Assembly: GCA_016217545.1 (NCBI GenBank)
Contig: JACRHT010000003.1
Span: forward strand, 233,501-297,500
DNA from: Opitutia bacterium
GTDB taxonomy: Bacteria; Verrucomicrobiota; Verrucomicrobiia; Opitutales; Opitutaceae
DNA: 64,000 nt
Direction: 5' to 3'
Shown: one piece after another, positions 1 to 64,000 of the stretch
Layout of the letters: each line of letters starts with the position of its first letter
Position numbering within the stretch: position 1 is the first letter of the stretch
Made by a program: the position numbers and the translations under genes
The notes under the pieces: model-generated
What the model was told of the DNA's origin: nothing
Database searches by the model: none
The model's input: only the letters and a program-made list of their open reading frames with translations

Positions 1-654
1 GCGGAGATCGTCGCCGCCCACCGTGGCCTCGGCGGAGCCGGTCCAGACGGGCGTGGGGGCGTTCGTCACGAGGCGGACGAGACCGCCCGCGGCGTTGGCG
101 CCGAACGCGCCGGCTTGCGGGCCGCGGAGCACTTCGACTTGTTGGACGTCGAACGTGCTCGCGACGGTGCCGAGGCCGGTGAAGTCGAAGTCGTCCACGA
201 GGAAGCGCACCGCGGAATCGGGCGTCTCGCCCTCGAACTGGGAATTCTCGCCGATGCCGCGGATCTGGAGATAACGCGGGCGCGACGTGCCGCCGGTGTA
301 AGTGAGGTTCGGGATTTGATCGACGAGATCGCTGAAGTGGCGGACGACGCCCGTGCGCAGGGCGTCGGCATCGTAAACGGAGACGCTCGCGGGGATGGTC
401 GCGAGGGGCGATTGCCAGAGGTCGGCGGTGACGCGGAGAGCGTCGAGTTGGACGGGGGCGGTGGAGGGTAGCCCGGCCTCTCCGAGGGCGGGTGTAGCGC
501 TGGCACTCGTCGAGCCCGCGCCCGGAGGTCGCGGGCTACCTTGCGGCGCGCGGGTTTCGTCGGGGCGTAAAGCCCCTCCCACATTCTGGGCGTGCGCGAC
601 GGCGAGTGCCGTCAGCGCGAGGGTGATGGAGATGATTCGTGTCGGGTGTTGCAT
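1..654 (-). CDS. TonB-dependent receptor, N-terminal part (C-terminus lies beyond the window start)
   Basis: Absent from the ORF track because it runs off the edge. Manual translation from ATG (complement of 652-654) gives MQHPTRIISITLALTALAVAHAQ (signal peptide), then LDALRVTAD...IPASVSVYDADALR...DLVDQIPNLTYTGGTSRPRYLQIRGIGE...VEVLRGPQAGAFGANAAGGLV, a plug-domain signature. The frame stays open to position 1. A TPP riboswitch lies in its leader. Confidence 0.8.
   Translation of the reverse strand, partial: MQHPTRIISITLALTALAVAHAQNVGGALRPDETRAPQGSPRPPGAGSTSASATPALGEAGLPSTAPVQLDALRVTADLWQSPLATIPASVSVYDADALRTGVVRHFSDLVDQIPNLTYTGGTSRPRYLQIRGIGENSQFEGETPDSAVRFLVDDFDFTGLGTVASTFDVQQVEVLRGPQAGAFGANAAGGLVRLVTNAPTPVWTGSAEATVGGDDLR
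467..540. repeat. Palindromic element (family A, divergent copy) inside the TonB receptor N-terminal linker
   Basis: GGTAGCCCGG (467-476) and GCGGGCTACC (531-540) are 9/10 inverted termini about 74 bp apart. They enclose two hairpin arms (CCCGGCCTC/GAGGGCGGG and GCCCGCG/CGCGGGC). The region encodes a low-complexity stretch (STSASATPALGEAGLPSTAP) between the signal peptide and the plug. Confidence 0.35.
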
Positions 655-729
655 CGTTTGATGCCCGACCCAAATCGGACTCCCGTTGAAGGGGCGCCGC
701 TCCGACGCCACTCGGCGCGTTTCGCGGCG

Positions 730-835
730 CCTGCTGTTTCCTTCGTCGGCATGATCCGTTCAGGTTCCAAGGGTCGAGCGGCCGTTCGCACCGCAATCTC
801 AGCCTTCCGCGGAAGACACCCCTACAGGCGACGCG
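730..835 (-). promoter_or_regulatory. TPP (THI-box) riboswitch in the leader of the TonB-dependent receptor
   Basis: The minus strand reads GUAGGGGUGUCUUCCGCGGAAGGCUGAGAUUGCGG...CUCGACCCUUGGAACCUGAACGGAUCAUGCCGACGAAGGAAACAG. This matches the conserved THI-element blocks seen in E. coli thiM: GGGGUG, CUUC..GAAGGCUGAGA, ACCC, AACCUGAUCUGGAUAAUGCCAGCGUAGGGAA. It ends about 78 nt upstream of the receptor ATG. Confidence 0.85.
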
Positions 836-1073
836 GAACGAAACGCCCCCCGCCCCTGCCGTCAATGGTGCAGTTCGTCACCGGAGGAATTGCCCCTCGA
901 TCGCGAGTGCAGTCCAGCACGCAGCGGACTGCGCCAACCATGGGCACAACGCGGCATGAATCGTTCATGGCAAGGCAGACGTCGGAAGATTCCTGCAATA
1001 CTTATCCGGCATGACGAAGGAGAGGTAGGAAGCATTTCTCGCCTTCGCGTTCGGAAGCTAGAGTGGCCTTGCC

Positions 1074-1577
1074 ATGAAACGCACCGAGTCTCTCGCCGCT
1101 CACGCTCTCCTCGCCATCGCCCGCCAACGCAGCGGATTCGATGCGGAGCGCTGCCGCTTGGTGCTGGAACATCTGGATACCAGCGCCGCAGTGCACGCCG
1201 CGATTCATCAGGCGCTCGCTCCGTATCGGCTCAGTGAGCTGCAGTTCGCCGTTCTCGTCGTTTTGTTTTCGTTGGACCCCGATCCCATCGGCTCCGCCGA
1301 CCTCGCCGTGCACACGGCGGTCTCACGGTCCGCGATCACGGAGGCGCTGGACCATCTGGAGGCGCGAAAATTCGTCACCCGCACGCGCGACACGCGCGAC
1401 CGCCGCATGATCTACGTGCGACTCTCCGCCGCCGGCCGCAAGGCCGTCGAGCCCGCCACACTCGGATTCCTCCAGGCGGTCCAAAACATCACGCGCCTGA
1501 TCGACGCCAAAGTCCGGCAAGACGTGCTCACCGGCTGCGCTCTGCTGCAAGAAGGCGCGGTCACCGCTCAATCCTGA
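1074..1577 (+). CDS. MarR family transcriptional regulator
   Basis: 167 aa. The winged-HTH region (LSELQFAVLVVL...ADLAVHTAVSRSAITEALDHLEARKFVTRTRDTRDRRMIYVRLSAAGR) is typical of MarR. It lies immediately upstream of an efflux operon. Confidence 0.85.
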   Translation: MKRTESLAAHALLAIARQRSGFDAERCRLVLEHLDTSAAVHAAIHQALAPYRLSELQFAVLVVLFSLDPDPIGSADLAVHTAVSRSAITEALDHLEARKFVTRTRDTRDRRMIYVRLSAAGRKAVEPATLGFLQAVQNITRLIDAKVRQDVLTGCALLQEGAVTAQS

Positions 1578-1588
1578 AATTTATCACC

Positions 1589-2689
1589 ATGAATAAACGC
1601 GTCGTTCTCACCGCCGTCATCGCCCTCGCCGTTTTCGCTGCGATCTTCGGCTATAAATTCTATTCCATTCGGCAGACGATGGCCGCGATGGCCGGCATGA
1701 AGCCGCCGCCGGTCACCGTCAGCGCCGCCTCCGTGCGCGAGGAAACCTGGCCGAACACGATCCAAGCCGTCGCCGCGCTCAAGAGCTTCCGCGGTATCGT
1801 CGTGAAAACGGAACTCGAGGGCGCCGTCCGCGAAATCGCCGCCACTTCCGGCAGCGTCGTCGCGGCCGGCGCGTCGCTGGTGCGCCTTGACACTTCCGTC
1901 GAGGACGCGCAGCTCGCCGGCCTCGAAGCCCAGGCGCACCTCGCCGAGATCAACCTCGGCCGTGCCCGCGAACTCCGCGCCAACGGCACCAACACACCCA
2001 ACGACCTCGACACCGCCGAGACGACGCTGCAGCAGACTCGTTCCGCGGTCGCGCAGCTGAAAGCCACGATCGCCAAGAAGAACATCGTCGCGCCGTTCGC
2101 CGGGCGCCTCGGCATCGTGCAGGTTTATCCGGGCCAGTTCCTCAGCAAGGGCGACGCCCTCGTCGTTCTCGAAAGCACCGACCCGATCTACGTCGATTTC
2201 TCGCTGCCGCAGCAGGAAGTCGCCCGCATCGCGGCGGGCCAGACCGTCCGCCTCAGCGTCGACGCCTTCCCCGACCGCCCGTTCGAGGGCAAGATCGTCG
2301 CCATCAGCCCCCGCCTCGACGATGCCACGCGCAGCATCGACATCCGCGCCGAGCTGCCCAATTCCGACGAAGCGCTGCGCGCCGGCATGTTCGCCCGCGT
2401 CCAGGTTCTGCTCGCCGCCAGCGAACACTCCGCCGTCATCCCGTCCGCTGCCATCGTCCACAATCCCTACGGCGAAACCGTCTACGTGATCGCGGAGGGC
2501 GCCGTGCAGCAGCGCTTCATCAAAACCGGATCCAGCCGCGGCGACCTCACGCAGGTGCGCAGCGGCCTCAAGGTCGGCGACCAAGTTGTCACCTCCGGCC
2601 AGATCAAGCTCCGCAACGGTGCCGCCGTGAAAGTCGACAACTCCGCCGCACCGCAGGCCAATCCCGCGCCCAAACCCGTCGAAAGCTAA
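1589..2689 (+). CDS. Efflux RND transporter periplasmic adaptor (membrane fusion protein, HlyD family)
   Basis: 366 aa with an N-terminal TM or signal segment, a coiled-coil hairpin region and a beta-barrel segment (IVAPFAGRLGIVQVYPGQFL). Sits directly upstream of the RND pump. Confidence 0.85.
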   Translation: MNKRVVLTAVIALAVFAAIFGYKFYSIRQTMAAMAGMKPPPVTVSAASVREETWPNTIQAVAALKSFRGIVVKTELEGAVREIAATSGSVVAAGASLVRLDTSVEDAQLAGLEAQAHLAEINLGRARELRANGTNTPNDLDTAETTLQQTRSAVAQLKATIAKKNIVAPFAGRLGIVQVYPGQFLSKGDALVVLESTDPIYVDFSLPQQEVARIAAGQTVRLSVDAFPDRPFEGKIVAISPRLDDATRSIDIRAELPNSDEALRAGMFARVQVLLAASEHSAVIPSAAIVHNPYGETVYVIAEGAVQQRFIKTGSSRGDLTQVRSGLKVGDQVVTSGQIKLRNGAAVKVDNSAAPQANPAPKPVES

Positions 2690-2701
2690 CCGGACGCCAC
2701 C

Positions 2702-5700
2702 ATGCGCTTCACCGATCTCTTCATCCGCCGTCCGATTCTCGCGACGGTGGTCAACCTCTTCCTGCTGCTCGGCGGCTGGCTCGCCTTCAAGGCGATGGTC
2801 ATCCGGCAATACCCGCAGACCAACAACGCCGTCGTCAAAGTCACGACAGCGTATCCCGGCGCCAGCGCCGACCTCATCCGCGGCTACATCACCACGCCGC
2901 TCGAGCGCGAAATTGCCTCGGCCGACGGTCTCGACTACGTCGAATCCGTCAGCGGTCCCAACGTCTCCGTCATCACCGCCAAACTGCGCCTCAACTACGA
3001 CCCGAACGCCGCGCTCACGCAGATCACCTCCAAGGTGAACCGCGTCCGCAGCGAGCTGCCCGCCGCCGCCGAGGATCCGATCTTCGACGTCTCCGTCGGC
3101 GAGACCACGGCGTCGATGTATCTGAGTTTCTCCAGCGACACGCTCGAAGCGAACCAGATCACCGACTACCTCGTCCGCGTCGTGCAGCCCAAGCTCTCGA
3201 CGGTCGAGGGCGTGCAAAAAGTCGACATCCTCGGCGGGCGCACCTTCGCGATGCGCATCTGGCTCAAGGACGACCGCATGGCCGCGCTCGGCCTCAGCGC
3301 CGCCACCGTTCGCGCGAAACTCGCCTCGCAAAACTACCTCTCCGCCGTCGGCCAGACGAAGGGCTCGATGATCTCCGTCAACCTCACCGCGAAGACCGAC
3401 CTGCATTCCGCGGAGGAATTCCGCCAGATCGTCATCGCCGAGAAAGACGGCCGCATCGTCCGCCTCGGCGACATCGCCGATGTTGTGCTCGGCGCCGAGG
3501 ACTACAGTTCGAGCCTCACCTTCAACGGCCTGACCGCGACGGGCATGAGCATCAGCGTGCTGCCGACCGCCAACTCCATCGACGTGATCAAGCGCGTGCG
3601 CGCCGTCTGGCCCGACCTCGTCAGCCAGTTTCCCGCCGGCCTCCAGGCCGCGATTCTCTACGACGCCACCGAGTTCATCAACTCGTCCATCACCGAGGTC
3701 ATGCATACGCTCGTCGAGGCGATGATCATCGTCATCATCGTAATCTACCTGTTCCTCGGTTCGTTCCGCTCCGTCGTCATCCCGATCGTCGCGATCCCGC
3801 TCTCGCTCGTCGGCTGCGGCATCCTGATGCTCGCGATGGGCTTCTCGATCAATCTCCTGACGCTGCTCGCCATGGTTCTGGCCATCGGCCTCGTCGTCGA
3901 CGACGCGATCGTCGTCGTGGAGAACATCCACCGTCACATCGAGGAGGGTCTCACCCCCTTCGACGCCGCAATCAAAGGCGCCCACGAACTCATCGGCCCC
4001 GTCATCGCCATGACGATCACGCTCGCCGCCGTCTACGCGCCGATCGGCCTGCAGTCCGGCGTCACCGGCGCGCTTTTCCGCGAGTTCGCCTTCACGCTCG
4101 CCGGCTCCGTGCTCGTCTCGGGCTTCGTGGCGCTGACGCTGTCGCCCATGCTCAGCGCGAAGCTGCTGCGGCATAACCCGAACCCGAAGGGCATCGAGCA
4201 TTTCCTCGATGTCACGTTCACGAAACTCCGCACGCGCTACGAACGTTTCCTCGATCACGTGCTCAACACCCGCGTCGCCGTCGTGCTCGTCGCCGTGATG
4301 ATCTTCGCAAGCCTCGTGCCGTTCTTCCTCATGACCAAGAAGGAGCTCGCGCCCGCCGAAGACCGCGGCTTCGTGCTCGGCATCATCGGCGGCGCGCCGA
4401 ACGCCACGCTCGAGCAAACGCAGCTCTACACCGGAAAACTGAATCCGATGGTCGCTGACGCGCTGCCCGAAGCCCGCGTGCGGTTCATGATCCTCGGCTT
4501 CGATCCCACCACCGGCCTCTCCAATCCCTCCGGCGGCATGATGGGCCTCGTGCTCAAGCCGTGGGAGCAACGCACCCGCAGCGCGGCGCAGGTCGCCGCC
4601 GCCACCACCGCGCTCGCCGGCAACGTTTCCGGCTTGAAGCTCGCGGCCGTCCTACCGCCGTCGCTGCCCGGCGCCGGCAACGGTTTGCCCGTGCAGTTCG
4701 TCATCAGCTCGACCGCCGACCACGCGCAAATCCTCGAAGTCGCCAACGAGCTCATGCAGCGCGCGCTCGCCAGCGGCAAATTCGTCTACGCCGACAACAG
4801 CCTCAAATACGACATGCCGCAGGCCGACCTCGTCATCGACAAGGACAAGGCCGCCGTGCTCGGCATCGACATGTCGCAGCTCAGCGCCGACCTCGGCTCG
4901 ATGCTCGGCGGCGGCTACGTAAATCGCTTCTCGATCCAAGGCCGCGCCTACAAGGTGACGCCGCAGGTCACGCGCGTCTCCCGCCTCACGCCCGAACAGC
5001 TCGGCAACTACTACATCTCCACCGGCAAGGGCAAACTGGTGCCGCTCTCCAGCATCGCGAAGGTCGAGCAAACCACGCAGCCGCGCGCGCTGGAGCGTTT
5101 CCAGCAGCTCAACTCCGCCACGCTCGGCCTCGTGCCGCGCCCCGGCGTCGCACTCGGCGAAGCGCTCGACTGGCTCAATGCCGAAGCGAAACAAGTCTTC
5201 CCCGCCGGCTTCACCGCCGACTACAAGGGCGAACTCCGCCAATACGTCCAGGAAGGCAGCTCGCTCACCACCGCGTTCGCGCTCGCCATCGTCGTCATCT
5301 TCCTCGTGCTCGCCGCCCAATACGAAAGCTGGCGTGACCCGTTCATCATCATGATGGCTGTGCCGCTCTCCCTCGCCGGGGCGATGGTGTTCCTCTTCCT
5401 CGGCGCGGCGACGATGAACATCTACACGCAAGTCGGCCTGATCACGCTCGTCGGCCTCATCACCAAGCACGGCATTCTCATGGTGGAGTTCGCGAACGGC
5501 CTGCAGGAACAAGGCTACAGCGTCCGCGAGGCGATCGAACACGCCGCCGGCACCCGCTTGCGTCCGATCCTCATGACCACCGCCGCGATGGTGCTCGGCG
5601 TGCTCCCGCTCGTCATCGCCAAGGGCGCCGGCGCCGAGGCGCGCTTCAGCATGGGCCTCGTCATCGCGACCGGCATGTCCATCGGCACGCTCTTCACGCT

Positions 5701-5821
5701 CTTCGTCGTGCCGGTGTTCTACACGCTCATCGCGAAAGACCGCCAGGCCGAGGCCAAAGCCCAAGCGGCGCTGCCCGCCGCCGCATCGCACGGTGCGCCG
5801 ACTCCCGACGCCGCGCACTAA
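2702..5821 (+). CDS. RND family efflux permease (AcrB/MdtB-like)
   Basis: 1039 aa. Begins with the canonical RND start MRFTDLFIRRPILATVVNL. Has the 12-TM, two-large-loop architecture and motifs such as LAIGLVVDDAIVVVENI. Confidence 0.92.
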   Translation: MRFTDLFIRRPILATVVNLFLLLGGWLAFKAMVIRQYPQTNNAVVKVTTAYPGASADLIRGYITTPLEREIASADGLDYVESVSGPNVSVITAKLRLNYDPNAALTQITSKVNRVRSELPAAAEDPIFDVSVGETTASMYLSFSSDTLEANQITDYLVRVVQPKLSTVEGVQKVDILGGRTFAMRIWLKDDRMAALGLSAATVRAKLASQNYLSAVGQTKGSMISVNLTAKTDLHSAEEFRQIVIAEKDGRIVRLGDIADVVLGAEDYSSSLTFNGLTATGMSISVLPTANSIDVIKRVRAVWPDLVSQFPAGLQAAILYDATEFINSSITEVMHTLVEAMIIVIIVIYLFLGSFRSVVIPIVAIPLSLVGCGILMLAMGFSINLLTLLAMVLAIGLVVDDAIVVVENIHRHIEEGLTPFDAAIKGAHELIGPVIAMTITLAAVYAPIGLQSGVTGALFREFAFTLAGSVLVSGFVALTLSPMLSAKLLRHNPNPKGIEHFLDVTFTKLRTRYERFLDHVLNTRVAVVLVAVMIFASLVPFFLMTKKELAPAEDRGFVLGIIGGAPNATLEQTQLYTGKLNPMVADALPEARVRFMILGFDPTTGLSNPSGGMMGLVLKPWEQRTRSAAQVAAATTALAGNVSGLKLAAVLPPSLPGAGNGLPVQFVISSTADHAQILEVANELMQRALASGKFVYADNSLKYDMPQADLVIDKDKAAVLGIDMSQLSADLGSMLGGGYVNRFSIQGRAYKVTPQVTRVSRLTPEQLGNYYISTGKGKLVPLSSIAKVEQTTQPRALERFQQLNSATLGLVPRPGVALGEALDWLNAEAKQVFPAGFTADYKGELRQYVQEGSSLTTAFALAIVVIFLVLAAQYESWRDPFIIMMAVPLSLAGAMVFLFLGAATMNIYTQVGLITLVGLITKHGILMVEFANGLQEQGYSVREAIEHAAGTRLRPILMTTAAMVLGVLPLVIAKGAGAEARFSMGLVIATGMSIGTLFTLFVVPVFYTLIAKDRQAEAKAQAALPAAASHGAPTPDAAH

Positions 5822-5903
5822 TCCACGTCCAACTTTGGCGGGACGAGCCGCAGGGACCGATCCACATCCCTGCGCGCAACGCTCGTCCCGCCACTCCCCT
5901 TCC

Positions 5904-7199
5904 ATGAAAACTTTCCGCCTCTCTCTCCTCCTGTCGCTGCTCGGCGTCGCCGCTTTCGCGGCGACCGATCTCCCGACTCTGCCGCGTCCGCTCACGTTGG
6001 ACGCCTCACTCGACTACGCGCTCGCGCACAGTCCCACGCTGCTCCGCACGCGCGAGCAGATCCGCGAGCAGGAAGGCGTGCTCGTCACCGCCAGCGCCGC
6101 CCGCTTGCCGAGCGTCTCTGCCTCCAGCAGCGCCTCGCGCGTCGACGATCGCCGCCTCGAATCCCCCCTCTACGACGACCGCTCGTGGAGCGTCAGCGTC
6201 ACCGCCTCGCAAGTCATCTACGCCGGCGGCGGCCTGCAGGCGCAGGAACGCGCCCAGAGCGCGCAGCTCGACGCCGCGCGCCTCGCGTTCAATGCCGCCG
6301 TGAGCGACACGCTGCTCGGCGTCCGCCAGCAATTCTACGACGTGCTCCTCGCGCGCGAAGTCATCGCCGTGCGCGAAGAAGCGCTGAAGGTCCTGGAGAA
6401 CGAACTCGCTTACGCGCGCAGCCGCCGCGATGCGGGCACCGGCTCCGACTTCGACCTGCTGCGCGCCGAAGTCGCGGTCGCCAACGCGCGCCCCGGCCTG
6501 ATTCGCGCTCGCAACAGCTACAAGATCGCGCAGGAAAAACTGCGCACGACGCTCGGCGCCACTTCGACGCCCGCCGGCGACCTCGACGTGCAGGGCTCGC
6601 TCGTCGTGCCGGCGCGCGACGTCGCACTCGCCGATGCGGTTTCCGCGGCGCGCGCGCACCGGCCGGAACTACAACAGCAGGAGCGTCTCGTTCAGGCCGC
6701 CGACCAGGCCGTCGCCGGCGCGCGCAGCGGTTATCAGCCCACAGTCAGCGCCGTCGGCGGCTACGCGTGGTCGTCGCCGTCACTCACCACGACCGCCGGC
6801 AATCTTCACGGCTGGTCCGCCGGTTTGCAGGCGAGTTGGAACATCTTCGATTCGAAAGCCACCGCCGGCAAAGTCACCCAAGCCCGCGCCCGCGCGCAGC
6901 AATCGCGTTTCGCTCTCGAAGAACGCCAACTCGCCGTCGAACTCGAGGTCCGCACCGCGCACGCAAGTTTGCTCGAGGCCTCCGAGGTGCGCCAAGCGTC
7001 CGAGCAGGTCGTCGCGCAGGCACGCGAGAGTCTCCGGCTCGCCCAAACGCGCTACCAAGCCGGCCTCTCGACGCAACTCGACGTGCTCTCGGCCCAGTCA
7101 TCGCTGACGGAAGCTCGTTCGAATCTCGCCCAAGCTCAACACGACTACGCCGTCGCGCTCGCCAGCCTGCAGCGCGCGACCGGTGCGCCGGGCGTGTGA
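5904..7199 (+). CDS. TolC family outer-membrane efflux protein
   Basis: Start chosen at ATG 5904 (MKTFRLSLLLSLLGVAAFA signal peptide); the track ORF starts earlier at 5793 and overlaps the RND gene. Two-repeat alpha-helical/beta-barrel OMF pattern (LDYALAHSPTLL, ...YQAGLSTQLDVLSAQ). Confidence 0.85.
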   Translation: MKTFRLSLLLSLLGVAAFAATDLPTLPRPLTLDASLDYALAHSPTLLRTREQIREQEGVLVTASAARLPSVSASSSASRVDDRRLESPLYDDRSWSVSVTASQVIYAGGGLQAQERAQSAQLDAARLAFNAAVSDTLLGVRQQFYDVLLAREVIAVREEALKVLENELAYARSRRDAGTGSDFDLLRAEVAVANARPGLIRARNSYKIAQEKLRTTLGATSTPAGDLDVQGSLVVPARDVALADAVSAARAHRPELQQQERLVQAADQAVAGARSGYQPTVSAVGGYAWSSPSLTTTAGNLHGWSAGLQASWNIFDSKATAGKVTQARARAQQSRFALEERQLAVELEVRTAHASLLEASEVRQASEQVVAQARESLRLAQTRYQAGLSTQLDVLSAQSSLTEARSNLAQAQHDYAVALASLQRATGAPGV

Positions 7200-7246
7200 C
7201 CACCCCGGACGCTCCCGCCGCGATCCGTCCACGCCCCGTCTCGCCA

Positions 7247-8452
7247 ATGAAATCCACGCTCTGGCTCTGCACACTCGTCCTCGCGCTCACCGTGCGCGCG
7301 CAGGACGAGACGGAAACTCCCTCACTCACGCTCTCGGCGCCGAGCGCCACACTGTCCGGCCACAGCCGCTGGCAAATCCAGCTCGTGGCGCTCAATCCCG
7401 GCACGCGCACGCTCTACTATCGACCGCCCACCTCGCTGGACGGTCGCGCCTACCTCGCGGGGGCGAGCCTGCCGGTCGTGTTCCGCACCGGCGATGAAGC
7501 GACGCTCGCGATCGCACCCGGCACGTTCGCCACGCGGCTCTACACCGCCGACCAGCCGCCACTGCTTTCCGGCGACATCGTGCTAGAGTTCGCGGCCGGG
7601 CTCCCGGCACCGCTCCGCACCGCACTCAAAGTCGACACCAGCGCCACGCCGCGCGTCGACACCGGCGATCCCGCGCAGCCGCTGCGCCACCTCACGAATC
7701 TCACGCCGGCGGTCAGCGCGCTCGAGCGGACATTTGCGGGCCGCTTCGGACTCCACGAGCCGATCTACTTCATCTACGGTCCCGACGCACCGGCCGCGAA
7801 GTTCCAGATCAGCTTTAAATACAAACTCATGGATCTGAACGAGCCTGCGCCCGGCGGCTTCACGCACACGTTGCAAGCCGGCTACACGCAGCGCTCGCTC
7901 TGGGACATCGAGGCGAATTCGAGTCCGTTCTACGACACAAGCTACATGCCCGAACTCATGCTCGAAAGTCTCGCACCGATGCCGACCGAGCGCGACGGCT
8001 GGTTCACGCGCCTCGGCTCGCAGCTGGCGCTCAAGCACGAATCCAACGGCCGCGACGGCCCCGAGTCGCGCAGCCTCAACACGATCAATTTGCGCGCCGC
8101 CGCGATGATCGGGCCGATCGACAACTGGCACCTGCTCGTGATTCCCGAGGTCTTCGCCTACCTGACGAGCCTCGACGACAATCCCGACCTGAAAGACTAC
8201 CGCGGTTACGGGCAGTTGCGCCTCGGGATTTCCCGCGATGCCCGCCGGCCTTCCGTGCTCTACGCCGTGCGCGCCGGCAAGGACTTCAACCACTGGACGC
8301 ACCAAGTCGATCTGACGCTCCCCTTCCGAACGAAATGGCTGAACATCGAGACGTCGTTCCTCGTCCAGTATTTCAGCGGCTACGGCGAAAGCCTGCGCGC
8401 TTATCGCGAACGCTCCGAAACCGTGCGCGCCGGCTTCTCGCTCGTGCGCTGA
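7247..8452 (+). CDS. pldA: Outer-membrane phospholipase A1 (OMPLA) family protein with an N-terminal extra domain
   Basis: Start at ATG 7247 (MKSTLWLCTLVLALTVRAQ signal peptide). The C-terminal half carries OMPLA signatures (KFQISFKYKL, YTQRSLWD, SPFYDTSYMPE, LKHESNGRDG). The track ORF from 6185 is an Arg-rich artefact overlapping the TolC gene. Confidence 0.75.
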   Translation: MKSTLWLCTLVLALTVRAQDETETPSLTLSAPSATLSGHSRWQIQLVALNPGTRTLYYRPPTSLDGRAYLAGASLPVVFRTGDEATLAIAPGTFATRLYTADQPPLLSGDIVLEFAAGLPAPLRTALKVDTSATPRVDTGDPAQPLRHLTNLTPAVSALERTFAGRFGLHEPIYFIYGPDAPAAKFQISFKYKLMDLNEPAPGGFTHTLQAGYTQRSLWDIEANSSPFYDTSYMPELMLESLAPMPTERDGWFTRLGSQLALKHESNGRDGPESRSLNTINLRAAAMIGPIDNWHLLVIPEVFAYLTSLDDNPDLKDYRGYGQLRLGISRDARRPSVLYAVRAGKDFNHWTHQVDLTLPFRTKWLNIETSFLVQYFSGYGESLRAYRERSETVRAGFSLVR

Positions 8453-8500
8453 AGCGAGCCGCGCCTTGCCACGCCCCAACCGCCGCGCTACTCGTCCCTC

Positions 8501-9421
8501 ATGGAGCTGCGTCACCTGCGCTATTTCAAGGCCGTCGCCGAGCTGCTGAATTTCAGCCGCGCCGCCGAACAGCTGCGCGTGGCCCAGCCCGCGCTCAGCC
8601 GCCAGATCCGTGCGCTCGAGGACGAACTCGGCACGACGCTGCTCGATCGCAATCATATGCGCGTCCGCCTCACGGATACCGGCCGCACCTACTACGCGCA
8701 TACCTGCAAAATCCTCGCCCAAGTCGACATGGCCGCCGCGGCCGTGCGCGAAGTCACCGACGGCTGCGCCGGCGAACTGATCGTGTGCAACGACTGGCAT
8801 CTCGGCGGGCGCATCGTGCCCGCCGCGTTGAACGAGTTCCGCCAGCTCCACCCACGCATCGACGTCGTGCTGCACGACCGCCGCGTGCACGACCAACTCG
8901 CGTTGATCGTGAACCGCCGCGTGCACCTCGGCTTCATGGTGCGCGAACTCCTCGGCAACCGCCGCGAACTCGAGTGTCTCGATATTCTCAGCTCGCAACT
9001 CATGGTTGTGATGCCGAGCGGACACGCCTTCGCCAAACGTCCGTCCGTGCGACTGGCCGAACTGGCGGAGGAGTCCTGGATCACGGTCGACCCCAAGGAG
9101 TCGCCGCAATATCGCAGCTATTTCAACCGGCTGTGTCGCTGGAGCGGATTCGCGCCGATCATCGGACCGACCGGCTCCACGCTGGAAGGCATCGCCGGAC
9201 GCGTCGCCAGCGGCTACGGCGTCGCCATCATGCCGGAACACATGGTCGAGGCGATGGGCCCGGGATTGAGCGCCGTCGCCACCGATTGCCCGCCGGTCGA
9301 GCTCTGCGCCGTCTGGCACCGCGACGAAAAATCGAAACTGCTCGAGCAATTCGTCTCCGTGTTGCGCCGTCACGCCGTCGGCAATCCCGTGAAACCGGTC
9401 GCCGCGCGGCGCAAGCGATAG
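8501..9421 (+). CDS. LysR family transcriptional regulator
   Basis: 306 aa. N-terminal HTH MELRHLRYFKAVAELLNFSRAAEQLRVAQPALSRQIRALEDELG is diagnostic of LysR-type regulators. Confidence 0.9.
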   Translation: MELRHLRYFKAVAELLNFSRAAEQLRVAQPALSRQIRALEDELGTTLLDRNHMRVRLTDTGRTYYAHTCKILAQVDMAAAAVREVTDGCAGELIVCNDWHLGGRIVPAALNEFRQLHPRIDVVLHDRRVHDQLALIVNRRVHLGFMVRELLGNRRELECLDILSSQLMVVMPSGHAFAKRPSVRLAELAEESWITVDPKESPQYRSYFNRLCRWSGFAPIIGPTGSTLEGIAGRVASGYGVAIMPEHMVEAMGPGLSAVATDCPPVELCAVWHRDEKSKLLEQFVSVLRRHAVGNPVKPVAARRKR

Positions 9422-9577
9422 CAACGCGGCATAGCGGCACGCACGCAGCGGGTATTTCCGTCCGTCGCGCCGAGCCGGTATGCTGGGCGCCCTACCATGG
9501 CCGCCATCGTCGTCCTCGCGCTCCTCACCCTGCTCGTCATTCTCGACAGCAGCGGGGATTCGTCGGCGTGAAATTGA

Positions 9578-11299
9578 TCAGAAGCCGACGGCGGCGTTCG
9601 TGCGGCGCGGGTCGGCGTAGCCGGTGTAGCTGCCGTCGGCGTGGCGCTCGATGACGTTGATGCCACCGAAGCGGCGGCCGGTGCCGGGCGCCTCGCTCAG
9701 GTCGACCTTCCACCCCAGCGCACGGAGCGCCGCGACCTCGGCCTCGGGCAGCGAGCGCTCGGCCTCGACGGTGTTGTCGTCGCCGCGGCGCCAGTTGTTG
9801 TCCCAATGCACGCGCGTATCGCCGATCGCGTCGGCGAACGGACGGTTGAGAACGATGCGGTCGAGCAACGCTTGCAGCATCGCGGTCGGGATGCGCGCGG
9901 CGCCGGGGATGCCCATGGCGAAGACCGGCTTGCCGTCGCGGAACGCGATCAGCGGCGAGATCGTGCTGCGGGAGCGGCGGCCGGGCGCGAGGTAGTTGAG
10001 GCTGCGCGGCTCGCTGAACGAGAAGTTGCTCATCGAGTCGTTCATCACGACGCCGGTGCCGGGCGGCACTACACCCGCGCCGAAGTGCAGGCTCTGCGAT
10101 TGCGTCGCGCAGACGAAATTACCCTCGGCGTCGGCGACCGCGAAGTGCGTCGTGGCCGCGGCACAATCGGACGAGAAACCACCGTCGTCGAGCCAGGCAG
10201 CGGCTTTGGACGGAGCGAGGTGCGAGGCACGAACCTGCGCACGAAGCGCGGCGACGGAATCAGGCGCGACGAGTTTCTCGAAGTTGAACCACGACTGCGG
10301 TGCGTCGGCGATGTCACGATAGACGAGCGGTGAGACGACGCGCCACGTGCGACCAAGCAGATCGAGGTTGTCGGCGCGGCGCAGCGGGCCGCCGCCGAAC
10401 TTTTCCTCCTCGAGCACTTTCATGATCGTCAGGAAAAGCGCCGGACCGCTCGCGGGCGGCGGAGCGGCAAGCAGGCGATAGCCACGAAAATCGAGGACGA
10501 GCGGTTCGCTGACGCGCGCCTCGTAGTGCGCGAGGTCGTCGGGCGTGATCGCTCCCCCGCCCTGCTTTGACGCGGCGACGAGCGCCTCGGCAACGGGGCC
10601 TTTGTAGAATCCATCGCGGCCGTGGGCGGCGAGGAGTTCGAGCGTGTGCGCGAGATCGGCGTTGGCGAGGCGCGTGCCGACGACCGGCAGTTCACCATTG
10701 GGCAGATAAAGGCGCGCGATCTCGGCATCGCCGCGACGAAGTTTCTTCTCCTGCTCGGCGAAGAAGTCGCGCGTCTTCGGCAGGACGAGGAAGCCTCGGC
10801 GCGCGAGCTGGATCGACGGTGCGACGTCGTCGGCCCACTTGAGTCGGCCCCACTTTTCGTGGGCGAGCGCCAAGCCGGCGGCGAGGCCGGGAACGCTGAC
10901 CGATCCGTAGCCGTAGCTGCGGACTTCCTCGGGCCGCTTCACGTAGGTGGCGACGTCGACCGAGGGAGCGGCGTCCATCGCGTCGATGGCGTAGGTGCGG
11001 CCGGATTTCGCGTCGTGGTAGAGCAGCATCAGCTTGCCGCCGAGGCCGGAGCCGTAGGGCTCGGCGACACCGAGCGCGAGCGAGACGGCGACGGCGGCGT
11101 CGATGGCGTTGCCGCCCGCCTTCAGGATCTCGACGCCCGCTTGGGCTGCCTCGGGATGGCCGGCAACGACCATGCCGTGCGGCGCGGCGACGGGTTCGAC
11201 GCGGACGGGAACCGTGGTCGTCGCGGCGAGCGCGACGACCGCGGAAAAGAGGCAGAGAACCGAGAATAGAGGGCGGAGGGCGGAAGACGCGCGAGACAT
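9578..11299 (-). CDS. ggt: Gamma-glutamyltransferase
   Basis: 573 aa with a signal peptide. GGT signatures include GGNAIDAAVAV, PYGSGLGGK and the autoprocessing site region ATTHFAVADAEGN. Confidence 0.9.
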   Translation of the reverse strand: MSRASSALRPLFSVLCLFSAVVALAATTTVPVRVEPVAAPHGMVVAGHPEAAQAGVEILKAGGNAIDAAVAVSLALGVAEPYGSGLGGKLMLLYHDAKSGRTYAIDAMDAAPSVDVATYVKRPEEVRSYGYGSVSVPGLAAGLALAHEKWGRLKWADDVAPSIQLARRGFLVLPKTRDFFAEQEKKLRRGDAEIARLYLPNGELPVVGTRLANADLAHTLELLAAHGRDGFYKGPVAEALVAASKQGGGAITPDDLAHYEARVSEPLVLDFRGYRLLAAPPPASGPALFLTIMKVLEEEKFGGGPLRRADNLDLLGRTWRVVSPLVYRDIADAPQSWFNFEKLVAPDSVAALRAQVRASHLAPSKAAAWLDDGGFSSDCAAATTHFAVADAEGNFVCATQSQSLHFGAGVVPPGTGVVMNDSMSNFSFSEPRSLNYLAPGRRSRSTISPLIAFRDGKPVFAMGIPGAARIPTAMLQALLDRIVLNRPFADAIGDTRVHWDNNWRRGDDNTVEAERSLPEAEVAALRALGWKVDLSEAPGTGRRFGGINVIERHADGSYTGYADPRRTNAAVGF

Positions 11300-11331
11300 G
11301 AGTGGTGAAGTCGAGACGTGATGCGTGGTTC

Positions 11332-11359
11332 GCGGCGGGCCCGGCGGTCCCGCCCTACC
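11332..11359. repeat. Solo arm of palindromic element family A
   Basis: GCGGCGGGCCCGGCGGTCCCGCCCTACC matches the reverse complement of 40243-40270 (inside tatD) with one mismatch. No opposing arm is seen here. Located in the ggt/dctA intergenic region. Confidence 0.5.
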
Positions 11360-11373
11360 TCACGCTTCGGTAG

Positions 11374-12624
11374 CTAAGAACGCAGCACATTGGGAGCGCC
11401 CTCGGCCTTGGCGTCGAACGCGCGGTCCCATTTGGCAATGACGAGCGTGGCGACCGTGTTGCCGATGAAGTTGGTGATGGCGCGCGCTTCGGACATGAAG
11501 CGGTCGACGCCGAGGATGAGCGCCATGCCGGCAACGGGCACATGGCCGGTGGCGGAGAGCGTCGCGGCGAGCGTGATGAAGCCGCTGCCGGTGACGCCGG
11601 CCGCGCCTTTCGAGGTGAGCAACAGCACCGCGAGCAGGCCGAGCTGGTGCCAGAGGTCGAGCGGCGTGTCGGTCGCCTGCGCGATGAAGAGCGCGGCCAT
11701 CGTCAGGTAGATGCAGGTGCCGTCGAGGTTGAACGAGTAGCCGGACGGCACGACGATGCCGACGACCTGCGGCGCGCAGCCGGCGCGCTCCATTTTCGTC
11801 ATCAGGCCGGGCAAACCAGCCTCCGACGACGACGTGCCGATGACGATCATCAGTTCTTCGCGGATGAATTTCAGGATTTTCCAGAGCGAGAAACCGCTCG
11901 CGCGCGCGATGCCGCCAAGCACGACTACGATGAAGACGATGCAGGTCAGGTAGACGCAGGCCATGAGGCCGGCGAGGGACTTGAGCGAGCCGAGGCCGTA
12001 TTTGCCGACGGTGAACGCCATGGCGCCGAACGCCGCGATCGGCGCGACCTTGGCAACGATGTTCACCATCATGAAAAACGCCTTCGAGACTTCGTGCAGC
12101 AGGTCGACGAGCGGGCGCGCCTTGTCGCCGAGTTTCGCGAGTGCGAAACCGAAGAGCAGCGAGACCATCAACACCTGGAGGATTTCGCCTTCGACGAAGG
12201 CGCTGACGAAGGTGTTCGGGACGAGGTGCATCGCCCAATCGACGAACGACATCTCCTTCGCGGCCTTGGCGTATTGCGCGACGGCGGCGGCATCGAGCGA
12301 GGCGGCGGTGGCGTGCACGCCGGCGCCGGGCTGGAAGAGGTTCGCGACGACGAGGCCGATGACGAGGGCGAGCGTGGTGACGACCTCGAAGTAGAGCAGC
12401 GCCTTCGCGCCGACGCGGCCGACCTGCTTGAGGTTGCCCATGCCACCGATGCCGGAGACGACCGTCGTGAAGATGATCGGCCCGATCAGCATCTTGATCA
12501 GCTTGATGAACACGTCGCCGAGCGGTTTGAGGTCGGCGCCGAGCGTGGGTTGATAGTGGCCGAGCAGGATGCCCGCGCCAATGGCGAGCAACACCTGCAC
12601 GTAGAGGTGACGCAGGAATCTCAT
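11374..12624 (-). CDS. dctA: C4-dicarboxylate / cation symporter
   Basis: 416 aa. [22 protein letters not shown]...[21 protein letters not shown] and later DAACS-family motifs. Confidence 0.88.
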
Positions 12625-12661
12625 GTGGGGTAGCCGGCGTGGGGCACGCGCGGACGCGGCG

Positions 12662-12690
12662 GAAAAAAGCCCCGCGGGTGGCGCGGGGCG
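12662..12690 (-). terminator. Rho-independent terminator after the TonB-dependent receptor
   Basis: The minus strand reads GCCCCGCGCCACCCGCGGGGC followed by UUUUUUCC. It begins about 18 nt downstream of the receptor stop codon. Confidence 0.7.
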
Positions 12691-12707
12691 AGGTTATTCC
12701 GGAAGCG

Positions 12708-15700
12708 TCAGAGTTTCTTGGTCACCTGGACGGACCACGAGAGACCGCGCGCCATGAGATTGTAGACGGAGGTGTCGTAACCGCGCGAATCGGCGGCGAG
12801 CGGCGGCACACGATCGAAGAGGTTCACGACGCCGACGCGGATGGTGGTGTCGTTGGTCCACTTGTTCTTCGTCTGAAGGCGATACGAGACGTAGGCGTTG
12901 GTCATGATCGAATCGCGGACCTTGTAGCGGTAGGTCGTGGTGCCGTTGCTGTAGACGGGCACGATGTAGGTCGGCGAGCCGAGCGATTCCCACGTGGCCT
13001 GCGTGGTGGTCGCGTTCACGTCGGTGTAGGTGCCGGTGTAGTAGCCGGCGATACCGGCGCCCCACTGGTTACGGCGCCAAGTGAGCGAGGCGTTACCGCG
13101 CCACTTGGGCGTCGCACCGCCGACGTTCGTGGTGTTGGAGTCGCGGAGGTCGACGCGCGGGCCGCCGGCGGAGTTGTAGGCGTGGAAGTCGTTCAGGTAG
13201 GTCCACGTGGTGTTGAACGTGAAGTTGCCGATCGACCATTTCGGGAAGCGGTAACTCAGGTCGAAGTCGAAACCGTTCACGAACTCCGAGGCCTTGTTGA
13301 AGTAGGTCGTGCGCAGGATATCGATCGCGCCGACGACGGCGCGCTGGTTGCCCGGGGCGCGCGAGGCGTTGTAGGCGGCGAAGAAATCGCGGTCGGCTTG
13401 GGTGACCGGCAGGCGGACGACGGCCGGGTCGCCCTGGTAGTTCGCGGTGCCGGAACCGAGGTCGATGGAGCCGATGGCCTGACCGGCGGCGAGCGCGGCC
13501 TGCGTGGCAGCGAGGAGCGCGGCGGTGTCGTCGGCGATGGAGCCGGACGACGAGATGACGTTGCTCTGGCGGACTTCCCAGTAGTCGACGCCGAGGGAAA
13601 GGCCCTTCACGAACGGCACCTCGACAACGACGCCGGCGGATTTGCCCTTCGCTTCTTCGGGCGCGAGGTTCGGATTGCCGGAGGCGACGCTGCGGCGGTT
13701 GGACGGGCCGTCGGTCGGGAGGCCGGTGACGGTGCTGCGATAGGTGTCGGTGCTGCCGGTGACGGTGCGGATGAGCGTGCCGGTGAAGAGCTGCGCGAGG
13801 TTAGGCGCGTGGAAGCCCTCATTGTAGGAGGCGCGGACCATCGCCCAGCGCACGGGCTGCCAGCTGAGGCCGAACTTGGGCTTCGTGGTGTTGCCGAAGT
13901 CGGTGTAGCGCTCGTGGCGCGCGGAGGCGGTGAGCTCGAGCGACTCGACGAGCGGGAACTTGAGTTTCTTGCCGACGAGCGGAATGACGGTCTCGGCGTA
14001 GGCGGCGGTGACGTGGCGGTTGCCGTGCGTGTCGGAATTGGGCGAGAAGCCGAGGAAGTCGTTCGACGTCGGGTCGAGACCGGAGGAGGCGGGGTTCAGG
14101 CCGGCGAAGGGCGGGCGGAAGTCGTCGTAGACTTCGCGGCGATACTCGGTGCCGACGGCGAGGCCGATGGTGTTGCCGCCCCAGATGTCGAACACGTCGC
14201 CGCTGGCACGCGCGTCCCAGCTGCCGAGCTTGGTGATGCCGTCGCGGACGAACTGCGAGCGGAAGGTCTGCTGGACGCTCTCGGGATTCTTGTAGTCGCC
14301 GGTGACGACGAGCGTGCCGTTTTGCACGGCGAAGGTGCGGGTGAAGGGATTGAAGGCCTTCGCGGGATCGGTCTGGTTGATCGCGGCGATGAGGAGGCTC
14401 TTGCGGGATGGGCCGCCTTCGTCGTCGGTGACGCGCGACTCGCCGTAGAGGAGCGCGGATTCCCAGGACCAGCTGCCGTGCAACTTGCCGCGCACGCCGG
14501 CGACGCCGCGATAGACGGTGTTGTCGACGGTGGAGGTGCGCGTGGCGAGGTCGGTGAGGCGCTTGTTGCTGATGAGCACGGCGGCGGGCGTGCCGGTGAG
14601 GCGGGGGCTGCCGTCGGTGTTGGGCGCGCCGGTGGGCGACCAGAAGCGCGAACCGAAGGGGTTGAAGGGATTGTCGACCGGCACGATGATGTTGCCGTCG
14701 GTCGAGGCGGTGATGCCGTCGGGCTCGCGGTAGGTGACGGAGCGCGCGCGGTAGTAGTTGAAGTCGGCGAAGAGCGTGAGGTTTTCGCGGAGGTCGTATT
14801 CACCGGCGAGGAAAAGGTTGCCGCGCTTCGTCTCGGGCTGGAGGACGCGGTAGGCGTTGTTGTTCCAGTAATAGGTCGAGGTGACGCCCGCGCGGCTCGG
14901 CGTGCTGGTCTGGAAGCCGACGCCGGTCGTCGTGGGAACAAGGAAGAACTGGCCGGAGGACGCGACGAGCGACGAGGGAATGCCGCTGGTGCGGCCGGCG
15001 GTGAACACGCCGCCGGTAACGGTGCCGATGCTGTAGTTGCCGAATTCGCTGGTGGCCGAACGCGCGTTGAAGGTCGTGTTCGTGGAGACGTTCCACGGTG
15101 CGGGGGCGCGGTAGCTCATGTCGGCCTCGGCCATGAAGTCGCGATCGCGCGCGTAGGTCGCGTCGCGCTTGAACACATCGAGCGTGAGGATGCCGCGACC
15201 CTTGCCGTTGGCGAAATCGAAGCCGTGCGTCAGCGAGGCGCGCGCCTCGGCGCCGTCGCCGTAGCGCGTCTCGCCGTAGCGGAGCTGGAGTTCGGTGCCG
15301 CGAAATTCGCGGCGCATGATGTAGTTCACGACGCCGGCGACGGCGTCGGTGCCGTAGATGGAGGACGCGCCGTCGCGCAGGATGTCGATGCGCTGGATGC
15401 CGCGGTTCGGGAGGATGTTGACGTTGGTCGTGAGCGTGGGGACGCCGGCCTCGGACTGCGAAATCGGGTGCGGCGGGAGGCGGCGGCCGTTGAGGAGGAT
15501 AAGCGTGTTGCTCGAGGGCAGGCCGCGGAGCGAGCTGGAGGAATTGTCGCCGCGCGCGGTGGCGCCGAGGGTCGCGGTCTCGTTGCCGGGCAGGCCGGTG
15601 ACTTGCGGAATCGAGATGAGCAGGTCGGCGGGCTGGGAGGCGTCGCGCACTTCCATCGCGTCGCGGTCGATGACGGTGACAGGGAGCGTCTTTTCCTGGT

Positions 15701-15869
15701 CGAGACGTTTGAGGTTCGAGCCGGTGACCACGTATTGGTCGAGCTTCACGGGCTGTTCGTCGCGCGGGGCATCGGGCGCGGGAGCGGCGGATTGCGCGAA
15801 CGAGGGCGAAGCGAGCGCGAGCGGCGCGAGGAGCGCGAGCAGGCGGAAGGTGCGCGAGGGTTGGTTCAT
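12708..15869 (-). CDS. TonB-dependent receptor
   Basis: Start set at ATG 15869 (MNQPSRTFRLLALLAPLALASPSFAQS signal peptide). Plug region (VKLDQYVVTGS...VTVIDRDAM). The C-terminus ...GLSWSVQVTKKL is an aromatic-poor variant of the terminal beta-strand. About 1050 aa. Confidence 0.88.
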   Translation of the reverse strand: MNQPSRTFRLLALLAPLALASPSFAQSAAPAPDAPRDEQPVKLDQYVVTGSNLKRLDQEKTLPVTVIDRDAMEVRDASQPADLLISIPQVTGLPGNETATLGATARGDNSSSSLRGLPSSNTLILLNGRRLPPHPISQSEAGVPTLTTNVNILPNRGIQRIDILRDGASSIYGTDAVAGVVNYIMRREFRGTELQLRYGETRYGDGAEARASLTHGFDFANGKGRGILTLDVFKRDATYARDRDFMAEADMSYRAPAPWNVSTNTTFNARSATSEFGNYSIGTVTGGVFTAGRTSGIPSSLVASSGQFFLVPTTTGVGFQTSTPSRAGVTSTYYWNNNAYRVLQPETKRGNLFLAGEYDLRENLTLFADFNYYRARSVTYREPDGITASTDGNIIVPVDNPFNPFGSRFWSPTGAPNTDGSPRLTGTPAAVLISNKRLTDLATRTSTVDNTVYRGVAGVRGKLHGSWSWESALLYGESRVTDDEGGPSRKSLLIAAINQTDPAKAFNPFTRTFAVQNGTLVVTGDYKNPESVQQTFRSQFVRDGITKLGSWDARASGDVFDIWGGNTIGLAVGTEYRREVYDDFRPPFAGLNPASSGLDPTSNDFLGFSPNSDTHGNRHVTAAYAETVIPLVGKKLKFPLVESLELTASARHERYTDFGNTTKPKFGLSWQPVRWAMVRASYNEGFHAPNLAQLFTGTLIRTVTGSTDTYRSTVTGLPTDGPSNRRSVASGNPNLAPEEAKGKSAGVVVEVPFVKGLSLGVDYWEVRQSNVISSSGSIADDTAALLAATQAALAAGQAIGSIDLGSGTANYQGDPAVVRLPVTQADRDFFAAYNASRAPGNQRAVVGAIDILRTTYFNKASEFVNGFDFDLSYRFPKWSIGNFTFNTTWTYLNDFHAYNSAGGPRVDLRDSNTTNVGGATPKWRGNASLTWRRNQWGAGIAGYYTGTYTDVNATTTQATWESLGSPTYIVPVYSNGTTTYRYKVRDSIMTNAYVSYRLQTKNKWTNDTTIRVGVVNLFDRVPPLAADSRGYDTSVYNLMARGLSWSVQVTKKL

Positions 15870-15898
15870 GGGCGTGCGGGGTGTTGGGTCGGCTAGGT

Positions 15899-16753
15899 TC
15901 AGTGCGAAAAGAGAAGACGGGCGGCGGCGGGCGCCATGGCCTTGTTCTGGTGCGCGACACCGGGAACAGTCGAGAGCTTCCACCGGAAGTCTGCGTCACG
16001 TGCCGCGGCCGCCTGTTGGGCGAAGCGGAAAAAGAACTGGCCCCGCGCAAAGCGGTAGAGTCCCTGCTCGTCGGCCTCGGGCGTGCGGCGCAGGGATTGG
16101 TGGTTCGAATCGGTGTCCGCTTCGCCGAGCAAAACGATCAACGGGAAGGCAAAGACTCGGCGCAACGTCGCGGCATCGGCAGGCGTGCCACGAAGGCCAT
16201 AGGGAAATCCCCGGTCGAGATCCGGGAGCATATACCAACCGGCGTTCGCAGCCACGGCGCGGGTGGCGCGGCTGGCGGGAACGAAGTAGAGGAAACGCTG
16301 CACGAACTGCGCGCCGGCGGAATGGCCGTAGATCGCGTAATCGTTGCGCGTGCTACCGAGGTGCGCGCGCGCGGCGTCGAAGATCGGCTCGATCATGCTG
16401 TAGGACCATTGCTCGCGGGGCCGCAGGTGGCCGGAAGCGTCGAAGAGATTGCCGGAGTTGAACGATTCCTCGCCGGGAAACTCCGTCTTCGAAAACTCCG
16501 GCACGATGAGCGCGAACTTCAGCGCGTCGGCCTGCTCGATCCAGTCCTGCAGGTATTCCTCGGCGTTGCGGCCCACGCCGTGGATCACCACGAGCACGGG
16601 CGCATCGGCCGGCACCTCGGCGGGCCGGTGATACCAGACGGTCAGATGGTGACCGCCGCCGGTGAACGCGAAGCTGTCGTGCGCCGCGCGCGTCACGGCC
16701 GGCATGGCGGCGGCCAGGCTCCAGCAAAACACGATGAGTCGAGCAAAGCTCAC
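15899..16753 (-). CDS. Secreted alpha/beta hydrolase (esterase-like)
   Basis: 284 aa with an N-terminal signal-like segment. Nucleophile elbow GHSAG (IYGHSAGAQF). The start is probably GTG at 16753. Lies 29 nt upstream of the TonB receptor gene on the same strand. Confidence 0.7.
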   Translation of the reverse strand: MSFARLIVFCWSLAAAMPAVTRAAHDSFAFTGGGHHLTVWYHRPAEVPADAPVLVVIHGVGRNAEEYLQDWIEQADALKFALIVPEFSKTEFPGEESFNSGNLFDASGHLRPREQWSYSMIEPIFDAARAHLGSTRNDYAIYGHSAGAQFVQRFLYFVPASRATRAVAANAGWYMLPDLDRGFPYGLRGTPADAATLRRVFAFPLIVLLGEADTDSNHQSLRRTPEADEQGLYRFARGQFFFRFAQQAAAARDADFRWKLSTVPGVAHQNKAMAPAAARLLFSH

Positions 16754-16914
16754 GCGAGGATCAATGCGGTCAGTGTGGGCAACGATGGATGAGGGGTAAG
16801 GGTGCCGAAACGAATGTTAACAGATTCGCGTGCGCCGCCCAGATGGGGCTCTGCCCGTTCCCATGGCGTATAACTACGTAACGGGCCGCGCGACCGGCGG
16901 TGGCGACGCGCGGG

Positions 16915-18873
16915 CTAGAGCGGGATGTAGCACACCGTGTTCGAGATCATGATCATGATGAACACCAGGCACGTCGTCAGCGGACCGAGGTAGATCCGGC
17001 CGGTGAGGTTGAAGAAGGCGCGGTTGAAATACGGCAGGACGAACATCATCGGCACGACCGCGAAGAGCAGGTTGATGTAGAGCCAGCCGTCGGTCCAATG
17101 CACCGTGCCCGTGCGGGCGAACGTCGCGTATTGAACGACGATGATGAGGAGCAGCCCGAGCGAGTTCGCCAAGCCGCCGAGCAGCCGGCTGCGCCACTCC
17201 GGCATGCCCGCGGGCCGCATCGCGCCGTTCACGCGAAGCGAGTTGGCGAGGAAGAACGGCAGGAACGCCGGTGCATACATCGCGAGGAAGATCAGCAGCG
17301 CGGGCTGGAAGACGCGCACGCCGAGAAACAGGAAGCGGTAGTCGACATGGAACACCGCGCTCACCACGAAGAGCAGGCCGTAGAATCCGGCAAATAACGT
17401 GAGCGCCAGCACGGCGGTGCGGGCTAGTTCACCGGGACTCGTCGCGGCGCCCCACATCGCGGGCGTCACGCCGTGGCGCCGTCCGTGCCAGCGATAGCCG
17501 ACGTAGAAGAGCAAGAAGCCCACGGCGCCGTTGAGCAGCGCCCACAGCATCACGGCATTGTTCATGCGCTGCGGAAAAAACCACGTCTGCTCTCGCCCCG
17601 ACGCGGCGACGAACAGGCGCTGCGACAGCTCCGCCAGCGGGATGTAGCTGAAGCACGCGACGACCGCGCCGGCGACGAGCAGGCCCCAAAACACGAACCG
17701 CCCTGCGCCTTGTGCGCGCGGCTGCTGCAGCGGCACCGGATGCGCCAGCGGCTGGAAAAAGCGCACGTGCGCGAGCAGCAGTTGCGCGGCCGGCACGAGC
17801 GCGACCAGCGCCGCGACGAGCGCCACGAGCGTCAGCAGTTCCTTCCAGAACCAAACCTGATCGCGACTCGAGAGGTCGCTTCGGAGATCGAACACGCGCT
17901 CGAAGAATTCGAGTTGGTTGGCCATCGCCTCGACGCTGTAGGGCTGGAACGGATGCAGCACGCGCTCGTTGTGCACGACTCGAAGGCTGCGCGCGGCGAC
18001 GCTGCCGTAGTAGTGCCCCAGTTCCACTTCGGACACGGGGGACGTCGCGAGCGCCGCGGAGGAATTGACGAGACGCAGCGCCTCGGGCGCGCGCCGCATG
18101 TCGCCATGACCGAGTTCGTTCCGGTAGGCGCCTTCGTCGTAGAGCGCGTAACTGATGCCGATGTTCGAGCGCGCGCGATCGAGCAGCTTGTCGGTCAGCG
18201 ACAGCACGTAGCCGGAGACGAACGCCGAGTGGAGCTTGCTGGGTCGACCCGCACGCTCCGCCTCGCGGCCGAAATACGCGGCGGCCTGCATGACGGCGTT
18301 GCCGCCCGCCGAGTGGCCGGTGGCGCCGAGGCGTGACTTGTCGACGTAGTTGAGCAAATCGGTGTTCGCGGCGAATTCCACCGCGGCGAACAGGCCATAG
18401 CCTTCCGTCGTGGCCGACTGCGGACTCATCGACGCGCTCGAGCTGCCTTGCGCGTAGGGATCGATCGCGATCGCCACGATGCCGCGGCGCGCGAGTTCGA
18501 GGGCGACGTTGGCCATCGTCTCCTTCGAGCGCTGGAAGCCGGGCACGACGACGACGAGCGGGGCCTTGTGTTCAGCAGTCGCGCTGCGCGGGCGGTAAAG
18601 GTCCGCCGCGAGCCACTGGCCGTTCTGCGTCGGCAGGTTCAGTCCGACCACCTGCACGCGGCCGCACAAATTTTGGATGAGTGAGGCGAGCAGCGCGCTC
18701 ACGAGCACCAACAGCACGCAGAAGCCGAGCCGGCGCGCGGCGCGACGAGCGGATTGCTCGGCGTCCGCAGGGGGCGCCGACGACAATGGGGCAACGGGAG
18801 GAGGCATGGGCAACGCGGCGCGAGCAGCGTAGCAGGCAGGTCGCGGGCGTCTAGATGTGAGCCTCGCTGCCAT
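16915..18873 (-). CDS. Alpha/beta hydrolase fused to a C-terminal polytopic membrane domain
   Basis: 652 aa (alternative ATG at 18807). One N-terminal TM, a hydrolase domain with GHSAGG (LGATGHSAGGNAV), then roughly 8-9 hydrophobic segments (aa ~340-650) that I cannot assign to any family. Confidence 0.65.
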   Translation of the reverse strand: MAARLTSRRPRPACYAARAALPMPPPVAPLSSAPPADAEQSARRAARRLGFCVLLVLVSALLASLIQNLCGRVQVVGLNLPTQNGQWLAADLYRPRSATAEHKAPLVVVVPGFQRSKETMANVALELARRGIVAIAIDPYAQGSSSASMSPQSATTEGYGLFAAVEFAANTDLLNYVDKSRLGATGHSAGGNAVMQAAAYFGREAERAGRPSKLHSAFVSGYVLSLTDKLLDRARSNIGISYALYDEGAYRNELGHGDMRRAPEALRLVNSSAALATSPVSEVELGHYYGSVAARSLRVVHNERVLHPFQPYSVEAMANQLEFFERVFDLRSDLSSRDQVWFWKELLTLVALVAALVALVPAAQLLLAHVRFFQPLAHPVPLQQPRAQGAGRFVFWGLLVAGAVVACFSYIPLAELSQRLFVAASGREQTWFFPQRMNNAVMLWALLNGAVGFLLFYVGYRWHGRRHGVTPAMWGAATSPGELARTAVLALTLFAGFYGLLFVVSAVFHVDYRFLFLGVRVFQPALLIFLAMYAPAFLPFFLANSLRVNGAMRPAGMPEWRSRLLGGLANSLGLLLIIVVQYATFARTGTVHWTDGWLYINLLFAVVPMMFVLPYFNRAFFNLTGRIYLGPLTTCLVFIMIMISNTVCYIPL

Positions 18874-18943
18874 CGTGGCGTAGTTCTACGCCATGGGCCG
18901 CGCGCTTGCGGTCTGGTAAGACTTCGGTGTGCTAGACGTGCCC

Positions 18944-19600
18944 ATGGCCACTGCCCCTTCCGCCGCCCTCACGTTCGTCCTCGTCGACGACACGGCGACG
19001 TTCCGCGGTTTGTTGAAGGACGCGCTGCAACGGCGTTTTCAGCCGCGCGCGCTGCACGATTTCGGCAACGCGCACGAGGCGCTCGCTGCGTGCCTCGCGC
19101 AGCCGCCGGATTTGCTGATCGTGGATCTCTATCTGCGCGAGGCGGACGGCCGCGACCTGGTCCGCGCGCTGCGGCAACGCGGACTGGCCACGAAGGTGGT
19201 CGTGCTCACGGCGCATCCCGAAGCGCAACTGCCGGCGGAACTCGTCGCGCTCGGCGTGGCGGGATTCGTGGACAAGAATTCACCGTTCGAGCAGATCGAT
19301 CGCGCCGTGCAATGCGTGCTCGATGGCGGCATGTTCTTCTCGGCCACGGTGCCGCCTCCGGTGCCGTCGTCGCTCGCGAGTTTGCCGGATTTGCCGCGCC
19401 TCGGCGCCGACGCGCTCTCGGAACGCGAGCGCGAGGTCGTGCGGCTCGTCGCGCGCGGCATGGTCTCAAAGGAGATCGGCGCGCAGCTAGACCTGAGCAC
19501 GCGCACGGTGGAAAAGCATCGCGCGCGCATCCTGGCGAAACTCGGCCTGCACGATGTGGCAACGCTCGTGCGCTGGTGTCTGAGGAACGGGCTGGGTTGA
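18944..19600 (+). CDS. LuxR/NarL family response regulator
   Basis: Receiver domain (FVLVDD...DLLIVDLYL) plus a C-terminal LuxR HTH (LSEREREVVRLVARGMVSKEIGAQLDLSTRTVEKHRARILAKLG). ATG 18944 is preferred over GTG 18929. Confidence 0.88.
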   Translation: MATAPSAALTFVLVDDTATFRGLLKDALQRRFQPRALHDFGNAHEALAACLAQPPDLLIVDLYLREADGRDLVRALRQRGLATKVVVLTAHPEAQLPAELVALGVAGFVDKNSPFEQIDRAVQCVLDGGMFFSATVPPPVPSSLASLPDLPRLGADALSEREREVVRLVARGMVSKEIGAQLDLSTRTVEKHRARILAKLGLHDVATLVRWCLRNGLG

Positions 19601-19611
19601 GCGGCCGAGCG

Positions 19612-19641
19612 TTGTGGGAGCGAGCTAGCTCGCTCCCACAA
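19612..19641. terminator. Perfect 30-bp palindrome between convergent genes (bidirectional terminator-like hairpin)
   Basis: TTGTGGGAGCGAGCT|AGCTCGCTCCCACAA. It lies between the response-regulator stop (19600) and the kinase stop (19649). Confidence 0.5.
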
Positions 19642-19648
19642 GAAATCC

Positions 19649-21673
19649 TCACTTCGCCGCCACCGGCAGCAGCACGCGGAACACCGCACCTTTGCCGGGC
19701 TGCGATTGCACTTCGAGGCGACCGCCTTGCAGCGTCAGCAGCTCGCGCGCGATGAAAAGCCCGAGGCCGGTCGAGTCCTCCCCTTCCCCCGTCGGCTTCG
19801 CGGAGAGTTTTTGGTAGGGCGCGAAGATTTTCGCGAAGTCCGCCGGCCCAAGCCCAGGGCCGCTGTCGCGCACCTCGGCGAAGGCCCACGCGCCGGCTTC
19901 GCCAAGCGCGACGGTGATGTCGCCGCCGGGCGGGGAGAATTTCAGCGCGTTGCCGATGAGGTTGTCGAAGACCTGGCGCAGACGCTCCGGGTCGGCGAGC
20001 ACGCGCGACACGGGCGCGGCGGCGGGAGCGAGCGTGAGGCGTTGTTCCTTTTGCGCGGCGATGGGGCGCAGGCTCTCGACGGCGGTGCGCGCGAGTTCGG
20101 CGAGATCGAGCTCGGTGGTGTGCAGCTGAAGGTTGCCCTCCTCCATCGCGGAAGCGTCGAGGAAGTCGCGCACGAGCGTGCGCATGCGCGCGGTGTCGGC
20201 CTGGATGCCGGCGGCGAGGCGGCGGACGTTGGGTTCGTCGTGCGGCGCGCGCGCGATGAGACCGGCGGTGGCATTGAGCGCGGTGAGCGGAACCTTGAGA
20301 TCGTGCGACGCCATTTGCAGGAGGCGCGATTTCAGCGCCTCCGCCTCCTCGGCCTGCGCGCGGGCGCGCTCGGTGGCGGCGCGCATCTTGCGTTCGGCGC
20401 GCAGACGGACGAGTTGCACGAGAATGACCGCACCGAGCAGAGTGACGCCGCCGATCAAGCCGGCGGCGAGGGCGAGATTTTGCGAGCGGCGCTGCTCGAG
20501 TTCGGCGGTCTTCACATCCTGATCGCGGCGCAGGAGACGGATCTGGAGCTCGCGCTGCTCGTCGCGATAGCGCGCGCGCAACTCGTCCATGCGGCGCCGG
20601 TCCTCCTCGCGCTGGAGTTGCTCGGTGGCGGCGGCGAGTTTGCGCTGGCTGTCGAGGGCGAGAGCGAGTTCGCCGCGCGCCTCGTAGGTCACGGCGAGTT
20701 CGCGATGAATCTCGGCGAGCACCTCAGCGCTTTCGAGCGTGCAGGCAACTTGGAGGGCGGTGAGGAGGTGCGCGAGCGCCTCGTCGAGCCGGCCGGCGTG
20801 GCGGAGAACGGTGCCGAGTCGGCGGTGCGTGTTGGCGATGTAGCGACGATACTTGAGCGCCTCGAAGGTGGTCAGCGCGCGGCTGAGATAGCTGAGCGCT
20901 TTTTCGGTGTCGCCCTGGCCATCGGCCGCGAGGCCGAGATTGGTGAGCGATTCGGCGATGGCGCGGCGGTTGCCGTAGCCTTCGCGCACGTGGAGGGCTT
21001 CGCCGTGGATCGAGATGGCGCGCGGGTAATCTCGTTTGCCGAGGTAATAGTTGCCGAGGCTGTTGAGCAGACTGGCGCGCATGCGCTCGTCCTTCGCGTC
21101 GAGGGCGTAAGCGAGACCACGATTGAAGTGCTGCAGCGCGTCCTCGTCGCGCCCGTAGCGCTGGTAAGTCAGGCCGAGTCCGCCGTGGGTGCGCGAGAGC
21201 AGTGCGGCATCGCCGAGCGATTCGGCGAGGCGCAACTCCTCGAGGTGGCGCTCAAGCGAGCCGGGGTAATCGCTGAGGTTCCAGTAGAGGCGGCCGAGCA
21301 GGTAGAGAAAATCGATCTGCAGGCGGACGTCGCCGAGCTTGCGGGCGCGAGCGAGTCCGTCGCGCGCGCCGGCGAGGCCGTCCGAATAGTCGCCGCGGCG
21401 GCGCTGGAGGTTCACCACGGTGACGAGCGCGTGGAGCGCATCGGACTCGTTGGCCGATTGCGCGAGCGTCTGCCGCGCGGCTTCCCAAACCTCGTCGCCG
21501 TCGGGCGTCTCGGAGTCCGTGGCGGTGGAAACCGGTGGCCCCGGATCGCGAGCGACGCGCGGCGCCGATTGGGCGCCGGCGAAGAGCGGCAGCCCGAGCA
21601 GCACTAGCAACCAGCACGCGTGACGGAACACGGCCGGCAAATCGCCAGAAGCGCCGCGGGCTTTCAATGCCAA
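19649..21673 (-). CDS. Sensor histidine kinase with N-terminal TPR repeats
   Basis: Signal or TM segment, several TPR-like repeats, a TM, a coiled coil, HisKA (MASHDLKVPLTAL) and HATPase_c (GLGLFIARELLTLQGG). The track start is a TTG, so the true start is uncertain. Confidence 0.85.
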   Translation of the reverse strand: MALKARGASGDLPAVFRHACWLLVLLGLPLFAGAQSAPRVARDPGPPVSTATDSETPDGDEVWEAARQTLAQSANESDALHALVTVVNLQRRRGDYSDGLAGARDGLARARKLGDVRLQIDFLYLLGRLYWNLSDYPGSLERHLEELRLAESLGDAALLSRTHGGLGLTYQRYGRDEDALQHFNRGLAYALDAKDERMRASLLNSLGNYYLGKRDYPRAISIHGEALHVREGYGNRRAIAESLTNLGLAADGQGDTEKALSYLSRALTTFEALKYRRYIANTHRRLGTVLRHAGRLDEALAHLLTALQVACTLESAEVLAEIHRELAVTYEARGELALALDSQRKLAAATEQLQREEDRRRMDELRARYRDEQRELQIRLLRRDQDVKTAELEQRRSQNLALAAGLIGGVTLLGAVILVQLVRLRAERKMRAATERARAQAEEAEALKSRLLQMASHDLKVPLTALNATAGLIARAPHDEPNVRRLAAGIQADTARMRTLVRDFLDASAMEEGNLQLHTTELDLAELARTAVESLRPIAAQKEQRLTLAPAAAPVSRVLADPERLRQVFDNLIGNALKFSPPGGDITVALGEAGAWAFAEVRDSGPGLGPADFAKIFAPYQKLSAKPTGEGEDSTGLGLFIARELLTLQGGRLEVQSQPGKGAVFRVLLPVAAK

Positions 21674-21684
21674 TTCCCCGCCCC

Positions 21685-21760
21685 GGAAAACATGAAGGGG
21701 CCGCCTCTGCAGGCGACCCCTTCACGACCTAACACCAAGCAAACCGTAAGAACTATCGAG
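21685..21760 (-). ncRNA. Candidate small RNA A (ECF-type promoter + conserved 30-mer + terminator)
   Basis: The minus strand has TTCAAC (21787-21792), a 16-nt spacer, then CGTCT (21766-21770). This is followed by UAGUUCUUACGGUUUGCUUGGUGUUAGGUC, hairpin GAAGGGGUCGCC/GGCGGCCCCUUC (21694-21723) and AUGUUUUCC. No coding potential. Confidence 0.3.
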
Positions 21761-21842
21761 GGGAAAGACGCAGTGGCGGCGAAAACGTTGAATTTTTCTC
21801 GGAAATTTTTTCGGGACCGTGAAGAGGCGAACTTCGACCCCG

Positions 21843-21947
21843 GTAAACATGAAGGGCGCCCCTCGCGGGGCGCCCTGCATGACCTAACACCAAGCAAACC
21901 GTAAGAACTACAAACAATGTTCGTTTTGAACGACGCACTGATGCGTT
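21843..21947 (-). ncRNA. Candidate small RNA B (paralogue of A)
   Basis: The minus strand has TTCAAC (21975-21980), a 17-nt spacer, then CGTCT (21953-21957). It carries the same 30-mer as A. The hairpin is AGGGCGCCCC-GCGA-GGGGCGCCCU (21853-21876), a different stem sequence with pairing retained, followed by UCAUGUUUAC. Confidence 0.3.
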
Positions 21948-22122
21948 CAGATAGACGCAGGCTCGCTCAGAAACGTTGAAAATTTCCCGAACGAATTTTG
22001 TGAACAACTTCTTCGGAATTCAGCTGGTGTTTCGCGTTGGCCCCAAGTGAGTTGTGCGACGGTTCGGTTCCGGTTTCAGGGCGCGGTAACGCGCCCCGCC
22101 TTGTCATAATCGCACGGAAACC

Positions 22123-22863
22123 ATGAACCCTCGTCCCCACCTGTTCGGCGTCCTCGCCGGACTGTTTCTCGCCGCCGGCCTGGCCGGCTCGGCCGCCATC
22201 GTCGCCTCGACGCTCACGCGCCTGAACGACAGCAATTCCATCAACGTTACCGGCGCTGCACGCCGCAACGTCCGCTCCGATCTCGTGATTTGGAACGCCA
22301 GCTTCAGCGCCGATGCGCCGACGCTGCTCGAGGCGCAGCAGCGCCTGCAAGCCGACCTCGCGAAGGTCACCGAGTTTCTTCGCCAGCACAACGTCACCGA
22401 AATCGCGGCCGAACCGGTCGTCATCCGTGAGCTCACCACGAAGCGAAAGCTCGAAGGCGACGACGGAAACTACGCCGTCGTGCGAGTGGGCTACCGGCTC
22501 ACGCAGGCGTTCGAAGTGCGCTCGAGCGACGTGGAAGGCGTGCCGAAGCTGGCTGCGAATTGCGGGCCGTTGATCGAGCAAGGCGTCGCGCTCGCGTCGG
22601 GCGGCTTCGCGTTCATCTACACGAAAGCCGGCGAAGCGAAGGTCGAAATGATGGCCGAGGCCACGAAGGACGCTCGCGCTCGGGCGGAGCTGATCGCCGC
22701 GCAAGGCGGTCGCCGCGTCGACGGGCTGCGCAGCGCGAAGGTGGGCGTCGTGCAAATCAACCCGCTGCACTCGAGCGCGACGAGCTGGGAGGGCAACAAC
22801 GACACGACCGCCCTCGACAAGACGATCATCGCCACGATCAGCGCATCGTTCGCAATGAAGTGA
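22123..22863 (+). CDS. SIMPL domain-containing protein (DUF541, periplasmic/immunogenic protein family)
   Basis: 246 aa with an N-terminal TM. Layout INVTGAARRNVRSDLVIWNASF...YRLTQAFEVRS...AEATKDARARAELIA is typical of SIMPL/DUF541. Confidence 0.7.
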   Translation: MNPRPHLFGVLAGLFLAAGLAGSAAIVASTLTRLNDSNSINVTGAARRNVRSDLVIWNASFSADAPTLLEAQQRLQADLAKVTEFLRQHNVTEIAAEPVVIRELTTKRKLEGDDGNYAVVRVGYRLTQAFEVRSSDVEGVPKLAANCGPLIEQGVALASGGFAFIYTKAGEAKVEMMAEATKDARARAELIAAQGGRRVDGLRSAKVGVVQINPLHSSATSWEGNNDTTALDKTIIATISASFAMK

Positions 22864-22887
22864 CGGCCGCGCGACGCGGAGCTGTCC

Positions 22888-22972
22888 GGTAGGGGCGCTT
22901 GCCCTCAAGCGCCCTTAAAGCGAGGCGCACGCGTGAGATTGCCGAGGGCCGTTGAGGGCAACGGCCCCTACC
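22888..22972. repeat. Palindromic element family A, intergenic copy
   Basis: GGTAGGGGCGCTTGCCCTCAAGCGCCC ... GGGCCGTTGAGGGCAACGGCCCCTACC. Termini GGTAGGGGC/GCCCCTACC are inverted. Each arm is a 9-bp stem with a 4-nt loop. The right arm is identical to 46579-46605 inside hrpA. Confidence 0.8.
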
Positions 22973-22995
22973 CTCTCCGCAGCGTCGTTGCGAGC

Positions 22996-23087
22996 AGGTG
23001 GGCGCTGACGTCCTCGGCGGCGCCGCGCGAACGTGGCCCATGCCGCGATCGCAGATCTCGCCGCCGCCGGGACGGCGGCGACCACCT
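22996..23087. repeat. Inverted-repeat element family B, copy 1
   Basis: Left arm AGGTGGGCGCTGACGTCCTCGGCGGCG (22996-23022), right arm CGCCGCCGCCGGGACGGCGGCGACCACCT (23059-23087). The right arm is near-identical to 39664-39688. It abuts the kamA stop codon. Confidence 0.65.
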
Positions 23088-24277
23088 CAGAGATGCACTT
23101 CCGCCGGCACGATCTTGCCGGCGTTTTCTTTTTCGCGCACCGGCGTGCTCTTGAGCGGGTAGCGGAATTGCCGGCCCTCGAAGTTGTGGAAGACCACTTC
23201 GTCGTCGGTGATTTGCTCCAGATACTCCGGGTTGATCGGCACCTTGCCACCGCCGCCGGGCGCATCGATGACGTATTGCGGCACCGCGTAGCCGGTGGTG
23301 TGGCCGCGCAACGCCTGGATGATCTCGATGCCCTTGCGGACGTCGGCCTTGAAGTGCGCGCCGCCCGTGATGAGGTCCATCTGGTAAATGTAGTAAGGCC
23401 GCACGCGCATCCGCAGCAGGCGATGCACGAGCGCCTTCATGACGTCGGCATCGTCGTTCACGCCGCGGAGGAGCACGCTCTGGTTGCCGAGCGGGACGCC
23501 GGCGAAGGACAGACGCTCGAGCGCGTCCTTCAACTCCTGCGTGGCTTCGCGCGGGTGGTTGGCGTGGATGCTCATCCAGATCGGGCCGTGCTTCTTGAAC
23601 ACCTCGCACAGCTCGGGCGTGATGCGTTGCGGCAGAAAAATCGGGATGCGCGAGCCGATGCGGATGAACTCCACGTGCTTGATCGCGCGGAGGCGGCCGA
23701 GGAGATGATCGAGCTTCTTGTCCGAGAGCAGCAGCGGATCGCCGCCGGAAAGGAGGACGTCGCGAATCTCCGGATGCGCCTCGATGTAGCGGAGGCCCTG
23801 CTCGTATTCTGGGTGGAAGTTGTAGTCCTGCGCGTTCGAAACGAGGCGGCTGCGCGTGCAATACCGGCAGTAGCTCGCGCAGCGATCCGTCACGAGAAAC
23901 AACACGCGATCCGGATAACGGTGCACAAGTCCGGGCACCGGCGAGTGCTCATCCTCGCCGAGCGAATCGAGCATCTCTTCCTGTGACGTGATCGATTCGT
24001 CGATGCGCGGGATGACCTGCTTGCGGATCGGGCAGTTCGGGTCGTTGCGATCAATCAGGTTGAAAAAATACGGCGTGATCGCGAGGGCGAGCTTGTGGCT
24101 GGCGAAGAGGCAACCGGCTTTCTCCTCGGGCGTGAGCGTCATGAGGCGCTCGAGTTGCTCGACCGTCGTGATGCGGTTCTTCAGCTGCCACGTCCAATCG
24201 CGCCAGTCGCTTTCCGGGATGTGCTGCCAGAGACCCTGGCCTTCAAACCAGGCGGCGCGATCTTCGATGTAAGGCAT
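23087..24277 (-). CDS. kamA: Lysine 2,3-aminomutase (KamA-type radical SAM enzyme)
   Basis: 396 aa. Collinear with Clostridium KamA as I recall it: DWRDWTWQLKNRI, LAITPYFFNLID, PVPGLVHRYPDRVLFLVTDRCASYCRYCTRS (CxxxCxxC), LLSGGDPLL, GNQSVLLRGVND, YYIYQMD, DAPGGGGK. The last motif is KamA-like rather than EpmB-like. Confidence 0.88.
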   Translation of the reverse strand: MPYIEDRAAWFEGQGLWQHIPESDWRDWTWQLKNRITTVEQLERLMTLTPEEKAGCLFASHKLALAITPYFFNLIDRNDPNCPIRKQVIPRIDESITSQEEMLDSLGEDEHSPVPGLVHRYPDRVLFLVTDRCASYCRYCTRSRLVSNAQDYNFHPEYEQGLRYIEAHPEIRDVLLSGGDPLLLSDKKLDHLLGRLRAIKHVEFIRIGSRIPIFLPQRITPELCEVFKKHGPIWMSIHANHPREATQELKDALERLSFAGVPLGNQSVLLRGVNDDADVMKALVHRLLRMRVRPYYIYQMDLITGGAHFKADVRKGIEIIQALRGHTTGYAVPQYVIDAPGGGGKVPINPEYLEQITDDEVVFHNFEGRQFRYPLKSTPVREKENAGKIVPAEVHL

Positions 24278-24403
24278 GATGCTGTAAAACGGCTATGCGG
24301 TTGACCGGGGGTGTCAAACGGCGGTTTGCCAACATGACCCGCACAGTTCCACCCGAATTCCTCCAGTGCGCCACCGGATGCGGCCCGGATAAACCGCAGG
24401 CAA

Positions 24404-24420
24404 TTAGCGATTTCTTAGCG
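24404..24420 (+). promoter_or_regulatory. Candidate KdpE (OmpR-family) binding site: direct repeat TTAGCG-N5-TTAGCG
   Basis: Hexamers at 24404-24409 and 24415-24420, 11 bp centre to centre, in an AT-richer patch about 56 nt upstream of the kdpA ATG. Motif identity is inferred from spacing only. Confidence 0.25.
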
Positions 24421-24475
24421 TCCCGGCGTCGGGACTTAATTAGGCGGCCGGGGAGTGCGCCGGTATCGTCCGGAC

Positions 24476-26161
24476 ATGACCGCCGCCGATGTCACCTACC
24501 TTGCGCTCTTCGTCGCCCTCCTGACCATCGCAACGCCGCTGCTGGGTGCCTGGCTAGCAGCGGTCCTCCGCGGCGAACCGCCCGCCGGCCTCCGTTGGCT
24601 CGCGGCGGTCGAACGCGCGATCTACCGGCTGGGTGGAGTCGACGCGGCAACCGAGATGACATGGGGGCGCTACGCCGGAGCGCTGATCGCATTCAACCTC
24701 CTCGGCGGCGCCGTCGTGCTCGCCCTCCAGCTCGTGCAAGCGCACCTGCCGCTCAACCCGCAGGGCTTCGACCCCGTGCCGCTCGGTGTCGCGGTGAACA
24801 CCGCCGTCTCCTTCCTGACCAACACCAACTGGCAGGCCTACTCGGGCGAGGCGTCGCTCAGTTACCTCACGCAAATGGCCGGCCTCGGCGTGCAAAACTT
24901 CCTCAGCGCCGCCACCGGGCTCGCCGTCATGGCAGCGCTCGCCCGCGGCTTCAGCCGCAAATCCGCCGCCGGACTCGGCAACTTCTGGGCCGACCTCGTG
25001 CGCTCCACGCTCTACGTGCTGCTCCCGCTCTCGCTCGTTTTCGCCGTCGTGCTGGTGTCGCAGGGCGTCGTGCAATCCTTCGCGCCCTACCCGACCGCCA
25101 CCACGCTCGCCGGCGCCGAGCAAGTCATCCCGCTCGGTCCGGCCGCCTCGCAGATCGCGATCAAGCAGCTCGGCACGAACGGCGGCGGTTTCTTCGGCGT
25201 GAACTCCGCGCACCCGTTCGAGAATCCGACGCCGCTTTCCAACTTCCTCCAAACGCTCGCGATCCTGCTCCTGCCCGCTGCCTGCGTCTATGCCTACGGC
25301 CTGCTCGTCGGCGTGCGCCGCCACGCGTGGGTGCTCTACGGCGTGATGCTGGCCTTTTTTCTCGGCGCACTCGGCCTCTCGCTCTGGGCCGAATACGCGA
25401 CGCCCGGCTCCGCGGCACTCGCGCTGGAGGGCAAGGAAGTGCGCTTCGGCGTCACGCCGTCGATCCTCTGGGCCAACGCCACCACCGTCGCGTCCAATGG
25501 CTCCGTCAACGCCATGCACTCGTCGCTCTCGCCGCTCGCCGGCGGCCTCGCGCTGTTCAACATGCTGCTCGGCGAAATCGTCTTCGGCGGCATCGGCTCC
25601 GGCCTCTACGGCATGGTCGTCGTCGCGATCCTCGCGGTCTTCCTCGCCGGCCTGATGGTCGGCCGCACGCCCGAATACCTCGGCAAGAAAATCGAAGCCT
25701 TCGAAGTCCGCATGGCCGTGCTCGCGATTTTGTTGCCCTGCGCCGCCGTGCTGCTCGGCTGCGCCGCCTCGTTCGCCACCGCCGCGGGCCGCGCCGCCGT
25801 CGGCAACGCCGGCCCGCACGCGTTGACCGAGATCCTCTACGCGTGGGGTTCGATGGCCAACAACAACGGCTCCGCCTTCGGCAGCCTCACCGCCACCGGC
25901 GACCTCTACACGTGGGGCGGCGCGCTCGCCATGCTCCTCGGCCGCTTCGGCGTCATCGTGCCCGTGCTCGCGCTCGCCGGCCGCTTCGCCGCCAAGAAAA
26001 CCGTGCCGCCCTCGAGCGGCACCTTCCCGACCGACGGCCCGCTCTTCGCCGTGCTGCTCGCCGGCACAATCGTGATCGAAGTCGCGCTGATCTACTTCCC
26101 CGCGCTCACGCTCGGCCCCGTCCTCGAACACCTCCTCCTCGCCGCCGGCCGCACGTTCTGA
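24476..26161 (+). CDS. kdpA: Potassium-transporting ATPase subunit KdpA
   Basis: Start at ATG 24476 (MTAADVTYLALFVALL...). KdpA signatures include NTNWQAYSGE, IKQLGTNGGGFFG and ANNNGSAF. Confidence 0.93.
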   Translation: MTAADVTYLALFVALLTIATPLLGAWLAAVLRGEPPAGLRWLAAVERAIYRLGGVDAATEMTWGRYAGALIAFNLLGGAVVLALQLVQAHLPLNPQGFDPVPLGVAVNTAVSFLTNTNWQAYSGEASLSYLTQMAGLGVQNFLSAATGLAVMAALARGFSRKSAAGLGNFWADLVRSTLYVLLPLSLVFAVVLVSQGVVQSFAPYPTATTLAGAEQVIPLGPAASQIAIKQLGTNGGGFFGVNSAHPFENPTPLSNFLQTLAILLLPAACVYAYGLLVGVRRHAWVLYGVMLAFFLGALGLSLWAEYATPGSAALALEGKEVRFGVTPSILWANATTVASNGSVNAMHSSLSPLAGGLALFNMLLGEIVFGGIGSGLYGMVVVAILAVFLAGLMVGRTPEYLGKKIEAFEVRMAVLAILLPCAAVLLGCAASFATAAGRAAVGNAGPHALTEILYAWGSMANNNGSAFGSLTATGDLYTWGGALAMLLGRFGVIVPVLALAGRFAAKKTVPPSSGTFPTDGPLFAVLLAGTIVIEVALIYFPALTLGPVLEHLLLAAGRTF

Positions 26162-26181
26162 ACCAGCGGCCCCGGCAACGA

Positions 26182-26198
26182 GTAACCTAATAGGTTAC
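26182..26198. repeat. AT-rich perfect palindrome GTAACCTAATAGGTTAC in the kdpA-kdpB spacer
   Basis: 17-nt perfect palindrome. The same core recurs at 28440-28456. Confidence 0.85.
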
Positions 26199-26253
26199 CG
26201 CTCCGCCCTCCGCTCTCACTCATTTCCCCGTTCTCACACCTCGCTCGCTCCCC

Positions 26254-28329
26254 ATGAAAACCATCCGCGCCTCCGCTTGGGACGCCGCCCTGCTCCGCCG
26301 CGCCGCGCTCGACGCCGTGCGCAAACTCGACCCGCGCGAACTCTGGCGCAATCCCGTCATCTTCGTCACCGCGCTCGGTGCCGTCGCCGTCACTTTTGTC
26401 GCCGCGCACGACCTTTTCGCCGGCACGCTCACGGGCTTCACGGTGCAGATCACGCTCTGGCTGTGGTTCACGGTGCTGTTTGCGACTTTCGCCGAAGCCA
26501 TCGCCGAGGGCCGCGGCAAAGCCCAGGCTGATTCCCTCAAGCGCGCCCGCGCCCAAGTCTTCGCACGCCGCCTCCGCGCCGATCACACCGAGGAGCGCGT
26601 CGCGGCCCCGGATTTGCGCAAAGGCGATATCGTCGTCTGCGAAGCGCGCGACGTCATCCCCGCCGACGGCGAAATCATCGAAGGCATCGCCAGCGTCGAC
26701 GAGTCCGCCATCACCGGCGAATCCGCCCCCGTGGTCCGTGAGAGCGGCGGCGACCGTAGCGCCGTGACCGGCGGCACGCGCGTGTTGAGCGACCGCATCG
26801 TCGTGCGCGTCACCGTCGAGCCGGGCGCGGGTTTCCTCGATCGCATGATCGGCCTCGTCGAAGGAGCCTCGCGCCAGCGCACGCCGAACGAGATCGCGCT
26901 CGGCATCCTGCTCGTCGCGCTCACGGCCGTCTTCCTCGGCGTCGTGGCGACACTGCCGTTTTTCGCGCGTTTCAGCGAGTCGCTCGCCGGCCAACCCGGC
27001 GCGGTCGACACTTCGTTGCCCGTGCTCGTGTCGCTCTTTGTCTGCCTCATCCCGACGACCATCGGCGGCTTGCTCAGCGCCATCGGCATCAGTGGCATCG
27101 ACCGCCTCATCCGTCGCAACGTCATCGCCACGTCCGGCCGTGCCGTCGAGGCCGCGGGCGACATCGACGTGCTCCTCCTCGACAAGACCGGCACGATCAC
27201 GCTCGGCAACCGCCAGGCCGTCGAGTTTCTCCCCGCGCCCGGCGTGGCCGCCGAACGCCTCGCCTCCGCCGCGCAACTCGCCTCGCTCGCCGACGAAACG
27301 CCCGAGGGCCGCAGCATCGCCGTGCTCGCGAAGGAAAAATTCAACCTGCGCGAGCGCGACGTCGCCGCGCCGCACGCGACGTTCGTTTCCTTCGCGGCGC
27401 AGACGCGCATGAGCGGCGTCGATCTCGCTGGCCGCTCCATCCGCAAGGGCGCCGCCGACAGCGTGCGCGCGTGGGCCGCCGCGCAAGGCGGCGCGTGGCC
27501 CGCCGAAGTCGCGGCCACCGTCGAGCGCATCGCCAAGGCCGGCGGCACGCCGCTGGTCGTCGCCGAGGACGCCGCCGTGCTCGGCGTCATTTACCTCAAG
27601 GACGTCGTGAAGGGCGGCATCAAGGAGCGCTTCGCCGAACTCCGCCGCATGGGCATCCGCACCGTGATGATCACGGGCGACAACCCCCTGACCGCCGCCG
27701 CCATCGCCGCCGAGGCGGGCGTGGACGACTTCCTCGCCCAGGCCACACCTGAGATGAAACTCGCGCGCATTCGCGCCGAGCAATCCGCCGGCCGCCTCGT
27801 CGCCATGACGGGCGACGGCACCAACGACGCACCTGCGCTCGCGCAGGCCGACGTCGGCGTTGCCATGAACACCGGCACACAGGCCGCGCGCGAGGCCGGC
27901 AACATGGTCGACCTCGATTCGAACCCCACGAAGCTCATCGAAATCGTCGAGATCGGCAAACAGCTGCTTATGACGCGCGGCGCGCTCACGACGTTCTCGG
28001 TCGCGAACGACGTGGCGAAATACTTCGCGATCATCCCCGCGATGTTCGCCGGCCTCTACGCCGTCACCGGCGGCAACGGCCCGCTCGCCACGCTCAACCT
28101 CATGGCGCTGCACTCGCCCCAGAGCGCGATCCTCAGCGCCGTCATTTTCAACGCGCTCATCATCGTTGCGCTCGTGCCGCTGGCACTGCGCGGCGTCACC
28201 TACCGGGCGTTGCCCGCCGCCGACCTGTTGCGCCGCAACCTCGTCGTCTACGGCCTCGGCGGCCTCGTGGCTCCGTTCGTGGGCATCAAGCTCATCGACC
28301 TCCTGCTCGTCGCCACGCACCTCGCATGA
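26254..28329 (+). CDS. kdpB: Potassium-transporting ATPase subunit KdpB (P-type ATPase)
   Basis: 691 aa. P-type motifs [17 protein letters not shown] and [18 protein letters not shown]. Confidence 0.95.
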
Positions 28330-28431
28330 ACCCACGCGCACGCTCAAACAGCCCAGTGCGGATGCTGACCTGCGCCTTCAGCCCGTGTCGGCGCCCCCCC
28401 GCCCACAGCCATCCATTTCCCGCCCATAACC

Positions 28432-28464
28432 CGAAAAGTGTAACCTAATAGGTTACACTTTTCG
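28432..28464. repeat. 33-nt perfect palindrome CGAAAAGTGTAACCTA-A-TAGGTTACACTTTTCG in the kdpB-kdpC spacer
   Basis: An extended version of the 26182-26198 palindrome. As RNA it would form a ~16-bp hairpin flanked by a U-run on either strand. Confidence 0.85.
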
Positions 28465-28498
28465 CAGTCACTCGCTCAGCCCACCAGACTCATCCACC

Positions 28499-29053
28499 AT
28501 GAAAACCATCTTCGCCGCGTTCCGCTTGTTCGTCGTCCTCACGCTACTGACCGGCCTCGCCTACCCGCTCGCCGTCTGGGCCATCGGGCGCGCGTTTTTC
28601 CGCGACGCCGCCGAGGGCTCGCTCGTCCACCGCGACGGGCAACTTGTCGGCGCCGCGCTGCTCGCGCAAAAAACCACCGATCCGCGCTACTTCTGGCCGC
28701 GCCCTTCCGCGGGCGACTACGCCACGGTCGCCTCCGGTGCGAGCAACCAAGCCTGGACCAGCGCCGCGCTGGCGAAGTCCATCGCCGATCGCCGCGCCGC
28801 CTACGCGCCGCAAGCGGACGTTCCCGCCGAACTGCTCACCGCCAGCGGCAGCGGCCTCGATCCTGACCTCTCAGCCGACGCAGCGCGCTTCCAGATCGAC
28901 CGCATCGCCACCGCTCGCCACCTCACGCCGGCCCAACGAAATACACTCGTCGAACTCGTTGCGCAGCACACCGAAGGCGGGCAGCTTAGTCCGGCCCGCA
29001 TCAACGTCCTCCGCCTCAATCTCGCGCTCAACCGCACCTTCGCCGCTCTGTGA
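28499..29053 (+). CDS. kdpC: Potassium-transporting ATPase subunit KdpC
   Basis: 184 aa with an N-terminal TM. KdpC motifs include SGASNQ, LLTASGSGLDPDLS and RINVLRLNLAL. Confidence 0.9.
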   Translation: MKTIFAAFRLFVVLTLLTGLAYPLAVWAIGRAFFRDAAEGSLVHRDGQLVGAALLAQKTTDPRYFWPRPSAGDYATVASGASNQAWTSAALAKSIADRRAAYAPQADVPAELLTASGSGLDPDLSADAARFQIDRIATARHLTPAQRNTLVELVAQHTEGGQLSPARINVLRLNLALNRTFAAL

Positions 29054-31710
29054 ACGACACCGTCCGCCCTGATCCCGACAACTTGCTCGCCTCCCTGCAG
29101 GCGCGCGAGGCCCGGGCGCGGCGCGGACACTTGAAAATCTTCCTCGGGATGTGCCCCGGCGTGGGCAAAACCTACGCCATGCTCCGCGCCGCTCAGCGGG
29201 AGCGCGCCGCCGGCACCGACGTGGTCGGCGGCCTCGTCGAGACCCACGGACGCACCGAGACCGAGGCGCTGCTGGCGGGATTGACCATGCTCCCGCGCCG
29301 CGTGATCGAGCATCGCGGCGCGCAACTCGGTGAACTCGACCTCGAGGCCGCGCACGCCCGCTCGCCGCGCTTGCTGCTCGTCGATGAGCTCGCGCATACC
29401 AACGCCCCCGGCTCGCGCCACGCCAAGCGCTGGCAGGATGTCGTCGAGCTGCTCGAAGCCGGCATCGACGTCCTCACCACGCTCAACATCCAGCACGTCG
29501 AGTCACGCGCGGACGCCGTGCGCGAGATCACCGGTGCCGTGCAGCGCGAGACCGTGCCCGATTCCATGCTCGATCTCGCCGACGAGCTCGAACTCGTCGA
29601 CCTCACGCCCGAGGGCCTGCTCGAGCGCTTGCAGGAAGGCAAAGTCTACCTCGGCGAACGTGCCGCGGCCGCCGCGCAGAATTTTTTCCAGGAATCCCAC
29701 CTCGCTGCGCTCCGCGAACTCGCGCTCCGCTACACCGCCGAGCGCGTCGACCGCCAGCTCCGCGAACTGCGCTCCGGCACCGCCAAGCAGACCGTGTGGC
29801 GCAGCGGCGAGCGTCTGCTCGTCGCGGTGGGCGCGAGTCCCTTTTCCACCCAACTCGTGCGCTGGACGCGCCGCCTCGCCGCCGCGCAGGGGGCCGCGTG
29901 GGTCGCCGTGCACGTCGAGGCCTTGTCGCCGCTCCCGTCCGACGACCAGCGCCGACTCGACCAAAATCTCGCCCTCGCCCGCGAACTCGGCGCCGAGGTC
30001 GTGGTGACGCAGGATGAGGACATCGCCACCGCACTCGTCCGCACCGCGATCCAGCACAACGCCACGCAAATCGTCGTCGGCAAACCGCGCACGCGCCGCT
30101 GGCTCGACCTCTGGCGCGGCACGCTCGTCGACCGCCTGCTCCGCCTCGGCGGCAAGATCGACGTCTACGTCGTGCCGGTCGAGGACCGCGCGCCGCTGGT
30201 CGATTTCGCGCGTTTCGACCACGAGCTGCGCAGCGGCGCGGGCGAATACGCGTTCGCGGGCGCCACGATCGCAGCCATCACGGTCGGCGGCTTGCTGTTG
30301 CCGCCGAACTACTATCTCGCGTGCGGCCTCGTTTACCTGCTGGCGACGATTTTGCTGAGCTTGCGCGTCGGACGCGGGCCCGTGCTCGTCGCCGGCGTGC
30401 TGAGCGCGCTGGCGTGGAATTTTCTCTTCATCCCGCCGCGCTTCACGTTCCGCATCGAGAAGGTCGAGGACGGCCTGCTCTTCGGCACGTATTTCGTCGT
30501 CGCACTCGTCGCCGGGCAACTCACCGCGCGCATCCGCGCGCAGGCCGTGGCCGAGCGCCGCCGCGAAGGCCGCGCGGTGGCGCTTTTCCAACTGACCCGC
30601 GCGCTCGCCGCCGCCCGCACGCTCGACGAAGCCGTCTTCGCCGCGCTGCGCCAGGCCGACCAGCTCTTCGGCGCCAAGACCGCGCTGCTCCTCGGTCGCA
30701 GCCCTGACGCGCTCGTGCCGCACTTCGCCGGTTCGCTCGCGCTCGACGACAAGGAGCGCGGTGTCGCCGATTGGGTGCTGCTGCATCGGCGGTCCGCGGG
30801 GCGCTTCACCGACACGCTGCCCGCCGCGGCGGCGTTTTACCTTCCGCTCGTGCGCGAGGACCGGGCCATCGGTGTGCTCGGCGTCGCCGTGCCGCGTGAC
30901 CGCGACCTCACGCTCGCGCAGCGCGACTTGATCGAGGCCTTCGCCCGCCAACTCGCGCTCAGCGTCGAACAGGAGCAGCTGCGCGAGGCCGGCGAACGCG
31001 AGAAGCTGCTGGCCGAATCGGAAAAGCTCCACCGCGTGCTCCTCGACAGCGTGTCGCACGAGCTGCGCACGCCGCTGGCGGTGATCACCGGCTCGCTCGA
31101 AAACCTCGCCGACGCCCCGGCCGATTTGCATGGCTCACTCGTCGACGAAGCACGCGCCGCCGCACGGCGGTTGAACCGACTCGTCGGCAACCTGCTCGAC
31201 CAAACCCGCCTCGAAAGCGGCGCGCTGCGCCCGCGGCTCGATTGGTGCGACGCGCGCGACTTGATCAACGCCGCGCTCGAAGCCGTGCGCGACGAATTGG
31301 CGGGACATCCGCTCGAGATCGTCGTGCCGGCCGACTTGCCGCCGGTGCGCGCGGATTTCGCGCTGACGGAGCAAGCGCTGGCCAATCTGCTGCTCAACGC
31401 CGCACGTCACACGCCGGACGGCACGCTGGTCTTCGTCACGGCCGGCACGGAGCGCGGCGGGCAGCGGGTGTTTTTCACCGTGGCGGATCGCGGCCCGGGC
31501 TTCCCGCTGGAGATGCGTGAGCGACTGTTCAAGAAGTTCGAGCGCGGCGACGCGGCCAAGGCCGGCGGACTCGGCCTCGGCCTGTCGCTCGTGCGTGGCT
31601 TCGTCGCGGCGCAAGGCGGAGAAGTCGTGGTCGGCGCCAACCCGGGCGGCGGTGCGGTGTTCACGATTTACCTGCCGCACCACGAGCCCCAGCCTCCTCC
31701 GGCCGAATGA
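29050..31710 (+). CDS. kdpD: Sensor histidine kinase KdpD
   Basis: 886 aa. N-terminal KdpD domain (GHLKIFLGMCPGVGKTYAML), a Usp-like region, 4 TMs, a GAF-like region, HisKA (SVSHELRTPLAVI) and HATPase. The GTG start overlaps the kdpC stop (GTGA). Confidence 0.92.
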   Translation: MNDTVRPDPDNLLASLQAREARARRGHLKIFLGMCPGVGKTYAMLRAAQRERAAGTDVVGGLVETHGRTETEALLAGLTMLPRRVIEHRGAQLGELDLEAAHARSPRLLLVDELAHTNAPGSRHAKRWQDVVELLEAGIDVLTTLNIQHVESRADAVREITGAVQRETVPDSMLDLADELELVDLTPEGLLERLQEGKVYLGERAAAAAQNFFQESHLAALRELALRYTAERVDRQLRELRSGTAKQTVWRSGERLLVAVGASPFSTQLVRWTRRLAAAQGAAWVAVHVEALSPLPSDDQRRLDQNLALARELGAEVVVTQDEDIATALVRTAIQHNATQIVVGKPRTRRWLDLWRGTLVDRLLRLGGKIDVYVVPVEDRAPLVDFARFDHELRSGAGEYAFAGATIAAITVGGLLLPPNYYLACGLVYLLATILLSLRVGRGPVLVAGVLSALAWNFLFIPPRFTFRIEKVEDGLLFGTYFVVALVAGQLTARIRAQAVAERRREGRAVALFQLTRALAAARTLDEAVFAALRQADQLFGAKTALLLGRSPDALVPHFAGSLALDDKERGVADWVLLHRRSAGRFTDTLPAAAAFYLPLVREDRAIGVLGVAVPRDRDLTLAQRDLIEAFARQLALSVEQEQLREAGEREKLLAESEKLHRVLLDSVSHELRTPLAVITGSLENLADAPADLHGSLVDEARAAARRLNRLVGNLLDQTRLESGALRPRLDWCDARDLINAALEAVRDELAGHPLEIVVPADLPPVRADFALTEQALANLLLNAARHTPDGTLVFVTAGTERGGQRVFFTVADRGPGFPLEMRERLFKKFERGDAAKAGGLGLGLSLVRGFVAAQGGEVVVGANPGGGAVFTIYLPHHEPQPPPAE

Positions 31711-32399
31711 GCGCCCCCGCACCCAACGCCTCCCTGCTCGTCATCGACGACGAGAAGCAGATCCGCCGGCTCCTGCGCGTGACGCTGGAGTCGGGCGGTT
31801 ATCGCGTCCGCGAGGCCGAGAACGCCACGCTCGGCTTGCAGGAAGTCGCGCATCAGGCGCCGGACGGCATCGTGCTCGACCTCGGCCTGCCGGACCTCGA
31901 CGGCGTCGAGGTTATCCGCCGCCTGCGCGAGTGGTCGCGCGTGCCGGTGCTGGTGCTGTCCGTGCGCGAAGGCGAGGAGGACAAGATCGCCGCGCTCGAC
32001 GCCGGTGCGGACGACTACCTCACCAAACCCTTTGGCGGCCGCGAGCTGCTCGCCCGCGTGCGAGCGATCCTGCGACGGGCGCCGGGCAGCGCAGAAGCGT
32101 CAGTGGCAAAATTTGGCGAGATCGAGGTCGACCTCGCTGCGCGCGTCGTGCGCCGGGCCGGCACGGAGGTTCACCTGACGGCCAAGGAATACGCGTTCCT
32201 CAAGCTGTTGGTGCAGCACCGCGGCAAAGTCGTGACCCAGCGCCAGATTCTCCGCGAAGTCTGGGGACCGGCCGCCGAGGAGCGCACCGACTACCTCCGC
32301 GTGCACATGACGCACTTGCGCCAGAAACTCGAAGCCTCGCCCGCCACCCCGCGCCACCTCCGCACCGAGGCCGGCATCGGGTATCGGTTGGTGGAGTGA
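31707..32399 (+). CDS. kdpE: OmpR-family response regulator KdpE
   Basis: 230 aa with a receiver domain plus winged-helix domain (LTAKEYAFLKLLVQHRGKVVTQRQILREVWG). ATGA overlap with kdpD. Confidence 0.9.
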   Translation: MSAPAPNASLLVIDDEKQIRRLLRVTLESGGYRVREAENATLGLQEVAHQAPDGIVLDLGLPDLDGVEVIRRLREWSRVPVLVLSVREGEEDKIAALDAGADDYLTKPFGGRELLARVRAILRRAPGSAEASVAKFGEIEVDLAARVVRRAGTEVHLTAKEYAFLKLLVQHRGKVVTQRQILREVWGPAAEERTDYLRVHMTHLRQKLEASPATPRHLRTEAGIGYRLVE

Positions 32400-32402
32400 C
32401 CC

Positions 32403-34940
32403 CTACTGGAGAACGCGCCGAGCCTGTTGCGCATCGGGCGCGAGCGGGAGAATCCATTCCGGCTGCGCTACCGTTTCGTCGGCATCGAGACGTTTCCGCC
32501 AAGCGGCGTCATCGTATCGATTGGTCGAGCGGATCTCGTGGAACGGCAGCACGGCGCCGCGCGCGAGCACGAGCGTGCCTTTCCACGGATACAGAACGTA
32601 GAGCGCCCGCGGTCGACCGATGGCTGTGTGCAAGATTTCGCCTCGCTGCGGGTCGTGCCACACAGAGGCAATGCGCGGTGCATCATCCTCGGGGTCGTGA
32701 GCGGCCGAGCCGAAATAGCCCATGATGGTGCCGAGTGATTCCTGATAATTCTGGAGAAAATGCGCTTCGTCAGCGCGCCACTCGGCCTGTCGCAGCTGCT
32801 TCTCCACCATCGTCGCCAAACGCGCCGCTGTGGCGCGGAGTTCCTGCCACCGCTCGAAGAGTTGCCGGTCGGGATCGCGACGGTAGCTGCGACTGTCAAG
32901 CGGCACGACACGCTCACCCCGTTTCAAGCGGTCGACACGCGTGCGGATCGCCTTCAACAGCTCACGATAGTTCTGCTTCTGTGCTTCGCCTTTCAGGTTT
33001 TGGAAACCCCACACTTGAACCGGTGCACCGCCGCGCTCGGCAGCGGATTCCAACTCGACAACAAGATCCGTCTGCTCGCCGGGGATATCTTCGGTGATCT
33101 CCACTTTGCCCGCACCGATGCGTTCGAGGTATCTAATGCTCTCATTCAGAAACTCCATTTCTGCCTCGGCGCCTTCGCTAAAAACTCCCGCCGTCTGAAA
33201 ACGCTCGATCGTCCGGTCCGCAAGCATAGTGAGCCGCTGGAAGAACAGCGGATTCGGCTCAACGAACCCTGCCGGACGCGTTTCCATTCCCGCGGTGAAA
33301 ATAGCCAGTTTCGCCTGCAACTCCCATGCATGTCGCAACTGCGCCCAGCCGGAGAGCGCAGTTTGCAGTGACTTTCGTTGCCATAGTTCGGAGCGCATGA
33401 ACTCCGGCGCTGCCGGGTCGACTGGCGCGAACAAGGATTCGAGCACCCAGTAATAACTCTCCGGGAGTCTCCCTGTGGGATAAAAATCGTCCCGATTGCG
33501 CCGGTGCGCATCGATCGCCTCTCGCCACGCCGCTGGAGACGAAGAGCGCGCACTAATCTGTTCAGCCAACGCCGAGCGGAGCCACGCGCCCACTTCGACC
33601 GAACCCGGCAAAGGACCGGCCGCGCCCGATTTTTCCGCCAAACGAACAAGCAGAACCGCGTCCGGCAGCGCAGTCCCGGCAAGGAGCGTGGTGCTGGCGA
33701 TGCCGGCGTCTGTCGTCCGCAACGTGTCTCGCACCGTCGATTGCCGATATTTTTCCGAGCGCTGCAAGCCTTCGGTCGAGATACGCAGAGCCTCCATGAT
33801 CGATTTCGTGGACACCGCCTCGAGAAACCGCGGCGACCCGAAGTCTGCTCCCGCAAAGGAGGGGCCGTCCTCGCCTCCCCAGATTTCCTCACCCGATTCC
33901 ACGAAAGCCCGCAACCAATCCACATCGCGGTTCAAATCGAGAAACAGCGCAGCCGCCCCCACTTCGATCGGCCGCGACGAACGGAAGGGGACCATTTGCA
34001 GCCAGCGCACCGCGCGGTAGTAATCGCTCAGCGTCTCGGTGTCGGCGTAGAAGCCCGTCGGACGGCAACGCCGAAAGTCGATTGCGAGAAATTGCGGCGT
34101 TTGCGGCGCGAGCCAACTCGGCAGCAGAACCACGTCCGCCGCTCGAATTTTCGCGACGGTCGCGGCGACCTCGCTCTCCAATGCCGCATCGCCGAGAACA
34201 ACCTCGCTCCCCAGCAGGCGCATCGCCGGACCGATGGCCAGCACGAGGTGCCGCGAGTAGGGCTCCACTTCTTGGCGTGGTATGTTCGTCGCGGCAAGGC
34301 GGCGCGGCAGCTGCGTCCAAGTATCTTCCAGCAGCGCGCGCAACCGAAGCGCGCGACGGCTCTCGAAACGTTTCAAGGTCGCCTCCAACAACACATGAAA
34401 TCCGTTGAGCAAGGAGTCGCTCGTCACGAACGGCACCACTCCGCTTTCGCCGTAAACGGAGAAGGACTGCTTGTAGGAAGGCCCGGCAATCACCAAGCCG
34501 TCGCGCTGCAGTTGGACAACGGCCGCCGCGCTGAGCCCTTGTCCGACTGCATCAGTGCGCCACTCGTAATGTGTCGGAATGCCCACGGTGGACTTGGGTT
34601 CAGTCGTGTGCTCAACGCCGCTCTTTTCCTCCTCTGCGCGTTGCTGAATCCGTTGTTGTTGCCGAGCGACGGCGGCTTGAATGGCCGCTTCGCGCGCCGG
34701 AGCCTCCTCCTGTTTTTCCCATTCTGCATACGCCTGCCGGTAGACCGCGGCAGCGGCGGTGGCTTCCTCCTCGGACATCTTCGAGAAATCCGGGCGCAAC
34801 GGCGGTGGTTTCGAAAAATAGTCCGTCGCGACCTCGCCCGATGCAACGGAGTTCAACAGCAACGCGATAAGGCAGATGCACCGGATCACGGCGAGACCTT
34901 GTCGCGGCCGCAACCACGGCTCAACGCCTATCTCGTCCAC
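32403..34940 (-). CDS. Large secreted hypothetical protein, DUF3160-like
   Basis: 845 aa from GTG 34940, or from GTG 34886, which gives a signal peptide IRCICLIALLLNSVASG. The segment PFVTSDSLLNGFHVLLEATLKRFE resembles the conserved DUF3160 N-terminal motif as I recall it. By eye the gene is less GC-rich than its neighbours. Confidence 0.5.
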   Translation of the reverse strand: MDEIGVEPWLRPRQGLAVIRCICLIALLLNSVASGEVATDYFSKPPPLRPDFSKMSEEEATAAAAVYRQAYAEWEKQEEAPAREAAIQAAVARQQQRIQQRAEEEKSGVEHTTEPKSTVGIPTHYEWRTDAVGQGLSAAAVVQLQRDGLVIAGPSYKQSFSVYGESGVVPFVTSDSLLNGFHVLLEATLKRFESRRALRLRALLEDTWTQLPRRLAATNIPRQEVEPYSRHLVLAIGPAMRLLGSEVVLGDAALESEVAATVAKIRAADVVLLPSWLAPQTPQFLAIDFRRCRPTGFYADTETLSDYYRAVRWLQMVPFRSSRPIEVGAAALFLDLNRDVDWLRAFVESGEEIWGGEDGPSFAGADFGSPRFLEAVSTKSIMEALRISTEGLQRSEKYRQSTVRDTLRTTDAGIASTTLLAGTALPDAVLLVRLAEKSGAAGPLPGSVEVGAWLRSALAEQISARSSSPAAWREAIDAHRRNRDDFYPTGRLPESYYWVLESLFAPVDPAAPEFMRSELWQRKSLQTALSGWAQLRHAWELQAKLAIFTAGMETRPAGFVEPNPLFFQRLTMLADRTIERFQTAGVFSEGAEAEMEFLNESIRYLERIGAGKVEITEDIPGEQTDLVVELESAAERGGAPVQVWGFQNLKGEAQKQNYRELLKAIRTRVDRLKRGERVVPLDSRSYRRDPDRQLFERWQELRATAARLATMVEKQLRQAEWRADEAHFLQNYQESLGTIMGYFGSAAHDPEDDAPRIASVWHDPQRGEILHTAIGRPRALYVLYPWKGTLVLARGAVLPFHEIRSTNRYDDAAWRKRLDADETVAQPEWILPLAPDAQQARRVLQ

Positions 34941-35028
34941 GCTTCGGCGTCCCAGTCTGCGTCACAGTCGGGCGATTTTTGGAAAACCTCTAGACAGCCC
35001 CGCGCGAACCGCCTTTCGTGCGTCTTTA

Positions 35029-36201
<1,173 letters not shown>

Positions 36202-36392
36202 ACCGACGAGGTGCCGAGCGAGGGAGTGCAGGCCGCGAGTAGCGACGCAGCGCGACGCCCGGACGGGCGGACTTTTCCGACGCCAGTTGATTGGCCAGTC
36301 GGTCCGGGCCGGGCGCACACCGGACGACTTTCCTCCGTCGAGGTAGCGGAGCATCCACCTCGCCTTGGCGCAGGTGAATGCTCACGAGAACG

Positions 36393-37346
36393 TTATCCGG
36401 TCACTTCGCCGGTGCGGGATTCGCAACGCACGGCACACTGCGCGCCATGTCTGCCGCCATGACTGGCCGCCACCGCCCCCAGCGCAAACCCGGCAAACGC
36501 ACACAGCGAGAGAATGGCTAGGACGTCAGCGGCCTTGTCAGCTGCTTCGCGGGCTTTGGTTTCCATCGCCGTTTTCGCGGCAGCTAGCTCCGCCGACAAA
36601 CGCTCATAGGTCGTCGTCCATTCCGTCAGCAATTTTTCGGCGTCGGCTTCACGCAGCCCCACGGTTGTCACGAGGGTGTTGACCAGTGCGGCGCGGTTGG
36701 CCGTGACTCTCCCCTGATTCGCGGGATTGAAAAGCGTCGCCAGGGCGAGTCCGACTTCGCGCTTGGCGCGGATGTTGCCGTTCGCGTTCGCCTCAGACGG
36801 GCGAAGACCCACCGCCTCATCCGTGAAACTCGCCAGCGTGTCGCTCGTCTGTTTGAGAGCGTCCTTGCCCGTCCCAGCCGCTTCGCCGGCCAGAGCGGCC
36901 GCCGGTTTGGCCGCCAGCGCCAGTCCGCCGCCCACGACTTTCGACAAGTCGCCGAGCGCCCAGCCCGCACCGAGGGAAACGAAGATCACCGCCACAACCG
37001 TGGCCGTGCACCAGACGCCGAAGCCATGCAGCCAACCCGTCAGCCGCGCCCCGATCGGCGTGAGCCGTCCCGCAACCCAGCCGCCGAGCCACAGGGAAAA
37101 GACCGCGCTGATCCCTTGGATGACCAGGGCGCCGCGACCGAGATCGGCCACGGGGTTGGCATCGGTGATCGGCGTGTAGAGGGCAAATCCCAGGCCCGCG
37201 CCGAGGAACATGAACACGACCTGCAGGGCCAGCGCCGCGCTCGTGCCGGCGAGGATCGCGCCCCAGTCGACGGTTCGTTTGCGGCAAGCGCAGCCGGGTT
37301 GGGTGGGCAAAAGGGAAACTTCAGAGGGAGCGGAGTGAACATTCAT
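36393..37346 (-). CDS. Hypothetical membrane protein
   Basis: ATG 37346 preferred (GTG 37370 possible). About 4 N-terminal TMs (Gly/Ala-rich), a central soluble helical region and a C-terminal TM. No family recognised. Confidence 0.55.
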   Translation of the reverse strand: MNVHSAPSEVSLLPTQPGCACRKRTVDWGAILAGTSAALALQVVFMFLGAGLGFALYTPITDANPVADLGRGALVIQGISAVFSLWLGGWVAGRLTPIGARLTGWLHGFGVWCTATVVAVIFVSLGAGWALGDLSKVVGGGLALAAKPAAALAGEAAGTGKDALKQTSDTLASFTDEAVGLRPSEANANGNIRAKREVGLALATLFNPANQGRVTANRAALVNTLVTTVGLREADAEKLLTEWTTTYERLSAELAAAKTAMETKAREAADKAADVLAILSLCAFAGFALGAVAASHGGRHGAQCAVRCESRTGEVTG

Positions 37347-37410
37347 GATGAAAAGGAAACGGAAGGGCACGGCACGTCCCTATCGGAACGATGCCGCCAG
37401 GGAACAGGGG

Positions 37411-37436
37411 GCGAAAACGCCGGCGCCACGGCGCCC
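37411..37436 (-). terminator. Possible intrinsic terminator
   Basis: The minus strand reads GGCGCCGUGGCGCC followed by GGCGUUUUCGCC, downstream of the small ORF at 37455-37583. Confidence 0.35.
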
Positions 37437-37454
37437 GCGCGGAAAAACTGCGGC

Positions 37455-37583
37455 CTACCGGCCCAGCAGTTTGGCGACGATGTAGATCAACAGCGCACCG
37501 CCGAGGCCGCCGCCGAACAAAAGGAAGATCATGGAGTAGCCCACGGCGGCGACGGGAAGGACAAAGGGAATGAAGGCGATCAT
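37455..37583 (-). CDS. Small hydrophobic peptide (42 aa), candidate
   Basis: Below the ORF-track size cut-off. ATG 37583 ... TAG 37455 encodes MIAFIPFVLPVAAVGYSMIFLLFGGGLGGALLIYIVAKLLGR (two predicted TM helices). It starts 15 nt after the DUF892 stop. Confidence 0.45.
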   Translation of the reverse strand: MIAFIPFVLPVAAVGYSMIFLLFGGGLGGALLIYIVAKLLGR

Positions 37584-37597
37584 GACGGGAGGCGCGG

Positions 37598-38128
37598 TTA
37601 ATTCTTGGGAAGTTTCGTCGCGGGCACTTCACCGCCGGAGGCGAGGGCCTCGGCATTCACGGCGAGAGAGATCTCGCTGAGCTTTTTGTTCGTCTCGCCC
37701 TCCTCGTCCAAGGTCTCCTGTAGCAGGCCGGCCACGCGGTCCTCGCCCAACGCCTCCGCAAATGCGTGGGCCGTGCCGTAGCCGGCGATTTCGTAATGCT
37801 CCACGCGCTGGGCCGCCCCGATGAGCGCAGCGTCGCGCACCGCTGCGGGCCCCGTGATCTCGATCGCCTCGCCGCCCTCCTTGATCAGGCCAAGCATGGC
37901 GTGGCACGTCTTCCCTTTCGCTGCGCGCCCCAGGAGCTTCAGTGCCTGCGTCAGCCGCTCCACGTGCCGGCGGGTCTCACCGAGGTGGCTCGTGAAGCCG
38001 GCCTTGAGCGCGGGATTCGTCGCGGCTCTCGCCATTTTGGGCAGCGCCTTGATGAGGTGTTTTTCGGCAAACAGCAGATCCTGCAACTCGTCGATGAGGA
38101 GGGCGTGGAAGGTGAGAACGGAGGACAT
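37598..38128 (-). CDS. Ferritin-like DUF892 (YciE/YciF family) stress protein
   Basis: 176 aa. LLIDELQDLLFAEKHLIKALPKMA...LKAGFTSHLGETRRHVERL...AAQRVEHYEIAGYGTA is the characteristic DUF892 pattern. Confidence 0.85.
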   Translation of the reverse strand: MSSVLTFHALLIDELQDLLFAEKHLIKALPKMARAATNPALKAGFTSHLGETRRHVERLTQALKLLGRAAKGKTCHAMLGLIKEGGEAIEITGPAAVRDAALIGAAQRVEHYEIAGYGTAHAFAEALGEDRVAGLLQETLDEEGETNKKLSEISLAVNAEALASGGEVPATKLPKN

Positions 38129-38376
38129 GGAGGATGATCAGGTTGGTGGCGGGCGGAGGTGTTTCTCAGCGCGTGCCGTGCACACCAGCTTGCCATCCCG
38201 CGCATGGCTCCACGATGGAGTGTTCACCTACTCTCGTGGCGGGCGCTTCGGAAGTCTCGCAGCGGCGGACGACAGTCCGCACAACACCCAACTCACCTAC
38301 GCAGCCCCAAAGTTCAGGTCTCGGCGCCGGCAGTCGCCGGCCTCGAAGATGCGGCTGCCCCTCGGTTCGCCCGGGA

Positions 38377-39129
38377 TCAATTCGTCGCGAGCAACGCCTC
38401 GAACTTCGCCGCGTCTTCGGCGGTGTCGACGCCGATGGTCGGGTCTTCGGTGACGTCGATCGCGATCGGGTAGCCGTTTTCGAGGACGCGGAGCTGCTCG
38501 AGTTTTTCGATCTGCTCCAGCTTGCCCGGCGCCATGCGCACGAATTGCTCCAAAAAGTCGCCGCGATACGCGTAGAGGCCGAGGTGCTTGTAGCAGCCGT
38601 TGGCGGCCAGCCAGGCGTCGTCGACCTTGCCGGCGAGGTCTCGGGCGTAGGGCATCGGGGAACGGGAGAAATACAGCGCACGGTTCGCGGCGAGGGCGCG
38701 GACGACCTTAACTTGGTTCGGATTGTAGAAATCCTCGGCTTTGCGGAACGGCGTGCAGAGCGTCGCCATCGGGGCGTCGCCTTGGATGAGCTTCTGGAGC
38801 GCGCGGATCTGGCCACCGGAGACGAGCGGCTCGTCGGCCTGGACGTTGATGACGTAGCTGGCGCGCACGGTGCGGTTGGCCTCGGCGAGGCGATCGGTGC
38901 CGCTCGGATGGCGCGCGTCGGTCAAAATCGCCCGAAACCCGGCACCCTCTATGCAGTCGGCGAGCATCGGATGATCCACGGCAAACCACAGCGGAAGGTC
39001 GGGCGCCTCGGCCGTGATGCGCTCGGCCACCCAGAGCACAAGCGGCTTCCCTTTAATGACATGCAGCAGCTTGCGCGGAAAGCGGGTGGACTCCAGACGA
39101 CAGGGCACGATGAGCGCGAACGCGGGCAT
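38377..39129 (-). CDS. kdsB: 3-deoxy-manno-octulosonate cytidylyltransferase
   Basis: 250 aa. [18 protein letters not shown]...GTDRLAEA...[10 protein letters not shown]...[10 protein letters not shown]. Confidence 0.9.
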
Positions 39130-39206
39130 ATTCGGGAATCTGGTTGCAAGCCGGGGGCGGAGCGGCTTTTTCGGAACCCTTTATTTTGAGCCGATAACTA
39201 CCTGCA

Positions 39207-39503
39207 ATGGAAAAGAGTGATACCAATACCGCCGCCACCCACGTGAGGGAGCTCCTTGTCGAAAACAAGATGGGCATTCACGCGCGCCCGGCCGCGATGA
39301 TCGTGCGTGTCACCAACAAGTTCAAATCGGACGTCTTCGTCGAAAAGGACGACGAGCAGGTGAACGGCAAGAGCATCATGGGCCTCATGATGCTGGCCGC
39401 CGCCAAAGGCTCGAAGATCAAGTTCGTGGCCACCGGCGAGGACGCCGAGAGCATGCTCAACGAGCTCGAAGCGCTCTTCGCGAAGAAGTTCGACGAGGCC
39501 TGA
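39207..39503 (+). CDS. ptsH: HPr family phosphocarrier protein
   Basis: 98 aa with active-site region GIHARPAA and regulatory-Ser region NGKSIMGLMMLAA. Confidence 0.9.
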   Translation: MEKSDTNTAATHVRELLVENKMGIHARPAAMIVRVTNKFKSDVFVEKDDEQVNGKSIMGLMMLAAAKGSKIKFVATGEDAESMLNELEALFAKKFDEA

Positions 39504-39554
39504 GCGCGCCTCGCGGCGCGAAGACGCCAAGGAGCGAGTAACAAGTGCCAAGTA

Positions 39555-39583
39555 GGGCCGGTCTCCGACCGGCCTTTTTATTT
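39555..39583 (+). terminator. Rho-independent terminator after ptsH
   Basis: GGGCCGGUC-UCC-GACCGGCC followed by UUUUUAUUU. Confidence 0.8.
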
Positions 39584-39586
39584 GGC

Positions 39587-39688
39587 GGTGGTCGCTGGCG
39601 TCCCGACGGCACCGCGACAGAGACGCGAGTCGCCGCCGCTGGATTTCGCGCCCCGCGTTTGTCGCCGCCGGGACGGCAGCGACCACCT
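39587..39688. repeat. Inverted-repeat element family B, copy 2
   Basis: Left arm GGTGGTCGCTGGCGTCCCGACGGC, right arm GCCGCCGGGACGGCAGCGACCACCT (39664-39688). Lies between the ptsH terminator and the tatD stop. Confidence 0.65.
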
Positions 39689-39703
39689 TACGACCCACGC
39701 GTC

Positions 39704-40564
39704 TCAAATTCCGAAAAATCGCCGGGCATTCGCGGTCGAACGCGCCGCCAGCTCGTCGACCGTCACGCCAAACACGCCCGCCGCGAACTCCGCCGTGTGG
39801 CGGAGGTAGGCCGGCTCGTTGGGCTTCCCGCGATGCGGCATCGGCGTGAGATACGGCGCATCCGTCTCGAGCATGACGCGGTCGAGGCCCTGCGCGCGGG
39901 CCGCCTCGCGGATGTTTTCCGCGGTCTTGTAGGTCAGGATGCCCGTGAACGACCCCACCCCGCCGCGCCGGTTCAACTCGGCAATCTCGGCCGTCCCTTC
40001 GGTGAAGCAGTGGAAAACCACCTTCGCCCACTCGACGCCGCTCGCATCGATCATCTCGACGCATTCGCGGAACGCCCCGCGCGAATGCACGACCACCGGA
40101 CAACCCAGCTTCTTGGCCAGCGCCAACCCGGCGCGAAACGCCGCCTGTTGCGTGGCAAACACGCGCTCCTCCGCCGCCGGGTCGTCCTTGGGCAAGTGGA
40201 AGCGGTCCAATCCGATCTCGCCGAGCGCGACCGGTCCGGGAAGGTAGGGCGGGACCGCTGGGCCCGCCGCTTCGATTGAGTTCGTCGGCGCGCCCGGCGG
40301 TCGCGCCCTACCCCAAAAGCCTTCCAACAGCGCGAATCGCTCCTCCCAGCGTTCATCCACGCTGCAGGGATGGATACCAGCCGTGTAGTGAACGAATCCC
40401 GCGTGCGCCGCCGCGATGTCGCGGTAGAGCCCCCAGTCGTCCGCGTCGGTCCCGATCGTGATCATCGCCTCCAAACCGGCCGCGCGGGCGCGTTCGAGGA
40501 TCGGCGCCAGCTCACCCCGCCGGGCGAAACTCTCGAGATGCGTGTGGGAATCGATCAGGCCCAT
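39704..40564 (-). CDS. tatD: TatD family metal-dependent hydrolase (carries an internal ~24-aa insertion)
   Basis: Start ATG 40564 (MGLIDSHTHLESF). Motifs include GIHP, GEIGLD, VVVHSR, FHCF and ETDAPYL. The track ORF start at 40630 is an upstream extension. Confidence 0.88.
   Translation of the reverse strand: MGLIDSHTHLESFARRGELAPILERARAAGLEAMITIGTDADDWGLYRDIAAAHAGFVHYTAGIHPCSVDERWEERFALLEGFWGRARPPGAPTNSIEAAGPAVPPYLPGPVALGEIGLDRFHLPKDDPAAEERVFATQQAAFRAGLALAKKLGCPVVVHSRGAFRECVEMIDASGVEWAKVVFHCFTEGTAEIAELNRRGGVGSFTGILTYKTAENIREAARAQGLDRVMLETDAPYLTPMPHRGKPNEPAYLRHTAEFAAGVFGVTVDELAARSTANARRFFGI
40243..40312. repeat. Palindromic element family A inserted in-frame within tatD
   Basis: GGTAGGGCGGGACCGCTGGGCCCGCC...GGCGCGCCCGGCGGTCGCGCCCTACC, with inverted termini and two hairpin arms. 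It encodes roughly GRARPPGAPTNSIEAAGPAVPPYLPG, immediately before the conserved GEIGLD motif. Confidence 0.7.
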
Positions 40565-40651
40565 CGCGCGGATTGAATGCCCATGAAAGCGAGAGGCCAG
40601 CGCTTTCGCGCTGGCCTCATGCACACACACCTGGCGTTAGGCCGGTGAAAT

Positions 40652-41590
40652 TCAGTCGGCGCGAATCTTGATGTCACCGCCGCTCGAGCGGAGCTTGAGC
40701 CGCGGCCCGCCGCCGTTAACGGTGCCGGTGAGCCGGCTCTTGCCCATGCCGCCCTTTTCGATCGTGAGAGTGAGGCCCTCGGCATCGACGTCGCCGCCCG
40801 AGGTGCTGGCATCGAGCTTGAAGCCGGTGCCCTTCTTGACGTGCACGACGACCTGACCGCCGGACGCGTGGAGCTCGGTGTCCTGTTTGATGGGCCCGGT
40901 GATCGTCGCGTGGATGTCGCCGCCGGAGGTGCTGGCGCTGACGAGTTCCTCGACGGACTCGAGCTTGATGTTGCCACCTGACGTCGTCACGGACGTCGGG
41001 CCGCCGGCGCGGCCGACGAAAATGTCGCCGCCTGACGTATGAAGGTTGGCTTTGGCCGTGCCCTCTTCGAGACGGACGTTGCCGCCGGAGGTGTGGCCTT
41101 CGACCGCTCCGTCGATCTTGGCGAACTTGAGGTCGCCGCCGCTGGTGCGGGCCTTGACGGTGCCTTTCACGCTGCCGACTTCGATGTCGCCGCCTGAAGT
41201 GCGCAGGTCGAGGTTGAACTCGCGAGGAACGGTGACCGTGTAGGAAACACTGACCGGCGGCCAGCTGCCGAACCAGTTGGTGGCCTTCTTCTCGTAGCGG
41301 GACTCGGCGATCACGGTGTTGCCCTGTTGCTCGAGGCGGAAAGTCATCTCGGCCGCGATCTCGTCGGCCTCCTTCTCGGTGTCGGCGCGGAACGTCTGTT
41401 TGGCCACGACGCGCACTTCGGCCACGTCGCCGCTCGTCACCTTGATGTCGCCGCCCTGCGTGAGGCCGGAAAAATCACCGCCGGGCTGCACGGCGAAGGT
41501 CTTTTCCACGGTGCGAACGATCTTGGCGTCGACGGCGGCCGGAACGGCGAGCATCGCACCCACGGTGAGCAGGCAAAGCAGGGATTTCAT
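40652..41590 (-). CDS. DUF4097 domain protein (putative adhesin-like beta-helical protein)
   Basis: 312 aa with a signal peptide. TSGGDI/TSGGN(V/I) motifs recur about every 20-25 aa, typical of DUF4097. Confidence 0.7.
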   Translation of the reverse strand: MKSLLCLLTVGAMLAVPAAVDAKIVRTVEKTFAVQPGGDFSGLTQGGDIKVTSGDVAEVRVVAKQTFRADTEKEADEIAAEMTFRLEQQGNTVIAESRYEKKATNWFGSWPPVSVSYTVTVPREFNLDLRTSGGDIEVGSVKGTVKARTSGGDLKFAKIDGAVEGHTSGGNVRLEEGTAKANLHTSGGDIFVGRAGGPTSVTTSGGNIKLESVEELVSASTSGGDIHATITGPIKQDTELHASGGQVVVHVKKGTGFKLDASTSGGDVDAEGLTLTIEKGGMGKSRLTGTVNGGGPRLKLRSSGGDIKIRAD

Positions 41591-41643
41591 GGTTGTGCCT
41601 CTGAATACCCGCCGCCACCGCCGAAGTTACACGAAACTTCGGG

Positions 41644-42189
41644 TCAAGCGGCCGTCTGGAGCCGCACTTTCATCCGCGCCAGCCGCCGCAACAGCCGCAG
41701 GTCGCCGCGAATCGGCCACCAGTCGTAGAGGTAAATCTCCAACGGCCGCCACATGGCGACCCAGCCGACGATGTGCAGCCCCAATTCGACGAACTCGCCC
41801 CAGCGCGCCGGAAACATCGGGCGCAGCACCGCCCCGAGCGTGAAACAGGCCGCGAGAAACACCACGCCGATCGCCATGCTGGCACGCCCGCGCCGCAGCA
41901 ATTGCCGCAATTCCCGCTCCTTGATCGCCGCGCGGCTCGCGAAGTAGTGATGCACCGCCTCCTCGACGCCCGCGGCGCGCTCCGCGTCCGGCTTCTCCGC
42001 GAGGTGGATCAGCAATTCCAGTTCGCCTTGCGGCGGATGCTCACGCGCCCAGCTGACGATGAACTCCTCCGCGTCCGCATCGAGATCGCGGTCGATGAAC
42101 GGCGAAGGGTCCAGCGAGTTGAACAACTGCGCCAGCTCGCGGAGCCGGACTTCGATGCGGGCGTTATCCACGCCCGCATCCAACCGCAC
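41644..42189 (-). CDS. Hypothetical membrane protein
   Basis: 181 aa from GTG 42189. An acidic soluble N-terminal half, then two TM segments (MAIGVVFLAACFTLGAVL, LGLHIVGWVAMW). No family recognised. Confidence 0.5.
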   Translation of the reverse strand: MRLDAGVDNARIEVRLRELAQLFNSLDPSPFIDRDLDADAEEFIVSWAREHPPQGELELLIHLAEKPDAERAAGVEEAVHHYFASRAAIKERELRQLLRRGRASMAIGVVFLAACFTLGAVLRPMFPARWGEFVELGLHIVGWVAMWRPLEIYLYDWWPIRGDLRLLRRLARMKVRLQTAA

Positions 42190-42222
42190 CGCGCGCGCCG
42201 GCGCAATCTCCGTCGCGGCGAC

Positions 42223-43011
42223 TTACTTCGCGAACAGCTCCGCGAAGAACAGCTTCATGTGCTCCCACGAGCGGCGCGCGGCCGGCTCGTTGTAGCGCAC
42301 GGGGATGTTGTTCTTCTTCCCGAGTTCGTCGGCGCCGGGATTGCTGAAGGCGTGCACCGCGCCGGCATAGGAGATCCACTGCCAGTCGAACTTCCCCGCG
42401 TCGGCCGCCTTCTCGAACGCGGCGATCTCCTCCGGCTTGATGAACAAGTCCGCCGCGCCGTGCAGCATGAGGATCTTCGCGTGATTGCTCGCGCCTTCCC
42501 ACGCCGAGACCGGCGTGCCGTGGAAACTCACGATGCCCGCCAGCGGCGCGCCGCTGTAGGCCAGCACTTGCGCGGCCGATCCGCCGAAGCAGAAACCGAT
42601 CGCCGCCACCTTGTCCGGCGCGACCTTGCCCGTCGTCAGCAGCTGCTCGAGCCCGGCTCGTCCACGCGCGGCCCACTTCTTGGCGTCGCCGTAGAACGGC
42701 TTCGCCAGTTCGCTGGCGCGGCTGGCCTCGGTCGTCGTGACGCCCGCGCCGTAATAGTCGACCGCGAACGCCACGTAGCCGAGTTCCGCGAGCTGCTTCG
42801 CGCGGCTCTTCGCGTAATCGTTGAGGCCCCACCACTCAGGCAGCACCAACACACCCGGACGCGGGGCGGTGCTGGCGTCGTCGTAGGCGAGGAAGCCTTC
42901 GAGCTTCACGCCGTCGTGTTCGTAGGGGACGGCCTGCGTGACGACCTTGGCGGTCAGAAGCGTGGATGCGGCCAACACGGCCGCCGTGGCGAGGAGAGTG
43001 CGGAAGTGCAT
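42223..43011 (-). CDS. Dienelactone hydrolase family protein
   Basis: Start ATG 43011 (MHFRTLLATAAVLAAS signal peptide). VLPEWWGLNDY, IGFCFGG (nucleophile Cys) and the HGAAD..., AVHAF pattern are typical of DLH. Confidence 0.8.
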   Translation of the reverse strand: MHFRTLLATAAVLAASTLLTAKVVTQAVPYEHDGVKLEGFLAYDDASTAPRPGVLVLPEWWGLNDYAKSRAKQLAELGYVAFAVDYYGAGVTTTEASRASELAKPFYGDAKKWAARGRAGLEQLLTTGKVAPDKVAAIGFCFGGSAAQVLAYSGAPLAGIVSFHGTPVSAWEGASNHAKILMLHGAADLFIKPEEIAAFEKAADAGKFDWQWISYAGAVHAFSNPGADELGKKNNIPVRYNEPAARRSWEHMKLFFAELFAK

Positions 43012-43067
43012 GCGCGCACCGTAGCGAAGCTCCCTCCGCGCGCAACTGCGGCGCAGCGCGGCCGCGC

Positions 43068-44867
43068 TCAAACCACCGGCGGCAGCCACCTCGCCAGGCA
43101 CGCGCGCAGCTGGTCCTGCCGCACCGGCTTGGTCAGGAAATCGTTCATTCCCGCGGCGAGACAGGCATCGCGGTCTTCGGGCCGCACGTTGGCCGTGAGC
43201 GCGATGATCGGCAGCGGCTTGCCCTCAAGACGCTCGCGGATCAGCCGCGTCGCCTCCGTGCCGTCCATCCCGGGCATCTGCATGTCCATCAGGACGAGCG
43301 CCCAGCCGCCTTCCACGGCGCGCGCGACGGCATCGGCGCCGTTGTCGACCAACACCGTCTCGACTCCCAGTCGGTGCAGCATGAGCGCGATCACCTTCTG
43401 GTTGCCCCAATCGTCCTCCGCCACGAGCACGCGGCCGGCAAAGCGCATCGGCGTGTCCGCGGTCGCTGCCAAGGCCGGCGCCGCGACCGCGCGATGGGCC
43501 AACGGCCAGGTGAGCTCGAAGAAAAACTCGCTGCCGCGACCGTGCGTGCTCTCGACTTTGATCTCGCCGCCCATGCCGCGCACGAGGCTCTGCGAGATCG
43601 CGAGCCCGAGTCCGGAGCCGCCGTAGCGGCGGGTCATCGAGCTGTCGCCCTGCGTGAATTTCTCGAACAACCGCGGCAGCAGCGCCGCTTCGATGCCGAT
43701 GCCGGTGTCGCGCACGCGGAAGCGCACCGTCGCGAACCCGCCCTCGAGTTTCGCGACCTCGATCGCCACATCGACGCGGCCGCGTTCGGTGAATTTCACG
43801 GCGTTGCCGATCAGGTTGAGCAACACCTGCCGCAACCGCATCGCGTCGCCGCGCAGGTGCGCCGGCAGCCGCGGATCGACGTTGAACGTGATGGCGATGC
43901 CCTTGGCGTCCGCGCGCGTGCCGAACAACGCCACGACCTCCGCCGCCACCTCCGTCGGCGAGAACTCGATGTCCTCGAACTCGAGCTTGCCGCTCTCGAT
44001 TTTCGAAAGGTCGAGGATGTCGTTGAGCAGGTGCAGCAGGGTGTCCGCCGACTTGTTGGCCACGTCGACGTGCTGCCGCTGTTCCCCGTCCAGCCGCGAT
44101 TCACCCAGCAGCTGCAGCATGCCGAGGATGCCGTTCATCGGCGTGCGGATCTCATGGCTCATCGTGGCGAGGAACTCGCTTTTCGCCTGATTGGCCGCTT
44201 CGGCGCGGCGCTTCGCCACGCTGAGGGTCGAGACGAGTTCGTCGTTCTCGAAGATGAGCCGGTAGAGCTTCGCGAGATCCGCGTGGTGCAGGTGCGCGGT
44301 GTTGAGGAGGAACAGCGCGTAAGTGAACGTGATCGCCCCGAGCATCCACGAGCCCGGCTCGTCCGCGGTGACGAAGCGCACCACCGCCGGCCCGAGCGTG
44401 GTGGCGACGTAGAGCCAGTAAGCCGGGCGCACCGGCGCCAACGACCGCGCGGCGCCCGCGTTCATGCCCGCGATGATGAAGGCCGCCAGGCAGCGCGGCA
44501 CGATGCCGTCCGCGACGATGAAAAACCAACCGCCCACGCCCCACGCGACGCCAGCGAAGGCCAGCTCGACCACGAAGGCCGTGCGCCACCACCCGAGTTC
44601 CCCGTCCGCCCGCCCTTTGCGCGCGAAGGCCACGTTCGTCGCCAAGCGCACGCACGACAGGGCGAAAACTGCGGCCAGCCAGGTGACCGTGATGCGCGGC
44701 GGAAAATAATTCCAGACGCCCGCCGCCAGGATGGCCGCGAGCACGAAGTTCGAAAACAGCCCGAAGCCCGCCGAGCGATACAGCATCCGCGTGAGCTCGG
44801 CCTCCACCCGAAACTCGATCGTGCGCGCCGCTTCGAGCGGCGCCGGGCTCTGGTTCTCTCCGGCCAT
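43068..44867 (-). CDS. Hybrid sensor histidine kinase / response regulator
   Basis: ATG 44867 (GTG 44882 possible). About 6 N-terminal TMs, HisKA ([15 protein letters not shown]), HATPase ([10 protein letters not shown]) and a C-terminal receiver (VLVAEDD...[11 protein letters not shown]). Confidence 0.88.
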
Positions 44868-44949
44868 CTCCAGCAAGAACACTTTTCGCCCGAGGCGGCG
44901 GCAAGGGAATATGCCTAAGCTCTATCCCCTAGGCCGATCCGAGCGCATC

Positions 44950-45426
44950 CTACGCGCGCCGTCGCAATTCCACGACGTCGCCGGACTTCAGCTCGTGATC
45001 CTCGAGGCCCGCGCGCACGCGGCGCAGGTCCGCCGCGATGCGTTTGCTCCCGCGAAAAATCGTCGCCGCATCATACGCCTTCCCGAGCCGGCCGCTCTGC
45101 GCGGTCGTGTAGAGCCGCATGCCCTCCTGCCAAGGCAGCTCGGTCACCGTGCCGGAACTCGCGTCGACAGCCACGACCATGCCGGTGCGAGCCAGCTTGG
45201 CGGCCGACTCCATCGACATCGACGCGACATCGCCCGACGAAGTCACGGCGGACGACACCACCTTGCCGGTCGTCGTCACCGTCGCGACGGTCACCTTGCC
45301 CGCGGTCTTCACGGTCGCCGCCGTCACGGTCGCAACCGCGACGCCGGTGGCCACCACCACCGAGCAACCGCTCAACGCCAGCGCGGCCAGCAGCAGGAAA
45401 ACGATGCCACCCGCGCCGCGTCTCAC
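44950..45426 (-). CDS. Hypothetical lipoprotein
   Basis: The GTG start at 45426 overlaps the stop of the upstream CBS gene (GTGA). Lipobox LALSGC, a Val/Thr/Ala-rich low-complexity linker and a C-terminal ~80-aa domain. Confidence 0.55.
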   Translation of the reverse strand: MRRGAGGIVFLLLAALALSGCSVVVATGVAVATVTAATVKTAGKVTVATVTTTGKVVSSAVTSSGDVASMSMESAAKLARTGMVVAVDASSGTVTELPWQEGMRLYTTAQSGRLGKAYDAATIFRGSKRIAADLRRVRAGLEDHELKSGDVVELRRRA

Positions 45427-45866
45427 GCCGAGAGTCCGCCGCTGATGTATTGCCGGAGCGACTCCGCCTCGGCGCGGTGCGAGTTCGCGACCCAGCGCGA
45501 GACATCGCCGATCGAGATGATGCCGAGAATGGCGCCGTCCTTGATGACCGGCATGTGGCGGCAACGCTTCTCCGAGAACGTGTCCATCATCTGCTGCACT
45601 GTCGTTTCCGGTGCGATGGTCAGGACGTTGGCGGTCATCACGCGGGAGATCGGCGTGGATTTCGGGTCGAGGTCAGCGGCGACGACGCGCGTGAGCACGT
45701 CGCGCTCGGTGAAGATGCCGGCGAGGCGCGTGCCGTCCATGACGAGCACCGAGCCGATCTTGTGGCGGTTCATTTCCTTCACAGCGTCCGATACGGAAAC
45801 CGTGCTGGCCACCGAGCGAACCGCCGCGCCCTTGTGTTCCAGCAAAGTCGCAATCGAGGTATTCAT
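45423..45866 (-). CDS. CBS domain pair protein
   Basis: 147 aa with two CBS repeats (...IGSVLVMDGTRLAGIFTERDV... and ...HMPVIKDGAILGIISIGDV...). Confidence 0.85.
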   Translation of the reverse strand: MNTSIATLLEHKGAAVRSVASTVSVSDAVKEMNRHKIGSVLVMDGTRLAGIFTERDVLTRVVAADLDPKSTPISRVMTANVLTIAPETTVQQMMDTFSEKRCRHMPVIKDGAILGIISIGDVSRWVANSHRAEAESLRQYISGGLSA

Positions 45867-45947
45867 GCGTTTGGGGTGGGGTTGCGCGGGACGCTACCGG
45901 GCAGCGCTGCACCGGCAATCTCAAAGCCGTCGCTCAAGCACCGAACT

Positions 45948-48900
45948 TCAGCGCGGGAGATTTCCCAGCGCGCCGAAGCTCTTGAACACCGTCTTGCCTT
46001 GGGTCGGCAACGACACCGCCACCTTCGGCTTTGCGGGCGCAGCATCGCCACCCGCCGCCGCCTCGCCCTCCTTGCCCGCCGCCAGATCGCGCAGCACCTT
46101 TTCGAGACGCACGGCGGAAACCGGCTCCGCCGTGCCGAGTTCCTGCGCGAACAGGCTCACGCGAAACTCCTCCACCAACCAGCGGAACTCCCCCGCTTTG
46201 TCGCCGAGCCGCTGCAGGGCCTGAACGAACGGCTGCAGCTCGCGCGCCCGCGAAGCGTCCTTCGCCGGGTCGCGTTTCCAGCGCTCGGCGCGCGCCTGCA
46301 TGCCCTTCAAGTAGCGCGGCAGCTCCTTCACGCGCGCGAACGGCGTGCGGCGCAGGAAATCCGGCGGCAGCAACGCCCCGAGATCGCCCTCCATGCCCGG
46401 ATACGGCGTCTTGTGCGTCTGCAGCGCCAGCCGCAGCGTCAGCGTTTCACGCAACCAGTCGACGAGCTTCGGCACCAGCCCGCGCAGATCGGCTTTCGCG
46501 TCGCCGACGGCGCGCTCGAAATTTTCCTTCGTCAGGTAGGGGCGGTTGCCCCCAACCGCCTTCGCCTCGCTCGCGGCAGGGCCGTTGAGGGCAACGGCCC
46601 CTACCCGTCCGCCCTCCGTCACCCAGCGCCGGATCGATTCCAGCGCATCGGCCTGCAATTTCTCCAACGGCGCCAGCGTCACCGTCAGCGTGCCGATCGC
46701 CCGCAGGTCGCGCAGATCCTTCTCGAGCCAGCCGAGTTCATAGCGCAACGCCGTCTCGAGCAACCGCCGCAGACCGACGCGGGTCGCCGCGCGCGCCTCC
46801 TCGGAAGTGGCGAACAGCCGCACCGCCACGCCCGCGTCGCCCGCCTGCAAACCCGGATAAGCGAGCACCGGCACGCCGGCCTGCTCGCTCACGACGACCG
46901 ACTCGGGCAGGTCACCGAACTTCCAGCCGTCCGCGGGCGGTTTCTCCCACTTCTCCCGCGCGGCGCGCCACGTCGCGTTGTCGGCTTTCGCCGCGCGCTG
47001 GCTGACCTCGCGCTGCTTCGTGCCGAGCTGGCTCTGCAATTCCGCGAGGTCGCGGCTCGCCCCGAGCACCGCACCGCGCCGGTCAAGCACCTCGACGCGC
47101 ACGCGCAAGTGGTCGGGCAGCGTCCTCGCGTCCCAGACGCGCGGATCGATGCGCACGCCGAGGCGCTGCGTGAGCACCTCGGCCAGCGCCTGCGCGAGCG
47201 TCGGTTGCGGCGCGCGCGCCGCGATGAGTTGGATCTCGTCGGTGATTTTCTGCGCGGTCTCCGCGAGCGGGATCAGCGTGCGGCGCTGCTCCTTCGGGAG
47301 CGCTTTCAGCATCAATTCGATCTTCTCTCGCAAATGCCCCGGCACCGCCCAGTCGAGCGTCGCGGGCGAGAGATCGGCGGCCTCGTCGAGGTTCACGCGG
47401 AGCGTCACGCCATCGTCGTCCTGACCTGGCTTGTAGGCGTAATTGAGCGGCAGCGCGCGATTCTCGAGCGGGAGCTGCTCCGGGAACGCGCCGTGGTCGT
47501 GCGTCTCCTCGATCTGCGGCTTCAGGTCGTCCTCGCCCAGGAAAAGAAACTTCGGCTCGGTCGTCTGCCGGTGGCGGACGTAGTCGACGAGTTCGGGCAC
47601 GCTGCTGATTCCGAGGTAGGGCGAGTCGTCCCGACGAGCCGCGCCCTGTCGCGCCGCGACCGGCGGCTCATCCGGAGGATTCGCCCTACCCTCCGGCATC
47701 AGGCGCCGGGCGTAGAACCGATACACCGCCTCGTCGAGGTTCATGTAACCCGCCGCGCGCAGGCGCGTGAGCACGCTCTCGGCCTTTTCGCGGATGCGAC
47801 GGTTGTGCGCGATGAAATCGAGCGGGAACGTCACCGTGTCGCCGACAAGTCCCTCGCGGATGAAAATCTCCGTGGCGTGCTTCGGATCGATTTTGCCGTA
47901 GCCGACCGAGCGGGTGTCGAGCTCGAGATTGTAGAGCCGGCGGCGCTCCTTCACGAGCACGCGGCCGGACTCGATGCTCCAGAACGGCTCGCTGTGCGAC
48001 ACGCGCAGCAGGTGCGCGCCGAGGTCGAGGGCCCACAGCGGGTCGATGCGCGCGCAAGTGCGCGCGTAGATGCGGCCCGTCTCCATGATCTCGGACGCCA
48101 TGAGCCAGCGGGCGACCTTGGGCTTCGCGGGGCCCTCTTTGCGCGGCGCGACGACCTTCTCGCGCTGCGGCCTTTCGAAGAGCGACGAGCCGGGAAACAC
48201 CGCGACCTTGCGATCGTGGGCCGCGTGATAGGTGCCGTCGTCGAGTCGCGTGGCGATGTTGCCGAGCAGGCCCGCGAGAATCGCGCGATGGATCGCGCGG
48301 TAACCCGGCGAGCCGGGCACGAGGTCGCGCACCGACTCGGGCGTGGCCGCCGCCTTGCGCCGCGCCGCACGGCCGGCATCGCGCGGGTCGGCGCCGGCGC
48401 CGTCGAAGACCGATGTGTCCTCGAAGCCCTCGCCGCCCTCGATCGTGTCGATGAGTTGCGCGTGGACGTCGCGCCACTCGCGCATGCGCATGAACGACAG
48501 GAAATGGCTCGTGCAGAACTTCCGCAGCTTGCCGAGCGTCATCGTCTCGAAGTCGTCGTGATACGCCTCCCAGATCGAAAGCAGCGTGAGGAAGTCCGAA
48601 TCGGGATGCGTGAACCGCCGGTGCGCGGCATCGGCTTTCTGCTGCGCGTCGAGCGGCCGTTCGCGCGGGTCCTGGATGCTCAGCGCGGCGGCGATGATGA
48701 GCGCCTCGGCCATGCATTTCTCGTCGCGCGCCTGCAGCACCATGCGGCCGACCGTCGGATCGACCGGCAGGCGGGCGAGGTCGCGCCCGAGCTCGGTGAG
48801 CACGCCCGCCTCGTCGATCGCGCCGAGTTCGTGCAGCAAAGCGTAACCGGCGCGAATACCCTTGGCCGGCGGCGCGTTGAGGAACGGGAACTCCTCGATG

Positions 48901-50120
48901 TCGCCGAGGCCGAAGGCTTTCATGCGCAGGATGACGTCCGCGAGATTGCTGCGCTGGATTTCCGGCTGCGCGAAACGCGGGCGCTCGTTGAAATCCTGCT
49001 CCGAATAGAGGCGGATGCACACGCCGTTGCTCACGCGGCCGCAGCGGCCCTTGCGCTGGTCGGCGCTGCTCTGCGCCACCGGTTCGACGGGCAGCCGGCG
49101 CGTGCGGCTCTGCGGCACGTAGCGGCTGATGCGCGCGAGGCCGGTGTCGATGACGAAGCGGATACCGGGAATGGTGAGCGAGGTCTCCGCGATGTTCGTC
49201 GCGACGACGATTTTCCGTTTCTGCGTCGGCGCGAAGACGCGTTGCTGCTCGGCGTTGGTCAACCGGCCGAAGAGCGGCACGATCTCGATGTGTCGCGCCT
49301 TGCGCCCTTCGAGTTGATCGGTGACTTCGCGGATGTCGCGCTCCGTCGGGAGAAACACGAGGATATCGCCGTCCGCGCTCTCGCGCAGCACGCGCTCGAC
49401 CGCCTCGACCGCACCGTCGATGTAGGTGAACTCGTCGCGATCGCGCCGTGTAGCCGAGGGCGTCGACCCCGGCCCGGGGCCATCGGCCCCGGCTACAGCC
49501 ATTTCCTCCAGCGGCGCATAAATCACCTCCACCGGATACGTGCGCCCCGACACTTCGACGATCGGTGCGCCGTCAAACGCCTCGGAAAACGCCTGCGTGT
49601 CGATCGTCGCCGAGGTGATCACGATCTTCAGGTCCGGCCGGCGCAGGCGCAGGCGGCGAAGGTGGCCGAGGATGAAATCGATGTTGAGCGAGCGCTCGTG
49701 CGCCTCGTCGACGATGATGGCGTCGTATTCGCGCAGCTCGGGATCGCCCTGCAACTCGGCGAGCAGCATGCCGTCGGTCATGAACTTCACGACGGTTTGC
49801 GACGAGGTCTGGTCGGCGAAGCGGATTTTGCAGCCGACCTCCTTGCCCCAATCGACGTTCAGCTCCTCGGCCACGCGGCGCGACACCGACGCCGCCGCAA
49901 CGCGGCGCGGCTGCGTGCAGGCGATCTTGCCGCGCGTGCCACCGCCGGCGGCGAGGACCATTTTGGGAATCTGCGTCGTCTTGCCCGAGCCGGTTTCGCC
50001 GGCGAGCACGATCACCTGGTGTTTCAGCAGCAGGCCGATGATTTCGTCCGCGCGCGCGCTGATCGGCAGTTCCGGGGGGAACTCGATGCGGAAGCTCGGT
50101 TGTGGGCGTGGCGGCGGCAT
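45948..50120 (-). CDS. hrpA: ATP-dependent RNA helicase HrpA (DEAH-box)
   Basis: Start ATG 50120 (MPPPRPQPSFRIEFPPELPI...). Motifs GETGSGKTTQ, DEAHERS, SATID, TNIAETSLT and QRKGRCGR, plus a long HrpA C-terminal region. The track ORF extension to 50801 is rejected. Confidence 0.9.
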   Translation of the reverse strand: MPPPRPQPSFRIEFPPELPISARADEIIGLLLKHQVIVLAGETGSGKTTQIPKMVLAAGGGTRGKIACTQPRRVAAASVSRRVAEELNVDWGKEVGCKIRFADQTSSQTVVKFMTDGMLLAELQGDPELREYDAIIVDEAHERSLNIDFILGHLRRLRLRRPDLKIVITSATIDTQAFSEAFDGAPIVEVSGRTYPVEVIYAPLEEMAVAGADGPGPGSTPSATRRDRDEFTYIDGAVEAVERVLRESADGDILVFLPTERDIREVTDQLEGRKARHIEIVPLFGRLTNAEQQRVFAPTQKRKIVVATNIAETSLTIPGIRFVIDTGLARISRYVPQSRTRRLPVEPVAQSSADQRKGRCGRVSNGVCIRLYSEQDFNERPRFAQPEIQRSNLADVILRMKAFGLGDIEEFPFLNAPPAKGIRAGYALLHELGAIDEAGVLTELGRDLARLPVDPTVGRMVLQARDEKCMAEALIIAAALSIQDPRERPLDAQQKADAAHRRFTHPDSDFLTLLSIWEAYHDDFETMTLGKLRKFCTSHFLSFMRMREWRDVHAQLIDTIEGGEGFEDTSVFDGAGADPRDAGRAARRKAAATPESVRDLVPGSPGYRAIHRAILAGLLGNIATRLDDGTYHAAHDRKVAVFPGSSLFERPQREKVVAPRKEGPAKPKVARWLMASEIMETGRIYARTCARIDPLWALDLGAHLLRVSHSEPFWSIESGRVLVKERRRLYNLELDTRSVGYGKIDPKHATEIFIREGLVGDTVTFPLDFIAHNRRIREKAESVLTRLRAAGYMNLDEAVYRFYARRLMPEGRANPPDEPPVAARQGAARRDDSPYLGISSVPELVDYVRHRQTTEPKFLFLGEDDLKPQIEETHDHGAFPEQLPLENRALPLNYAYKPGQDDDGVTLRVNLDEAADLSPATLDWAVPGHLREKIELMLKALPKEQRRTLIPLAETAQKITDEIQLIAARAPQPTLAQALAEVLTQRLGVRIDPRVWDARTLPDHLRVRVEVLDRRGAVLGASRDLAELQSQLGTKQREVSQRAAKADNATWRAAREKWEKPPADGWKFGDLPESVVVSEQAGVPVLAYPGLQAGDAGVAVRLFATSEEARAATRVGLRRLLETALRYELGWLEKDLRDLRAIGTLTVTLAPLEKLQADALESIRRWVTEGGRVGAVALNGPAASEAKAVGGNRPYLTKENFERAVGDAKADLRGLVPKLVDWLRETLTLRLALQTHKTPYPGMEGDLGALLPPDFLRRTPFARVKELPRYLKGMQARAERWKRDPAKDASRARELQPFVQALQRLGDKAGEFRWLVEEFRVSLFAQELGTAEPVSAVRLEKVLRDLAAGKEGEAAAGGDAAPAKPKVAVSLPTQGKTVFKSFGALGNLPR
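46535..46605. repeat. Palindromic element family A inserted in-frame within hrpA (copy 1)
   Basis: GGTAGGGGCGGTTGCCCCCAACCGCC...GGGCCGTTGAGGGCAACGGCCCCTACC. The right arm is identical to the intergenic copy at 22946-22972. It encodes ...GRVGAVALNGPAASEAKAVGGNRPY.... Confidence 0.7.
47615..47690. repeat. Palindromic element family A-like, within hrpA (copy 2, more degenerate)
   Basis: GGTAGGGCGA (47615-47624) and TCGCCCTACC (47681-47690) are perfect 10-bp inverted termini. The region encodes ...EGRANPPDEPPVAARQGAARRDDSPY.... Confidence 0.5.
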
Positions 50121-50234
50121 GCGCGAAGAGACAGAGTGAAAGCGCGAACGTTGCCGCGTCGAGGCACGAAAAACGCGCCCCACCCACCCTCGAACCAATA
50201 ACACGCTTGGCACGCATGGCGGCGGCGCCCATCG

Positions 50235-50780
50235 ATGACGGTTCACATGTCCCGCGTCACGCCGCCGCTCCTGCCCGAACAACGCCTCGAAAAGGTGCTG
50301 GGCGTCGCGCGCGCGGACGCGTTGGGCGTCTTCGTCTGCGCGGGCGCGAGCGTTCTCGTGAGCGGCGCGCAGGAGGATTGGATCATGTGCGGGTTCTCGC
50401 TGCTCGCGCTCGTGGCCGGCGGGATGGAATGGCACGGTTACCAACGCTTGCGCGATCGCGACCTCGGCGGCCTGCAGTGGCTGCTCGGCGCGCAGGGTTG
50501 CCTCTATACCGTCATCGCGGCCTACGCGCTGTGGCGGCTGCAGCATTTCAACGCGATGGCGTATTGGGCGGAGCTGCCCGAGGAGGCACGCACGCAGATC
50601 GACGAGCAGTTGAAGCAGAACGGCCTCAACGCCGACACCGATCGCGCCCTCCTGTTGCGCACGATGAATTTCCTGGTCTGCACCGTGTTGATTTTCGTGA
50701 GCACGCTCTACCAAGGCGGCCTCACGTGGTTTTACCGGCGCCATCGCGGCGCGATTGCCGAGGCGCTGCACGGCAAGTGA
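50235..50780 (+). CDS. Hypothetical membrane protein
   Basis: 181 aa (alternative ATG 50247) with about 4 TM segments. Its amino-acid composition looks protein-like, unlike the Arg-rich antisense frame. Divergent from hrpA. Confidence 0.55.
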   Translation: MTVHMSRVTPPLLPEQRLEKVLGVARADALGVFVCAGASVLVSGAQEDWIMCGFSLLALVAGGMEWHGYQRLRDRDLGGLQWLLGAQGCLYTVIAAYALWRLQHFNAMAYWAELPEEARTQIDEQLKQNGLNADTDRALLLRTMNFLVCTVLIFVSTLYQGGLTWFYRRHRGAIAEALHGK

Positions 50781-50908
50781 GCGCTCCGGCGAGATTGTCA
50801 CCTGCTGAGGATCGCGGGATGAAGTGGCGAAGCGTGTGGTAGGGCAGGACGGACGCGGGCTAAAACCCCCTCGACGACTGCGTCATACTGCGGTTCACTG
50901 CCCGCCCC

Positions 50909-52234
<1,326 letters not shown>

Positions 52235-52250
52235 TCCGTCGCAGACCGGA

Positions 52251-54767
52251 CTATTGCGACCTCGCCGCGTAGCGTGCGGCGAGTTCCGGCTTGCCCATGC
52301 CTTGGTAAAGCCGGACCAACCGCTCGCGCGTCGCCTTGGTCTCCCAACCGCGCGGGCCGGCGATGTCGGGCAGCACCGCGTGCGCGGCGAGGAGCAGCGG
52401 CTCGGCTTCGGCCCAGCGCTGCTGCTGGAGGAGCGCCTCGGCGAGCAGGCTTTGCGTGCTCAGGACCCGCCAGCCCTCCGGCGGGTAGCGGTGGCGCTGG
52501 ATCTCGACCGCGGAACGGAGGAATTTTTCGGCCTCGGCGGCCATGCCGCCACGGACCAGGAGCACGCGGGCCAGCTCGAGTTGGGTGACGGCGATGTGCG
52601 TCGGGTTGTTGGTGGGATCCTCGCTCATGAGCGCGAGCGCGGTGCGCAACTCGCGTTCGGCGGCGTCGAGCCGCCCGGCATGGCACCACGCGGCGCCGAG
52701 GCGGCCGCGCGCGGAGGCGACGCGCCAGTCCTTCGGACCAAGCAGGCGAGTGTAGAGCGTGATGGCGTCCTGGAAGAATTTCTCCGCACCGGCGATATCG
52801 CCCATGTCGACGTGGACCCGACCAAGCGCCACATAACTCGCCGCAATATTCGGGTGCTCCGCGGTGACGAGGCGGCGGAACATGTCGGAGGCGAGGCGAA
52901 GATCGCGCTCGGCCTCGATGAGCTGGCCGAGATGCCACTCGACATCGGCGATGTCGCCGAGGACGGTCGAAATCTGGCCGTGCTCCGCGCCGAATTGCGC
53001 ATGACGCAGTTCGAGCGCGCGGCGGAAGTTCACCTCGGCACGCTCGACCTGCTCGAGCGCCATGTAGTTGCGGCCGAGCTCCAAGTAGGTGGACGCGAGG
53101 TTGTCCATGCCATCTGTGCCGGGGAGCTGCCGATCAATTTTCACAGCGCGCTCGAGGCACGCGACGGCGCGCATGAAGTCGCCGCGTCCGCGGTAGATGA
53201 CCGCCAAATCCTCGAGCGCCCGCGCGAGCGCCACGGTGGGAGTCGGCAGATCGCGCGCGGCTTGCAGGGCGCGTTGCAACAGGGCCTCGGCCTCGCTGCG
53301 CTTTCCGCCGCGCATGATGGTGCGCGCGGTGGTGCCGAGGATCTCGACCTGCATCGCCGGGTCGTCGGCGAAGTCGCGCTGCACGCTCGCGAGGGCCTCG
53401 TCCCGTTCCTTCGGCCCGAAGATTTTTTGCGGGTCGTTGGAGCTGAGTTGGAGCATGAGCAACTCGCTGACGGCGGCGGAGCGCTTGCTGGCGCGCTCGG
53501 CGAGGTCGCGCTCGCGGGCGAGGCGGAAGGTGTAGAAACCGACGACGCCGGCGAGGGCGAGGACCGCGGTCGCGGTCACCGCCACGGCGGCGGTGTTGCG
53601 ACGGACGAATTTCCGGCAGCGGTAGCTCAGCGTGGCGGGGCGCGCGGTGACGGGTTCGTCGCGCAGGTAATTTTCCACATCGCGCGCAAGGTCCTCGGCG
53701 CTGTCGTAGCGGCGGTTGCGATCGGCATCGAGGCACTTGAGCACGATCTGATCGAGGTCTCCCTTGAGGTCGGCCACGAGGCGGGCGGCAGTCTGCGCGC
53801 GTTCCGCGGCGCGGCGTTCGCGCTCGGCGGCATCGAACGCGCGCAGGCGCACGGATGGCGCGAGCGGATCCGGGCGGCGCAGCAGGTTTTGCAGGGGCGG
53901 CGTGCTCCCGTCGCGCTCCAGCGTCGCATCGAACGGCGGCACGCCCACGAGCAATTCGTAGAGGACCGCGCCGAGGGCGAAGACGTCGCTGCGCGTGTCG
54001 ACGTCGCCGCTCGCGCCGGCGAGTTGCTCCGGGCTCATGTAGGCCGGCGTGCCGACGAAGAGGTTGAGCCGGGTATATTGCGTGCGCGGGTCGCCGTCGG
54101 CGCGCACGGCCTTGGCGATGCCGAAGTCGATCACCTTCGTGGTGAAGTGCTCGCCCTCGCGGCCGACGAGCATGTTCGAGGGTTTCAGGTCGCGATGGAT
54201 GACGCCCTTCTGATGCGCGTGTTGCACGGCGCGGCAGACCTGCAGGAAAATCCCGAGCCGGGCGCGCAATCCGATCCGTTCTTCGCGGCAAAAAGTCGTG
54301 ATCGGTCGGCCGCCGACGAGTTCCATCACGAAATAGGGGCGGCCCGCCGGGGTCGCGCCGCCGTCGAGCACGCGGGCGATGTTGGGATGGCTCATCAGCG
54401 CGAGCGCCTGCCGCTCCGCTTGGAAGCGCGCGATCACCGCCCGGGTGTCCATGCCGAGCTTCAGGATTTTCAACGCCACGCTGCGTCGCATCGGCTGCTC
54501 TTGCTCGGCGCGGTAGACGACGCCGAAGCCGCCTTCGCCGATCTTCTCCACGAGCGTGTAGGGGCCGATGCGCGTGCCGACGCGTTCGCCGATCTCGGCC
54601 TCGTCGCCGCTGAGGAACCCGCCGGCCGCGTCCGCCGCGGTGAGCAGGGACTCGACGCGCGCGCGCAGCGCGAGGTCGTCGCCGCAGGCGCGCGCGAGGA
54701 AATCCGCGCGCTCGGCCGCCGGCAGTTCCAGGGCCTCGTCGAAGATCTGCCGTTCGCGATTGGGCAT
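52251..54767 (-). CDS. Ser/Thr protein kinase with a TM segment and C-terminal TPR repeats
   Basis: 838 aa. Hanks kinase motifs GEGGFGVVY, VALK, HRDLKPSN, DFGIAK and PAYMSPEQ, then a TM (AAVAVTATAVLALAGVVGFY) and multiple TPR units. Confidence 0.9.
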   Translation of the reverse strand: MPNRERQIFDEALELPAAERADFLARACGDDLALRARVESLLTAADAAGGFLSGDEAEIGERVGTRIGPYTLVEKIGEGGFGVVYRAEQEQPMRRSVALKILKLGMDTRAVIARFQAERQALALMSHPNIARVLDGGATPAGRPYFVMELVGGRPITTFCREERIGLRARLGIFLQVCRAVQHAHQKGVIHRDLKPSNMLVGREGEHFTTKVIDFGIAKAVRADGDPRTQYTRLNLFVGTPAYMSPEQLAGASGDVDTRSDVFALGAVLYELLVGVPPFDATLERDGSTPPLQNLLRRPDPLAPSVRLRAFDAAERERRAAERAQTAARLVADLKGDLDQIVLKCLDADRNRRYDSAEDLARDVENYLRDEPVTARPATLSYRCRKFVRRNTAAVAVTATAVLALAGVVGFYTFRLARERDLAERASKRSAAVSELLMLQLSSNDPQKIFGPKERDEALASVQRDFADDPAMQVEILGTTARTIMRGGKRSEAEALLQRALQAARDLPTPTVALARALEDLAVIYRGRGDFMRAVACLERAVKIDRQLPGTDGMDNLASTYLELGRNYMALEQVERAEVNFRRALELRHAQFGAEHGQISTVLGDIADVEWHLGQLIEAERDLRLASDMFRRLVTAEHPNIAASYVALGRVHVDMGDIAGAEKFFQDAITLYTRLLGPKDWRVASARGRLGAAWCHAGRLDAAERELRTALALMSEDPTNNPTHIAVTQLELARVLLVRGGMAAEAEKFLRSAVEIQRHRYPPEGWRVLSTQSLLAEALLQQQRWAEAEPLLLAAHAVLPDIAGPRGWETKATRERLVRLYQGMGKPELAARYAARSQ

Positions 54768-54770
54768 GAT

Positions 54771-55340
54771 TCAGGGCGCCGGCGTTTCGCTCGCCCGGAT
54801 CTTCTCGAACAACCAGGCACGGGCGTAGGCCCAGGTGCGCTTGGCGGTGCGTTCGGAGATGCCGAGCAATTCGGCGGCTTGCGTGAAGGTGAATCCGCCG
54901 AAGAAACGCAGGCGCACGAGCTCGGCGGCGTCGGGGTCGAGCACGGCGAGGCGCTCGAGGGCGTCGTTGAGCGCGAGCACGCTTTCCTCGGTGGCGTCGG
55001 CGGCGACCTGGATGGCGTCGAGATCGACGCGCACGAGTTTGCCGCCGTGGCGGACCGCGGCCTTGCGGCGCGCGCGGTCGACGAGGATGTGCCGCATGGT
55101 CTCGGACGCGGAGGCGAAGAAGTGGCGACGGTTCTCCCACGTGCGGGTCGGATCAGCGAGGAGCTTGAGGAAAGCTTCGTGCACGAGCGCGGTGGGTTGG
55201 AGAGTCTGGCCGCCGGGTTGTTTGGCGAGCTTCAGGGCGGCAGCGTGGCGGAGTTCCTCATACATCAACGGAAGGAGCTGCGCCGCACCTTGCGGGTCCT
55301 GCTCCTGCGCGGCGCGCAGCACTTGAGTGAGTTCCGACAT
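54771..55340 (-). CDS. ECF sigma factor, TIGR02999 (kinase-associated) type
   Basis: 189 aa. The N-terminal pattern LTQVL...A..LLPLMYEELRHAA...TLQPTALVHEAFLKLL is characteristic of the ECF family that pairs with Ser/Thr kinases. Its stop is 3 nt before the kinase start. Confidence 0.85.
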   Translation of the reverse strand: MSELTQVLRAAQEQDPQGAAQLLPLMYEELRHAAALKLAKQPGGQTLQPTALVHEAFLKLLADPTRTWENRRHFFASASETMRHILVDRARRKAAVRHGGKLVRVDLDAIQVAADATEESVLALNDALERLAVLDPDAAELVRLRFFGGFTFTQAAELLGISERTAKRTWAYARAWLFEKIRASETPAP

Positions 55341-55348
55341 TCGTTGGG

Positions 55349-55391
55349 CAAAACAGACAAACCCCGACCGCCAAGCAAGGCGGCCGGGGTT
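55349..55391 (-). terminator. Rho-independent terminator after the giant gene
   Basis: The minus strand reads AACCCCGGCCGCC-UUGCUU-GGCGGUCGGGGUU followed by UGUCUGUUUUG. It separates the giant gene from the ECF sigma gene. Confidence 0.7.
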
Positions 55392-55411
55392 AGCCGAAAG
55401 GCCCCTTGGGG

Positions 55412-58400
55412 TTACAATCCCGTGACGACGCCCGCGGCCGTGACGTCGACCTTGAGCGTGCCTTGGCCCGTGGTCATCACGCTGCCGCCGGGGGCGATGG
55501 TGATGACGGTGGAGCCGTTGGCGACGGCAGCGGTGACGGTGTAGCCGGTGCTGGGCGCGAGGTCGGCCACGAGGACGTAGGTGTCCTCGGTCGGGACCGT
55601 GAGGGTGAAGCTGCCGGCGATGGGCGCGGCGCTCTTGCTGAAGAGCACGGCGTAGTTGCCGGCGGCGTTGTGGATGATGGTGCCCTCGGCGGCGGCCGTG
55701 CTGAGGTTGCCCGCGGCGGCGGTGAGCGCGGTGACGTTGCCGGCTTGCGCGGCGGACGCAGAGGCGTCGAGCACGGTGAGCCAGGTGTTGGTCGCGGCGG
55801 GCGTGCCGGGGCGGACTTCGAGGCGGTAGACCTTGTGGTAGTTGAACAGGTCGACGGTGTTCACGACGTGGCCGGCGGGCAGCACGGTGGTCACGCGGCC
55901 GCGGAAGAGGTTACCCCCGAAAGCGGCGCGAGTGTCGAGGACGTCGAAGCGGTGCGTGCCGGCGGCGGCGGTCTGCTCGGTGGGAGCGGCGGCGACGTGC
56001 CACGCCATCCAGTTGTCGGTGGCGGCGTTGTTCACCGCAGTGCGGTCGTGCACGACGAAGAGTTGCGGACGCAGGTAGACGACGGTGCGAGTCCAGAGAT
56101 CGATGGGGTGATCGCTGAAATACATCCCCTCGAGATTGGCGCCGCGCATGAGGACGTAGTCGGTGCCTTCCTCGAAGCGCGAGAGCGTGGTGGCGGTTTC
56201 GCCGGGGCCGGAAGCGCCTTGGCCGTAGTAGCCGCCGGTGCGGGCCGCGTAGTAGGTGTTGAAGATGCGGCGCGCGCCGGGGACGCCGTCGACGGGCGAG
56301 CGGTCGTAGACCTCGTTGTAGATGTTGGTGAAGACGCTGCCGGCGCCGTCGGAGGTGCCGGGGGTGTTGCGCAGGAGCGCGCCCCAAGCGTTGACGACGA
56401 ACTGCACGCCGCCGCGCTGGATGGCGAGGCCGCCTTGGTCGAAGTGTTCCTCGGCCGACTGGTCGTAGCCGGTGTAGGGGCCGGCTTGGAACGAGGCCCA
56501 CACGGCGTCGCTGGCCCACGAGCTGCGCATGGCGACTTCGCCGGCGCCGGGCGTGGCGTAGCTGAGCGCGGTGCGGTAGGCGGCGGTGGGCGCGGTGTTG
56601 TCGAAGAACAGGAAGTCGGCCCAAGGCTGGATGCTGTTCACGCCTTGCTGGCTGCGGAGGTCGAGCGTGTAGCGCTGCGCCATCGGAGTGTTGTCGCCGT
56701 TGGAGAGACGGAGGAGGCCGGTGTATTCGGTGGCCCAGGTGGCGTCGGTGGAGGTGAAGTTGTCGCCGTCGTAGATGAGGCCACGATCGGAGACGGTCTT
56801 CATGTCGGGCCAGGTGAACTGGGTGACCCACTTGACGTTGCCGTCGGGATAACCGTGCGGGTGCTCGGCGTCGTGGATGAGATCGAGGCCCTTGGCGGTG
56901 AAGGCGGCCGCGAGCGGGCGGAGCATAGCGAGGGTCTCACCCTTGCCGTAGCCCCAGCCGTCGGGAGCGGAGCCGCCACTGAGCCACTGCTGGTGGAAGG
57001 GTTGCACGAAGTTGAAGTGCACGCGAGTGAGCCAGTCGTTCCACATGGCGGGGCCTTGGGGATTCTCGCCTTCGGTGGCGAGGGCGCCGAGGGCCTTGGC
57101 CGAGTAGTAACCGGCGAAGTAGTTGCCTTGCGGGAAGGAGCGGCCGAAGCCGCCGGACTCGTAGTCGGCGATCCAGCGGTTGATCTCGGTGTAGATCTGC
57201 GCGCGGTCGGAATCGGTGAGGGTCTCGAAGATCCAGTCGTAACCGATCGCGAGCGCGGGCACGTAGGCGCGGATCGCCCAGCCGGAGTCGATCAGCGAGC
57301 GTCCGTGGTGGATCGGGTCGGAGAGGGCGAGGAGCACCTCGCGCTCCTTGGCGGCGTAGCGCGCGGCGCGGACCGGATCGACGGTCTTGGCGACCATGTA
57401 GCCGAGCGCGAGCTCGAAGGACGGCTGCATGTAATCGTAGTATTGGTAGCCGCCGCAGATGGTGTCGCTGGCGTTGGGCTCGTCAGGATAGGCGACGCGC
57501 CAAGTGACGTAGGTGTCGCAGGCGTTGCGGAGGCGAATCCAGGCGGGATCGTTGGCCTGCGCGCGCGCCACGAGAGCGGCGAGCGAAGCGGGCGTCACCC
57601 AGATGCGCGGGTGCGAGACGTTGCCGGTGCCGGGCACGTAGATCGTGACGACCGTGGAGCGCGTGCTGGTGCCGATCTCGTTGGTCGCGCTCAGCGTGTA
57701 GGTGGTGGTGGCGCTCGGTGAGACGGTGTAGCTGTTGCCCGTGACTTCGCCGATGTCGGGCGAGATGCTGATGCGATCCGCGCCGGAGACCGACCACTTG
57801 AGCGTGGAATTGGCGCCCGCCTGGATGAAGGCCGGCTGCGCGTAGAAGGAACCGATGACCGGAGCCGTCGGACCGGTGACAGTCACCGTCGTCGTGGCGG
57901 TGGCGCTGGAGCTGCCGAGCGAGGCCGTGATGGTGTAGGTCGTGGTGGTGGCCGGCGTGACGGTGTAGCTGTTGCCGGTGACGATGCCGGGGCTCGCGCC
58001 GACATCGGCGGCGATGGTGACCTTGTCGGCGTTGGCGACGGACCAGTTCAGCGTCGTGGAGGAGCCGATCGCGATCGTCTCCGGCGAGGCGGCGAAGGAG
58101 CTGATCGTCGGGGTCGGCGGCGGACCGACGCGCACGGTGAGCGATTTGAAGATCGTGGTGTTGGTTTCGCCGTTCCAACCGGAGACGGAGTAGCGAGTCG
58201 TGGTCTGCGGGCGAACGACGAGCGTGCCGTTGGCCGGGACGGAGCCGGGGTCGCCGCCGGCGTCGGCGGACATCCACAGGCTGCCCATCTTCGTGGTGGT
58301 CCAGGCGAGCGTGACGGCTTCGCCGGCCTCGATGCTGTCGGACGAGGCGGTGAAGGTGTCGATCGACGGGCCGGTGGAAGTGCTGACCGTGACGGTGGCC

Positions 58401-61400
58401 GTGCGCGTGACGCTACCGGCGGTGTTGGTGGCAGTGAGCGTGTAGGTCGTGGTTGCCGCCGGTGAGACATTGCGCGAGGTGCCGGTGACGGCGCCGATGT
58501 CGGGCGAAATCGTCACGCTGTCGGCGCCGGTGACGGTCCACGCCAGCGTGGCCGTGCCACCGGGCTGGATGGTGCTCGGCGTGGCGGTGAAGGAGCCGAT
58601 CGTCGGGGCCGGCGCGGTGGCGGCGGAGACGGTGATCGTCGCTTGGGCCGACGCGGTGGCGTCAGCGGCGGAGACGGCCTTCACGTGATAGGTGCCGGCG
58701 ACGGCGGGCGCGGTGTAGACACCGGAGCTCGTGATCGAGCCGCCGGCGTTTTCCACGACGCTCCAAGTGACGGATTGGTTCGTGCTGCCGAAGACGGTCG
58801 CGGCGAAGGTCGCGGTGGCGCCGGTGCTAAGGGATTTCGTGGTCGGCGAAACCGAGACGGTGACGCTGGTCGGCGCGCCGCCATCGGGGAGGCCGAACTG
58901 GTCGGCGGCGTTGGCCGCACCGACGCCGACGGCGCCGATGTCGTTGCCTGCGCCGCTCGTCGGATCGCCAGCGTCAATGAGCGGGCTGCCGGCGGTCGGC
59001 GTGTAGTAGTTGCGGTAGGTCGCGAGGATTTGCTGGAGCGTGAGGGTGCGGTTCCAGACGAGGCCGCGATCGATCGAGCTGTAGCTCGGCGGCGTGGGCG
59101 TCGCGAAGAGCGGATCGACCTGGGCGTTGACGTCGCCGACGTCCTGCGCCGGGTGGCGGCTGTCGTCGTAGTTGCGGAGCGAGGATACGCCGGGGTTGTA
59201 GAACAGGTTGTAGTTCGCGTTGACGGTCGCGGTCGGCTTGATGCTGACGATCGGGTTGCCGTGGAAGCGGTAGAAGACGTTCGACGCGATGGCGCTGGTC
59301 GCGCCGTCCTCGGCGAGGAGCGGGATCTGGTTCTGGCTCACGCCGAAGCCGTCGAGCGTGTTGTTGGTGAACTGCACGCCTTGCGGAGCGTAGACGATGA
59401 ACACGCCCGCGCGGCTGTTGAAGCCTTCGGCGAAGACGTTGTGGTGGACCTGCGCGTTGCTCTGGCTGATCCAGAGCCAATCTTCGTCGGCGTTCAGCAC
59501 GAGGTTGTAGCGGAAGATGCCGCCGGTGCCGCGCACGGGCCAGGAGCCGCCGCTGACGAGGTTGTGTTCGACGACGAGGTCGGCGCCGCTGTTCATCTCG
59601 AAGTTATTGCCCTGGCTCCAACCGCCAAAGTAGAGCTGCTCGGAGAGGTTGCGGCGGACTTGGATGCCGCTGCCGCCTTCGAGGGAAATACCGACGCGCG
59701 GTCCGATGAGGACGTTGGTGTCGGCGTCGGTCGAACCGCCGATGAGCCAGTTGCGGGCGTTCTTCACCTCGATGGTGGAGAGGCCGACGTTGTTGCCTTG
59801 GAAGAAGTGTTGCGCAGTCGAGCTGCCGAGGAGGCGGATGACGGGGTTCGTCGCGTCGGGACCGTTCGTGAGGTTGATCGGGAACTGAGCGACGTTCATA
59901 TACATGTTCGAGCGGAAGTCGTTCGCACGGAGGACGGCGGTGGCGGAGCCGTTGGCCGTGAGGTCGAGCGAGTTGGTCGCATCGAAGACGCAGTTCTCGA
60001 TGTCGATGGCGGAGGTCGTGGTGACCTTGATGCCGGGCGTCGGATCGAGGAGCACGCCGAGGTTGGTGACGTCGACGTTCTTCAGCGTGAGGCGGCCGGT
60101 CCACGAATCGCTCGAGCTGATGGTGAAGCCATTGCCGTTGAGGCGAACGCGAGCGGACGGCGAGCCGACGAGCTCGTAGTTGGCCGCGCCGGTGAGCACG
60201 ACGTTTTCGGTGAGATTGATCACCTGCGCGTAAGCCGGCGGCTCGGCGACGGTGATGGACACGACGGCGCTGTCGAAGACCTTGCCGTCGATGAAGTGGC
60301 CGCGCGCCCAGACGCGGTGTTCGCCGGCGGGGAGGCCGGAGAGGTTGGTCTTGTAAACCCAGAACTCAGACTGGGAGCCGGGGATCGTGGCTTGGACGAC
60401 GTCGTCCACCATGATCTCGACGGACGCGGCGCGGTGGCGGTCGGGCCAGTTATTGATGTCCTCCGCGGATACGAAGACGCGGATCGAGCCGGGCGCGAGG
60501 AACTGTTGGCCGGCGTTCGGGCTCATGAGACGGACGGAGTGCGAGCCGTCGCCCGGGGGATTGACCGGCGGCGTGACGACCGGGGCCTTGACCGTGACGG
60601 TGGCTTCGGCGGTGGCGTTCGAATCGGCGAGGGCAACCGCGCGGACGTGATAGGTGCCCGCAATCGCCGGAGCGATGTAGAGGCCGGCGCTGTTGATCGA
60701 GCCGCCGCCCGTTTCCACGACGCTCCACAGCACGACTTGGTTCTGGCTGCCGGTCACGGAGGCGCTGAAAGCCTGCGTGGCGCTGGTGTTGAGTTGGACG
60801 GCCGCGGGATTGATCTGCACGGTCACCGGAACGGGATCGGTGACGGTGACGACGACATCCTTCGTGACGCTGCCGCCCGTGTTGGTCGCCGTGATCGTGT
60901 AGGTGGTCGTCGCCGTGGGGCTGGCGGGCACGGACGTGCCGGTGACCGCGCCGATGCCGGGCGAAACCGAGAGCGTGTCGGCGCCGGTGACGTTCCAAGT
61001 CAGCGTGGTGGAGGAGCCGCGAACGATCGTGGCCGGATCGGCGGTGAAAGAGGTGATCGCCGGCGCGGGCGTCGCGGGCTTGACGGTGAGCTGGGTGTTG
61101 CTGTGCGAAACGACGCCGCCGGGGCTCGTCGCCGTCATGGTGTAGTTGGTCGTGACGGCGGGAGAGACGTCGATCGAGCCGGTGTTACCGGTGAGGGGGC
61201 CGGGGCTCTGGCCGACATCGGCCACGACGGAGATCGTGGCGGCGCCGCTGACATCCCAGATGAGGTGCGCGGTTTCGCCGACGGTGATGGAGTTGGGCGC
61301 GACGGCGAAGGAGCGGATCACCGGGGCCGGATCTCGCACGGTGATTTTCACGCTCGCGGTGACGGAGCTCGTCTCGTTCGTGGCGGTGAGGAGGTAGTTG

Positions 61401-63346
61401 GTCGTCGCCGACGGATGGACGTCGAAGGAGTTGCCAGTGACGACGCCGGGGGCGTTGCCGACGTCGGTGGCGATGGTGACGGTGGTCGCGCCGTTGGTGA
61501 CCCACGAGAGAGTGGCGGTGCCACCTTGGTCGATCGTGGCGGGCTCAACAGCGAAGGAGCTGATGGTCGGCGCGGGCGGCTTCACGGCGACGGAGACAGT
61601 GCGCGTGACGGCGCCGGCGGCGTTGGTCGCGGTGAGCGTGTAGACGGTGTTCTGCGTCGGCGAGACGGAGCGGCTGTTGCCCGTGACGACGCCGGGGCTC
61701 GCGCCGACATCGGCGGCGATGGCGACTTCGCTGGCGCCGTCGACGGCCCAAGCGAGCGTCGTGGAACCGCCGGTGACGATGACCGTCGGCTCCGCGGTGA
61801 AGGAACCGACGACCGGAGCGCTCACGTTGACGGTGACGCTCTTGCTGTCCTGGCCGCCGGCATTGGCGGCCGTCAGCGTGTAGGTGGTCGTGGCTTGCGG
61901 CGAAACGCTGCGCGTGTCGCCCGACACGGCGCCGATGTCCGGCGCGAGCGTCAGCGTGGCGCTGCCGTTGACCGACCAGCTCAGCTGGCTGCTCTGGCCG
62001 GGGAAAATCGTGACCGGGGCGGCGGCGAAGCTCGCGATCGTGGGCGCCGGCGGATTGACGGTGACCGAGGCTGTGCGCGTGACGACGCCGGACTCGTTGC
62101 GAGCGGTGAGGGTGTAGGTGGTCGATTGCGCCGGGGTCACCGGGACGCTGTTGCCCGTGACGACGCCGGGGCTCGCGCCGACGTTGGCGGCGACGGAGAT
62201 TTCAGCGGCGCCGTCGACGGCCCAGACGAGCGTGGTCGACTGACCTTCGGTGATGGTGGCGGGTTGCGCGGCGAACGAGTTGATCGTGGGCGGCGGCACC
62301 GGCTGCGAAACGGCGAGCGAAACGGTTTTGGTAACGGAGCCGCCGGTATTCGTGGCGGTGAGCGTATAGACGGTGCTGGCGGTCGGGCTCACCGGGACGC
62401 TGGAGCCGGTGACGGCACCGACGCCGGGGGAGATGGAAAGCGAAGCGGCGCCGGAAACCGACCAGGCGAGCGTGCTGCTTTGGCCGGCCACGATGGCGGG
62501 CGGAGTCGCGGTGAAGCTATCGATCGTCGGCGGAGCGACGGTGACGGTGACCGTGGTCTTCTTGGTGACGCTGCCGTTGAGATTCTTGGCGGTGAGCGTG
62601 TAGGTGGTCGTGGCGGCCGGGGTGACCGTGGCGGTCGTGCCGGTCACCGTGCCGAGATTCGGAGAGATCGAAACGGAATCGGCGCCGCTGACGGACCAGT
62701 TCAACGTGGTGCTTTGGCCGGCAAAGATGGTCGCGGGAGCGGCGGCGAAGGACGAGATGGTGGGCTTGGGACCGGGAGGAACGACGACGACGGGAATCGA
62801 GCGCGCACCGGTGCCAGCGGTGTTGACCGCGGTGACGGTGTAAGTGGTGCTGGCCTGCGGATAGACCTTGGTGCTGGTGCCGAAAACGTTGCCGAGGTTC
62901 GCGCCGGAGTCGGTGGTGACGGTGTAGTAGTTGGCTCCGGTGCCCGTCCAAGCGAGCGTCACGGCGGTGCCGGGAAGAACGGGCGAGGGCTTCGCCGTGA
63001 GCGTGTTGACGGTCGGCGGGACGATGACAGTGATCTTCTTGGTCTTGGAAACGCTGCCGGACGCATTCGTCGCGGTCAGCGTATACGTGGTGGTCGCGCT
63101 CGGCGTCACCGTGGCCTCGGAGCCCGTGATCGGGCCCACATCCGGCGAGATCGAGACCTGGGCGCCGTTCGAGACGGACCAATTCAGCGAGACACTCTCG
63201 CCGAGATTGATCGTGGTGCTACCGGATTGGTTGAACGAGTAAATCACCGGCCGGGCCGCATGGGCGGCGGGCACGCCGAAAAGCGCAGTCGCGACGGCGA
63301 GCAACGCGACAGGCAGGAAAGTTCGCAGGAGGGAGATCGGATTCAT
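55412..63346 (-). CDS. Giant secreted multi-domain protein: 14 Ig-like repeats, 2 Big_2-like domains, a right-handed beta-helix and a C-terminal heparinase II/III-like (polysaccharide lyase-like) region
   Basis: 2644 aa. Signal peptide aa 1-30. Ten ~72-90-aa repeats (P.I.SF.A.P..I..G.S..L.W.V.GA...SI.P.IG.VTG....V.P..TT.YTLTA.N) at aa ~31-838. Big_2-like domains (VTWSVVE..GGSI...G.Y.AP..AGTYHV.AV) at aa ~840-920 and ~1493-1574. Beta-helix-like N/G-rich repeats at aa ~1040-1470. Four more Ig-like repeats at aa ~1578-1903. From HPRIWVTPASLAALVARAQ... to ...EEHFDQGGLAIQRGGVQFVVNAWG it resembles heparinase II/III and alginate-lyase-fold enzymes. Confidence 0.85.
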   Translation of the reverse strand: MNPISLLRTFLPVALLAVATALFGVPAAHAARPVIYSFNQSGSTTINLGESVSLNWSVSNGAQVSISPDVGPITGSEATVTPSATTTYTLTATNASGSVSKTKKITVIVPPTVNTLTAKPSPVLPGTAVTLAWTGTGANYYTVTTDSGANLGNVFGTSTKVYPQASTTYTVTAVNTAGTGARSIPVVVVPPGPKPTISSFAAAPATIFAGQSTTLNWSVSGADSVSISPNLGTVTGTTATVTPAATTTYTLTAKNLNGSVTKKTTVTVTVAPPTIDSFTATPPAIVAGQSSTLAWSVSGAASLSISPGVGAVTGSSVPVSPTASTVYTLTATNTGGSVTKTVSLAVSQPVPPPTINSFAAQPATITEGQSTTLVWAVDGAAEISVAANVGASPGVVTGNSVPVTPAQSTTYTLTARNESGVVTRTASVTVNPPAPTIASFAAAPVTIFPGQSSQLSWSVNGSATLTLAPDIGAVSGDTRSVSPQATTTYTLTAANAGGQDSKSVTVNVSAPVVGSFTAEPTVIVTGGSTTLAWAVDGASEVAIAADVGASPGVVTGNSRSVSPTQNTVYTLTATNAAGAVTRTVSVAVKPPAPTISSFAVEPATIDQGGTATLSWVTNGATTVTIATDVGNAPGVVTGNSFDVHPSATTNYLLTATNETSSVTASVKITVRDPAPVIRSFAVAPNSITVGETAHLIWDVSGAATISVVADVGQSPGPLTGNTGSIDVSPAVTTNYTMTATSPGGVVSHSNTQLTVKPATPAPAITSFTADPATIVRGSSTTLTWNVTGADTLSVSPGIGAVTGTSVPASPTATTTYTITATNTGGSVTKDVVVTVTDPVPVTVQINPAAVQLNTSATQAFSASVTGSQNQVVLWSVVETGGGSINSAGLYIAPAIAGTYHVRAVALADSNATAEATVTVKAPVVTPPVNPPGDGSHSVRLMSPNAGQQFLAPGSIRVFVSAEDINNWPDRHRAASVEIMVDDVVQATIPGSQSEFWVYKTNLSGLPAGEHRVWARGHFIDGKVFDSAVVSITVAEPPAYAQVINLTENVVLTGAANYELVGSPSARVRLNGNGFTISSSDSWTGRLTLKNVDVTNLGVLLDPTPGIKVTTTSAIDIENCVFDATNSLDLTANGSATAVLRANDFRSNMYMNVAQFPINLTNGPDATNPVIRLLGSSTAQHFFQGNNVGLSTIEVKNARNWLIGGSTDADTNVLIGPRVGISLEGGSGIQVRRNLSEQLYFGGWSQGNNFEMNSGADLVVEHNLVSGGSWPVRGTGGIFRYNLVLNADEDWLWISQSNAQVHHNVFAEGFNSRAGVFIVYAPQGVQFTNNTLDGFGVSQNQIPLLAEDGATSAIASNVFYRFHGNPIVSIKPTATVNANYNLFYNPGVSSLRNYDDSRHPAQDVGDVNAQVDPLFATPTPPSYSSIDRGLVWNRTLTLQQILATYRNYYTPTAGSPLIDAGDPTSGAGNDIGAVGVGAANAADQFGLPDGGAPTSVTVSVSPTTKSLSTGATATFAATVFGSTNQSVTWSVVENAGGSITSSGVYTAPAVAGTYHVKAVSAADATASAQATITVSAATAPAPTIGSFTATPSTIQPGGTATLAWTVTGADSVTISPDIGAVTGTSRNVSPAATTTYTLTATNTAGSVTRTATVTVSTSTGPSIDTFTASSDSIEAGEAVTLAWTTTKMGSLWMSADAGGDPGSVPANGTLVVRPQTTTRYSVSGWNGETNTTIFKSLTVRVGPPPTPTISSFAASPETIAIGSSTTLNWSVANADKVTIAADVGASPGIVTGNSYTVTPATTTTYTITASLGSSSATATTTVTVTGPTAPVIGSFYAQPAFIQAGANSTLKWSVSGADRISISPDIGEVTGNSYTVSPSATTTYTLSATNEIGTSTRSTVVTIYVPGTGNVSHPRIWVTPASLAALVARAQANDPAWIRLRNACDTYVTWRVAYPDEPNASDTICGGYQYYDYMQPSFELALGYMVAKTVDPVRAARYAAKEREVLLALSDPIHHGRSLIDSGWAIRAYVPALAIGYDWIFETLTDSDRAQIYTEINRWIADYESGGFGRSFPQGNYFAGYYSAKALGALATEGENPQGPAMWNDWLTRVHFNFVQPFHQQWLSGGSAPDGWGYGKGETLAMLRPLAAAFTAKGLDLIHDAEHPHGYPDGNVKWVTQFTWPDMKTVSDRGLIYDGDNFTSTDATWATEYTGLLRLSNGDNTPMAQRYTLDLRSQQGVNSIQPWADFLFFDNTAPTAAYRTALSYATPGAGEVAMRSSWASDAVWASFQAGPYTGYDQSAEEHFDQGGLAIQRGGVQFVVNAWGALLRNTPGTSDGAGSVFTNIYNEVYDRSPVDGVPGARRIFNTYYAARTGGYYGQGASGPGETATTLSRFEEGTDYVLMRGANLEGMYFSDHPIDLWTRTVVYLRPQLFVVHDRTAVNNAATDNWMAWHVAAAPTEQTAAAGTHRFDVLDTRAAFGGNLFRGRVTTVLPAGHVVNTVDLFNYHKVYRLEVRPGTPAATNTWLTVLDASASAAQAGNVTALTAAAGNLSTAAAEGTIIHNAAGNYAVLFSKSAAPIAGSFTLTVPTEDTYVLVADLAPSTGYTVTAAVANGSTVITIAPGGSVMTTGQGTLKVDVTAAGVVTGL
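60833..63256 (-). repeat. Coding tandem repeat array (10 Ig-like units, period ~216-270 nt)
   Basis: Repeat starts at aa 34, 112, 195, 273, 363, 435, 511, 593, 675 and 763. The periodicity is also visible at DNA level as recurring antisense ORFs starting MVVA.GET... at 60903, 61146, 61398, 61647, 61884, 62373 and 62604. Confidence 0.85.
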
Positions 63347-63400
63347 GTTTGGCTAAACGGACCTAACGGAATCCTCCCCGCAAACGGGCCAGTCGCTTGC

Positions 63401-63429
63401 ATTTTACGAACGCCTTACAGGCTGACCAA
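63401..63429 (-). promoter_or_regulatory. Candidate sigma70-type promoter of the giant gene
   Basis: The minus strand reads TTGGTC, a 17-nt spacer, then TAAAAT. The -10 element ends about 55 nt upstream of the ATG at 63346. Confidence 0.35.
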
Positions 63430-63488
63430 TCGGCTAAGGCGCAACGGCGCGCGGCGCCCGCGCATCATCGTAGCCCGTAGTAGATCGA

Positions 63489-64000
63489 TTAACGTGCTCG
63501 GAGTTGCTCGCGGGCCAGCGCGGCATTGCGCGCATAGTCGGCGTTGTCCGGCGCGAGCCGGACGGCGGCCTCGAACTCGGCCAACGCCTCCCCCACCCGG
63601 CCGACGCGAGCGAGCGTCACGCCGCAGGCATTGCGGAGTCCCGCATGGTCGGGGCGCAGGTGCACGGCCTCGCGGATTTGCGCCAGAGCGGCGTCGTGAC
63701 GGTCGAGCGCGGCGAGCACAGCGCTAAAATTGGCGCGGGCCTCGGCGTCAGCCGGCGTGAGCGCGAGCAGACGCTCGTAACGCGCGGCCGCCTCGGTGAA
63801 GCGGCCCGCCTGCGCGAGCGTGTTGGCGAGATTGTAGAGTGCACCGGCGAAATCAGGCCGCGCGCGCAACGCCGCCTCGAAGCGCGCGATGGCCTCGTCG
63901 ACGCGGCCCTCCGCGAGGAGCGCGTTGCCGAGATTCGAAAGCGTGGTCGCGTCACCCGGACGCGCGACGAGTGCGCGCTCGAACAACGCGCGCGCCGCCG
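63489..64000 (-). CDS. TPR repeat protein (partial, N-terminus beyond the window end)
   Basis: Consecutive 34-aa TPR units (NLGNALLAEGRVDEAIARFEAALRARPDFAGALYNLANTLAQAGRFTEAAARYERLLALTP...). The frame stays open to the window edge. Confidence 0.75.
   Translation of the reverse strand, partial: AARALFERALVARPGDATTLSNLGNALLAEGRVDEAIARFEAALRARPDFAGALYNLANTLAQAGRFTEAAARYERLLALTPADAEARANFSAVLAALDRHDAALAQIREAVHLRPDHAGLRNACGVTLARVGRVGEALAEFEAAVRLAPDNADYARNAALAREQLRAR

Follow-up and report, generated by a model that had tools for sequence, protein, structure and literature searches.

On the minus strand of the 64,000-nt stretch of Opitutia bacterium DNA analysed here (the window), positions 21676-21985 hold two units which, judged from sequence comparison, are paralogous genes of one small RNA (sRNA) family absent from Rfam. 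The most probable reading, to which we give a probability of about 0.6, is that they are two adjacent, independently transcribed sRNA genes, which would be induced by a stress sigma factor and would act in trans by base-pairing. The family is new in its details, yet it belongs to a familiar kind of regulator. Hardly any regulatory RNAs are known from Verrucomicrobiota, a poorly studied phylum, and a 2022 survey counts no more than 8 annotated sRNAs in the entire PVC group (PMC9029176). A new family with a clear promoter, a structure and a candidate seed offers a handle for identifying which alternative sigma factor and which stress drive the sRNA, as well as for studying post-transcriptional regulation in these polysaccharide-degrading bacteria. 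In addition, the covariance model of the family (R1) could seed an Rfam family and aid the annotation of MAGs.

Organization of the two units and their predicted RNAs

Each unit is composed of a box pair, a 30-mer, a GC hairpin and a short U tract, the box pair consisting of TTCAACGTTT followed 16-17 nt later by GCGTCT. In unit 1, TTCAAC (21980-21975) is separated by a 17-nt spacer from CGTCT (21957-21953), the 30-mer occupies 21910-21881 and a hairpin at 21881-21848, whose 15-nt arms are 93% complementary in the repeat analysis, precedes the tail UCAUGUUUA. Unit 2, also on the minus strand, has TTCAAC at 21792-21787, a 16-nt spacer, CGTCT at 21770-21766, the 30-mer at 21755-21726, an inverted repeat forming the hairpin at 21725-21691 and the tail UCAUGUUUU. 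Two exact occurrences of the 30-mer are present in the 64-kb window, for which 100 shuffles give an expectation of 0.00. The two units are 82% identical over 57 nt and all the differences fall within the stems, where pairing is kept. The neighbours of the module are a TPR-HisKA kinase gene (19649-21673, minus) and a divergent SIMPL/DUF541 gene (22123-22863, plus).

The initial annotation had described these box pairs, the identical 30-mer, the hairpins and the U tails, as well as the divergence of the stems with maintenance of pairing, and all of these are present on the minus strand. Its statement that the region is AT-richer than its surroundings also holds, with a GC content of 0.51-0.58 in the module against 0.65-0.73 in the flanks. 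It had further denied the region any coding potential. Computed ORFs do cross the module (21722-21880, 21664-21897 and 21753-22007, all on the minus strand), but they are not conserved; moreover, the units are 155 nt apart in the window, 205 nt in locus L001 and 152 nt in locus L007, hence no reading frame is kept between loci.

The first gene is predicted to give the canonical long form, sRNA copy 1, of about 100 nt (21845..21944, minus), delimited by the covariance model, the promoter geometry and the U tract. Its putative promoter (21950..21995, minus) comprises an A/T-rich upstream tract and two boxes identified from the sequence and the family logo, a -35-like box TTCAACGTTT at 21980-21971 and a -10-like box GCGTCTATC at 21958-21950 on the minus strand. 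They are separated by a non-conserved gap of 12 nt, which places the C of AAC 17 nt from the C of CGTC. Both ends of copy 1 are predictions from the promoter geometry and the U tract, with a start at G21944, 13 nt past the C of CGTCT, and an end in the U tract at 21847-21845. Model R1 matches 21831-21946 with 105.7 bits (E=2.6e-26) and the fold has a z-score of -4.3.

Copy 1 would carry, after a short 5′ leader, a protective hairpin P1, a single strand of about 37 nt and a terminator. P1 (CAGUG..UCGU..ACGA..CAUUG; 21915..21940, minus) is predicted by RNAfold and supported by covariation, and RNAfold places a hairpin with differing stem sequences at this position across about 100 family members. 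The strand UUGUUUGUAGUUCUUACGGUUUGCUUGGUGUUAGGUC (21881..21917, minus), which includes the 30-mer, is G/U-rich, nearly invariant and unpaired in the consensus structure; it is presumed to be a seed or a binding platform. The intrinsic terminator (21845..21881, minus) is formed by a 15-bp GC-rich stem with a GCGA loop (21881-21848) followed by UUU (21847-21845), and is also picked up by a terminator scan.

The second gene would produce a short form, sRNA copy 2, of about 71 nt (21687..21757, minus; covariance model and inverted repeat), which can be regarded as a paralogue that lost P1. Its putative promoter (21763..21812, minus) contains the A/T-rich tract AAAAAATTTCCGAGAAAAA, a -35-like box TTCAACGTTT at 21792-21783 and a -10-like box GCGTCTTTC at 21771-21763, both read from the minus-strand sequence. 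The predicted start, G21757, runs straight into AUAGUUCUUACGG, which leaves the conserved strand (21755-21726) at the 5′ end of an RNA without P1. The terminator stem-loop (21725-21691, minus) is an inverted repeat with a U tract at 21690-21687. The model matches copy 2 at 21674-21788 with 64.7 bits (E=9e-15), and the z-score of the fold is -5.8.

Distribution, covariation and transcript data

A scan of the window against Rfam (cmscan, gathering threshold) returned no family for the module, and a permissive scan of 21500-22200 with E-values up to 10 yielded nothing above noise, the best score being 21.5 bits where the cutoff is 114. A literature search found no description of the Opitutaceae sRNA. 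A 20-nt core is present in at least 120 genome stretches in a search of 596 Gb, for which about 1 match is expected by chance according to our own arithmetic. All the records that carry this core and name a lineage belong to Opitutaceae, Opitutales, Opitutia or Verrucomicrobia, so that the module, whose presence in relatives the initial annotation had proposed to check, does occur in them. The carriers originate from soil, peat, freshwater, groundwater and wastewater, and the cultured ones include Oleiharenicola lentus (L048), Oleiharenicola sp. Vm1 (L034) and Opitutaceae bacterium D2-102 (L067). The family covariance model has more than 100 members and retrieves both window copies as well as additional ones without an exact match to the core. 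KamA homologues did not lead beyond Opitutaceae, the best 120 all carrying this label with at least 84% identity, and thus did not reveal the outer boundary of the family.

The scan required exact matches and so accounts for part of the invariance of the central 20 nt; in 102 copies, the positions on either side of the searched 20-mer reach at least 95% conservation, and a deepest core of 19 nt is retained even in copies found solely through the model. Invariance over 37 nt exceeds the typical length of a seed and could mean a protein partner.

Both helices covary strongly, as had been suggested for examination. In the alignment, 90.5% of the cells are paired, compared with 76.6% after shuffling and 41-54% with slid partners, and 19 of the 23 pairs change on both sides; none of 500 shuffles reaches any of these measures. 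Changes on both sides affect all 8 model pairs of helix 1 (P1) and 11 of the 15 pairs of helix 2, the terminator, in which 93% of the cells are paired. G-U pairs are frequent (UG, for instance, fills 26 and 31 of 102 cells). Because these would be A-C mismatches on the opposite strand, the transcribed strand is the minus strand of the window. The stem is followed within 6 nt by 3-6 T in 102 of 102 long-form copies. The long-short gene arrangement recurs in L001, L007, L029, L034, L078, L085 and L092, and in L007 the terminator of copy 2 lacks a U tract. Together with the covariance model and the conservation of the boxes, this covariation supports the initial proposal of two sRNA genes with ECF-type promoters.

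More than 20 metatranscriptome runs contain core 31-mers, and contigs assembled from 16 runs align to the sRNA, with the promoter and flanks covered at similar depth; these contigs are strandless, break at strain variation rather than at RNA ends and may contain DNA. A single soil contig begins at GGACAUCAG, adjoining the predicted start, an isolated observation to which no weight is given.

Promoter, genomic neighbours and target searches

The family promoter consists of TT(G/C)A(G/A)CGTTT and, after about 11 nt, GCGTCTAT(C). In the logo of 126 non-redundant copies, the best conserved positions include T-22 (125/126), A-19 (124/126), C-17 (107/126), G-16 (106/126) and C+7 (122/126), whereas the spacer carries 0.07-0.4 bits; at position -18, 62 copies have G and 55 have A. 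CGTCT stands at a fixed distance, with 16-17 nt from the C of AAC or AGC to the C of CGTC, and 13 short-form promoters carry the same boxes as the long-form ones. The pattern of conserved boxes around a non-conserved spacer, first noticed between the two units, hence extends across the 126 family copies. An ECF promoter with AAC at -35 and CGT(C) at -10 at a rigid distance of 16-18 nt is matched in the window by TTCAAC-N17-CGTCT and TTCAAC-N16-CGTCT. The ECF promoter of M. tuberculosis sigma-H combines GGAAYA, a rigid spacer and G-11 T-10 T-9 NNN S-5 (PMC6411747), to which the GTC-TAT-C of the sRNA promoter, with the final C in 122 of 126 copies, provides a parallel.

In about 1 Mb of loci, 104 of 108 matches to the promoter motif precede an sRNA copy; of the other four, one belongs to a variant sRNA copy and the remaining three resemble chance matches. 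The motif was found before no other gene in this 1 Mb, which weakens the ECF claim while not excluding it. It is also absent ahead of the ECF sigma gene of the window (54771-55340, minus, TIGR02999), and nothing ties the promoter to that gene, with which the initial annotation had proposed to test it. Sigma-54, sigma-28 and sigma-32 promoters were considered and rejected, as their box sequences do not fit.

The conserved neighbour of the sRNA is a KamA-family radical-SAM gene (lysine 2,3-aminomutase-like), located in the window at 23087..24277 on the minus strand and identified by Pfam LAM_C and Radical_SAM and by the KamA family TIGR00238 (360 bits, cutoff 199). Of 123 sRNA loci, 100 have KamA upstream in the same orientation, and a median of 140 nt (minimum 31 nt) separates the KamA stop codon from the predicted start of the sRNA. 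A SIMPL gene on the opposite strand intervenes between the two in the window as well as at 26 other loci, hence the sRNA is clearly autonomous there. A constant downstream gene, as expected for a cis-acting leader, attenuator or riboswitch, was not found, since the downstream gene is variable (a TonB-dependent receptor in 32 loci, the kinase in about 7 of 123, and others) while the constant gene is KamA upstream. The adjacency to the kinase stressed by the initial annotation is correct as to the shared strand, but the conserved partner is KamA and the link to the kinase does not hold. The ancestral site of the sRNA gene is taken to be the 3′ region of a KamA-family gene, some of the RNA may arise from KamA read-through, and the terminator is probably common to the sRNA and the KamA mRNA.

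Target searches were carried out at three scales. When the 37-nt strand was scanned with RNAduplex along the two strands of the window, G-U pairing with GC-rich DNA dominated the output and, apart from the antisense of the genes, no site stood out. Across about 1 Mb of loci, exact complements of 11 nt or more likewise lay solely in the antisense of the sRNA genes. For KamA, SIMPL and the TonB-dependent receptor, complementarity at the translation-initiation regions was no better than at internal controls; for KamA, the value with the conserved strand was -20.9 kcal/mol and that of the internal control -19.9 kcal/mol.

Proposed mechanism, alternatives and related systems

In the proposed mechanism, an ECF-type alternative sigma factor would turn both genes on under some stress and the terminators would release the RNAs, two steps that comparison supports. 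The exposed G/U-rich strand might then pair in trans with C/A-rich sites in several mRNAs and alter their translation or stability, a step modelled on the sigma-E sRNAs and on the G/U-rich R1 region of GcvB. The duplication could increase the dose and yield two forms that differ in their 5′ ends.

Several other readings bear on parts of this mechanism. Transcription of a constitutive RNA from a promoter read by the housekeeping sigma factor is rather unlikely, even though the -35 box starts with TTGA, as in TTGACA, and resembles the starts of other promoter-like sites in the window, TTGACG, upstream of a TPP riboswitch, and TTGAAA, upstream of the kinase. In its favour are also the replacement of the ECF hallmark AAC by AGC in about half of the family and the lack of a cognate ECF sigma in the search of about 1 Mb. 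However, a 17-nt spacer would give the -10 hexamer GTCTAT, which lacks the essential A at position 2, whereas the use of TATCTC would require a spacer of 20 nt. A sigma-70 promoter scan of the region was empty, and a near-invariant CGTC...C at rigid spacing is an ECF trait (PMC6411747). The RNA could instead be mainly a 3′-UTR element of the KamA mRNA, as a terminator, a stabiliser or a processed sRNA acting with KamA. The frequent same-strand position of KamA upstream, gaps as short as 31 nt, which leave no space for a separate terminator, and metatranscriptome contigs that continue through the promoter into the sRNA all point in this direction. We nevertheless regard it as improbable, since a conserved promoter precedes every copy, including tandem second copies and those separated by SIMPL, the contigs may contain DNA and the KamA initiation region is not specially complementary. 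Far less credible is the proposal, made as an alternative in the initial annotation, that the units are tandem attenuators or the leader of the adjoining TPR histidine kinase gene. The module does share the strand of the kinase, with the end of the copy 2 terminator about 55 nt ahead of the kinase start, and read-through into the kinase is conceivable in L007, where the U tract is missing. But this reading is refuted by kinase orthologues in L003, L005, L006 and L008 (61-78% identical) that lack the module and any model match, and in the assembly containing L008 the sRNA is on a separate contig (L075). Furthermore, few sRNA loci have the kinase downstream, a conserved TTGAAA box belonging to the kinase itself stands 28-30 nt ahead of its GTG whether or not the module is present, each unit carries a promoter of its own and no antiterminator fold is conserved, the region before the terminator being invariant and unpaired.

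The G/U-rich strand might also serve as a protein-binding or sponge platform that titrates an RNA-binding protein or another RNA, which we hold to be as improbable as the KamA 3′-UTR reading. Nearly invariant over 37 nt, with a 19-nt deepest core, it exceeds most seeds in length, three NGGU motifs (ACGGU, UUGGU and UAGGU) lie in it at even intervals and no mRNA target emerged from the window, the 1 Mb of loci or the initiation regions of the neighbours. These motifs nonetheless differ from the GGA-in-loop sites of CsrA/RsmA sponges, searches of the window and about 1 Mb have very low power, and long invariant single strands are also a feature of multi-target sRNAs, GcvB among them. A CsrA-type sponge was itself rejected, as there are no GGA loops. 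A somewhat less probable variant is that the 37-nt strand docks an invariant partner, either an RNA-binding protein or a conserved RNA, and that the RNA is functionally coupled to the KamA aminomutase, whose gene it would have accompanied throughout the evolution of Opitutaceae, for example via a beta-amino-acid or translation-factor-modification pathway. If so, it would define a novel class of ECF-controlled ribonucleoprotein regulators found specifically in Verrucomicrobiota. The least plausible reading is a small-protein gene or a DNA repeat (a REP-like element, transposon end or recombination site), to which the overlapping ORFs of 52-84 codons and the nature of the module, a direct repeat with palindromes, might lend some credit. 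Against it, each genome stretch has a single locus at a fixed syntenic place and the helices covary with G-U pairs on one strand only. The core is invariant at all three codon positions, loop lengths vary by non-multiples of 3 and the unit spacing is out of frame between loci.

Base-pairing sRNAs under a stress sigma factor, the reading preferred here, have well-known counterparts. The enterobacterial MicA, RybB and MicL are envelope-stress sRNAs of about 70-100 nt controlled by the ECF factor sigma-E, with a single-stranded seed and an intrinsic terminator. The Opitutaceae sRNAs share with them their small size, an ECF-type promoter, a conserved single-stranded candidate seed and an intrinsic terminator. 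The short form also resembles RybB in having its candidate seed at the 5′ end, and the family resembles MicL in its location in the 3′ part of a protein-coding gene with its own promoter. There is, however, no homology in sequence or structure, Rfam matches up to E 10 being noise, the promoter boxes are TGA(G/A)CGTTT and CGTCTAT instead of GGAACTT and TCAAA, and the candidate seed is G/U-rich and 37 nt long, in another phylum. The comparison with MicA and RybB made in the initial annotation therefore stands as a resemblance of type and falls as family membership, for which no Rfam match was obtained.

GcvB (RF00022) pairs with C/A-rich sites in many mRNAs through a G/U-rich conserved single strand between hairpins, and its long G/U-rich single strand makes it the best functional analogy for the invariant strand described here. 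It differs in that no Rfam match links the two, the Opitutaceae RNA is about half the length of GcvB and the promoter type is not the same. In addition, the Opitutaceae sRNA follows the KamA gene rather than diverging from a gcvA-like regulator, its neighbours being KamA, SIMPL and variable genes. In Caulobacter, GsrN is an RNA of about 100 nt with a 5′ hairpin, directly activated by an ECF factor (EcfG/SigT type, GGAAC-N16-CGTT). Considered here with other ECF-dependent sRNAs of Alphaproteobacteria, GsrN resembles the long form in size, promoter type and 5′ hairpin; there is no homology, and the functional site of GsrN is a hairpin loop, in contrast to the long open strand found here. Finally, as in type I 3′-UTR sRNAs with their own promoter, such as DapZ and MicL, the sRNA gene lies on the same strand just past the stop codon of a conserved gene, sometimes abutting it, the difference being the SIMPL gene that intervenes in the window and 26 other loci.

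Two members of an sRNA family in the Opitutaceae

The divergent intergenic space between the TPR-HisKA-HATPase kinase gene (19649-21673, minus) and the SIMPL/DUF541 gene (22123-22863, plus) contains two units read on the minus strand (21676-21985), each with the boxes, 30-mer, hairpin and U-rich tail described in the initial annotation. In unit 1, the -35-like box TTCAAC (21980-21975) is followed after 17 nt by CGTCT (21957-21953), then by the 30-mer UAGUUCUUACGGUUUGCUUGGUGUUAGGUC (21910-21881) and a GC-rich hairpin of 15 bp (21881-21848) with UUUA directly 3′. In unit 2, TTCAAC (21792-21787), 16 nt and CGTCT (21770-21766) precede an identical 30-mer (21755-21726) and a hairpin of unlike sequence (21725-21691) with UUUU directly 3′. 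Exactly two copies of the 30-mer are present in the window and none in 100 shuffles, and both hairpins were returned by a repeat finder as inverted repeats, 93% complementary, whose sequence differs between the units. The region is also, as annotated, richer in A and T than its surroundings: its GC content is 0.51-0.58, compared with flanks of 0.65-0.73.

When one genome per species was scanned for exact matches, the 20-nt core ACGGTTTGCTTGGTGTTAGG turned up in at least 120 genome stretches, with about one chance match expected in 596 Gb. Among the matches listed, all records naming a lineage belong to Opitutaceae, Opitutales, Opitutia or Verrucomicrobia, and cultured carriers include Oleiharenicola lentus, Oleiharenicola sp. 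Vm1 and Opitutaceae bacterium D2-102. The names of the kinase homologues are those of Opitutaceae (Opitutus, Lacunisphaera, Oleiharenicola and Cephaloticoccus), and the window sequence is present in bioreactor and groundwater metagenomes. R1, a covariance model of the family built on 114 copies, matches unit 1 with 105.7 bits (E=2.6e-26) and unit 2 with 64.7 bits (E=9e-15). R1 also recovers copies lacking the exact core (AAGG, TAGG or GTTTGT variants), which define GGUUUGCUUGGUGUUAGGU as the deepest invariant part. No Rfam family covers the two-unit region, literature searches found no description of this sRNA family, and a 2022 review put the annotated sRNAs of the entire PVC group at only 8. 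The two units are members of a new, well-supported sRNA family of Opitutaceae.

More than 20 metatranscriptomic runs, which sample soil, peat, compost, freshwater, estuary and wastewater, contain core 31-mers, and contigs from these runs align to the sRNA. For the fen genome L033, the gene of a KamA-family radical-SAM enzyme, the sRNA and the downstream genes have similar low contig depths in matched wetland metatranscriptomes. The sRNA sequence occurs in RNA libraries as contig-level presence, the data being assembled contigs that are strandless, break at strain variation and sometimes span the promoter.

RNA architecture, strand and copy arrangement

All extracted copies share one architecture. 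Behind a promoter-like region come a short leader (GUAGUCAG or ACAUCAG) and then P1, a 5′ hairpin with a stem that varies widely in sequence from genome to genome; the near-invariant single strand UUGUUUGUAGUUCUUACGGUUUGCUUGGUGUUAGGUC follows, and the copy closes with a hairpin rich in GC and a U tract. Unit 1 is the canonical long form. In a model-based alignment of 102 long-form copies, standard pairs fill 90.5% of pair cells, compared with 76.6% in column shuffles and 41-54% when partners are slid by 1-3 columns, figures favoured by an alignment fitted to the structure. Both sides change in 19 of 23 pairs (8/8 in P1 and 11/15 in the terminator), and 0 of 500 shuffles reach any of five structure measures. 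Independently of the model alignment, single-sequence folds also yield this P1 hairpin, its stems being of many different sequences, and RNAalifold on a plain MAFFT alignment gives the terminator with 10 covarying pairs. The RNA strand is the window minus strand, because G-U pairs, which the opposite strand would read as A-C mismatches, are frequent (e.g., two terminator pairs are G-U in 26 and 31 of 102 cells) and a U tract follows the stem, with 3-6 T within six bases 3′ of it in all 102 long-form copies. A coding function of mechanical ORFs is excluded by the invariance of the core at all positions, by loop-length changes not divisible by three and by the varying unit spacing (155, 205 and 152 nt in close relatives).

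Among 123 loci, 97 carry a single long form, 11 two long forms, 8 a long then a short form as in the window, 2 a short then a long form and 4 a single short form, while a contig end truncates the remaining one. Promoter and terminator are retained in short forms, which lack P1. In the window type, the predicted transcript begins (G)AUAGUUCUUACGG, with the conserved strand at its 5′ end, and the form looks like the product of a deletion between two GUAGU motifs. The second kind, in the genome stretches L098 (1902-2000) and L113 (4441-4540), retains the leader GUAGUCAGCA and misses the P1 hairpin alone. Hence P1 was lost at least two times independently.

A stringent promoter

A logo anchored on the CGTCT box of 126 non-redundant copies opens with an A/T-rich tract and TT(G/C)A(G/A)CGTTT and, after some 11 nt that carry almost no information, closes with GCGTCTAT(C), confirming that the boxes are kept and the spacer is not. 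Outside the anchor, T-22 (125/126), A-19 (124/126) and C+7 (122/126) are near-invariant. The CGTCT box precedes the core by 54-60 nt in long-form copies and by 19-40 nt in short-form ones, and the C of AAC/AGC is 16 nt from the C of CGTC family-wide (17 nt in unit 1). The extended -10 element of the M. tuberculosis ECF sigma-H was defined structurally as G-11 T-10 T-9 N N N S-5, in a study that also stressed how rigid the spacer and how stringent ECF promoters are (PMC6411747); the G-T-C-N3-C of the sRNA promoter matches this element. An ECF-type sigma is the likely reader of the sRNA promoters, with about two chances in three, given this match and because under sigma-70 rules the -10 hexamer is without the essential A at position 2 and a sigma-70 promoter scan of the region gave no match.

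The motif is almost exclusive to the sRNA genes (104 of 108 matches in about 1 Mb of loci), and this search found no cognate sigma. The proposed AAC/CGTC assignment stands for box geometry and conservation, but half of the family's -35 boxes have AGC in place of AAC; the -35 box also starts with TTGA, as do housekeeping -35 boxes of this genome. The ECF sigma gene at 54771-55340 (minus) is of the TIGR02999 (Sig-70_X6) type. The sRNA-type motif is absent near this gene and elsewhere in the window, which lends no support to a link between the sRNA promoters and this sigma. The predicted starts, G21944 and G21757, are the conserved G 13 nt past the C of CGTCT, and geometry would set the RNAs at about 100 nt (21944-21845) and 71 nt (21757-21687).

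Neighbouring genes and mode of action

The units had alternatively been read as tandem attenuators in the kinase leader. They do lie directly upstream of the kinase on the same strand in the window and at the orthologous loci nearest to it (L001 and L007, with kinases 88% and 82% identical), where the 30-mer is unchanged save for a single change in one copy, the hairpins carry compensatory or wobble changes, and boxes but not spacers are kept. However, the module is absent at four more distant kinase loci, L006 (78%), L008 (74%), L003 (72%) and L005 (61%); R1 has zero matches in module-less loci, where a tRNA, a cation-efflux gene or a MoaA-like gene precedes the kinase. Clustering of every ORF up to 3.5 kb from the sRNA at the 123 loci revealed a varying downstream gene: a TonB-dependent receptor in 32, the TPR kinase in only about 7 and others elsewhere. 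All kinase orthologues, with the module or not, have a conserved TTGAAA hexamer 28-30 nt before a GTG (window 21631-21667, minus; L001, L003, L006, L007 and L034), suggestive of a separate kinase promoter and of an mRNA with a very short leader or none. If so, its real start would be GTG 21631 (660 aa, as in orthologues), not TTG 21673. The position of the window's module beside the kinase is thus incidental, and the interpretation as attenuators is rejected. In L007, CAUGCUCGG and not a U tract comes after the short-form terminator (3905-3950), and read-through into the kinase gene may occur there. A LuxR/GerE-type response regulator gene (18929-19600, plus), convergent with the kinase in all kinase loci examined, likely encodes its cognate two-component partner.

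Upstream, a protein of about 396 aa is encoded on the same strand in 100 of the 123 loci. Its window representative (23087-24277, minus) is a KamA-family radical-SAM enzyme (Pfam Radical_SAM and LAM_C; 360 bits against TIGR00238, cutoff 199), under the equivalog cutoffs for AblA, EpmB and other aminomutases. The KamA stop codon is at a median of 140 nt from the predicted sRNA start (minimum 31 nt, in L037, L065 and L107). The sRNA promoter of some genomes adjoins the KamA coding end or overlaps it, and the KamA mRNA there would have to end at the sRNA terminator, a 3′-UTR-embedded arrangement. At 27 loci, the window among them, the opposite-strand SIMPL gene lies between KamA and the sRNA. A roughly 50-nt segment, TTATGACAA..GGGCGCGTT.CCGC, abuts the SIMPL start codon (22070-22120, minus) and is kept in L007 (3515-3570), where the SIMPL gene is absent; it may be a remnant of a deleted gene.

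Sigma-E sRNAs and the R1 region of GcvB pair in trans with mRNAs. Comparison across genomes shows two putatively autonomous genes and fixes which strand is the RNA; it also reveals two helices, an invariant strand left exposed and a promoter of high stringency. This upholds that part of the sigma-E-type reading. An alternative sigma factor would induce both genes, the RNAs would be released at their own terminators, and the G/U-rich strand would pair in trans with C/A-rich sites of several mRNAs; P1 would shield the 5′ end of the long form, and the short form would present the conserved strand at its 5′ end, similar to RybB. The family can be likened in mode of action to the ECF-dependent MicA, RybB, MicL and GsrN, and its open strand resembles that of GcvB, but it belongs to none of these, whose Rfam models gave no match. 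Target searches, of low power, were negative. Two real rivals to trans pairing with several mRNAs are that the conserved strand is a protein-binding or sponge platform, and that the role of the sRNA is tied to the KamA mRNA.

Elsewhere in the window, a TPP riboswitch (RF00059; 721-833, minus) scores 59.5 bits, above the gathering score, and is preceded by a sigma-70-like TTGACG-N17-TTCGTT.

Follow-up and report, generated by a model that had tools for sequence, protein, structure and literature searches.

The TatD protein encoded in the 64-kb window (the whole stretch of DNA analysed here) contains, ahead of its GEIGLD motif, a segment that we read, with a probability of about 0.88, as a RAYT-type GTAG REP doublet, inserted in frame, read through as a tolerated loop, and old, with later turnover.

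The palindromic element in tatD

The tatD/ycfH-like hydrolase gene (39704-40564, minus strand; 286 aa; Pfam PF01026, E = 2.6e-60) has its true start at the ATG at 40564. The element, called E2 hereafter, lies at 40243-40312 on the minus strand and is a 70-nt GTAG-tagged REP doublet of type A, in frame in tatD, whose full sequence at these window positions is GGTAGGGCGGGACCGCTGGGCCCGCCGCTTCGATTGAGTTCGTCGGCGCGCCCGGCGGTCGCGCCCTACC. It is composed of two inverted units of about 27 nt, each consisting of GGTAGGGCG and an imperfect palindrome, which flank a 16-nt spacer; in coding-strand order it comprises the left arm (40312-40286), the spacer (40285-40270) and the right arm (40269-40243). Its ends are inverted (GGTAGGGCG at one end, CGCCCTACC at the other), and a separate hairpin is present within each arm (GGCGGG..CCCGCC and GGCGCG..CGCGCC). 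At stem position 10 the arms differ by G/C, which a complementary C/G at position 22 compensates. The predicted fold reaches -55.1 kcal/mol (z = -7.3), a value that none of 200 shuffled sequences equalled. The initial annotation had proposed a palindromic element with inverted termini and two hairpin arms, in frame in tatD, and this description is borne out by the sequence, the reading frame and the comparison with orthologues.

When the window is compared by BLAST with the syntenic locus of Ca. Didemnitutus (88-89% nucleotide identity), the alignment covers 39086-40234 and 40313-41164. Its break coincides with the element, showing that E2 is an insertion. Among 121 TatD sequences (120 homologues and that of the window), 37 have a short loop at this site, mostly of 5 residues. 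Empty alleles read TGG TCC GGA CAA AAT GGG CCG at the DNA level, and filled ones TGG/GGTAGGGCG...CCCTACC/TT CCC, where slashes mark the ends of the element. The insert is thus lineage-specific and the frame is kept, as the protein and DNA alignments and the syntenic BLAST break all indicate. An assembly artefact is rejected, as many independent assemblies contain the insert. The addition had been estimated at about 24 residues. The element itself encodes 23 codons plus 1 nt, but the filled allele lacks the 5-codon loop, so that it is longer than the closest empty allele by a net 57 nt or 19 residues (286 versus 267 aa).

Read through on the minus strand in the TatD ORF, E2 gives GRARPPGAPTNSIEAAGPAVPPY(L), which corresponds approximately to residues 85-108, ahead of GEIGLD at 115-120. 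The catalytic residues are intact, H7, H9, E116, H160, H185 and D235 being invariant. In the AlphaFold2 model (pLDDT 86; TM-score of 0.81-0.86 to 2GZX and 1YIX, normalised by target length), residues 85-112 form a low-confidence coil (block-mean pLDDT about 46-68) between helix 3 (73-84) and the strand carrying GEIGLD (113-118). The loop is absent from solved TatD structures (253-265 aa), which show, like the empty alleles, a short turn at this site. The Pro/Gly/Ala-rich loop encoded by E2 is probably disordered. Among insert-bearing lineages, the identity of tatD amounts to 0.83-0.84 for second codon positions, as against 0.50-0.55 for third positions; judged from these sequences, the gene is still under purifying selection. 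The intact frame and the purifying selection on the flanks argue for translation of the insert, which we infer to be near-neutral at the protein level.

Related elements in the window and in other genomes

The window contains five doublets and one solo REP, with 11 arms in all. Genes carry four of the five doublets in frame, tatD having one and hrpA three. The solo REP, a type-A arm (GGTAGGGCGGGACCGCCGGGCCCGCC; 11334-11359, minus strand), is intergenic, between two minus-strand genes; the left arm of E2, previously noted to match 11332-11359, differs by one mismatch from the reverse complement of 11334-11359. E1 (22888-22972), an 85-nt doublet of the GGTAGGGGC type, is also intergenic, between convergent ORFs ending at 22863 (plus strand) and 23087 (minus strand), and its layout is the same as that of E2, as first remarked. 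The hrpA coding sequence (45948-50120, minus strand; 1390 aa) holds the three others, all in frame on the minus strand: E3 (46535-46605), a 71-nt doublet encoding residues 1173-1195, VGAVALNGPAASEAKAVGGNRPY, whose right arm does not differ from the one in E1; E4 (47615-47690), a 76-nt type-B doublet encoding residues 811-835, GRANPPDEPPVAARQGAARRDDSPY; and E5 (49450-49496), a 47-nt tight head-to-head GTAG REP dimer encoding residues 209-223, VAGADGPGPGSTPSA.

Every arm follows the same plan, G-GTAG-GGCG (or GGGC), then a stem of 6-9 bp with a loop of 3-4 nt, and the stems of different arm types show compensatory changes (F1, GCCGTTG..CAACGGC; F2, GCGCTTG..CAAGCGC; F3, GCGGTTG..CAACCGC). The doublets of the window fold at -50 to -56 kcal/mol (z from -5.4 to -7.3), again with 0 of 200 shuffles equal. 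Pairs of GGTAGGG...CCCTACC at most 200 nt apart are found four times in the window, for about 0.16 expected, and arm-like matches 25 times, versus 0-2 in shuffled sequences. The GGTAGGG heptamer by itself shows no enrichment in the window (13 observed versus about 15 expected from base composition), and isolated heptamers at 9490, 19813, 25085 and 50838 were left out of the element count. No Rfam family covers these elements.

Elsewhere in the window, as well as in other genomes, there are copies that differ from the arms of E2 by 0-1 mismatch, and the arms of one locus (L131) are identical to them. Doublets of the same design were found at least 136 times, in at least 120 genome loci, mostly of Verrucomicrobiota, and the type-A arm in at least 120 metagenome loci, so that the element is present in many further copies. 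Among the matches listed, the 136 elements of other genomes share the arm plan. Of the listed elements that could be evaluated in two samples, 105 of 119 and 98 of 107 (88-92%) are not coding by read-through, which makes about 90% of them intergenic. The 10 read-through candidates that were tested from other genomes, among the matches listed, all lie within genes with Pfam domains, including those for GlnRS, PurL, PrpD, IspG, MurC and NuoG. The intragenic share is four of five doublets in the window versus about 10% in these wider samples, a discrepancy that we counted against our preferred explanation. The element pattern also has 17 matches in viral contigs, which were set aside.

In related Verrucomicrobia/PVC MAG loci, ORFs with HUH/Y motifs adjoin elements or are flanked by them, a RAYT-candidate ORF having elements on both sides at two loci (L100 and L112). 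The ORFs of L102 and L112 pass the NCBIfam model NF047646, 'REP-associated tyrosine transposase', with 83.3 and 84.9 bits for a cut-off of 80 bits. A HUH/Y-motif scan revealed no RAYT gene within the 64-kb window. No target-site duplication was found, direct repeats abutting 139 elements being as frequent as in the shuffled expectation, and no target motif emerged from 278 element flanks. The absence of target-site duplication is expected for HUH-type single-strand transposition. The doublets are GTAG-tagged REP doublets, "REPIN"-like and of the RAYT-associated kind, and their mobilisation in the source genome would be due to a RAYT.

According to the explanation that we favour, the doublet would be a non-autonomous element, mobilised in trans by RAYTs (HUH/Y1) acting on single-stranded hairpins, and one copy would have landed in the TatD loop between helix 3 and strand 4. 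Just one of the three reading frames of this GC-rich element begins with a stop (GG TAG GG), and the remaining ones are open (GGT AGG GCG and G GTA GGG). As the net change is a multiple of three (+57 nt) and the frame is open, the tatD ORF has stayed open. In the TIM-barrel topology, a helix-to-strand loop faces away from the catalytic face; the insert loop would lie opposite that face and thus be tolerated by the enzyme. The same in-frame insertion would have occurred three times in hrpA within the window, and the old tatD insertion would later have been lost, decayed or given replaced arms, lineage by lineage.

Age of the insertion and probable turnover of its arms

Even between distant clades, the type-A tatD alleles are colinear; each has a length of exactly 70 nt, and their spacers are homologous. 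An insert with a homologous spacer is common to genera whose tatD genes are only about 70% identical. The divergence of the spacer keeps pace with that of the gene, while the right arm is identical at 26-27 of 27 nt across orthologues despite a gene identity of about 70-73% (P of about 1e-4 to 1e-7), synonymous positions included. This conservation is well above the neutral-decay prediction and a purely 'junk loop' view therefore falls short. One orthologue (P0078) has kept the type-A spacer and right arm and carries a type-B left arm. Arms that are nearly identical across genera, together with the swap of one arm in an old insertion, suggest that the tatD insertion is old and that its arms have been homogenised in situ. 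As to how, we tentatively propose, at somewhat less than even odds, that the arms could be kept like the current REP pool, or swapped singly, by RAYT re-templating or gene conversion, the spacer and the gene drifting meanwhile.

The variety of insert types at the tatD junction could alternatively stem from a hot spot that received new insertions repeatedly and independently, rather than from one old insertion with turnover in place, which we consider unlikely, at perhaps one chance in four. At least four REP families begin exactly at TGG/GGTAGGG in tatD (the slash marks the junction), both hrpA sites tested, those of E3 and E4, hold different insert types in different orthologues, and in alleles such as P0008 the element is placed after a retained 5-codon loop, at a different junction, all of which would fit recurrent insertion. 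The same is true of the TatD tree, where insert states are interleaved, switches between occupied and empty numbering about 18 and changes of type about 44; this neighbour-joining tree (261 alignment columns) is however noisy and overcounts changes, so that it shows interleaving only and not event numbers. In the absence of any target motif or duplication that could steer re-insertion to one nucleotide, sequence-directed re-insertion at the tatD junction is rejected, and every independent event would also have to remove the same 15-nt loop. The colinear type-A alleles with their homologous spacers, as well as the mixed arms of P0078, which indicate replacement at the level of the arm, argue rather for one old insertion with turnover.

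Another possibility is that the insert was co-opted, either as an mRNA hairpin of about 30 bp acting in cis or as a loop with a function in the protein, and is kept by selection. Such a hairpin could act as a translational pause, an RNase target or an mRNA stabiliser. The near-identity of the right arm, the persistence of the insert across genera and the high stability of the hairpins are compatible with this. The insert is nevertheless absent in about 30% of orthologues (37/121), others have only decayed or deleted remnants (a footprint in P0020; P0039), and its spacer is not preserved better than the gene. The arm swap of P0078 alters the peptide completely, which means that no specific peptide is conserved, and the conservation of synonymous positions points to a process at the DNA or RNA level. 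Considering also that the same elements are about 90% intergenic among the matches listed and that the loop has low confidence in the AlphaFold2 model, we hold co-option to be improbable.

The inverted termini, the 60-90 bp size and the many dispersed copies would also fit a classical MITE, an element that descends from a DDE-type insertion sequence, bears a target-site duplication and has its terminal inverted repeats recognised in double-stranded form. This reading is rejected as very improbable, since direct repeats at the borders do not exceed the shuffled expectation, each arm has the REP design of a GTAG tag and a hairpin, solo arms occur, and the adjoining genes pass the RAYT model and are not DDE transposases. 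Least probable of all is that the segment is a surface loop which Opitutaceae TatD inherited from its ancestor, which evolves fast and which resembles a repeat by GC-rich chance: although the length of this region varies among orthologues, this reading is refuted by the arm matches with 0-1 mismatch, by the short turn of empty alleles and solved structures, distant orthologues having no homologous loop, and by the nucleotide alignment breaking exactly at E2.

The Pro/Gly/Ala-rich "GRA...PY" or "VG...PY" segments of 15-30 residues that are frequent in verrucomicrobial proteins are repeat DNA and not domain features. Such REP-coded segments make proteins look more diverse than they are, interrupt alignments of nucleotide sequences and can misguide studies of orthology or structure. 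The cross-genus comparison suggests that inserts can last very long at one codon junction, with arms that are fresh or swapped. If the proposed arm turnover is true, protein loops of housekeeping enzymes would follow the REP population of the genome, and the tatD helix-3/strand-4 loop, like the three loops of hrpA, would serve as a landing pad over long periods. If confirmed, an intact ORF would offer a natural, selectable read-out of REP/RAYT activity, and a handle on how REPs spread and persist.

Comparison with known systems

Small non-autonomous repeats able to lie within or overlap coding regions and to fold into RNA hairpins are also known among MITEs (Neisseria Correia/NEMIS, Yersinia ERIC, cyanobacterial Nezha). 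Those have terminal inverted repeats, target-site duplications and an origin in DDE insertion sequences, in contrast to the present elements, which lack target-site duplication and have the REP/RAYT design.

The initial annotation had likened the tatD element to the Rickettsia palindromic elements (RPEs). The likeness holds for the in-frame behaviour, at both DNA and protein levels, but not for kinship. As they are presented in PMC3733652, RPEs (Ogata et al., 2000) are palindromic repeats in frame in functional ORFs, to which they add surface peptides, and their host proteins are still under selection. By the same account, RPE-4 and RPE-6 are intragenic, CGTC-tagged rather than GTAG-tagged, and restricted to Rickettsia. 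RPE sequences are unrelated to the GTAG REPs described here, and their host is an AT-rich, obligate intracellular alphaproteobacterium, whereas the present host belongs to the Opitutaceae.

The design is that of proteobacterial REP/REPIN-RAYT systems (E. coli REP/BIME, Pseudomonas REPINs; Nunvar 2010, PMC2817692; Corneloup 2021, PMC8266576), with GTAG 5' of an imperfect palindrome, inverted doublets folding into a long hairpin, many dispersed and mostly extragenic copies, no target-site duplication, and RAYT genes bordered by their own REPs, in our case at related Verrucomicrobia loci. Proteobacterial RAYTs require GTAG, cleave single-stranded REPs at CT 5' or 3' of them, and perform strand transfer (PMC8266576). 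The present elements differ from proteobacterial REPs by their host phylum, Verrucomicrobiota, by the coexistence of several arm families that form heterodimers, and by their intragenic, in-frame share of 8-12% among the matches listed, as proteobacterial REPs are almost entirely extragenic. The 2011 work of Bertels and Rainey is reportedly also among the sources on these proteobacterial systems.

The initial annotation knew of no description of such in-frame behaviour for this kind of GC-rich lineage, but one exists. In Opitutus terrae PB90-1, about 70 intragenic GTAG REP entries, HrpA included, were catalogued by Di Nocera, De Gregorio & Rocco (2013, BMC Genomics 14:522, PMC3733652); they belong to families GTAG-17 to -20, are mostly dimers encoding 20-30 aa, and are explicitly likened to RPEs by these authors. 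The phenomenon has thus been known for Opitutaceae since 2013, and the tatD copy adds one case. O. terrae belongs to the same family as the window host, and its REPs likewise combine a GTAG (or GTGG) tag with a palindrome, form dimers of about 15-30 residues in frame in housekeeping genes, and have struck HrpA more than once. In a comparison made at the peptide level, the E5 peptide VAGADGPGPGSTPSA closely resembles those of GTAG-17 dimers, VAGVADPGPGSTSPA, while the peptides of the E1-E4 arms (types A, B and GGTAGGGGC) are absent from the O. terrae table, as is tatD from its list of genes. The window comes from another, uncultured genome, with Ca. Didemnitutus (88-89% nucleotide identity) as its nearest match. 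Finally, the study of 2013 made no cross-genus comparison of orthologous sites in the Opitutaceae lineage, and the homogenisation of arms in situ that our comparison suggests may go beyond what it described.

The tatD element and evidence for its insertion

The TatD/YcfH-family ORF of the window (39704-40564, minus strand; Pfam PF01026, E = 2.6e-60) contains, in frame, a 70-nt element at 40243-40312 (E2), GGTAGGGCG...CGCCCTACC, with inverted 9-nt termini and a separate hairpin inside each arm. Read-through of the ORF gives GRARPPGAPTNSIEAAGPAVPPY, immediately ahead of GEIGLD. The palindromic element that the initial annotation had seen in tatD is confirmed, as are its two likenesses: the left arm, when reverse-complemented, recurs with one mismatch as an intergenic solo arm at 11334-11359, and the same two-arm design is found in E1 (22888-22972), an intergenic element with convergent genes on either side. 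Although the GGTAGGG heptamer by itself is not enriched in the window (13 observed vs ~15 expected from composition), E2 is beyond chance, since GGTAGGG...CCCTACC pairs at most 200 nt apart (4 observed vs ~0.16 expected) and arm-like matches (25 vs 0-2 in shuffles) are both in excess and the element folds stably (-55.1 kcal/mol, z = -7.3).

The earlier interpretation of an in-frame insertion is supported by orthologues, DNA junctions and BLAST. TatD homologues from Opitutaceae MAGs (Ca. Didemnitutus, Opitutus, Lacunisphaera) are 263-310 aa long, with 66-97% identity; at the site, 37 of the 121 aligned TatD sequences have a short loop only, mostly of 5 residues (FW-SGQNG-PRPVALGEIGLD), and the others carry inserts. 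The empty allele reads TGG TCC GGA CAA AAT GGG CCG CGC, and that of the window TGG, GGTAGGGCG...CGCCCTACC, TT CCC GGA CCG, a net gain of 57 nt (19 residues) over the nearest empty allele. When the window is compared with the closest locus (88-89% nucleotide identity), 39086-40234 and 40313-41164 align, so that the break coincides with E2. Residues 74-109 are left unaligned to E. coli YcfH (1YIX) by HMMER, and solved TatD-family structures have 253-265 aa, with TM-scores to our model of 0.81-0.86 (target-length normalised). The order DUF4097-tatD-HPr-kdsB is kept at 6/6 orthologous loci; the DUF4097-like protein directly upstream of tatD (40652-41590, minus strand) has reiterated TSGGD/TSGGN motifs.

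REP elements in the window and in other genomes

Each arm has a GTAG tag and an imperfect palindrome, the two features that define GTAG-type REPs. Two inverted REP arms make a REP doublet, often named REPIN. No Rfam family covers these elements. Four of the five doublets of the window are in frame within genes, the other three all in hrpA: E3 (46535-46605), E4 (47615-47690) and E5 (49450-49496), a tight head-to-head dimer detected via its peptide. For both the E3 and the E4 site there are HrpA orthologues with nothing inserted and others with a REP of a different type, and E5 aligns with gaps to E. coli HrpA (9GFT). The HrpA ORF of an Oleiharenicola MAG (L072) has three REP-derived segments, GRPRESAAGPAVPPYP near residue 235, GRAGTPLPAERRGTESAPYL at the E3 site and RAGTPQPAERRGAESAPYL near the C-terminus; counting it, O. 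terrae Oter_0009 and the window, hrpA is a recurrent REP host gene.

Other features of the window were noted in passing. At 19813-19840, in what may be coding sequence, a GTAG tag precedes a short palindrome (CGCGAA..TTCGCG) in GGTAGGGCGCGAAGATTTTCGCGAAG; this could be either a lone REP from a different family or coincidence, and was left out of the element count. A weak, degenerate arm resembling those of E2 (5 mismatches) lies at 515-540, near a TPP riboswitch (721-833, minus strand; RF00059, 59.5 bits vs a gathering score of 54.3). Diverged direct repeats at ~55400-63100 (families D1-D8, up to ~10 copies, start-to-start spacing mostly ~234-261 nt or multiples, e.g. 474 nt) probably encode, on the minus strand, a giant surface protein made of repeat domains.

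Further copies abound elsewhere. The pattern GGTAGGGCG-N40-70-CGCCCTACC was found at at least 120 loci of species-representative genomes; those listed are overwhelmingly from Verrucomicrobiota (Opitutaceae, Limisphaerales, Chthoniobacterales, Akkermansia, Pedosphaera, Udaeobacter, Methylacidiphilales), with others from the related Kiritimatiellia and Lentisphaerae (Lentisphaerales, Victivallales MAGs), and nearly all of their 136 elements share the two-hairpin design. At five of the listed loci, HUH/Y-motif proteins are encoded beside elements, with elements on both sides at L100 and L112. Both ORFs submitted (L102, L112) matched the NCBIfam model of REP-associated tyrosine transposases (RAYTs) at 83.3 and 84.9 bits (cut-off 80); Pfam Y1_Tnp matches were weak. 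Neither a target-site duplication nor a conserved motif was found in the element flanks; lacking such a duplication, E2 is not a classical MITE.

Some loci stand apart. Four tandem copies of a 66-67-nt GGTAGGGCG...CGCCCTACC element with ~90 nt spacing in a Verrucomicrobiae MAG (L074, 6351-6686) are a clustered BIME-like array rather than dispersed doublets. Eight contigs of 58-67% GC labelled as Bifidobacterium, Klebsiella or Akkermansia MAGs (L030, L031, L050, L054, L067, L103, L131, L134) bear typical Verrucomicrobial doublets, so that mis-binning or mislabelling is probable; L131 has arms identical to those of E2. The full pattern also occurs in 17 IMG/VR viral contigs (L001-L017), perhaps host DNA next to prophages or else misclassified contigs.

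By a codon-position GC test, which classified the window's elements correctly, read-through coding was called, among the matches listed, for 14 of the 119 evaluable doublets from genomes (12%) and 9 of the 107 metagenome units with a tatD-type arm (8%); most of the family is thus extragenic, a small but steady share being in frame. All 10 read-through candidates checked have Pfam domains in their host genes (GlnRS, PurL, PrpD, IspG, MurC, DEAD helicase, NuoG, MFS transporter, DUF58, LuxE-like protein). With 80% intragenic doublets, the window is unusually rich in in-frame copies (binomial P ~5e-4 at 10% background). This excess may come from the multi-hit hrpA, or from a high intragenic load genome-wide, as in O. 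terrae.

Insertion, tolerance and history of the tatD site

RAYTs bind single-stranded REP hairpins, require the GTAG tag and cut at a CT located 5' or 3' of the hairpin, strand transfer being possible in vitro (PMC8266576). A RAYT may have mobilised E2 in this genome. The doublet inserted in a permissive loop of tatD, and the ORF survived because E2 begins with two open frames out of three (GGT AGG GCG and G GTA GGG, as against GG TAG), is rich in GC and altered the length by a net multiple of three. In an AlphaFold2 model (mean pLDDT 86, pTM 0.85), residues 85-112 are low-confidence coil (block-mean pLDDT ~46-68) between helix 73-84 and the GEIGLD-carrying strand 113-118; in TIM barrels, helix-to-strand loops are found on the side of the barrel away from the active site. 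The catalytic residues are invariant and, between insert-bearing lineages, tatD identity is higher at codon position 2 (0.83-0.84) than at position 3 (0.50-0.55), which indicates that tatD stayed functional with the insert. Judging from the sequence, the insert is presumably translated.

At least four REP families (type A, to which the arms of E2 belong, and types B, C and D) begin at the identical junction after the Trp codon, and type E, which is GTGG-tagged, one codon further along. Insert states are interleaved on the TatD tree, which is noisy, so its change counts are not event numbers. One allele (P0008) retains the 5-codon loop with the element placed after it. De novo insertions recurring at a hot spot are a less likely explanation of this variety of families at one site. 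The type-A elements of the window, P0037 and P0057 and the chimeric element of P0078 are each exactly 70 nt and colinear; P0078 joins a perfect type-B left arm to a spacer and right arm as in E2 (right arm 27/27 nt). The spacers of P0037, P0057 and P0078 are 10-12/16 identical to the window's and their right arms 26-27/27, against a gene identity of 70-73% (P ~1e-4 vs gene identity, ~1e-7 vs third positions). The most economical reading is one old insertion at the junction, shared by descent or recombination. Its arms would be kept up either by selection or by repeated homogenisation with the REPs of the genome, from which an arm is at times swapped in. Now and then the insert would decay or be lost; a deletion footprint is seen in P0020, where a bare GGTAGG stands directly against the downstream flank. 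We tentatively propose (probability about 0.4) that a REP insertion in coding sequence persists at one junction across genera, with arms that remain fresh or undergo exchange.

Comparison with known intragenic REPs

The GTAG- and CGTC-tagged REP superfamilies were defined by Di Nocera, De Gregorio and Rocco in 2013 (PMC3733652), who catalogued intragenic inserts across species: more than half are dimers or grouped repeats encoding 20-30 aa, and recB of two Xanthomonas species carries REPs that differ from each other at nearly the same position. They suggested a flexible-loop location and likened the inserts to Rickettsia palindromic elements (RPEs). The same likeness, drawn for E2 by the initial annotation, holds for in-frame behaviour and not for membership, intragenic RPE-4 and RPE-6 being CGTC-tagged (PMC3733652). 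The novelty it implied for a GC-rich lineage does not stand: some O. terrae ORFs have two insertions and the hosts include HrpA (Oter_0009, two REPs), both uvrA genes, DNA ligase, dnaE2 and a DEAD helicase (PMC3733652), so in-frame GTAG REP dimers were already known and the tatD case adds an instance. E5 resembles the O. terrae GTAG-17 dimers at the peptide level. The window differs from O. terrae in host genome, arm sequences and one host gene, tatD being absent from the published table and HrpA present. What may go beyond this literature is the cross-genus persistence with arm renewal or exchange.

Follow-up and report, generated by a model that had tools for sequence, protein, structure and literature searches.

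RAYTs (REP-associated tyrosine transposases) are IS200-like HUH/Y1 enzymes, and REPINs are short, non-autonomous palindromes that are thought to be mobilized by them in trans via single-stranded DNA. As described, a REPIN is an inverted doublet of REP units that forms a long hairpin and occurs in high copy number, the GTAG head is the recognition and cleavage motif of the RAYT, and the REPs that belong to a RAYT are found flanking its gene (Bertels and Rainey 2011, PMC3116915; Nunvar et al. 2010, PMC2817692; Ton-Hoang et al. 2012, PMC3333891). The elements that we report here, found in the window (i.e., the entire 64-kb stretch of DNA analyzed), are likewise inverted GTAG doublets; however, whereas classical REPINs are described as extragenic, the doublets in hrpA and tatD are intragenic.

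A precedent for such a location is provided by Opitutus terrae, reported to have more intragenic GTAG REPs than any other genome surveyed, with 70 intragenic entries that include HrpA (Di Nocera et al. 2013, BMC Genomics 14:522, PMC3733652). HrpA of O. terrae PB90-1 (Oter_0009) contains two REPs, both single units, while intragenic GTAG REP dimers encode 15 to 30 aa in known proteins, with VG...PY and VAGVADPGPGSTSPA among the peptides (PMC3733652). The window doublets resemble the O. terrae families GTAG-17 to GTAG-20 in being from Opitutaceae, in combining a GTAG head with a short G+C-rich hairpin, and in forming in-frame, head-out dimers; the GTAG-17 dimer peptide VAGVADPGPGSTSPA is nearly identical to one of the peptides encoded in the window (that of hot spot S3), and GTAG-18 dimers read VG...PY, as does copy 1, described below. 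However, the stem sequences of window subtypes A, B, C, and D differ from those of the O. terrae GTAG families, and the 2013 paper contains neither multispecies hot spots reoccupied by different subtypes nor a one-frame-per-subtype rule. The patchwork of hot spots in HrpA and the reading of each subtype in essentially one frame are what is new here.

Two other systems invite comparison. Rickettsia palindromic elements (RPEs), reportedly found in frame in protein-coding genes by Ogata et al. in 2000, are selfish palindromic repeats in intact open reading frames (ORFs), where they add a peptide at tolerated sites, sometimes twice per gene. They are alphaproteobacterial and, by description, unrelated in sequence to the window elements, to which we liken them as functional analogues only; RPE-1 is also longer (about 100 to 150 bp), and we know of no dedicated transposase for RPEs. 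RPE-4 and RPE-6 are CGTC tagged (PMC3733652), whereas the window elements are GTAG tagged. In-frame MITEs, as found in genes of Coxiella burnetii (PMC5896051; reviewed in PMC3184786 and PMC10969869), are similarly small and non-autonomous, have inverted ends, and extend or interrupt ORFs. Classical MITEs, however, are descendants of insertion sequences with a DDE transposase and generate target-site duplications, whereas the window doublets have GTAG hairpin ends and no consistent flanking direct repeat of the kind that such a duplication leaves; the flanks of copy 2 are inverted, not direct.

The host gene, hrpA (positions 45948 to 50120, minus strand), encodes the ATP-dependent RNA helicase HrpA in a single ORF of 1390 aa, with Pfam matches to DEAD, Helicase_C, HA2, OB_NTP_bind, and DUF3418. 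The protein is 91% identical to HrpA of a "Ca. Didemnitutus sp." MAG and matches the Escherichia coli HrpA structures 9gft and 6zww (E = 1e-239). A first-pass annotation of this DNA had placed two repeat copies in the uninterrupted frame of hrpA; the positions, the intact ORF, and the peptides quoted for both copies all proved exact, and both copies are far above chance. Copy 1 (positions 46535 to 46605; subtype B, hot spot S1) spans 71 bp, GGTAGGGGC...GCCCCTACC, and consists of two GTAGGGGC(S)GTTGCCC(Y)CAAC(S)GCC hairpins, head-out and separated by a 19-nt spacer; its minus-strand translation, (R)VGAVALNGPAASEAKAVGGNRPY, represents aa 1171 to 1195 of HrpA. Copy 2 (positions 47615 to 47690; subtype A, hot spot S2) spans 76 bp, GGTAGGGCGA...TCGCCCTACC, is translated as GRANPPDEPPVAARQGAARRDDSPY (aa 810 to 835), and is enclosed by a longer imperfect palindrome at approximately 47606 to 47700 (GATTCCGA...CTCCGGCATC). 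Directly past this insert, at aa 838, the best DUF3418 stretch picks up again. A third doublet, at hot spot S3 (positions 49450 to 49496; 47 bp, GTAGCCGGGGCCGATGGCCCCGG / CCGGGGTCGACGCCCTCGGCTAC), is translated as VAGADGPGPGSTPSA and had been overlooked in the first-pass annotation. That annotation had called multiple hits in one helicase notable, a judgment that has to be tempered by the publication, in 2013, of intragenic GTAG REP dimers encoding 20 to 30 aa, O. terrae HrpA included.

In each unit, a GTAG head is followed by a G+C stem of 8 to 9 bp and a 4-nt loop, and two units are inverted relative to each other; the outer ends read GTAG...CTAC in copy 1, copy 2, and the S3, tatD, and intergenic doublets alike. 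As a class, GTAG-tagged REP units are imperfect palindromes of 20 to 40 nt, with a stem of 5 to 13 bp and a short loop. The unit hairpins of copy 1 have stems of 8 and 9 bp, 4-nt loops, and zero mismatches, while those of copy 2 are degenerate, with 2 mismatches in the stems, and are thus only weakly palindromic as units; copy 2 folds chiefly as one long doublet hairpin. With arms of 26 nt (88% complementary) and 28 nt (86% complementary), respectively, copies 1 and 2 have predicted RNA folds of -60.3 kcal/mol (z = -5.9) and -57.7 kcal/mol (z = -5.3, the flanks pairing too), and none of 200 shuffles folded as well as either. The tatD and intergenic doublets reach z scores of -6.7 and -5.5, and the fold of the S3 doublet is weak (z = -1.45). 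No Rfam family matched above its gathering score; the sole match, of copy 2 to mir-3180 (35 bits versus 99), was rejected as a chance, sub-threshold similarity to a G+C-rich microRNA hairpin. In alignment, copies 1 and 2 have only the GGTAGGG/CCCTACC ends and the architecture in common; the proposal that they belong to the same element family therefore holds at the superfamily level but not below it, copy 2 being a member of a different subfamily from copy 1.

In total, the window contains five doublets as well as single units, and the 13 occurrences of GGTAGGG in it compare with 1.7 expected. The reference copy of subtype B is an intergenic doublet (positions 22888 to 22972), to which the right arm of copy 1 had been reported to be identical, an identity that is retained in formal alignment: the 27-mer GGGCCGTTGAGGGCAACGGCCCCTACC is found exactly at 22946 and 46579 only (2 occurrences versus 0 expected). 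A tatD-like gene (ORF at 39704 to 40636, minus strand) carries a subtype D doublet at positions 40243 to 40312, which is in frame and encodes GRARPPGAPTNSIEAAGPAVPPY; this insert is missing from TatD of three syntenic loci (L001, L002, and L003) and degenerate in a fourth (L004). Both the tatD doublet and the third hrpA doublet are REPINs of the same kind as copies 1 and 2. Single units are located at a gene boundary (subtype D, GGTAGGGCGGGACCGCCGGGCCCGCC; positions 11334 to 11358, minus strand) and between the HPr gene and tatD (GTAGGGCCGGTCTCCGACCGGCC; positions 39552 to 39574, plus strand), and a related unit sits in the same HPr-tatD intergenic gap of L002.

Beyond the window, we found at least 144 subtype B units in at least 120 loci of metagenome contigs. 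Among the 120 loci listed, subtype B sites number 107 in non-coding sequence, 10 in coding sequence, and 13 at contig edges; with 10 of 117 scorable sites in these listed loci being coding, the family is mainly extragenic, and the hrpA copies are its minority, coding class. In three metagenomes, including the one holding the window, contig word depth is 8 to 10 times higher over the REP arms than over their flanks, which lends indirect support to a high copy number per genome.

When a doublet lies within a gene, its reading is constrained. The frame that reads GG TAG is shut by the stop codon of the REP element itself, and one of the two open frames is used almost exclusively (27/25 versus 4/0 for subtype A and 23/30 versus 0/0 for subtype B), giving a Gly/Ala/Pro/Asp/Asn-rich peptide. 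Subtype B coding copies in the metagenome contigs are all read in one frame, VGAV...(N)xPY (10/10 among the loci listed). The frame-constrained survival suggested in the first-pass annotation is thereby corroborated. Its explanation of the shared peptide ends, G-R and P-Y, by termini read in the same frame is correct for the right termini (CCC TAC C, P-Y) but fails for the left ones: the left terminus of copy 1 is read cG GTA GGG (R-V-G), its G-R deriving from a flanking GGA CGG, while that of copy 2 is read GGT AGG GCG (G-R-A). Neither of the lengths between the inverted repeats, 71 and 76 bp, is a multiple of three. An exhaustive search with the copy 1 peptide gave two repetitive proteins (4,685 and 501 aa, with 12 and 8 matched stretches, respectively) and no other match, and a search for other host proteins with the concatenated subtype A and B peptides yielded no candidate with three words in common.

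Among 120 HrpA orthologues from Opitutaceae, we identified five hot spots that are either empty or filled from a set of five recurring subtypes, in a patchwork discordant with the tree. Hot spots S2 and S3 are occupied in 96/120 and 77/120 orthologues, respectively. Copies 1 and 2 are missing from two orthologues that are 86 to 89% identical (P0006 and P0012), and many further Opitutaceae HrpA sequences also do without the inserts; the presence/absence pattern among close relatives that had been proposed as a check is indeed seen, and the segments are lineage-specific insertions of a repeated palindromic element. In E. coli HrpA, there is a gap at S3, and the alignment breaks at S2. A comparison of empty and filled alleles gave no simple solution of the form "empty plus element" at S1 or S2, and since the filled flanks differ from the empty ones and the lengths are not multiples of three, the insertion event itself cannot be reconstructed.

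On its own, the S1 region did not detectably match any solved structure and could not be placed on the full-length E. coli HrpA structures; for that reason, we turned to an AlphaFold model, of which only the local confidence was used in view of its mean pLDDT of 72.7 and pTM of 0.53. In this model, pLDDT is below 50 at copy 1 (model residues 475 to 493) and at copy 2 (model residues 112 to 135), both appearing as low-confidence loops between confident helices. The inserts are predicted to add floppy loops to HrpA.

As in REPIN-RAYT systems, hairpins flank the RAYT genes of related Opitutaceae: homologues of the O. terrae RAYT Oter_2468, present in about a dozen genomes of Opitutaceae and other Verrucomicrobiota, have GTAGGG hairpins of the same format as those in the window within approximately 150 bp on their flanks. 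The hairpins beside the related Opitutaceae RAYTs have stem sequences other than those of the window's subtypes. Unlike in the described systems, no partner RAYT was found for the latter in the sequence available; tblastn detected none in the window or in syntenic loci L001 to L004, and none of the RAYT loci fetched has subtypes A to E as flanks. A RAYT search of the 120 listed subtype B metagenome loci returned two Y1-transposase-like ORFs (L147 and L185), which show no link to the REP units, lying 3 to 6 kb away from them and not being flanked by them.

Taken together, we put at roughly 85% the probability that copies 1 and 2 are REPINs that would have landed in hrpA, at positions that form loops or disordered linkers in the helicase, and that survive there because of this location and because of their single stop-free frame. 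A RAYT of this genome would mobilize the elements, selection presumably acts as the filter, and one subtype may replace another at sites already occupied. Weighing against this reading are the negative RAYT searches, the flanks of filled alleles, which differ from the empty form, and the degenerate unit hairpins of copy 2. The notion that the segments are nothing more than low-complexity HrpA linkers that evolve quickly and resemble the intergenic palindrome by coincidence has some appeal in a genome with a G+C content of 67% and for peptides that are Gly/Ala/Pro-rich and predicted to be disordered. We nevertheless consider it refuted for all practical purposes, given the exact 27-nt identity to the intergenic copy and its alignment, the recurrence of the same units in tatD, intergenic DNA, and hundreds of metagenome contigs, and palindromic structure far above that of shuffled controls. 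Another reading accepts the origin of the inserts but holds that they have been domesticated, being kept either because they provide the HrpA C-terminal region with a flexible linker or because they form an mRNA hairpin that tunes hrpA expression, possibly by slowing ribosomes or by being cut by an RNase. The very stable mRNA hairpins predicted inside the ORF (-58 to -60 kcal/mol) would fit such a role in a protein that is itself an RNA helicase, as would the gap-free retention of both doublets in a strain approximately 97% identical at the nucleotide level (run X3) and the filling of the same five sites in most of the 120 orthologues. However, many orthologues are without an insert, relatives just 5 to 10% apart carry different subtypes at a given site, and partly deleted remnants are found (e.g., in P0005, P0007, and P0020). 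Moreover, among copies of the same subtype, the REP arms are conserved while spacer codons change non-synonymously, and conservation therefore tracks the DNA repeat rather than the peptide. Domestication thus strikes us as improbable.

A less remote, though still doubtful, alternative concerns only the subtype patchwork, which might stem from homologous recombination over short patches, or from short-patch gene conversion, instead of from new RAYT-mediated insertions; the conversion could take place between REPIN copies of one genome or between co-occurring strains. Filled alleles of every subtype have flanks characteristic of the site and the same right junction, down to the base, their differentiation from empty alleles is limited to the adjacent 40 aa, a minor contig in one metagenome carries a different S1 allele, and the conserved GGTAGGG/CCCTACC ends could act as short homology. 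On the other hand, these common ends measure just 7 to 10 nt, which is short for RecA-dependent exchange, no tract of more than 40 aa is detectable, and in P0011, P0020, and P0024, where two subtypes have accumulated in tandem at a single site, the pattern resembles addition more than conversion. Long-tract recombination was rejected as the cause of the mosaic, since the differentiation between filled and empty alleles is gone beyond 40 aa from each site. Returning to REPINs that inserted into hrpA, we tentatively suggest that, after fixation of a REPIN in a tolerant loop, resident intragenic REP heads might themselves serve as landing pads, at which a RAYT or short-patch conversion would time and again swap or add subtypes at the exact junction; this is possible, but we would not yet bet on it.

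These findings do not overturn current views, the basic phenomenon having been in the literature since 2013 (O. terrae, HrpA included). For annotation, they mean that the 17- to 26-residue segments of HrpA and the segment in TatD are footprints of selfish DNA and should not be taken for new domains, sequencing errors, or the scars of a pseudogene. The clade represents a natural experiment in which five long-lived subtypes, each read in one frame, have many times occupied, reoccupied, and vacated the same few loops of one conserved protein, making testable the targeting of resident REP heads by RAYTs, the strength of selection on intragenic insertions (approximately 8% of the listed subtype B copies are coding, in a genome assumed to be mostly coding), and the effect of the hairpins on translation of the host mRNA. 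If resident REP heads do act as landing pads, HrpA would contain five hypervariable, cassette-like loops whose turnover outpaces the divergence of the rest of the protein, and REPIN families would have evolved one "coding-safe" frame, with coding sequence as a habitat.

In this Opitutaceae bacterium (Verrucomicrobiota), hrpA is one uninterrupted ORF on the minus strand (positions 45948 to 50120), encoding a 1,390-aa protein with the architecture DEAD, Helicase_C, HA2, OB, and DUF3418; its top match is the HrpA of a "Ca. Didemnitutus sp." MAG (91% identical), and additional matches carry the names Opitutus, Lacunisphaera, and Oleiharenicola. The first-pass annotation had described two short elements within this intact frame, and both were recovered with the sequences described: copy 1 at 46535 to 46605 (peptide at residues 1171 to 1195) and copy 2 at 47615 to 47690 (residues 810 to 835). 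We consider it very likely (probability of about 0.85) that these segments are REPINs, i.e., REP doublets, which inserted in frame in hrpA and would survive in tolerant loops of the protein.

Copy 1 (71 bp; GGTAGGGGC...GCCCCTACC; subtype B) is made up of 26-nt arms that are 88% complementary, each a perfect hairpin of 8 or 9 bp with a 4-nt loop, and copy 2 (76 bp; GGTAGGGCGA...TCGCCCTACC; subtype A) has 28-nt arms with 86% complementarity. The coding-strand RNA was predicted to fold at -60.3 kcal/mol (z = -5.9) for copy 1 and -57.7 kcal/mol (z = -5.3) for copy 2, equaled by 0 of 200 shuffles in either case. The 27-mer GGGCCGTTGAGGGCAACGGCCCCTACC has exact matches at 46579 and, in an intergenic copy (22888 to 22972), at 22946, with 0 expected on the basis of dinucleotide-preserving shuffles, while GGTAGGG occurs 13 times in the window versus 1.7 expected. 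A third, GTAGCC-headed doublet in hrpA had been overlooked (49450 to 49496, 47 bp, minus strand, about aa 208 to 222; GTAGCCGGGGCCGATGGCCCCGG / CCGGGGTCGACGCCCTCGGCTAC); it is also in frame and encodes VAGADGPGPGSTPSA. Likewise in frame is a subtype D doublet (40243 to 40312, encoding GRARPPGAPTNSIEAAGPAVPPY) in a tatD-like ORF (39704 to 40636, minus strand), which is missing from TatD in the syntenic loci L001 to L003 and degenerate in L004. Four of the five doublets in the window are therefore intragenic. The defining features of GTAG-tagged REPs and REPINs are a short G+C-rich hairpin headed by GTAG and the pairing of two inverted units; target-site duplication, the classical MITE criterion, was not seen at the window doublets, and an Rfam search matched no family. 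A similarity of copy 2 (47614 to 47693) to the human miRNA hairpin mir-3180 was dismissed as a sub-threshold chance match (35 bits versus a gathering score of 99), and it calls for caution where G+C-rich REP hairpins undergo automated RNA annotation.

Several further features of the window were observed. Copy 2 is nested in a longer imperfect palindrome (about 47606 to 47700; GATTCCGA ... CTCCGGCATC), the outer arms of which recur around other REP subtypes at the same HrpA site in loci L003, L205, and L206 (22 nt from the REP head in L003), and which may be what is left of an earlier element. A single REP unit (GTAGGGCCGGTC..., 39552 to 39574) is located between the HPr gene and tatD and has a counterpart, with a few base changes, in the same intergenic gap of L002 (20631 to 20653), a locus whose HrpA is 91% identical to that of the window. 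Another single unit, of subtype D (11334 to 11358), adjoins a gene boundary, and its GG|TAG and the end of the neighboring minus-strand ORF may overlap; GTAG REPs often provide stop codons (Di Nocera et al. 2013, PMC3733652). Finally, a very long open frame of about 2,600 codons (55412 to 63352, minus strand) is accompanied by many short high-GC3 ORFs on the opposite strand, and in the syntenic loci a giant protein is called there, which ranges in length from over 1,600 to over 2,200 aa and gives faint hits to I-set and Beta_helix.

That the hrpA segments are insertions was borne out by an alignment of 33 Opitutaceae HrpA sequences, later enlarged to 120, in which both are missing from close orthologues and from many more distant ones. 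In proteins P0006 and P0012 (86 to 89% identical), the copy 2 site reads RR[LI]T-EPVSSV and the copy 1 site WVT-xRSVxP-LTA, and DNA from eight orthologues confirmed the absence. For the Escherichia coli HrpA, a gap falls at the third site, and the alignment is interrupted where copy 2 lies. In an AlphaFold model of residues 701 to 1390 (mean pLDDT of 72.7), the inserts are low-confidence coils (112 to 135 and 475 to 493) between confident helices, a prediction that fits inserts occupying tolerant surface loops or linkers.

Among the 120 orthologues (P0001 to P0120), five insertion hot spots occur in an empty or a filled state: S3 (about aa 205 to 228 of the window protein), S4 (about 435 to 440), S2 (about 808 to 835, copy 2), S1 (about 1168 to 1195, copy 1), and S5, near the C terminus (about 1340 to 1370). 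The insert peptides belong to a small set of recurring types, namely A (GRANPPDEP..RRDDSPY), B (VGAVAPNGP..GNRPY), C (GRAGSPLPA..RRGAESAPY), D (GRAGPLGPP..AGPAVPPY), and E (VAGADGPGPGS), along with degenerate forms, and some sites carry two subtypes in tandem (e.g., in P0011, P0020, and P0024). Within the window clade (≤10% amino acid distance), S1 holds B, C, A, an unclassified insert, or nothing, and S2 holds A, B, an unclassified insert, or nothing. On a neighbor-joining tree, S1 requires at least 33 presence/absence changes (39 with shuffled tips) and S2 at least 19 (22 with shuffled tips). The subtype patchwork does not follow the HrpA protein tree.

Long recombination tracts were excluded as the source of this patchwork, since the difference between filled and empty alleles is confined to the 40 residues adjoining each site. 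Filled alleles of all subtypes have common site-specific flanks, with right junctions that agree to the base and left junctions that vary by 0 to 22 nt, and empty alleles have a distinct, conserved short form. Two histories could underlie this pattern: each site may have received a single founding insertion, with later replacement of subtypes or short-patch conversion, or insertion may have been recurrent, with convergent junctions.

Two parts of the original description of the REPINs had to be corrected. The identity between copy 1 and the intergenic copy survived formal alignment, placing both, together with doublets that occupy the corresponding or different HrpA sites in L003 and L004, in a subfamily (B) with conserved arms and diverged spacers. 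Copy 2, proposed as a member of the same family, belongs elsewhere, and both it and the 40243 copy resemble subfamily B solely in their GGTAGGG/CCCTACC ends and general layout. Nor are the left termini read in a shared frame, as had been thought: copy 1 reads GGA CGG GTA GGG GCC, so that its "G-R" represents flanking codons and the element itself supplies V-G, while copy 2 reads GGT AGG GCG (G-R-A). Only the right ends have a common frame (CCC TAC C, P-Y), and neither IR-to-IR length (71 or 76 bp) is divisible by three. In both orientations, the element's own stop codon closes frame GG|TAG, and the hrpA copies leave the two remaining frames open. In the 120 HrpA sequences, subtype A was read as GRANPPDEP...RRDDSPY 27/25 times versus 4/0 times in the alternative frame, and subtype B as VGAV...NRPY 23/30 times versus 0/0; peptides from the unused frames would be rich in Arg, Cys, and Trp. 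Frame-constrained survival, although not by the mechanism first put forward, is thus supported by the use of essentially one open frame per subtype and by all 10 coding copies among the metagenome matches listed, which read VGAV...(N)xPY. With these corrections of frame and subfamily, the observation is real.

Those copies came from a scan of metagenome contigs with the subtype B unit pattern, which yielded at least 144 units at at least 130 sites in at least 120 loci; of the sites listed, 107 were noncoding, 10 were coding, and 13 were at contig edges. In three metagenome runs (X1 to X3), including the metagenome holding the window, contig word depth over REP arms was 8 to 10 times that of the flanks, and a strain about 97% identical retains both doublets. 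For window positions 46506 to 46617, groundwater metagenome X1 also contains a minor contig (depth of 3.3 versus 29.3) with 49 other letters instead of the S1 doublet, indicating that a coexisting strain has another S1 allele.

A search with Oter_2468, an Opitutus terrae RAYT (REP-associated tyrosine transposase) given in the Di Nocera et al. supplement, retrieved 25 homologues, the alignment of which was scanned against one genome per species. In about a dozen genomes of Opitutaceae and other Verrucomicrobiota (e.g., L005, L006, L009, L011, L012, L014, L015, L016, and L040), GTAGGG hairpins (8-bp stem, 4- to 5-nt loop) lie within about 150 bp of the RAYT gene, mostly on both sides, so the REPtron arrangement exists in Opitutaceae, and its hairpins have the same format as those of the window. 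No RAYT gene was found in the 64-kb window or the syntenic loci, and none of subtypes A to E adjoins a RAYT in the loci examined. L147 (10685 to 11443) and L185 (826 to 1569) contain ORFs resembling Y1/HUH transposases, with the motifs MPDHAHLF and MPNHVHVL; these ORFs lack flanking REPs, and subtype B units lie 3 to 6 kb off on the same metagenome contigs.

GTAG- and CGTC-tagged REPs were described by Di Nocera et al. (2013, PMC3733652), who reported RNA helicases among the host proteins and two inserts in some ORFs, and who noted that recB in two Xanthomonas species holds different REPs at roughly the same position. In Additional file 3 of that paper, the O. terrae HrpA (Oter_0009) appears with two REPs; the file also gives GTAG-18 dimers, with the reading VGPALAAGRE...PPY, and GTAG-17 dimers, whose reading, VAGVADPGPGSTSPA, is nearly the same as the S3 peptide of the window. 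Given this precedent, the window represents a further instance of a published phenomenon, differing in stem subtypes and Opitutaceae lineage. Rickettsia palindromic elements, which also persist in frame in genes, work alike but are unrelated. The hot-spot patchwork and the one-frame rule per subtype are not described in the 2013 paper, and it is mainly on these two features that the interest of the case rests.
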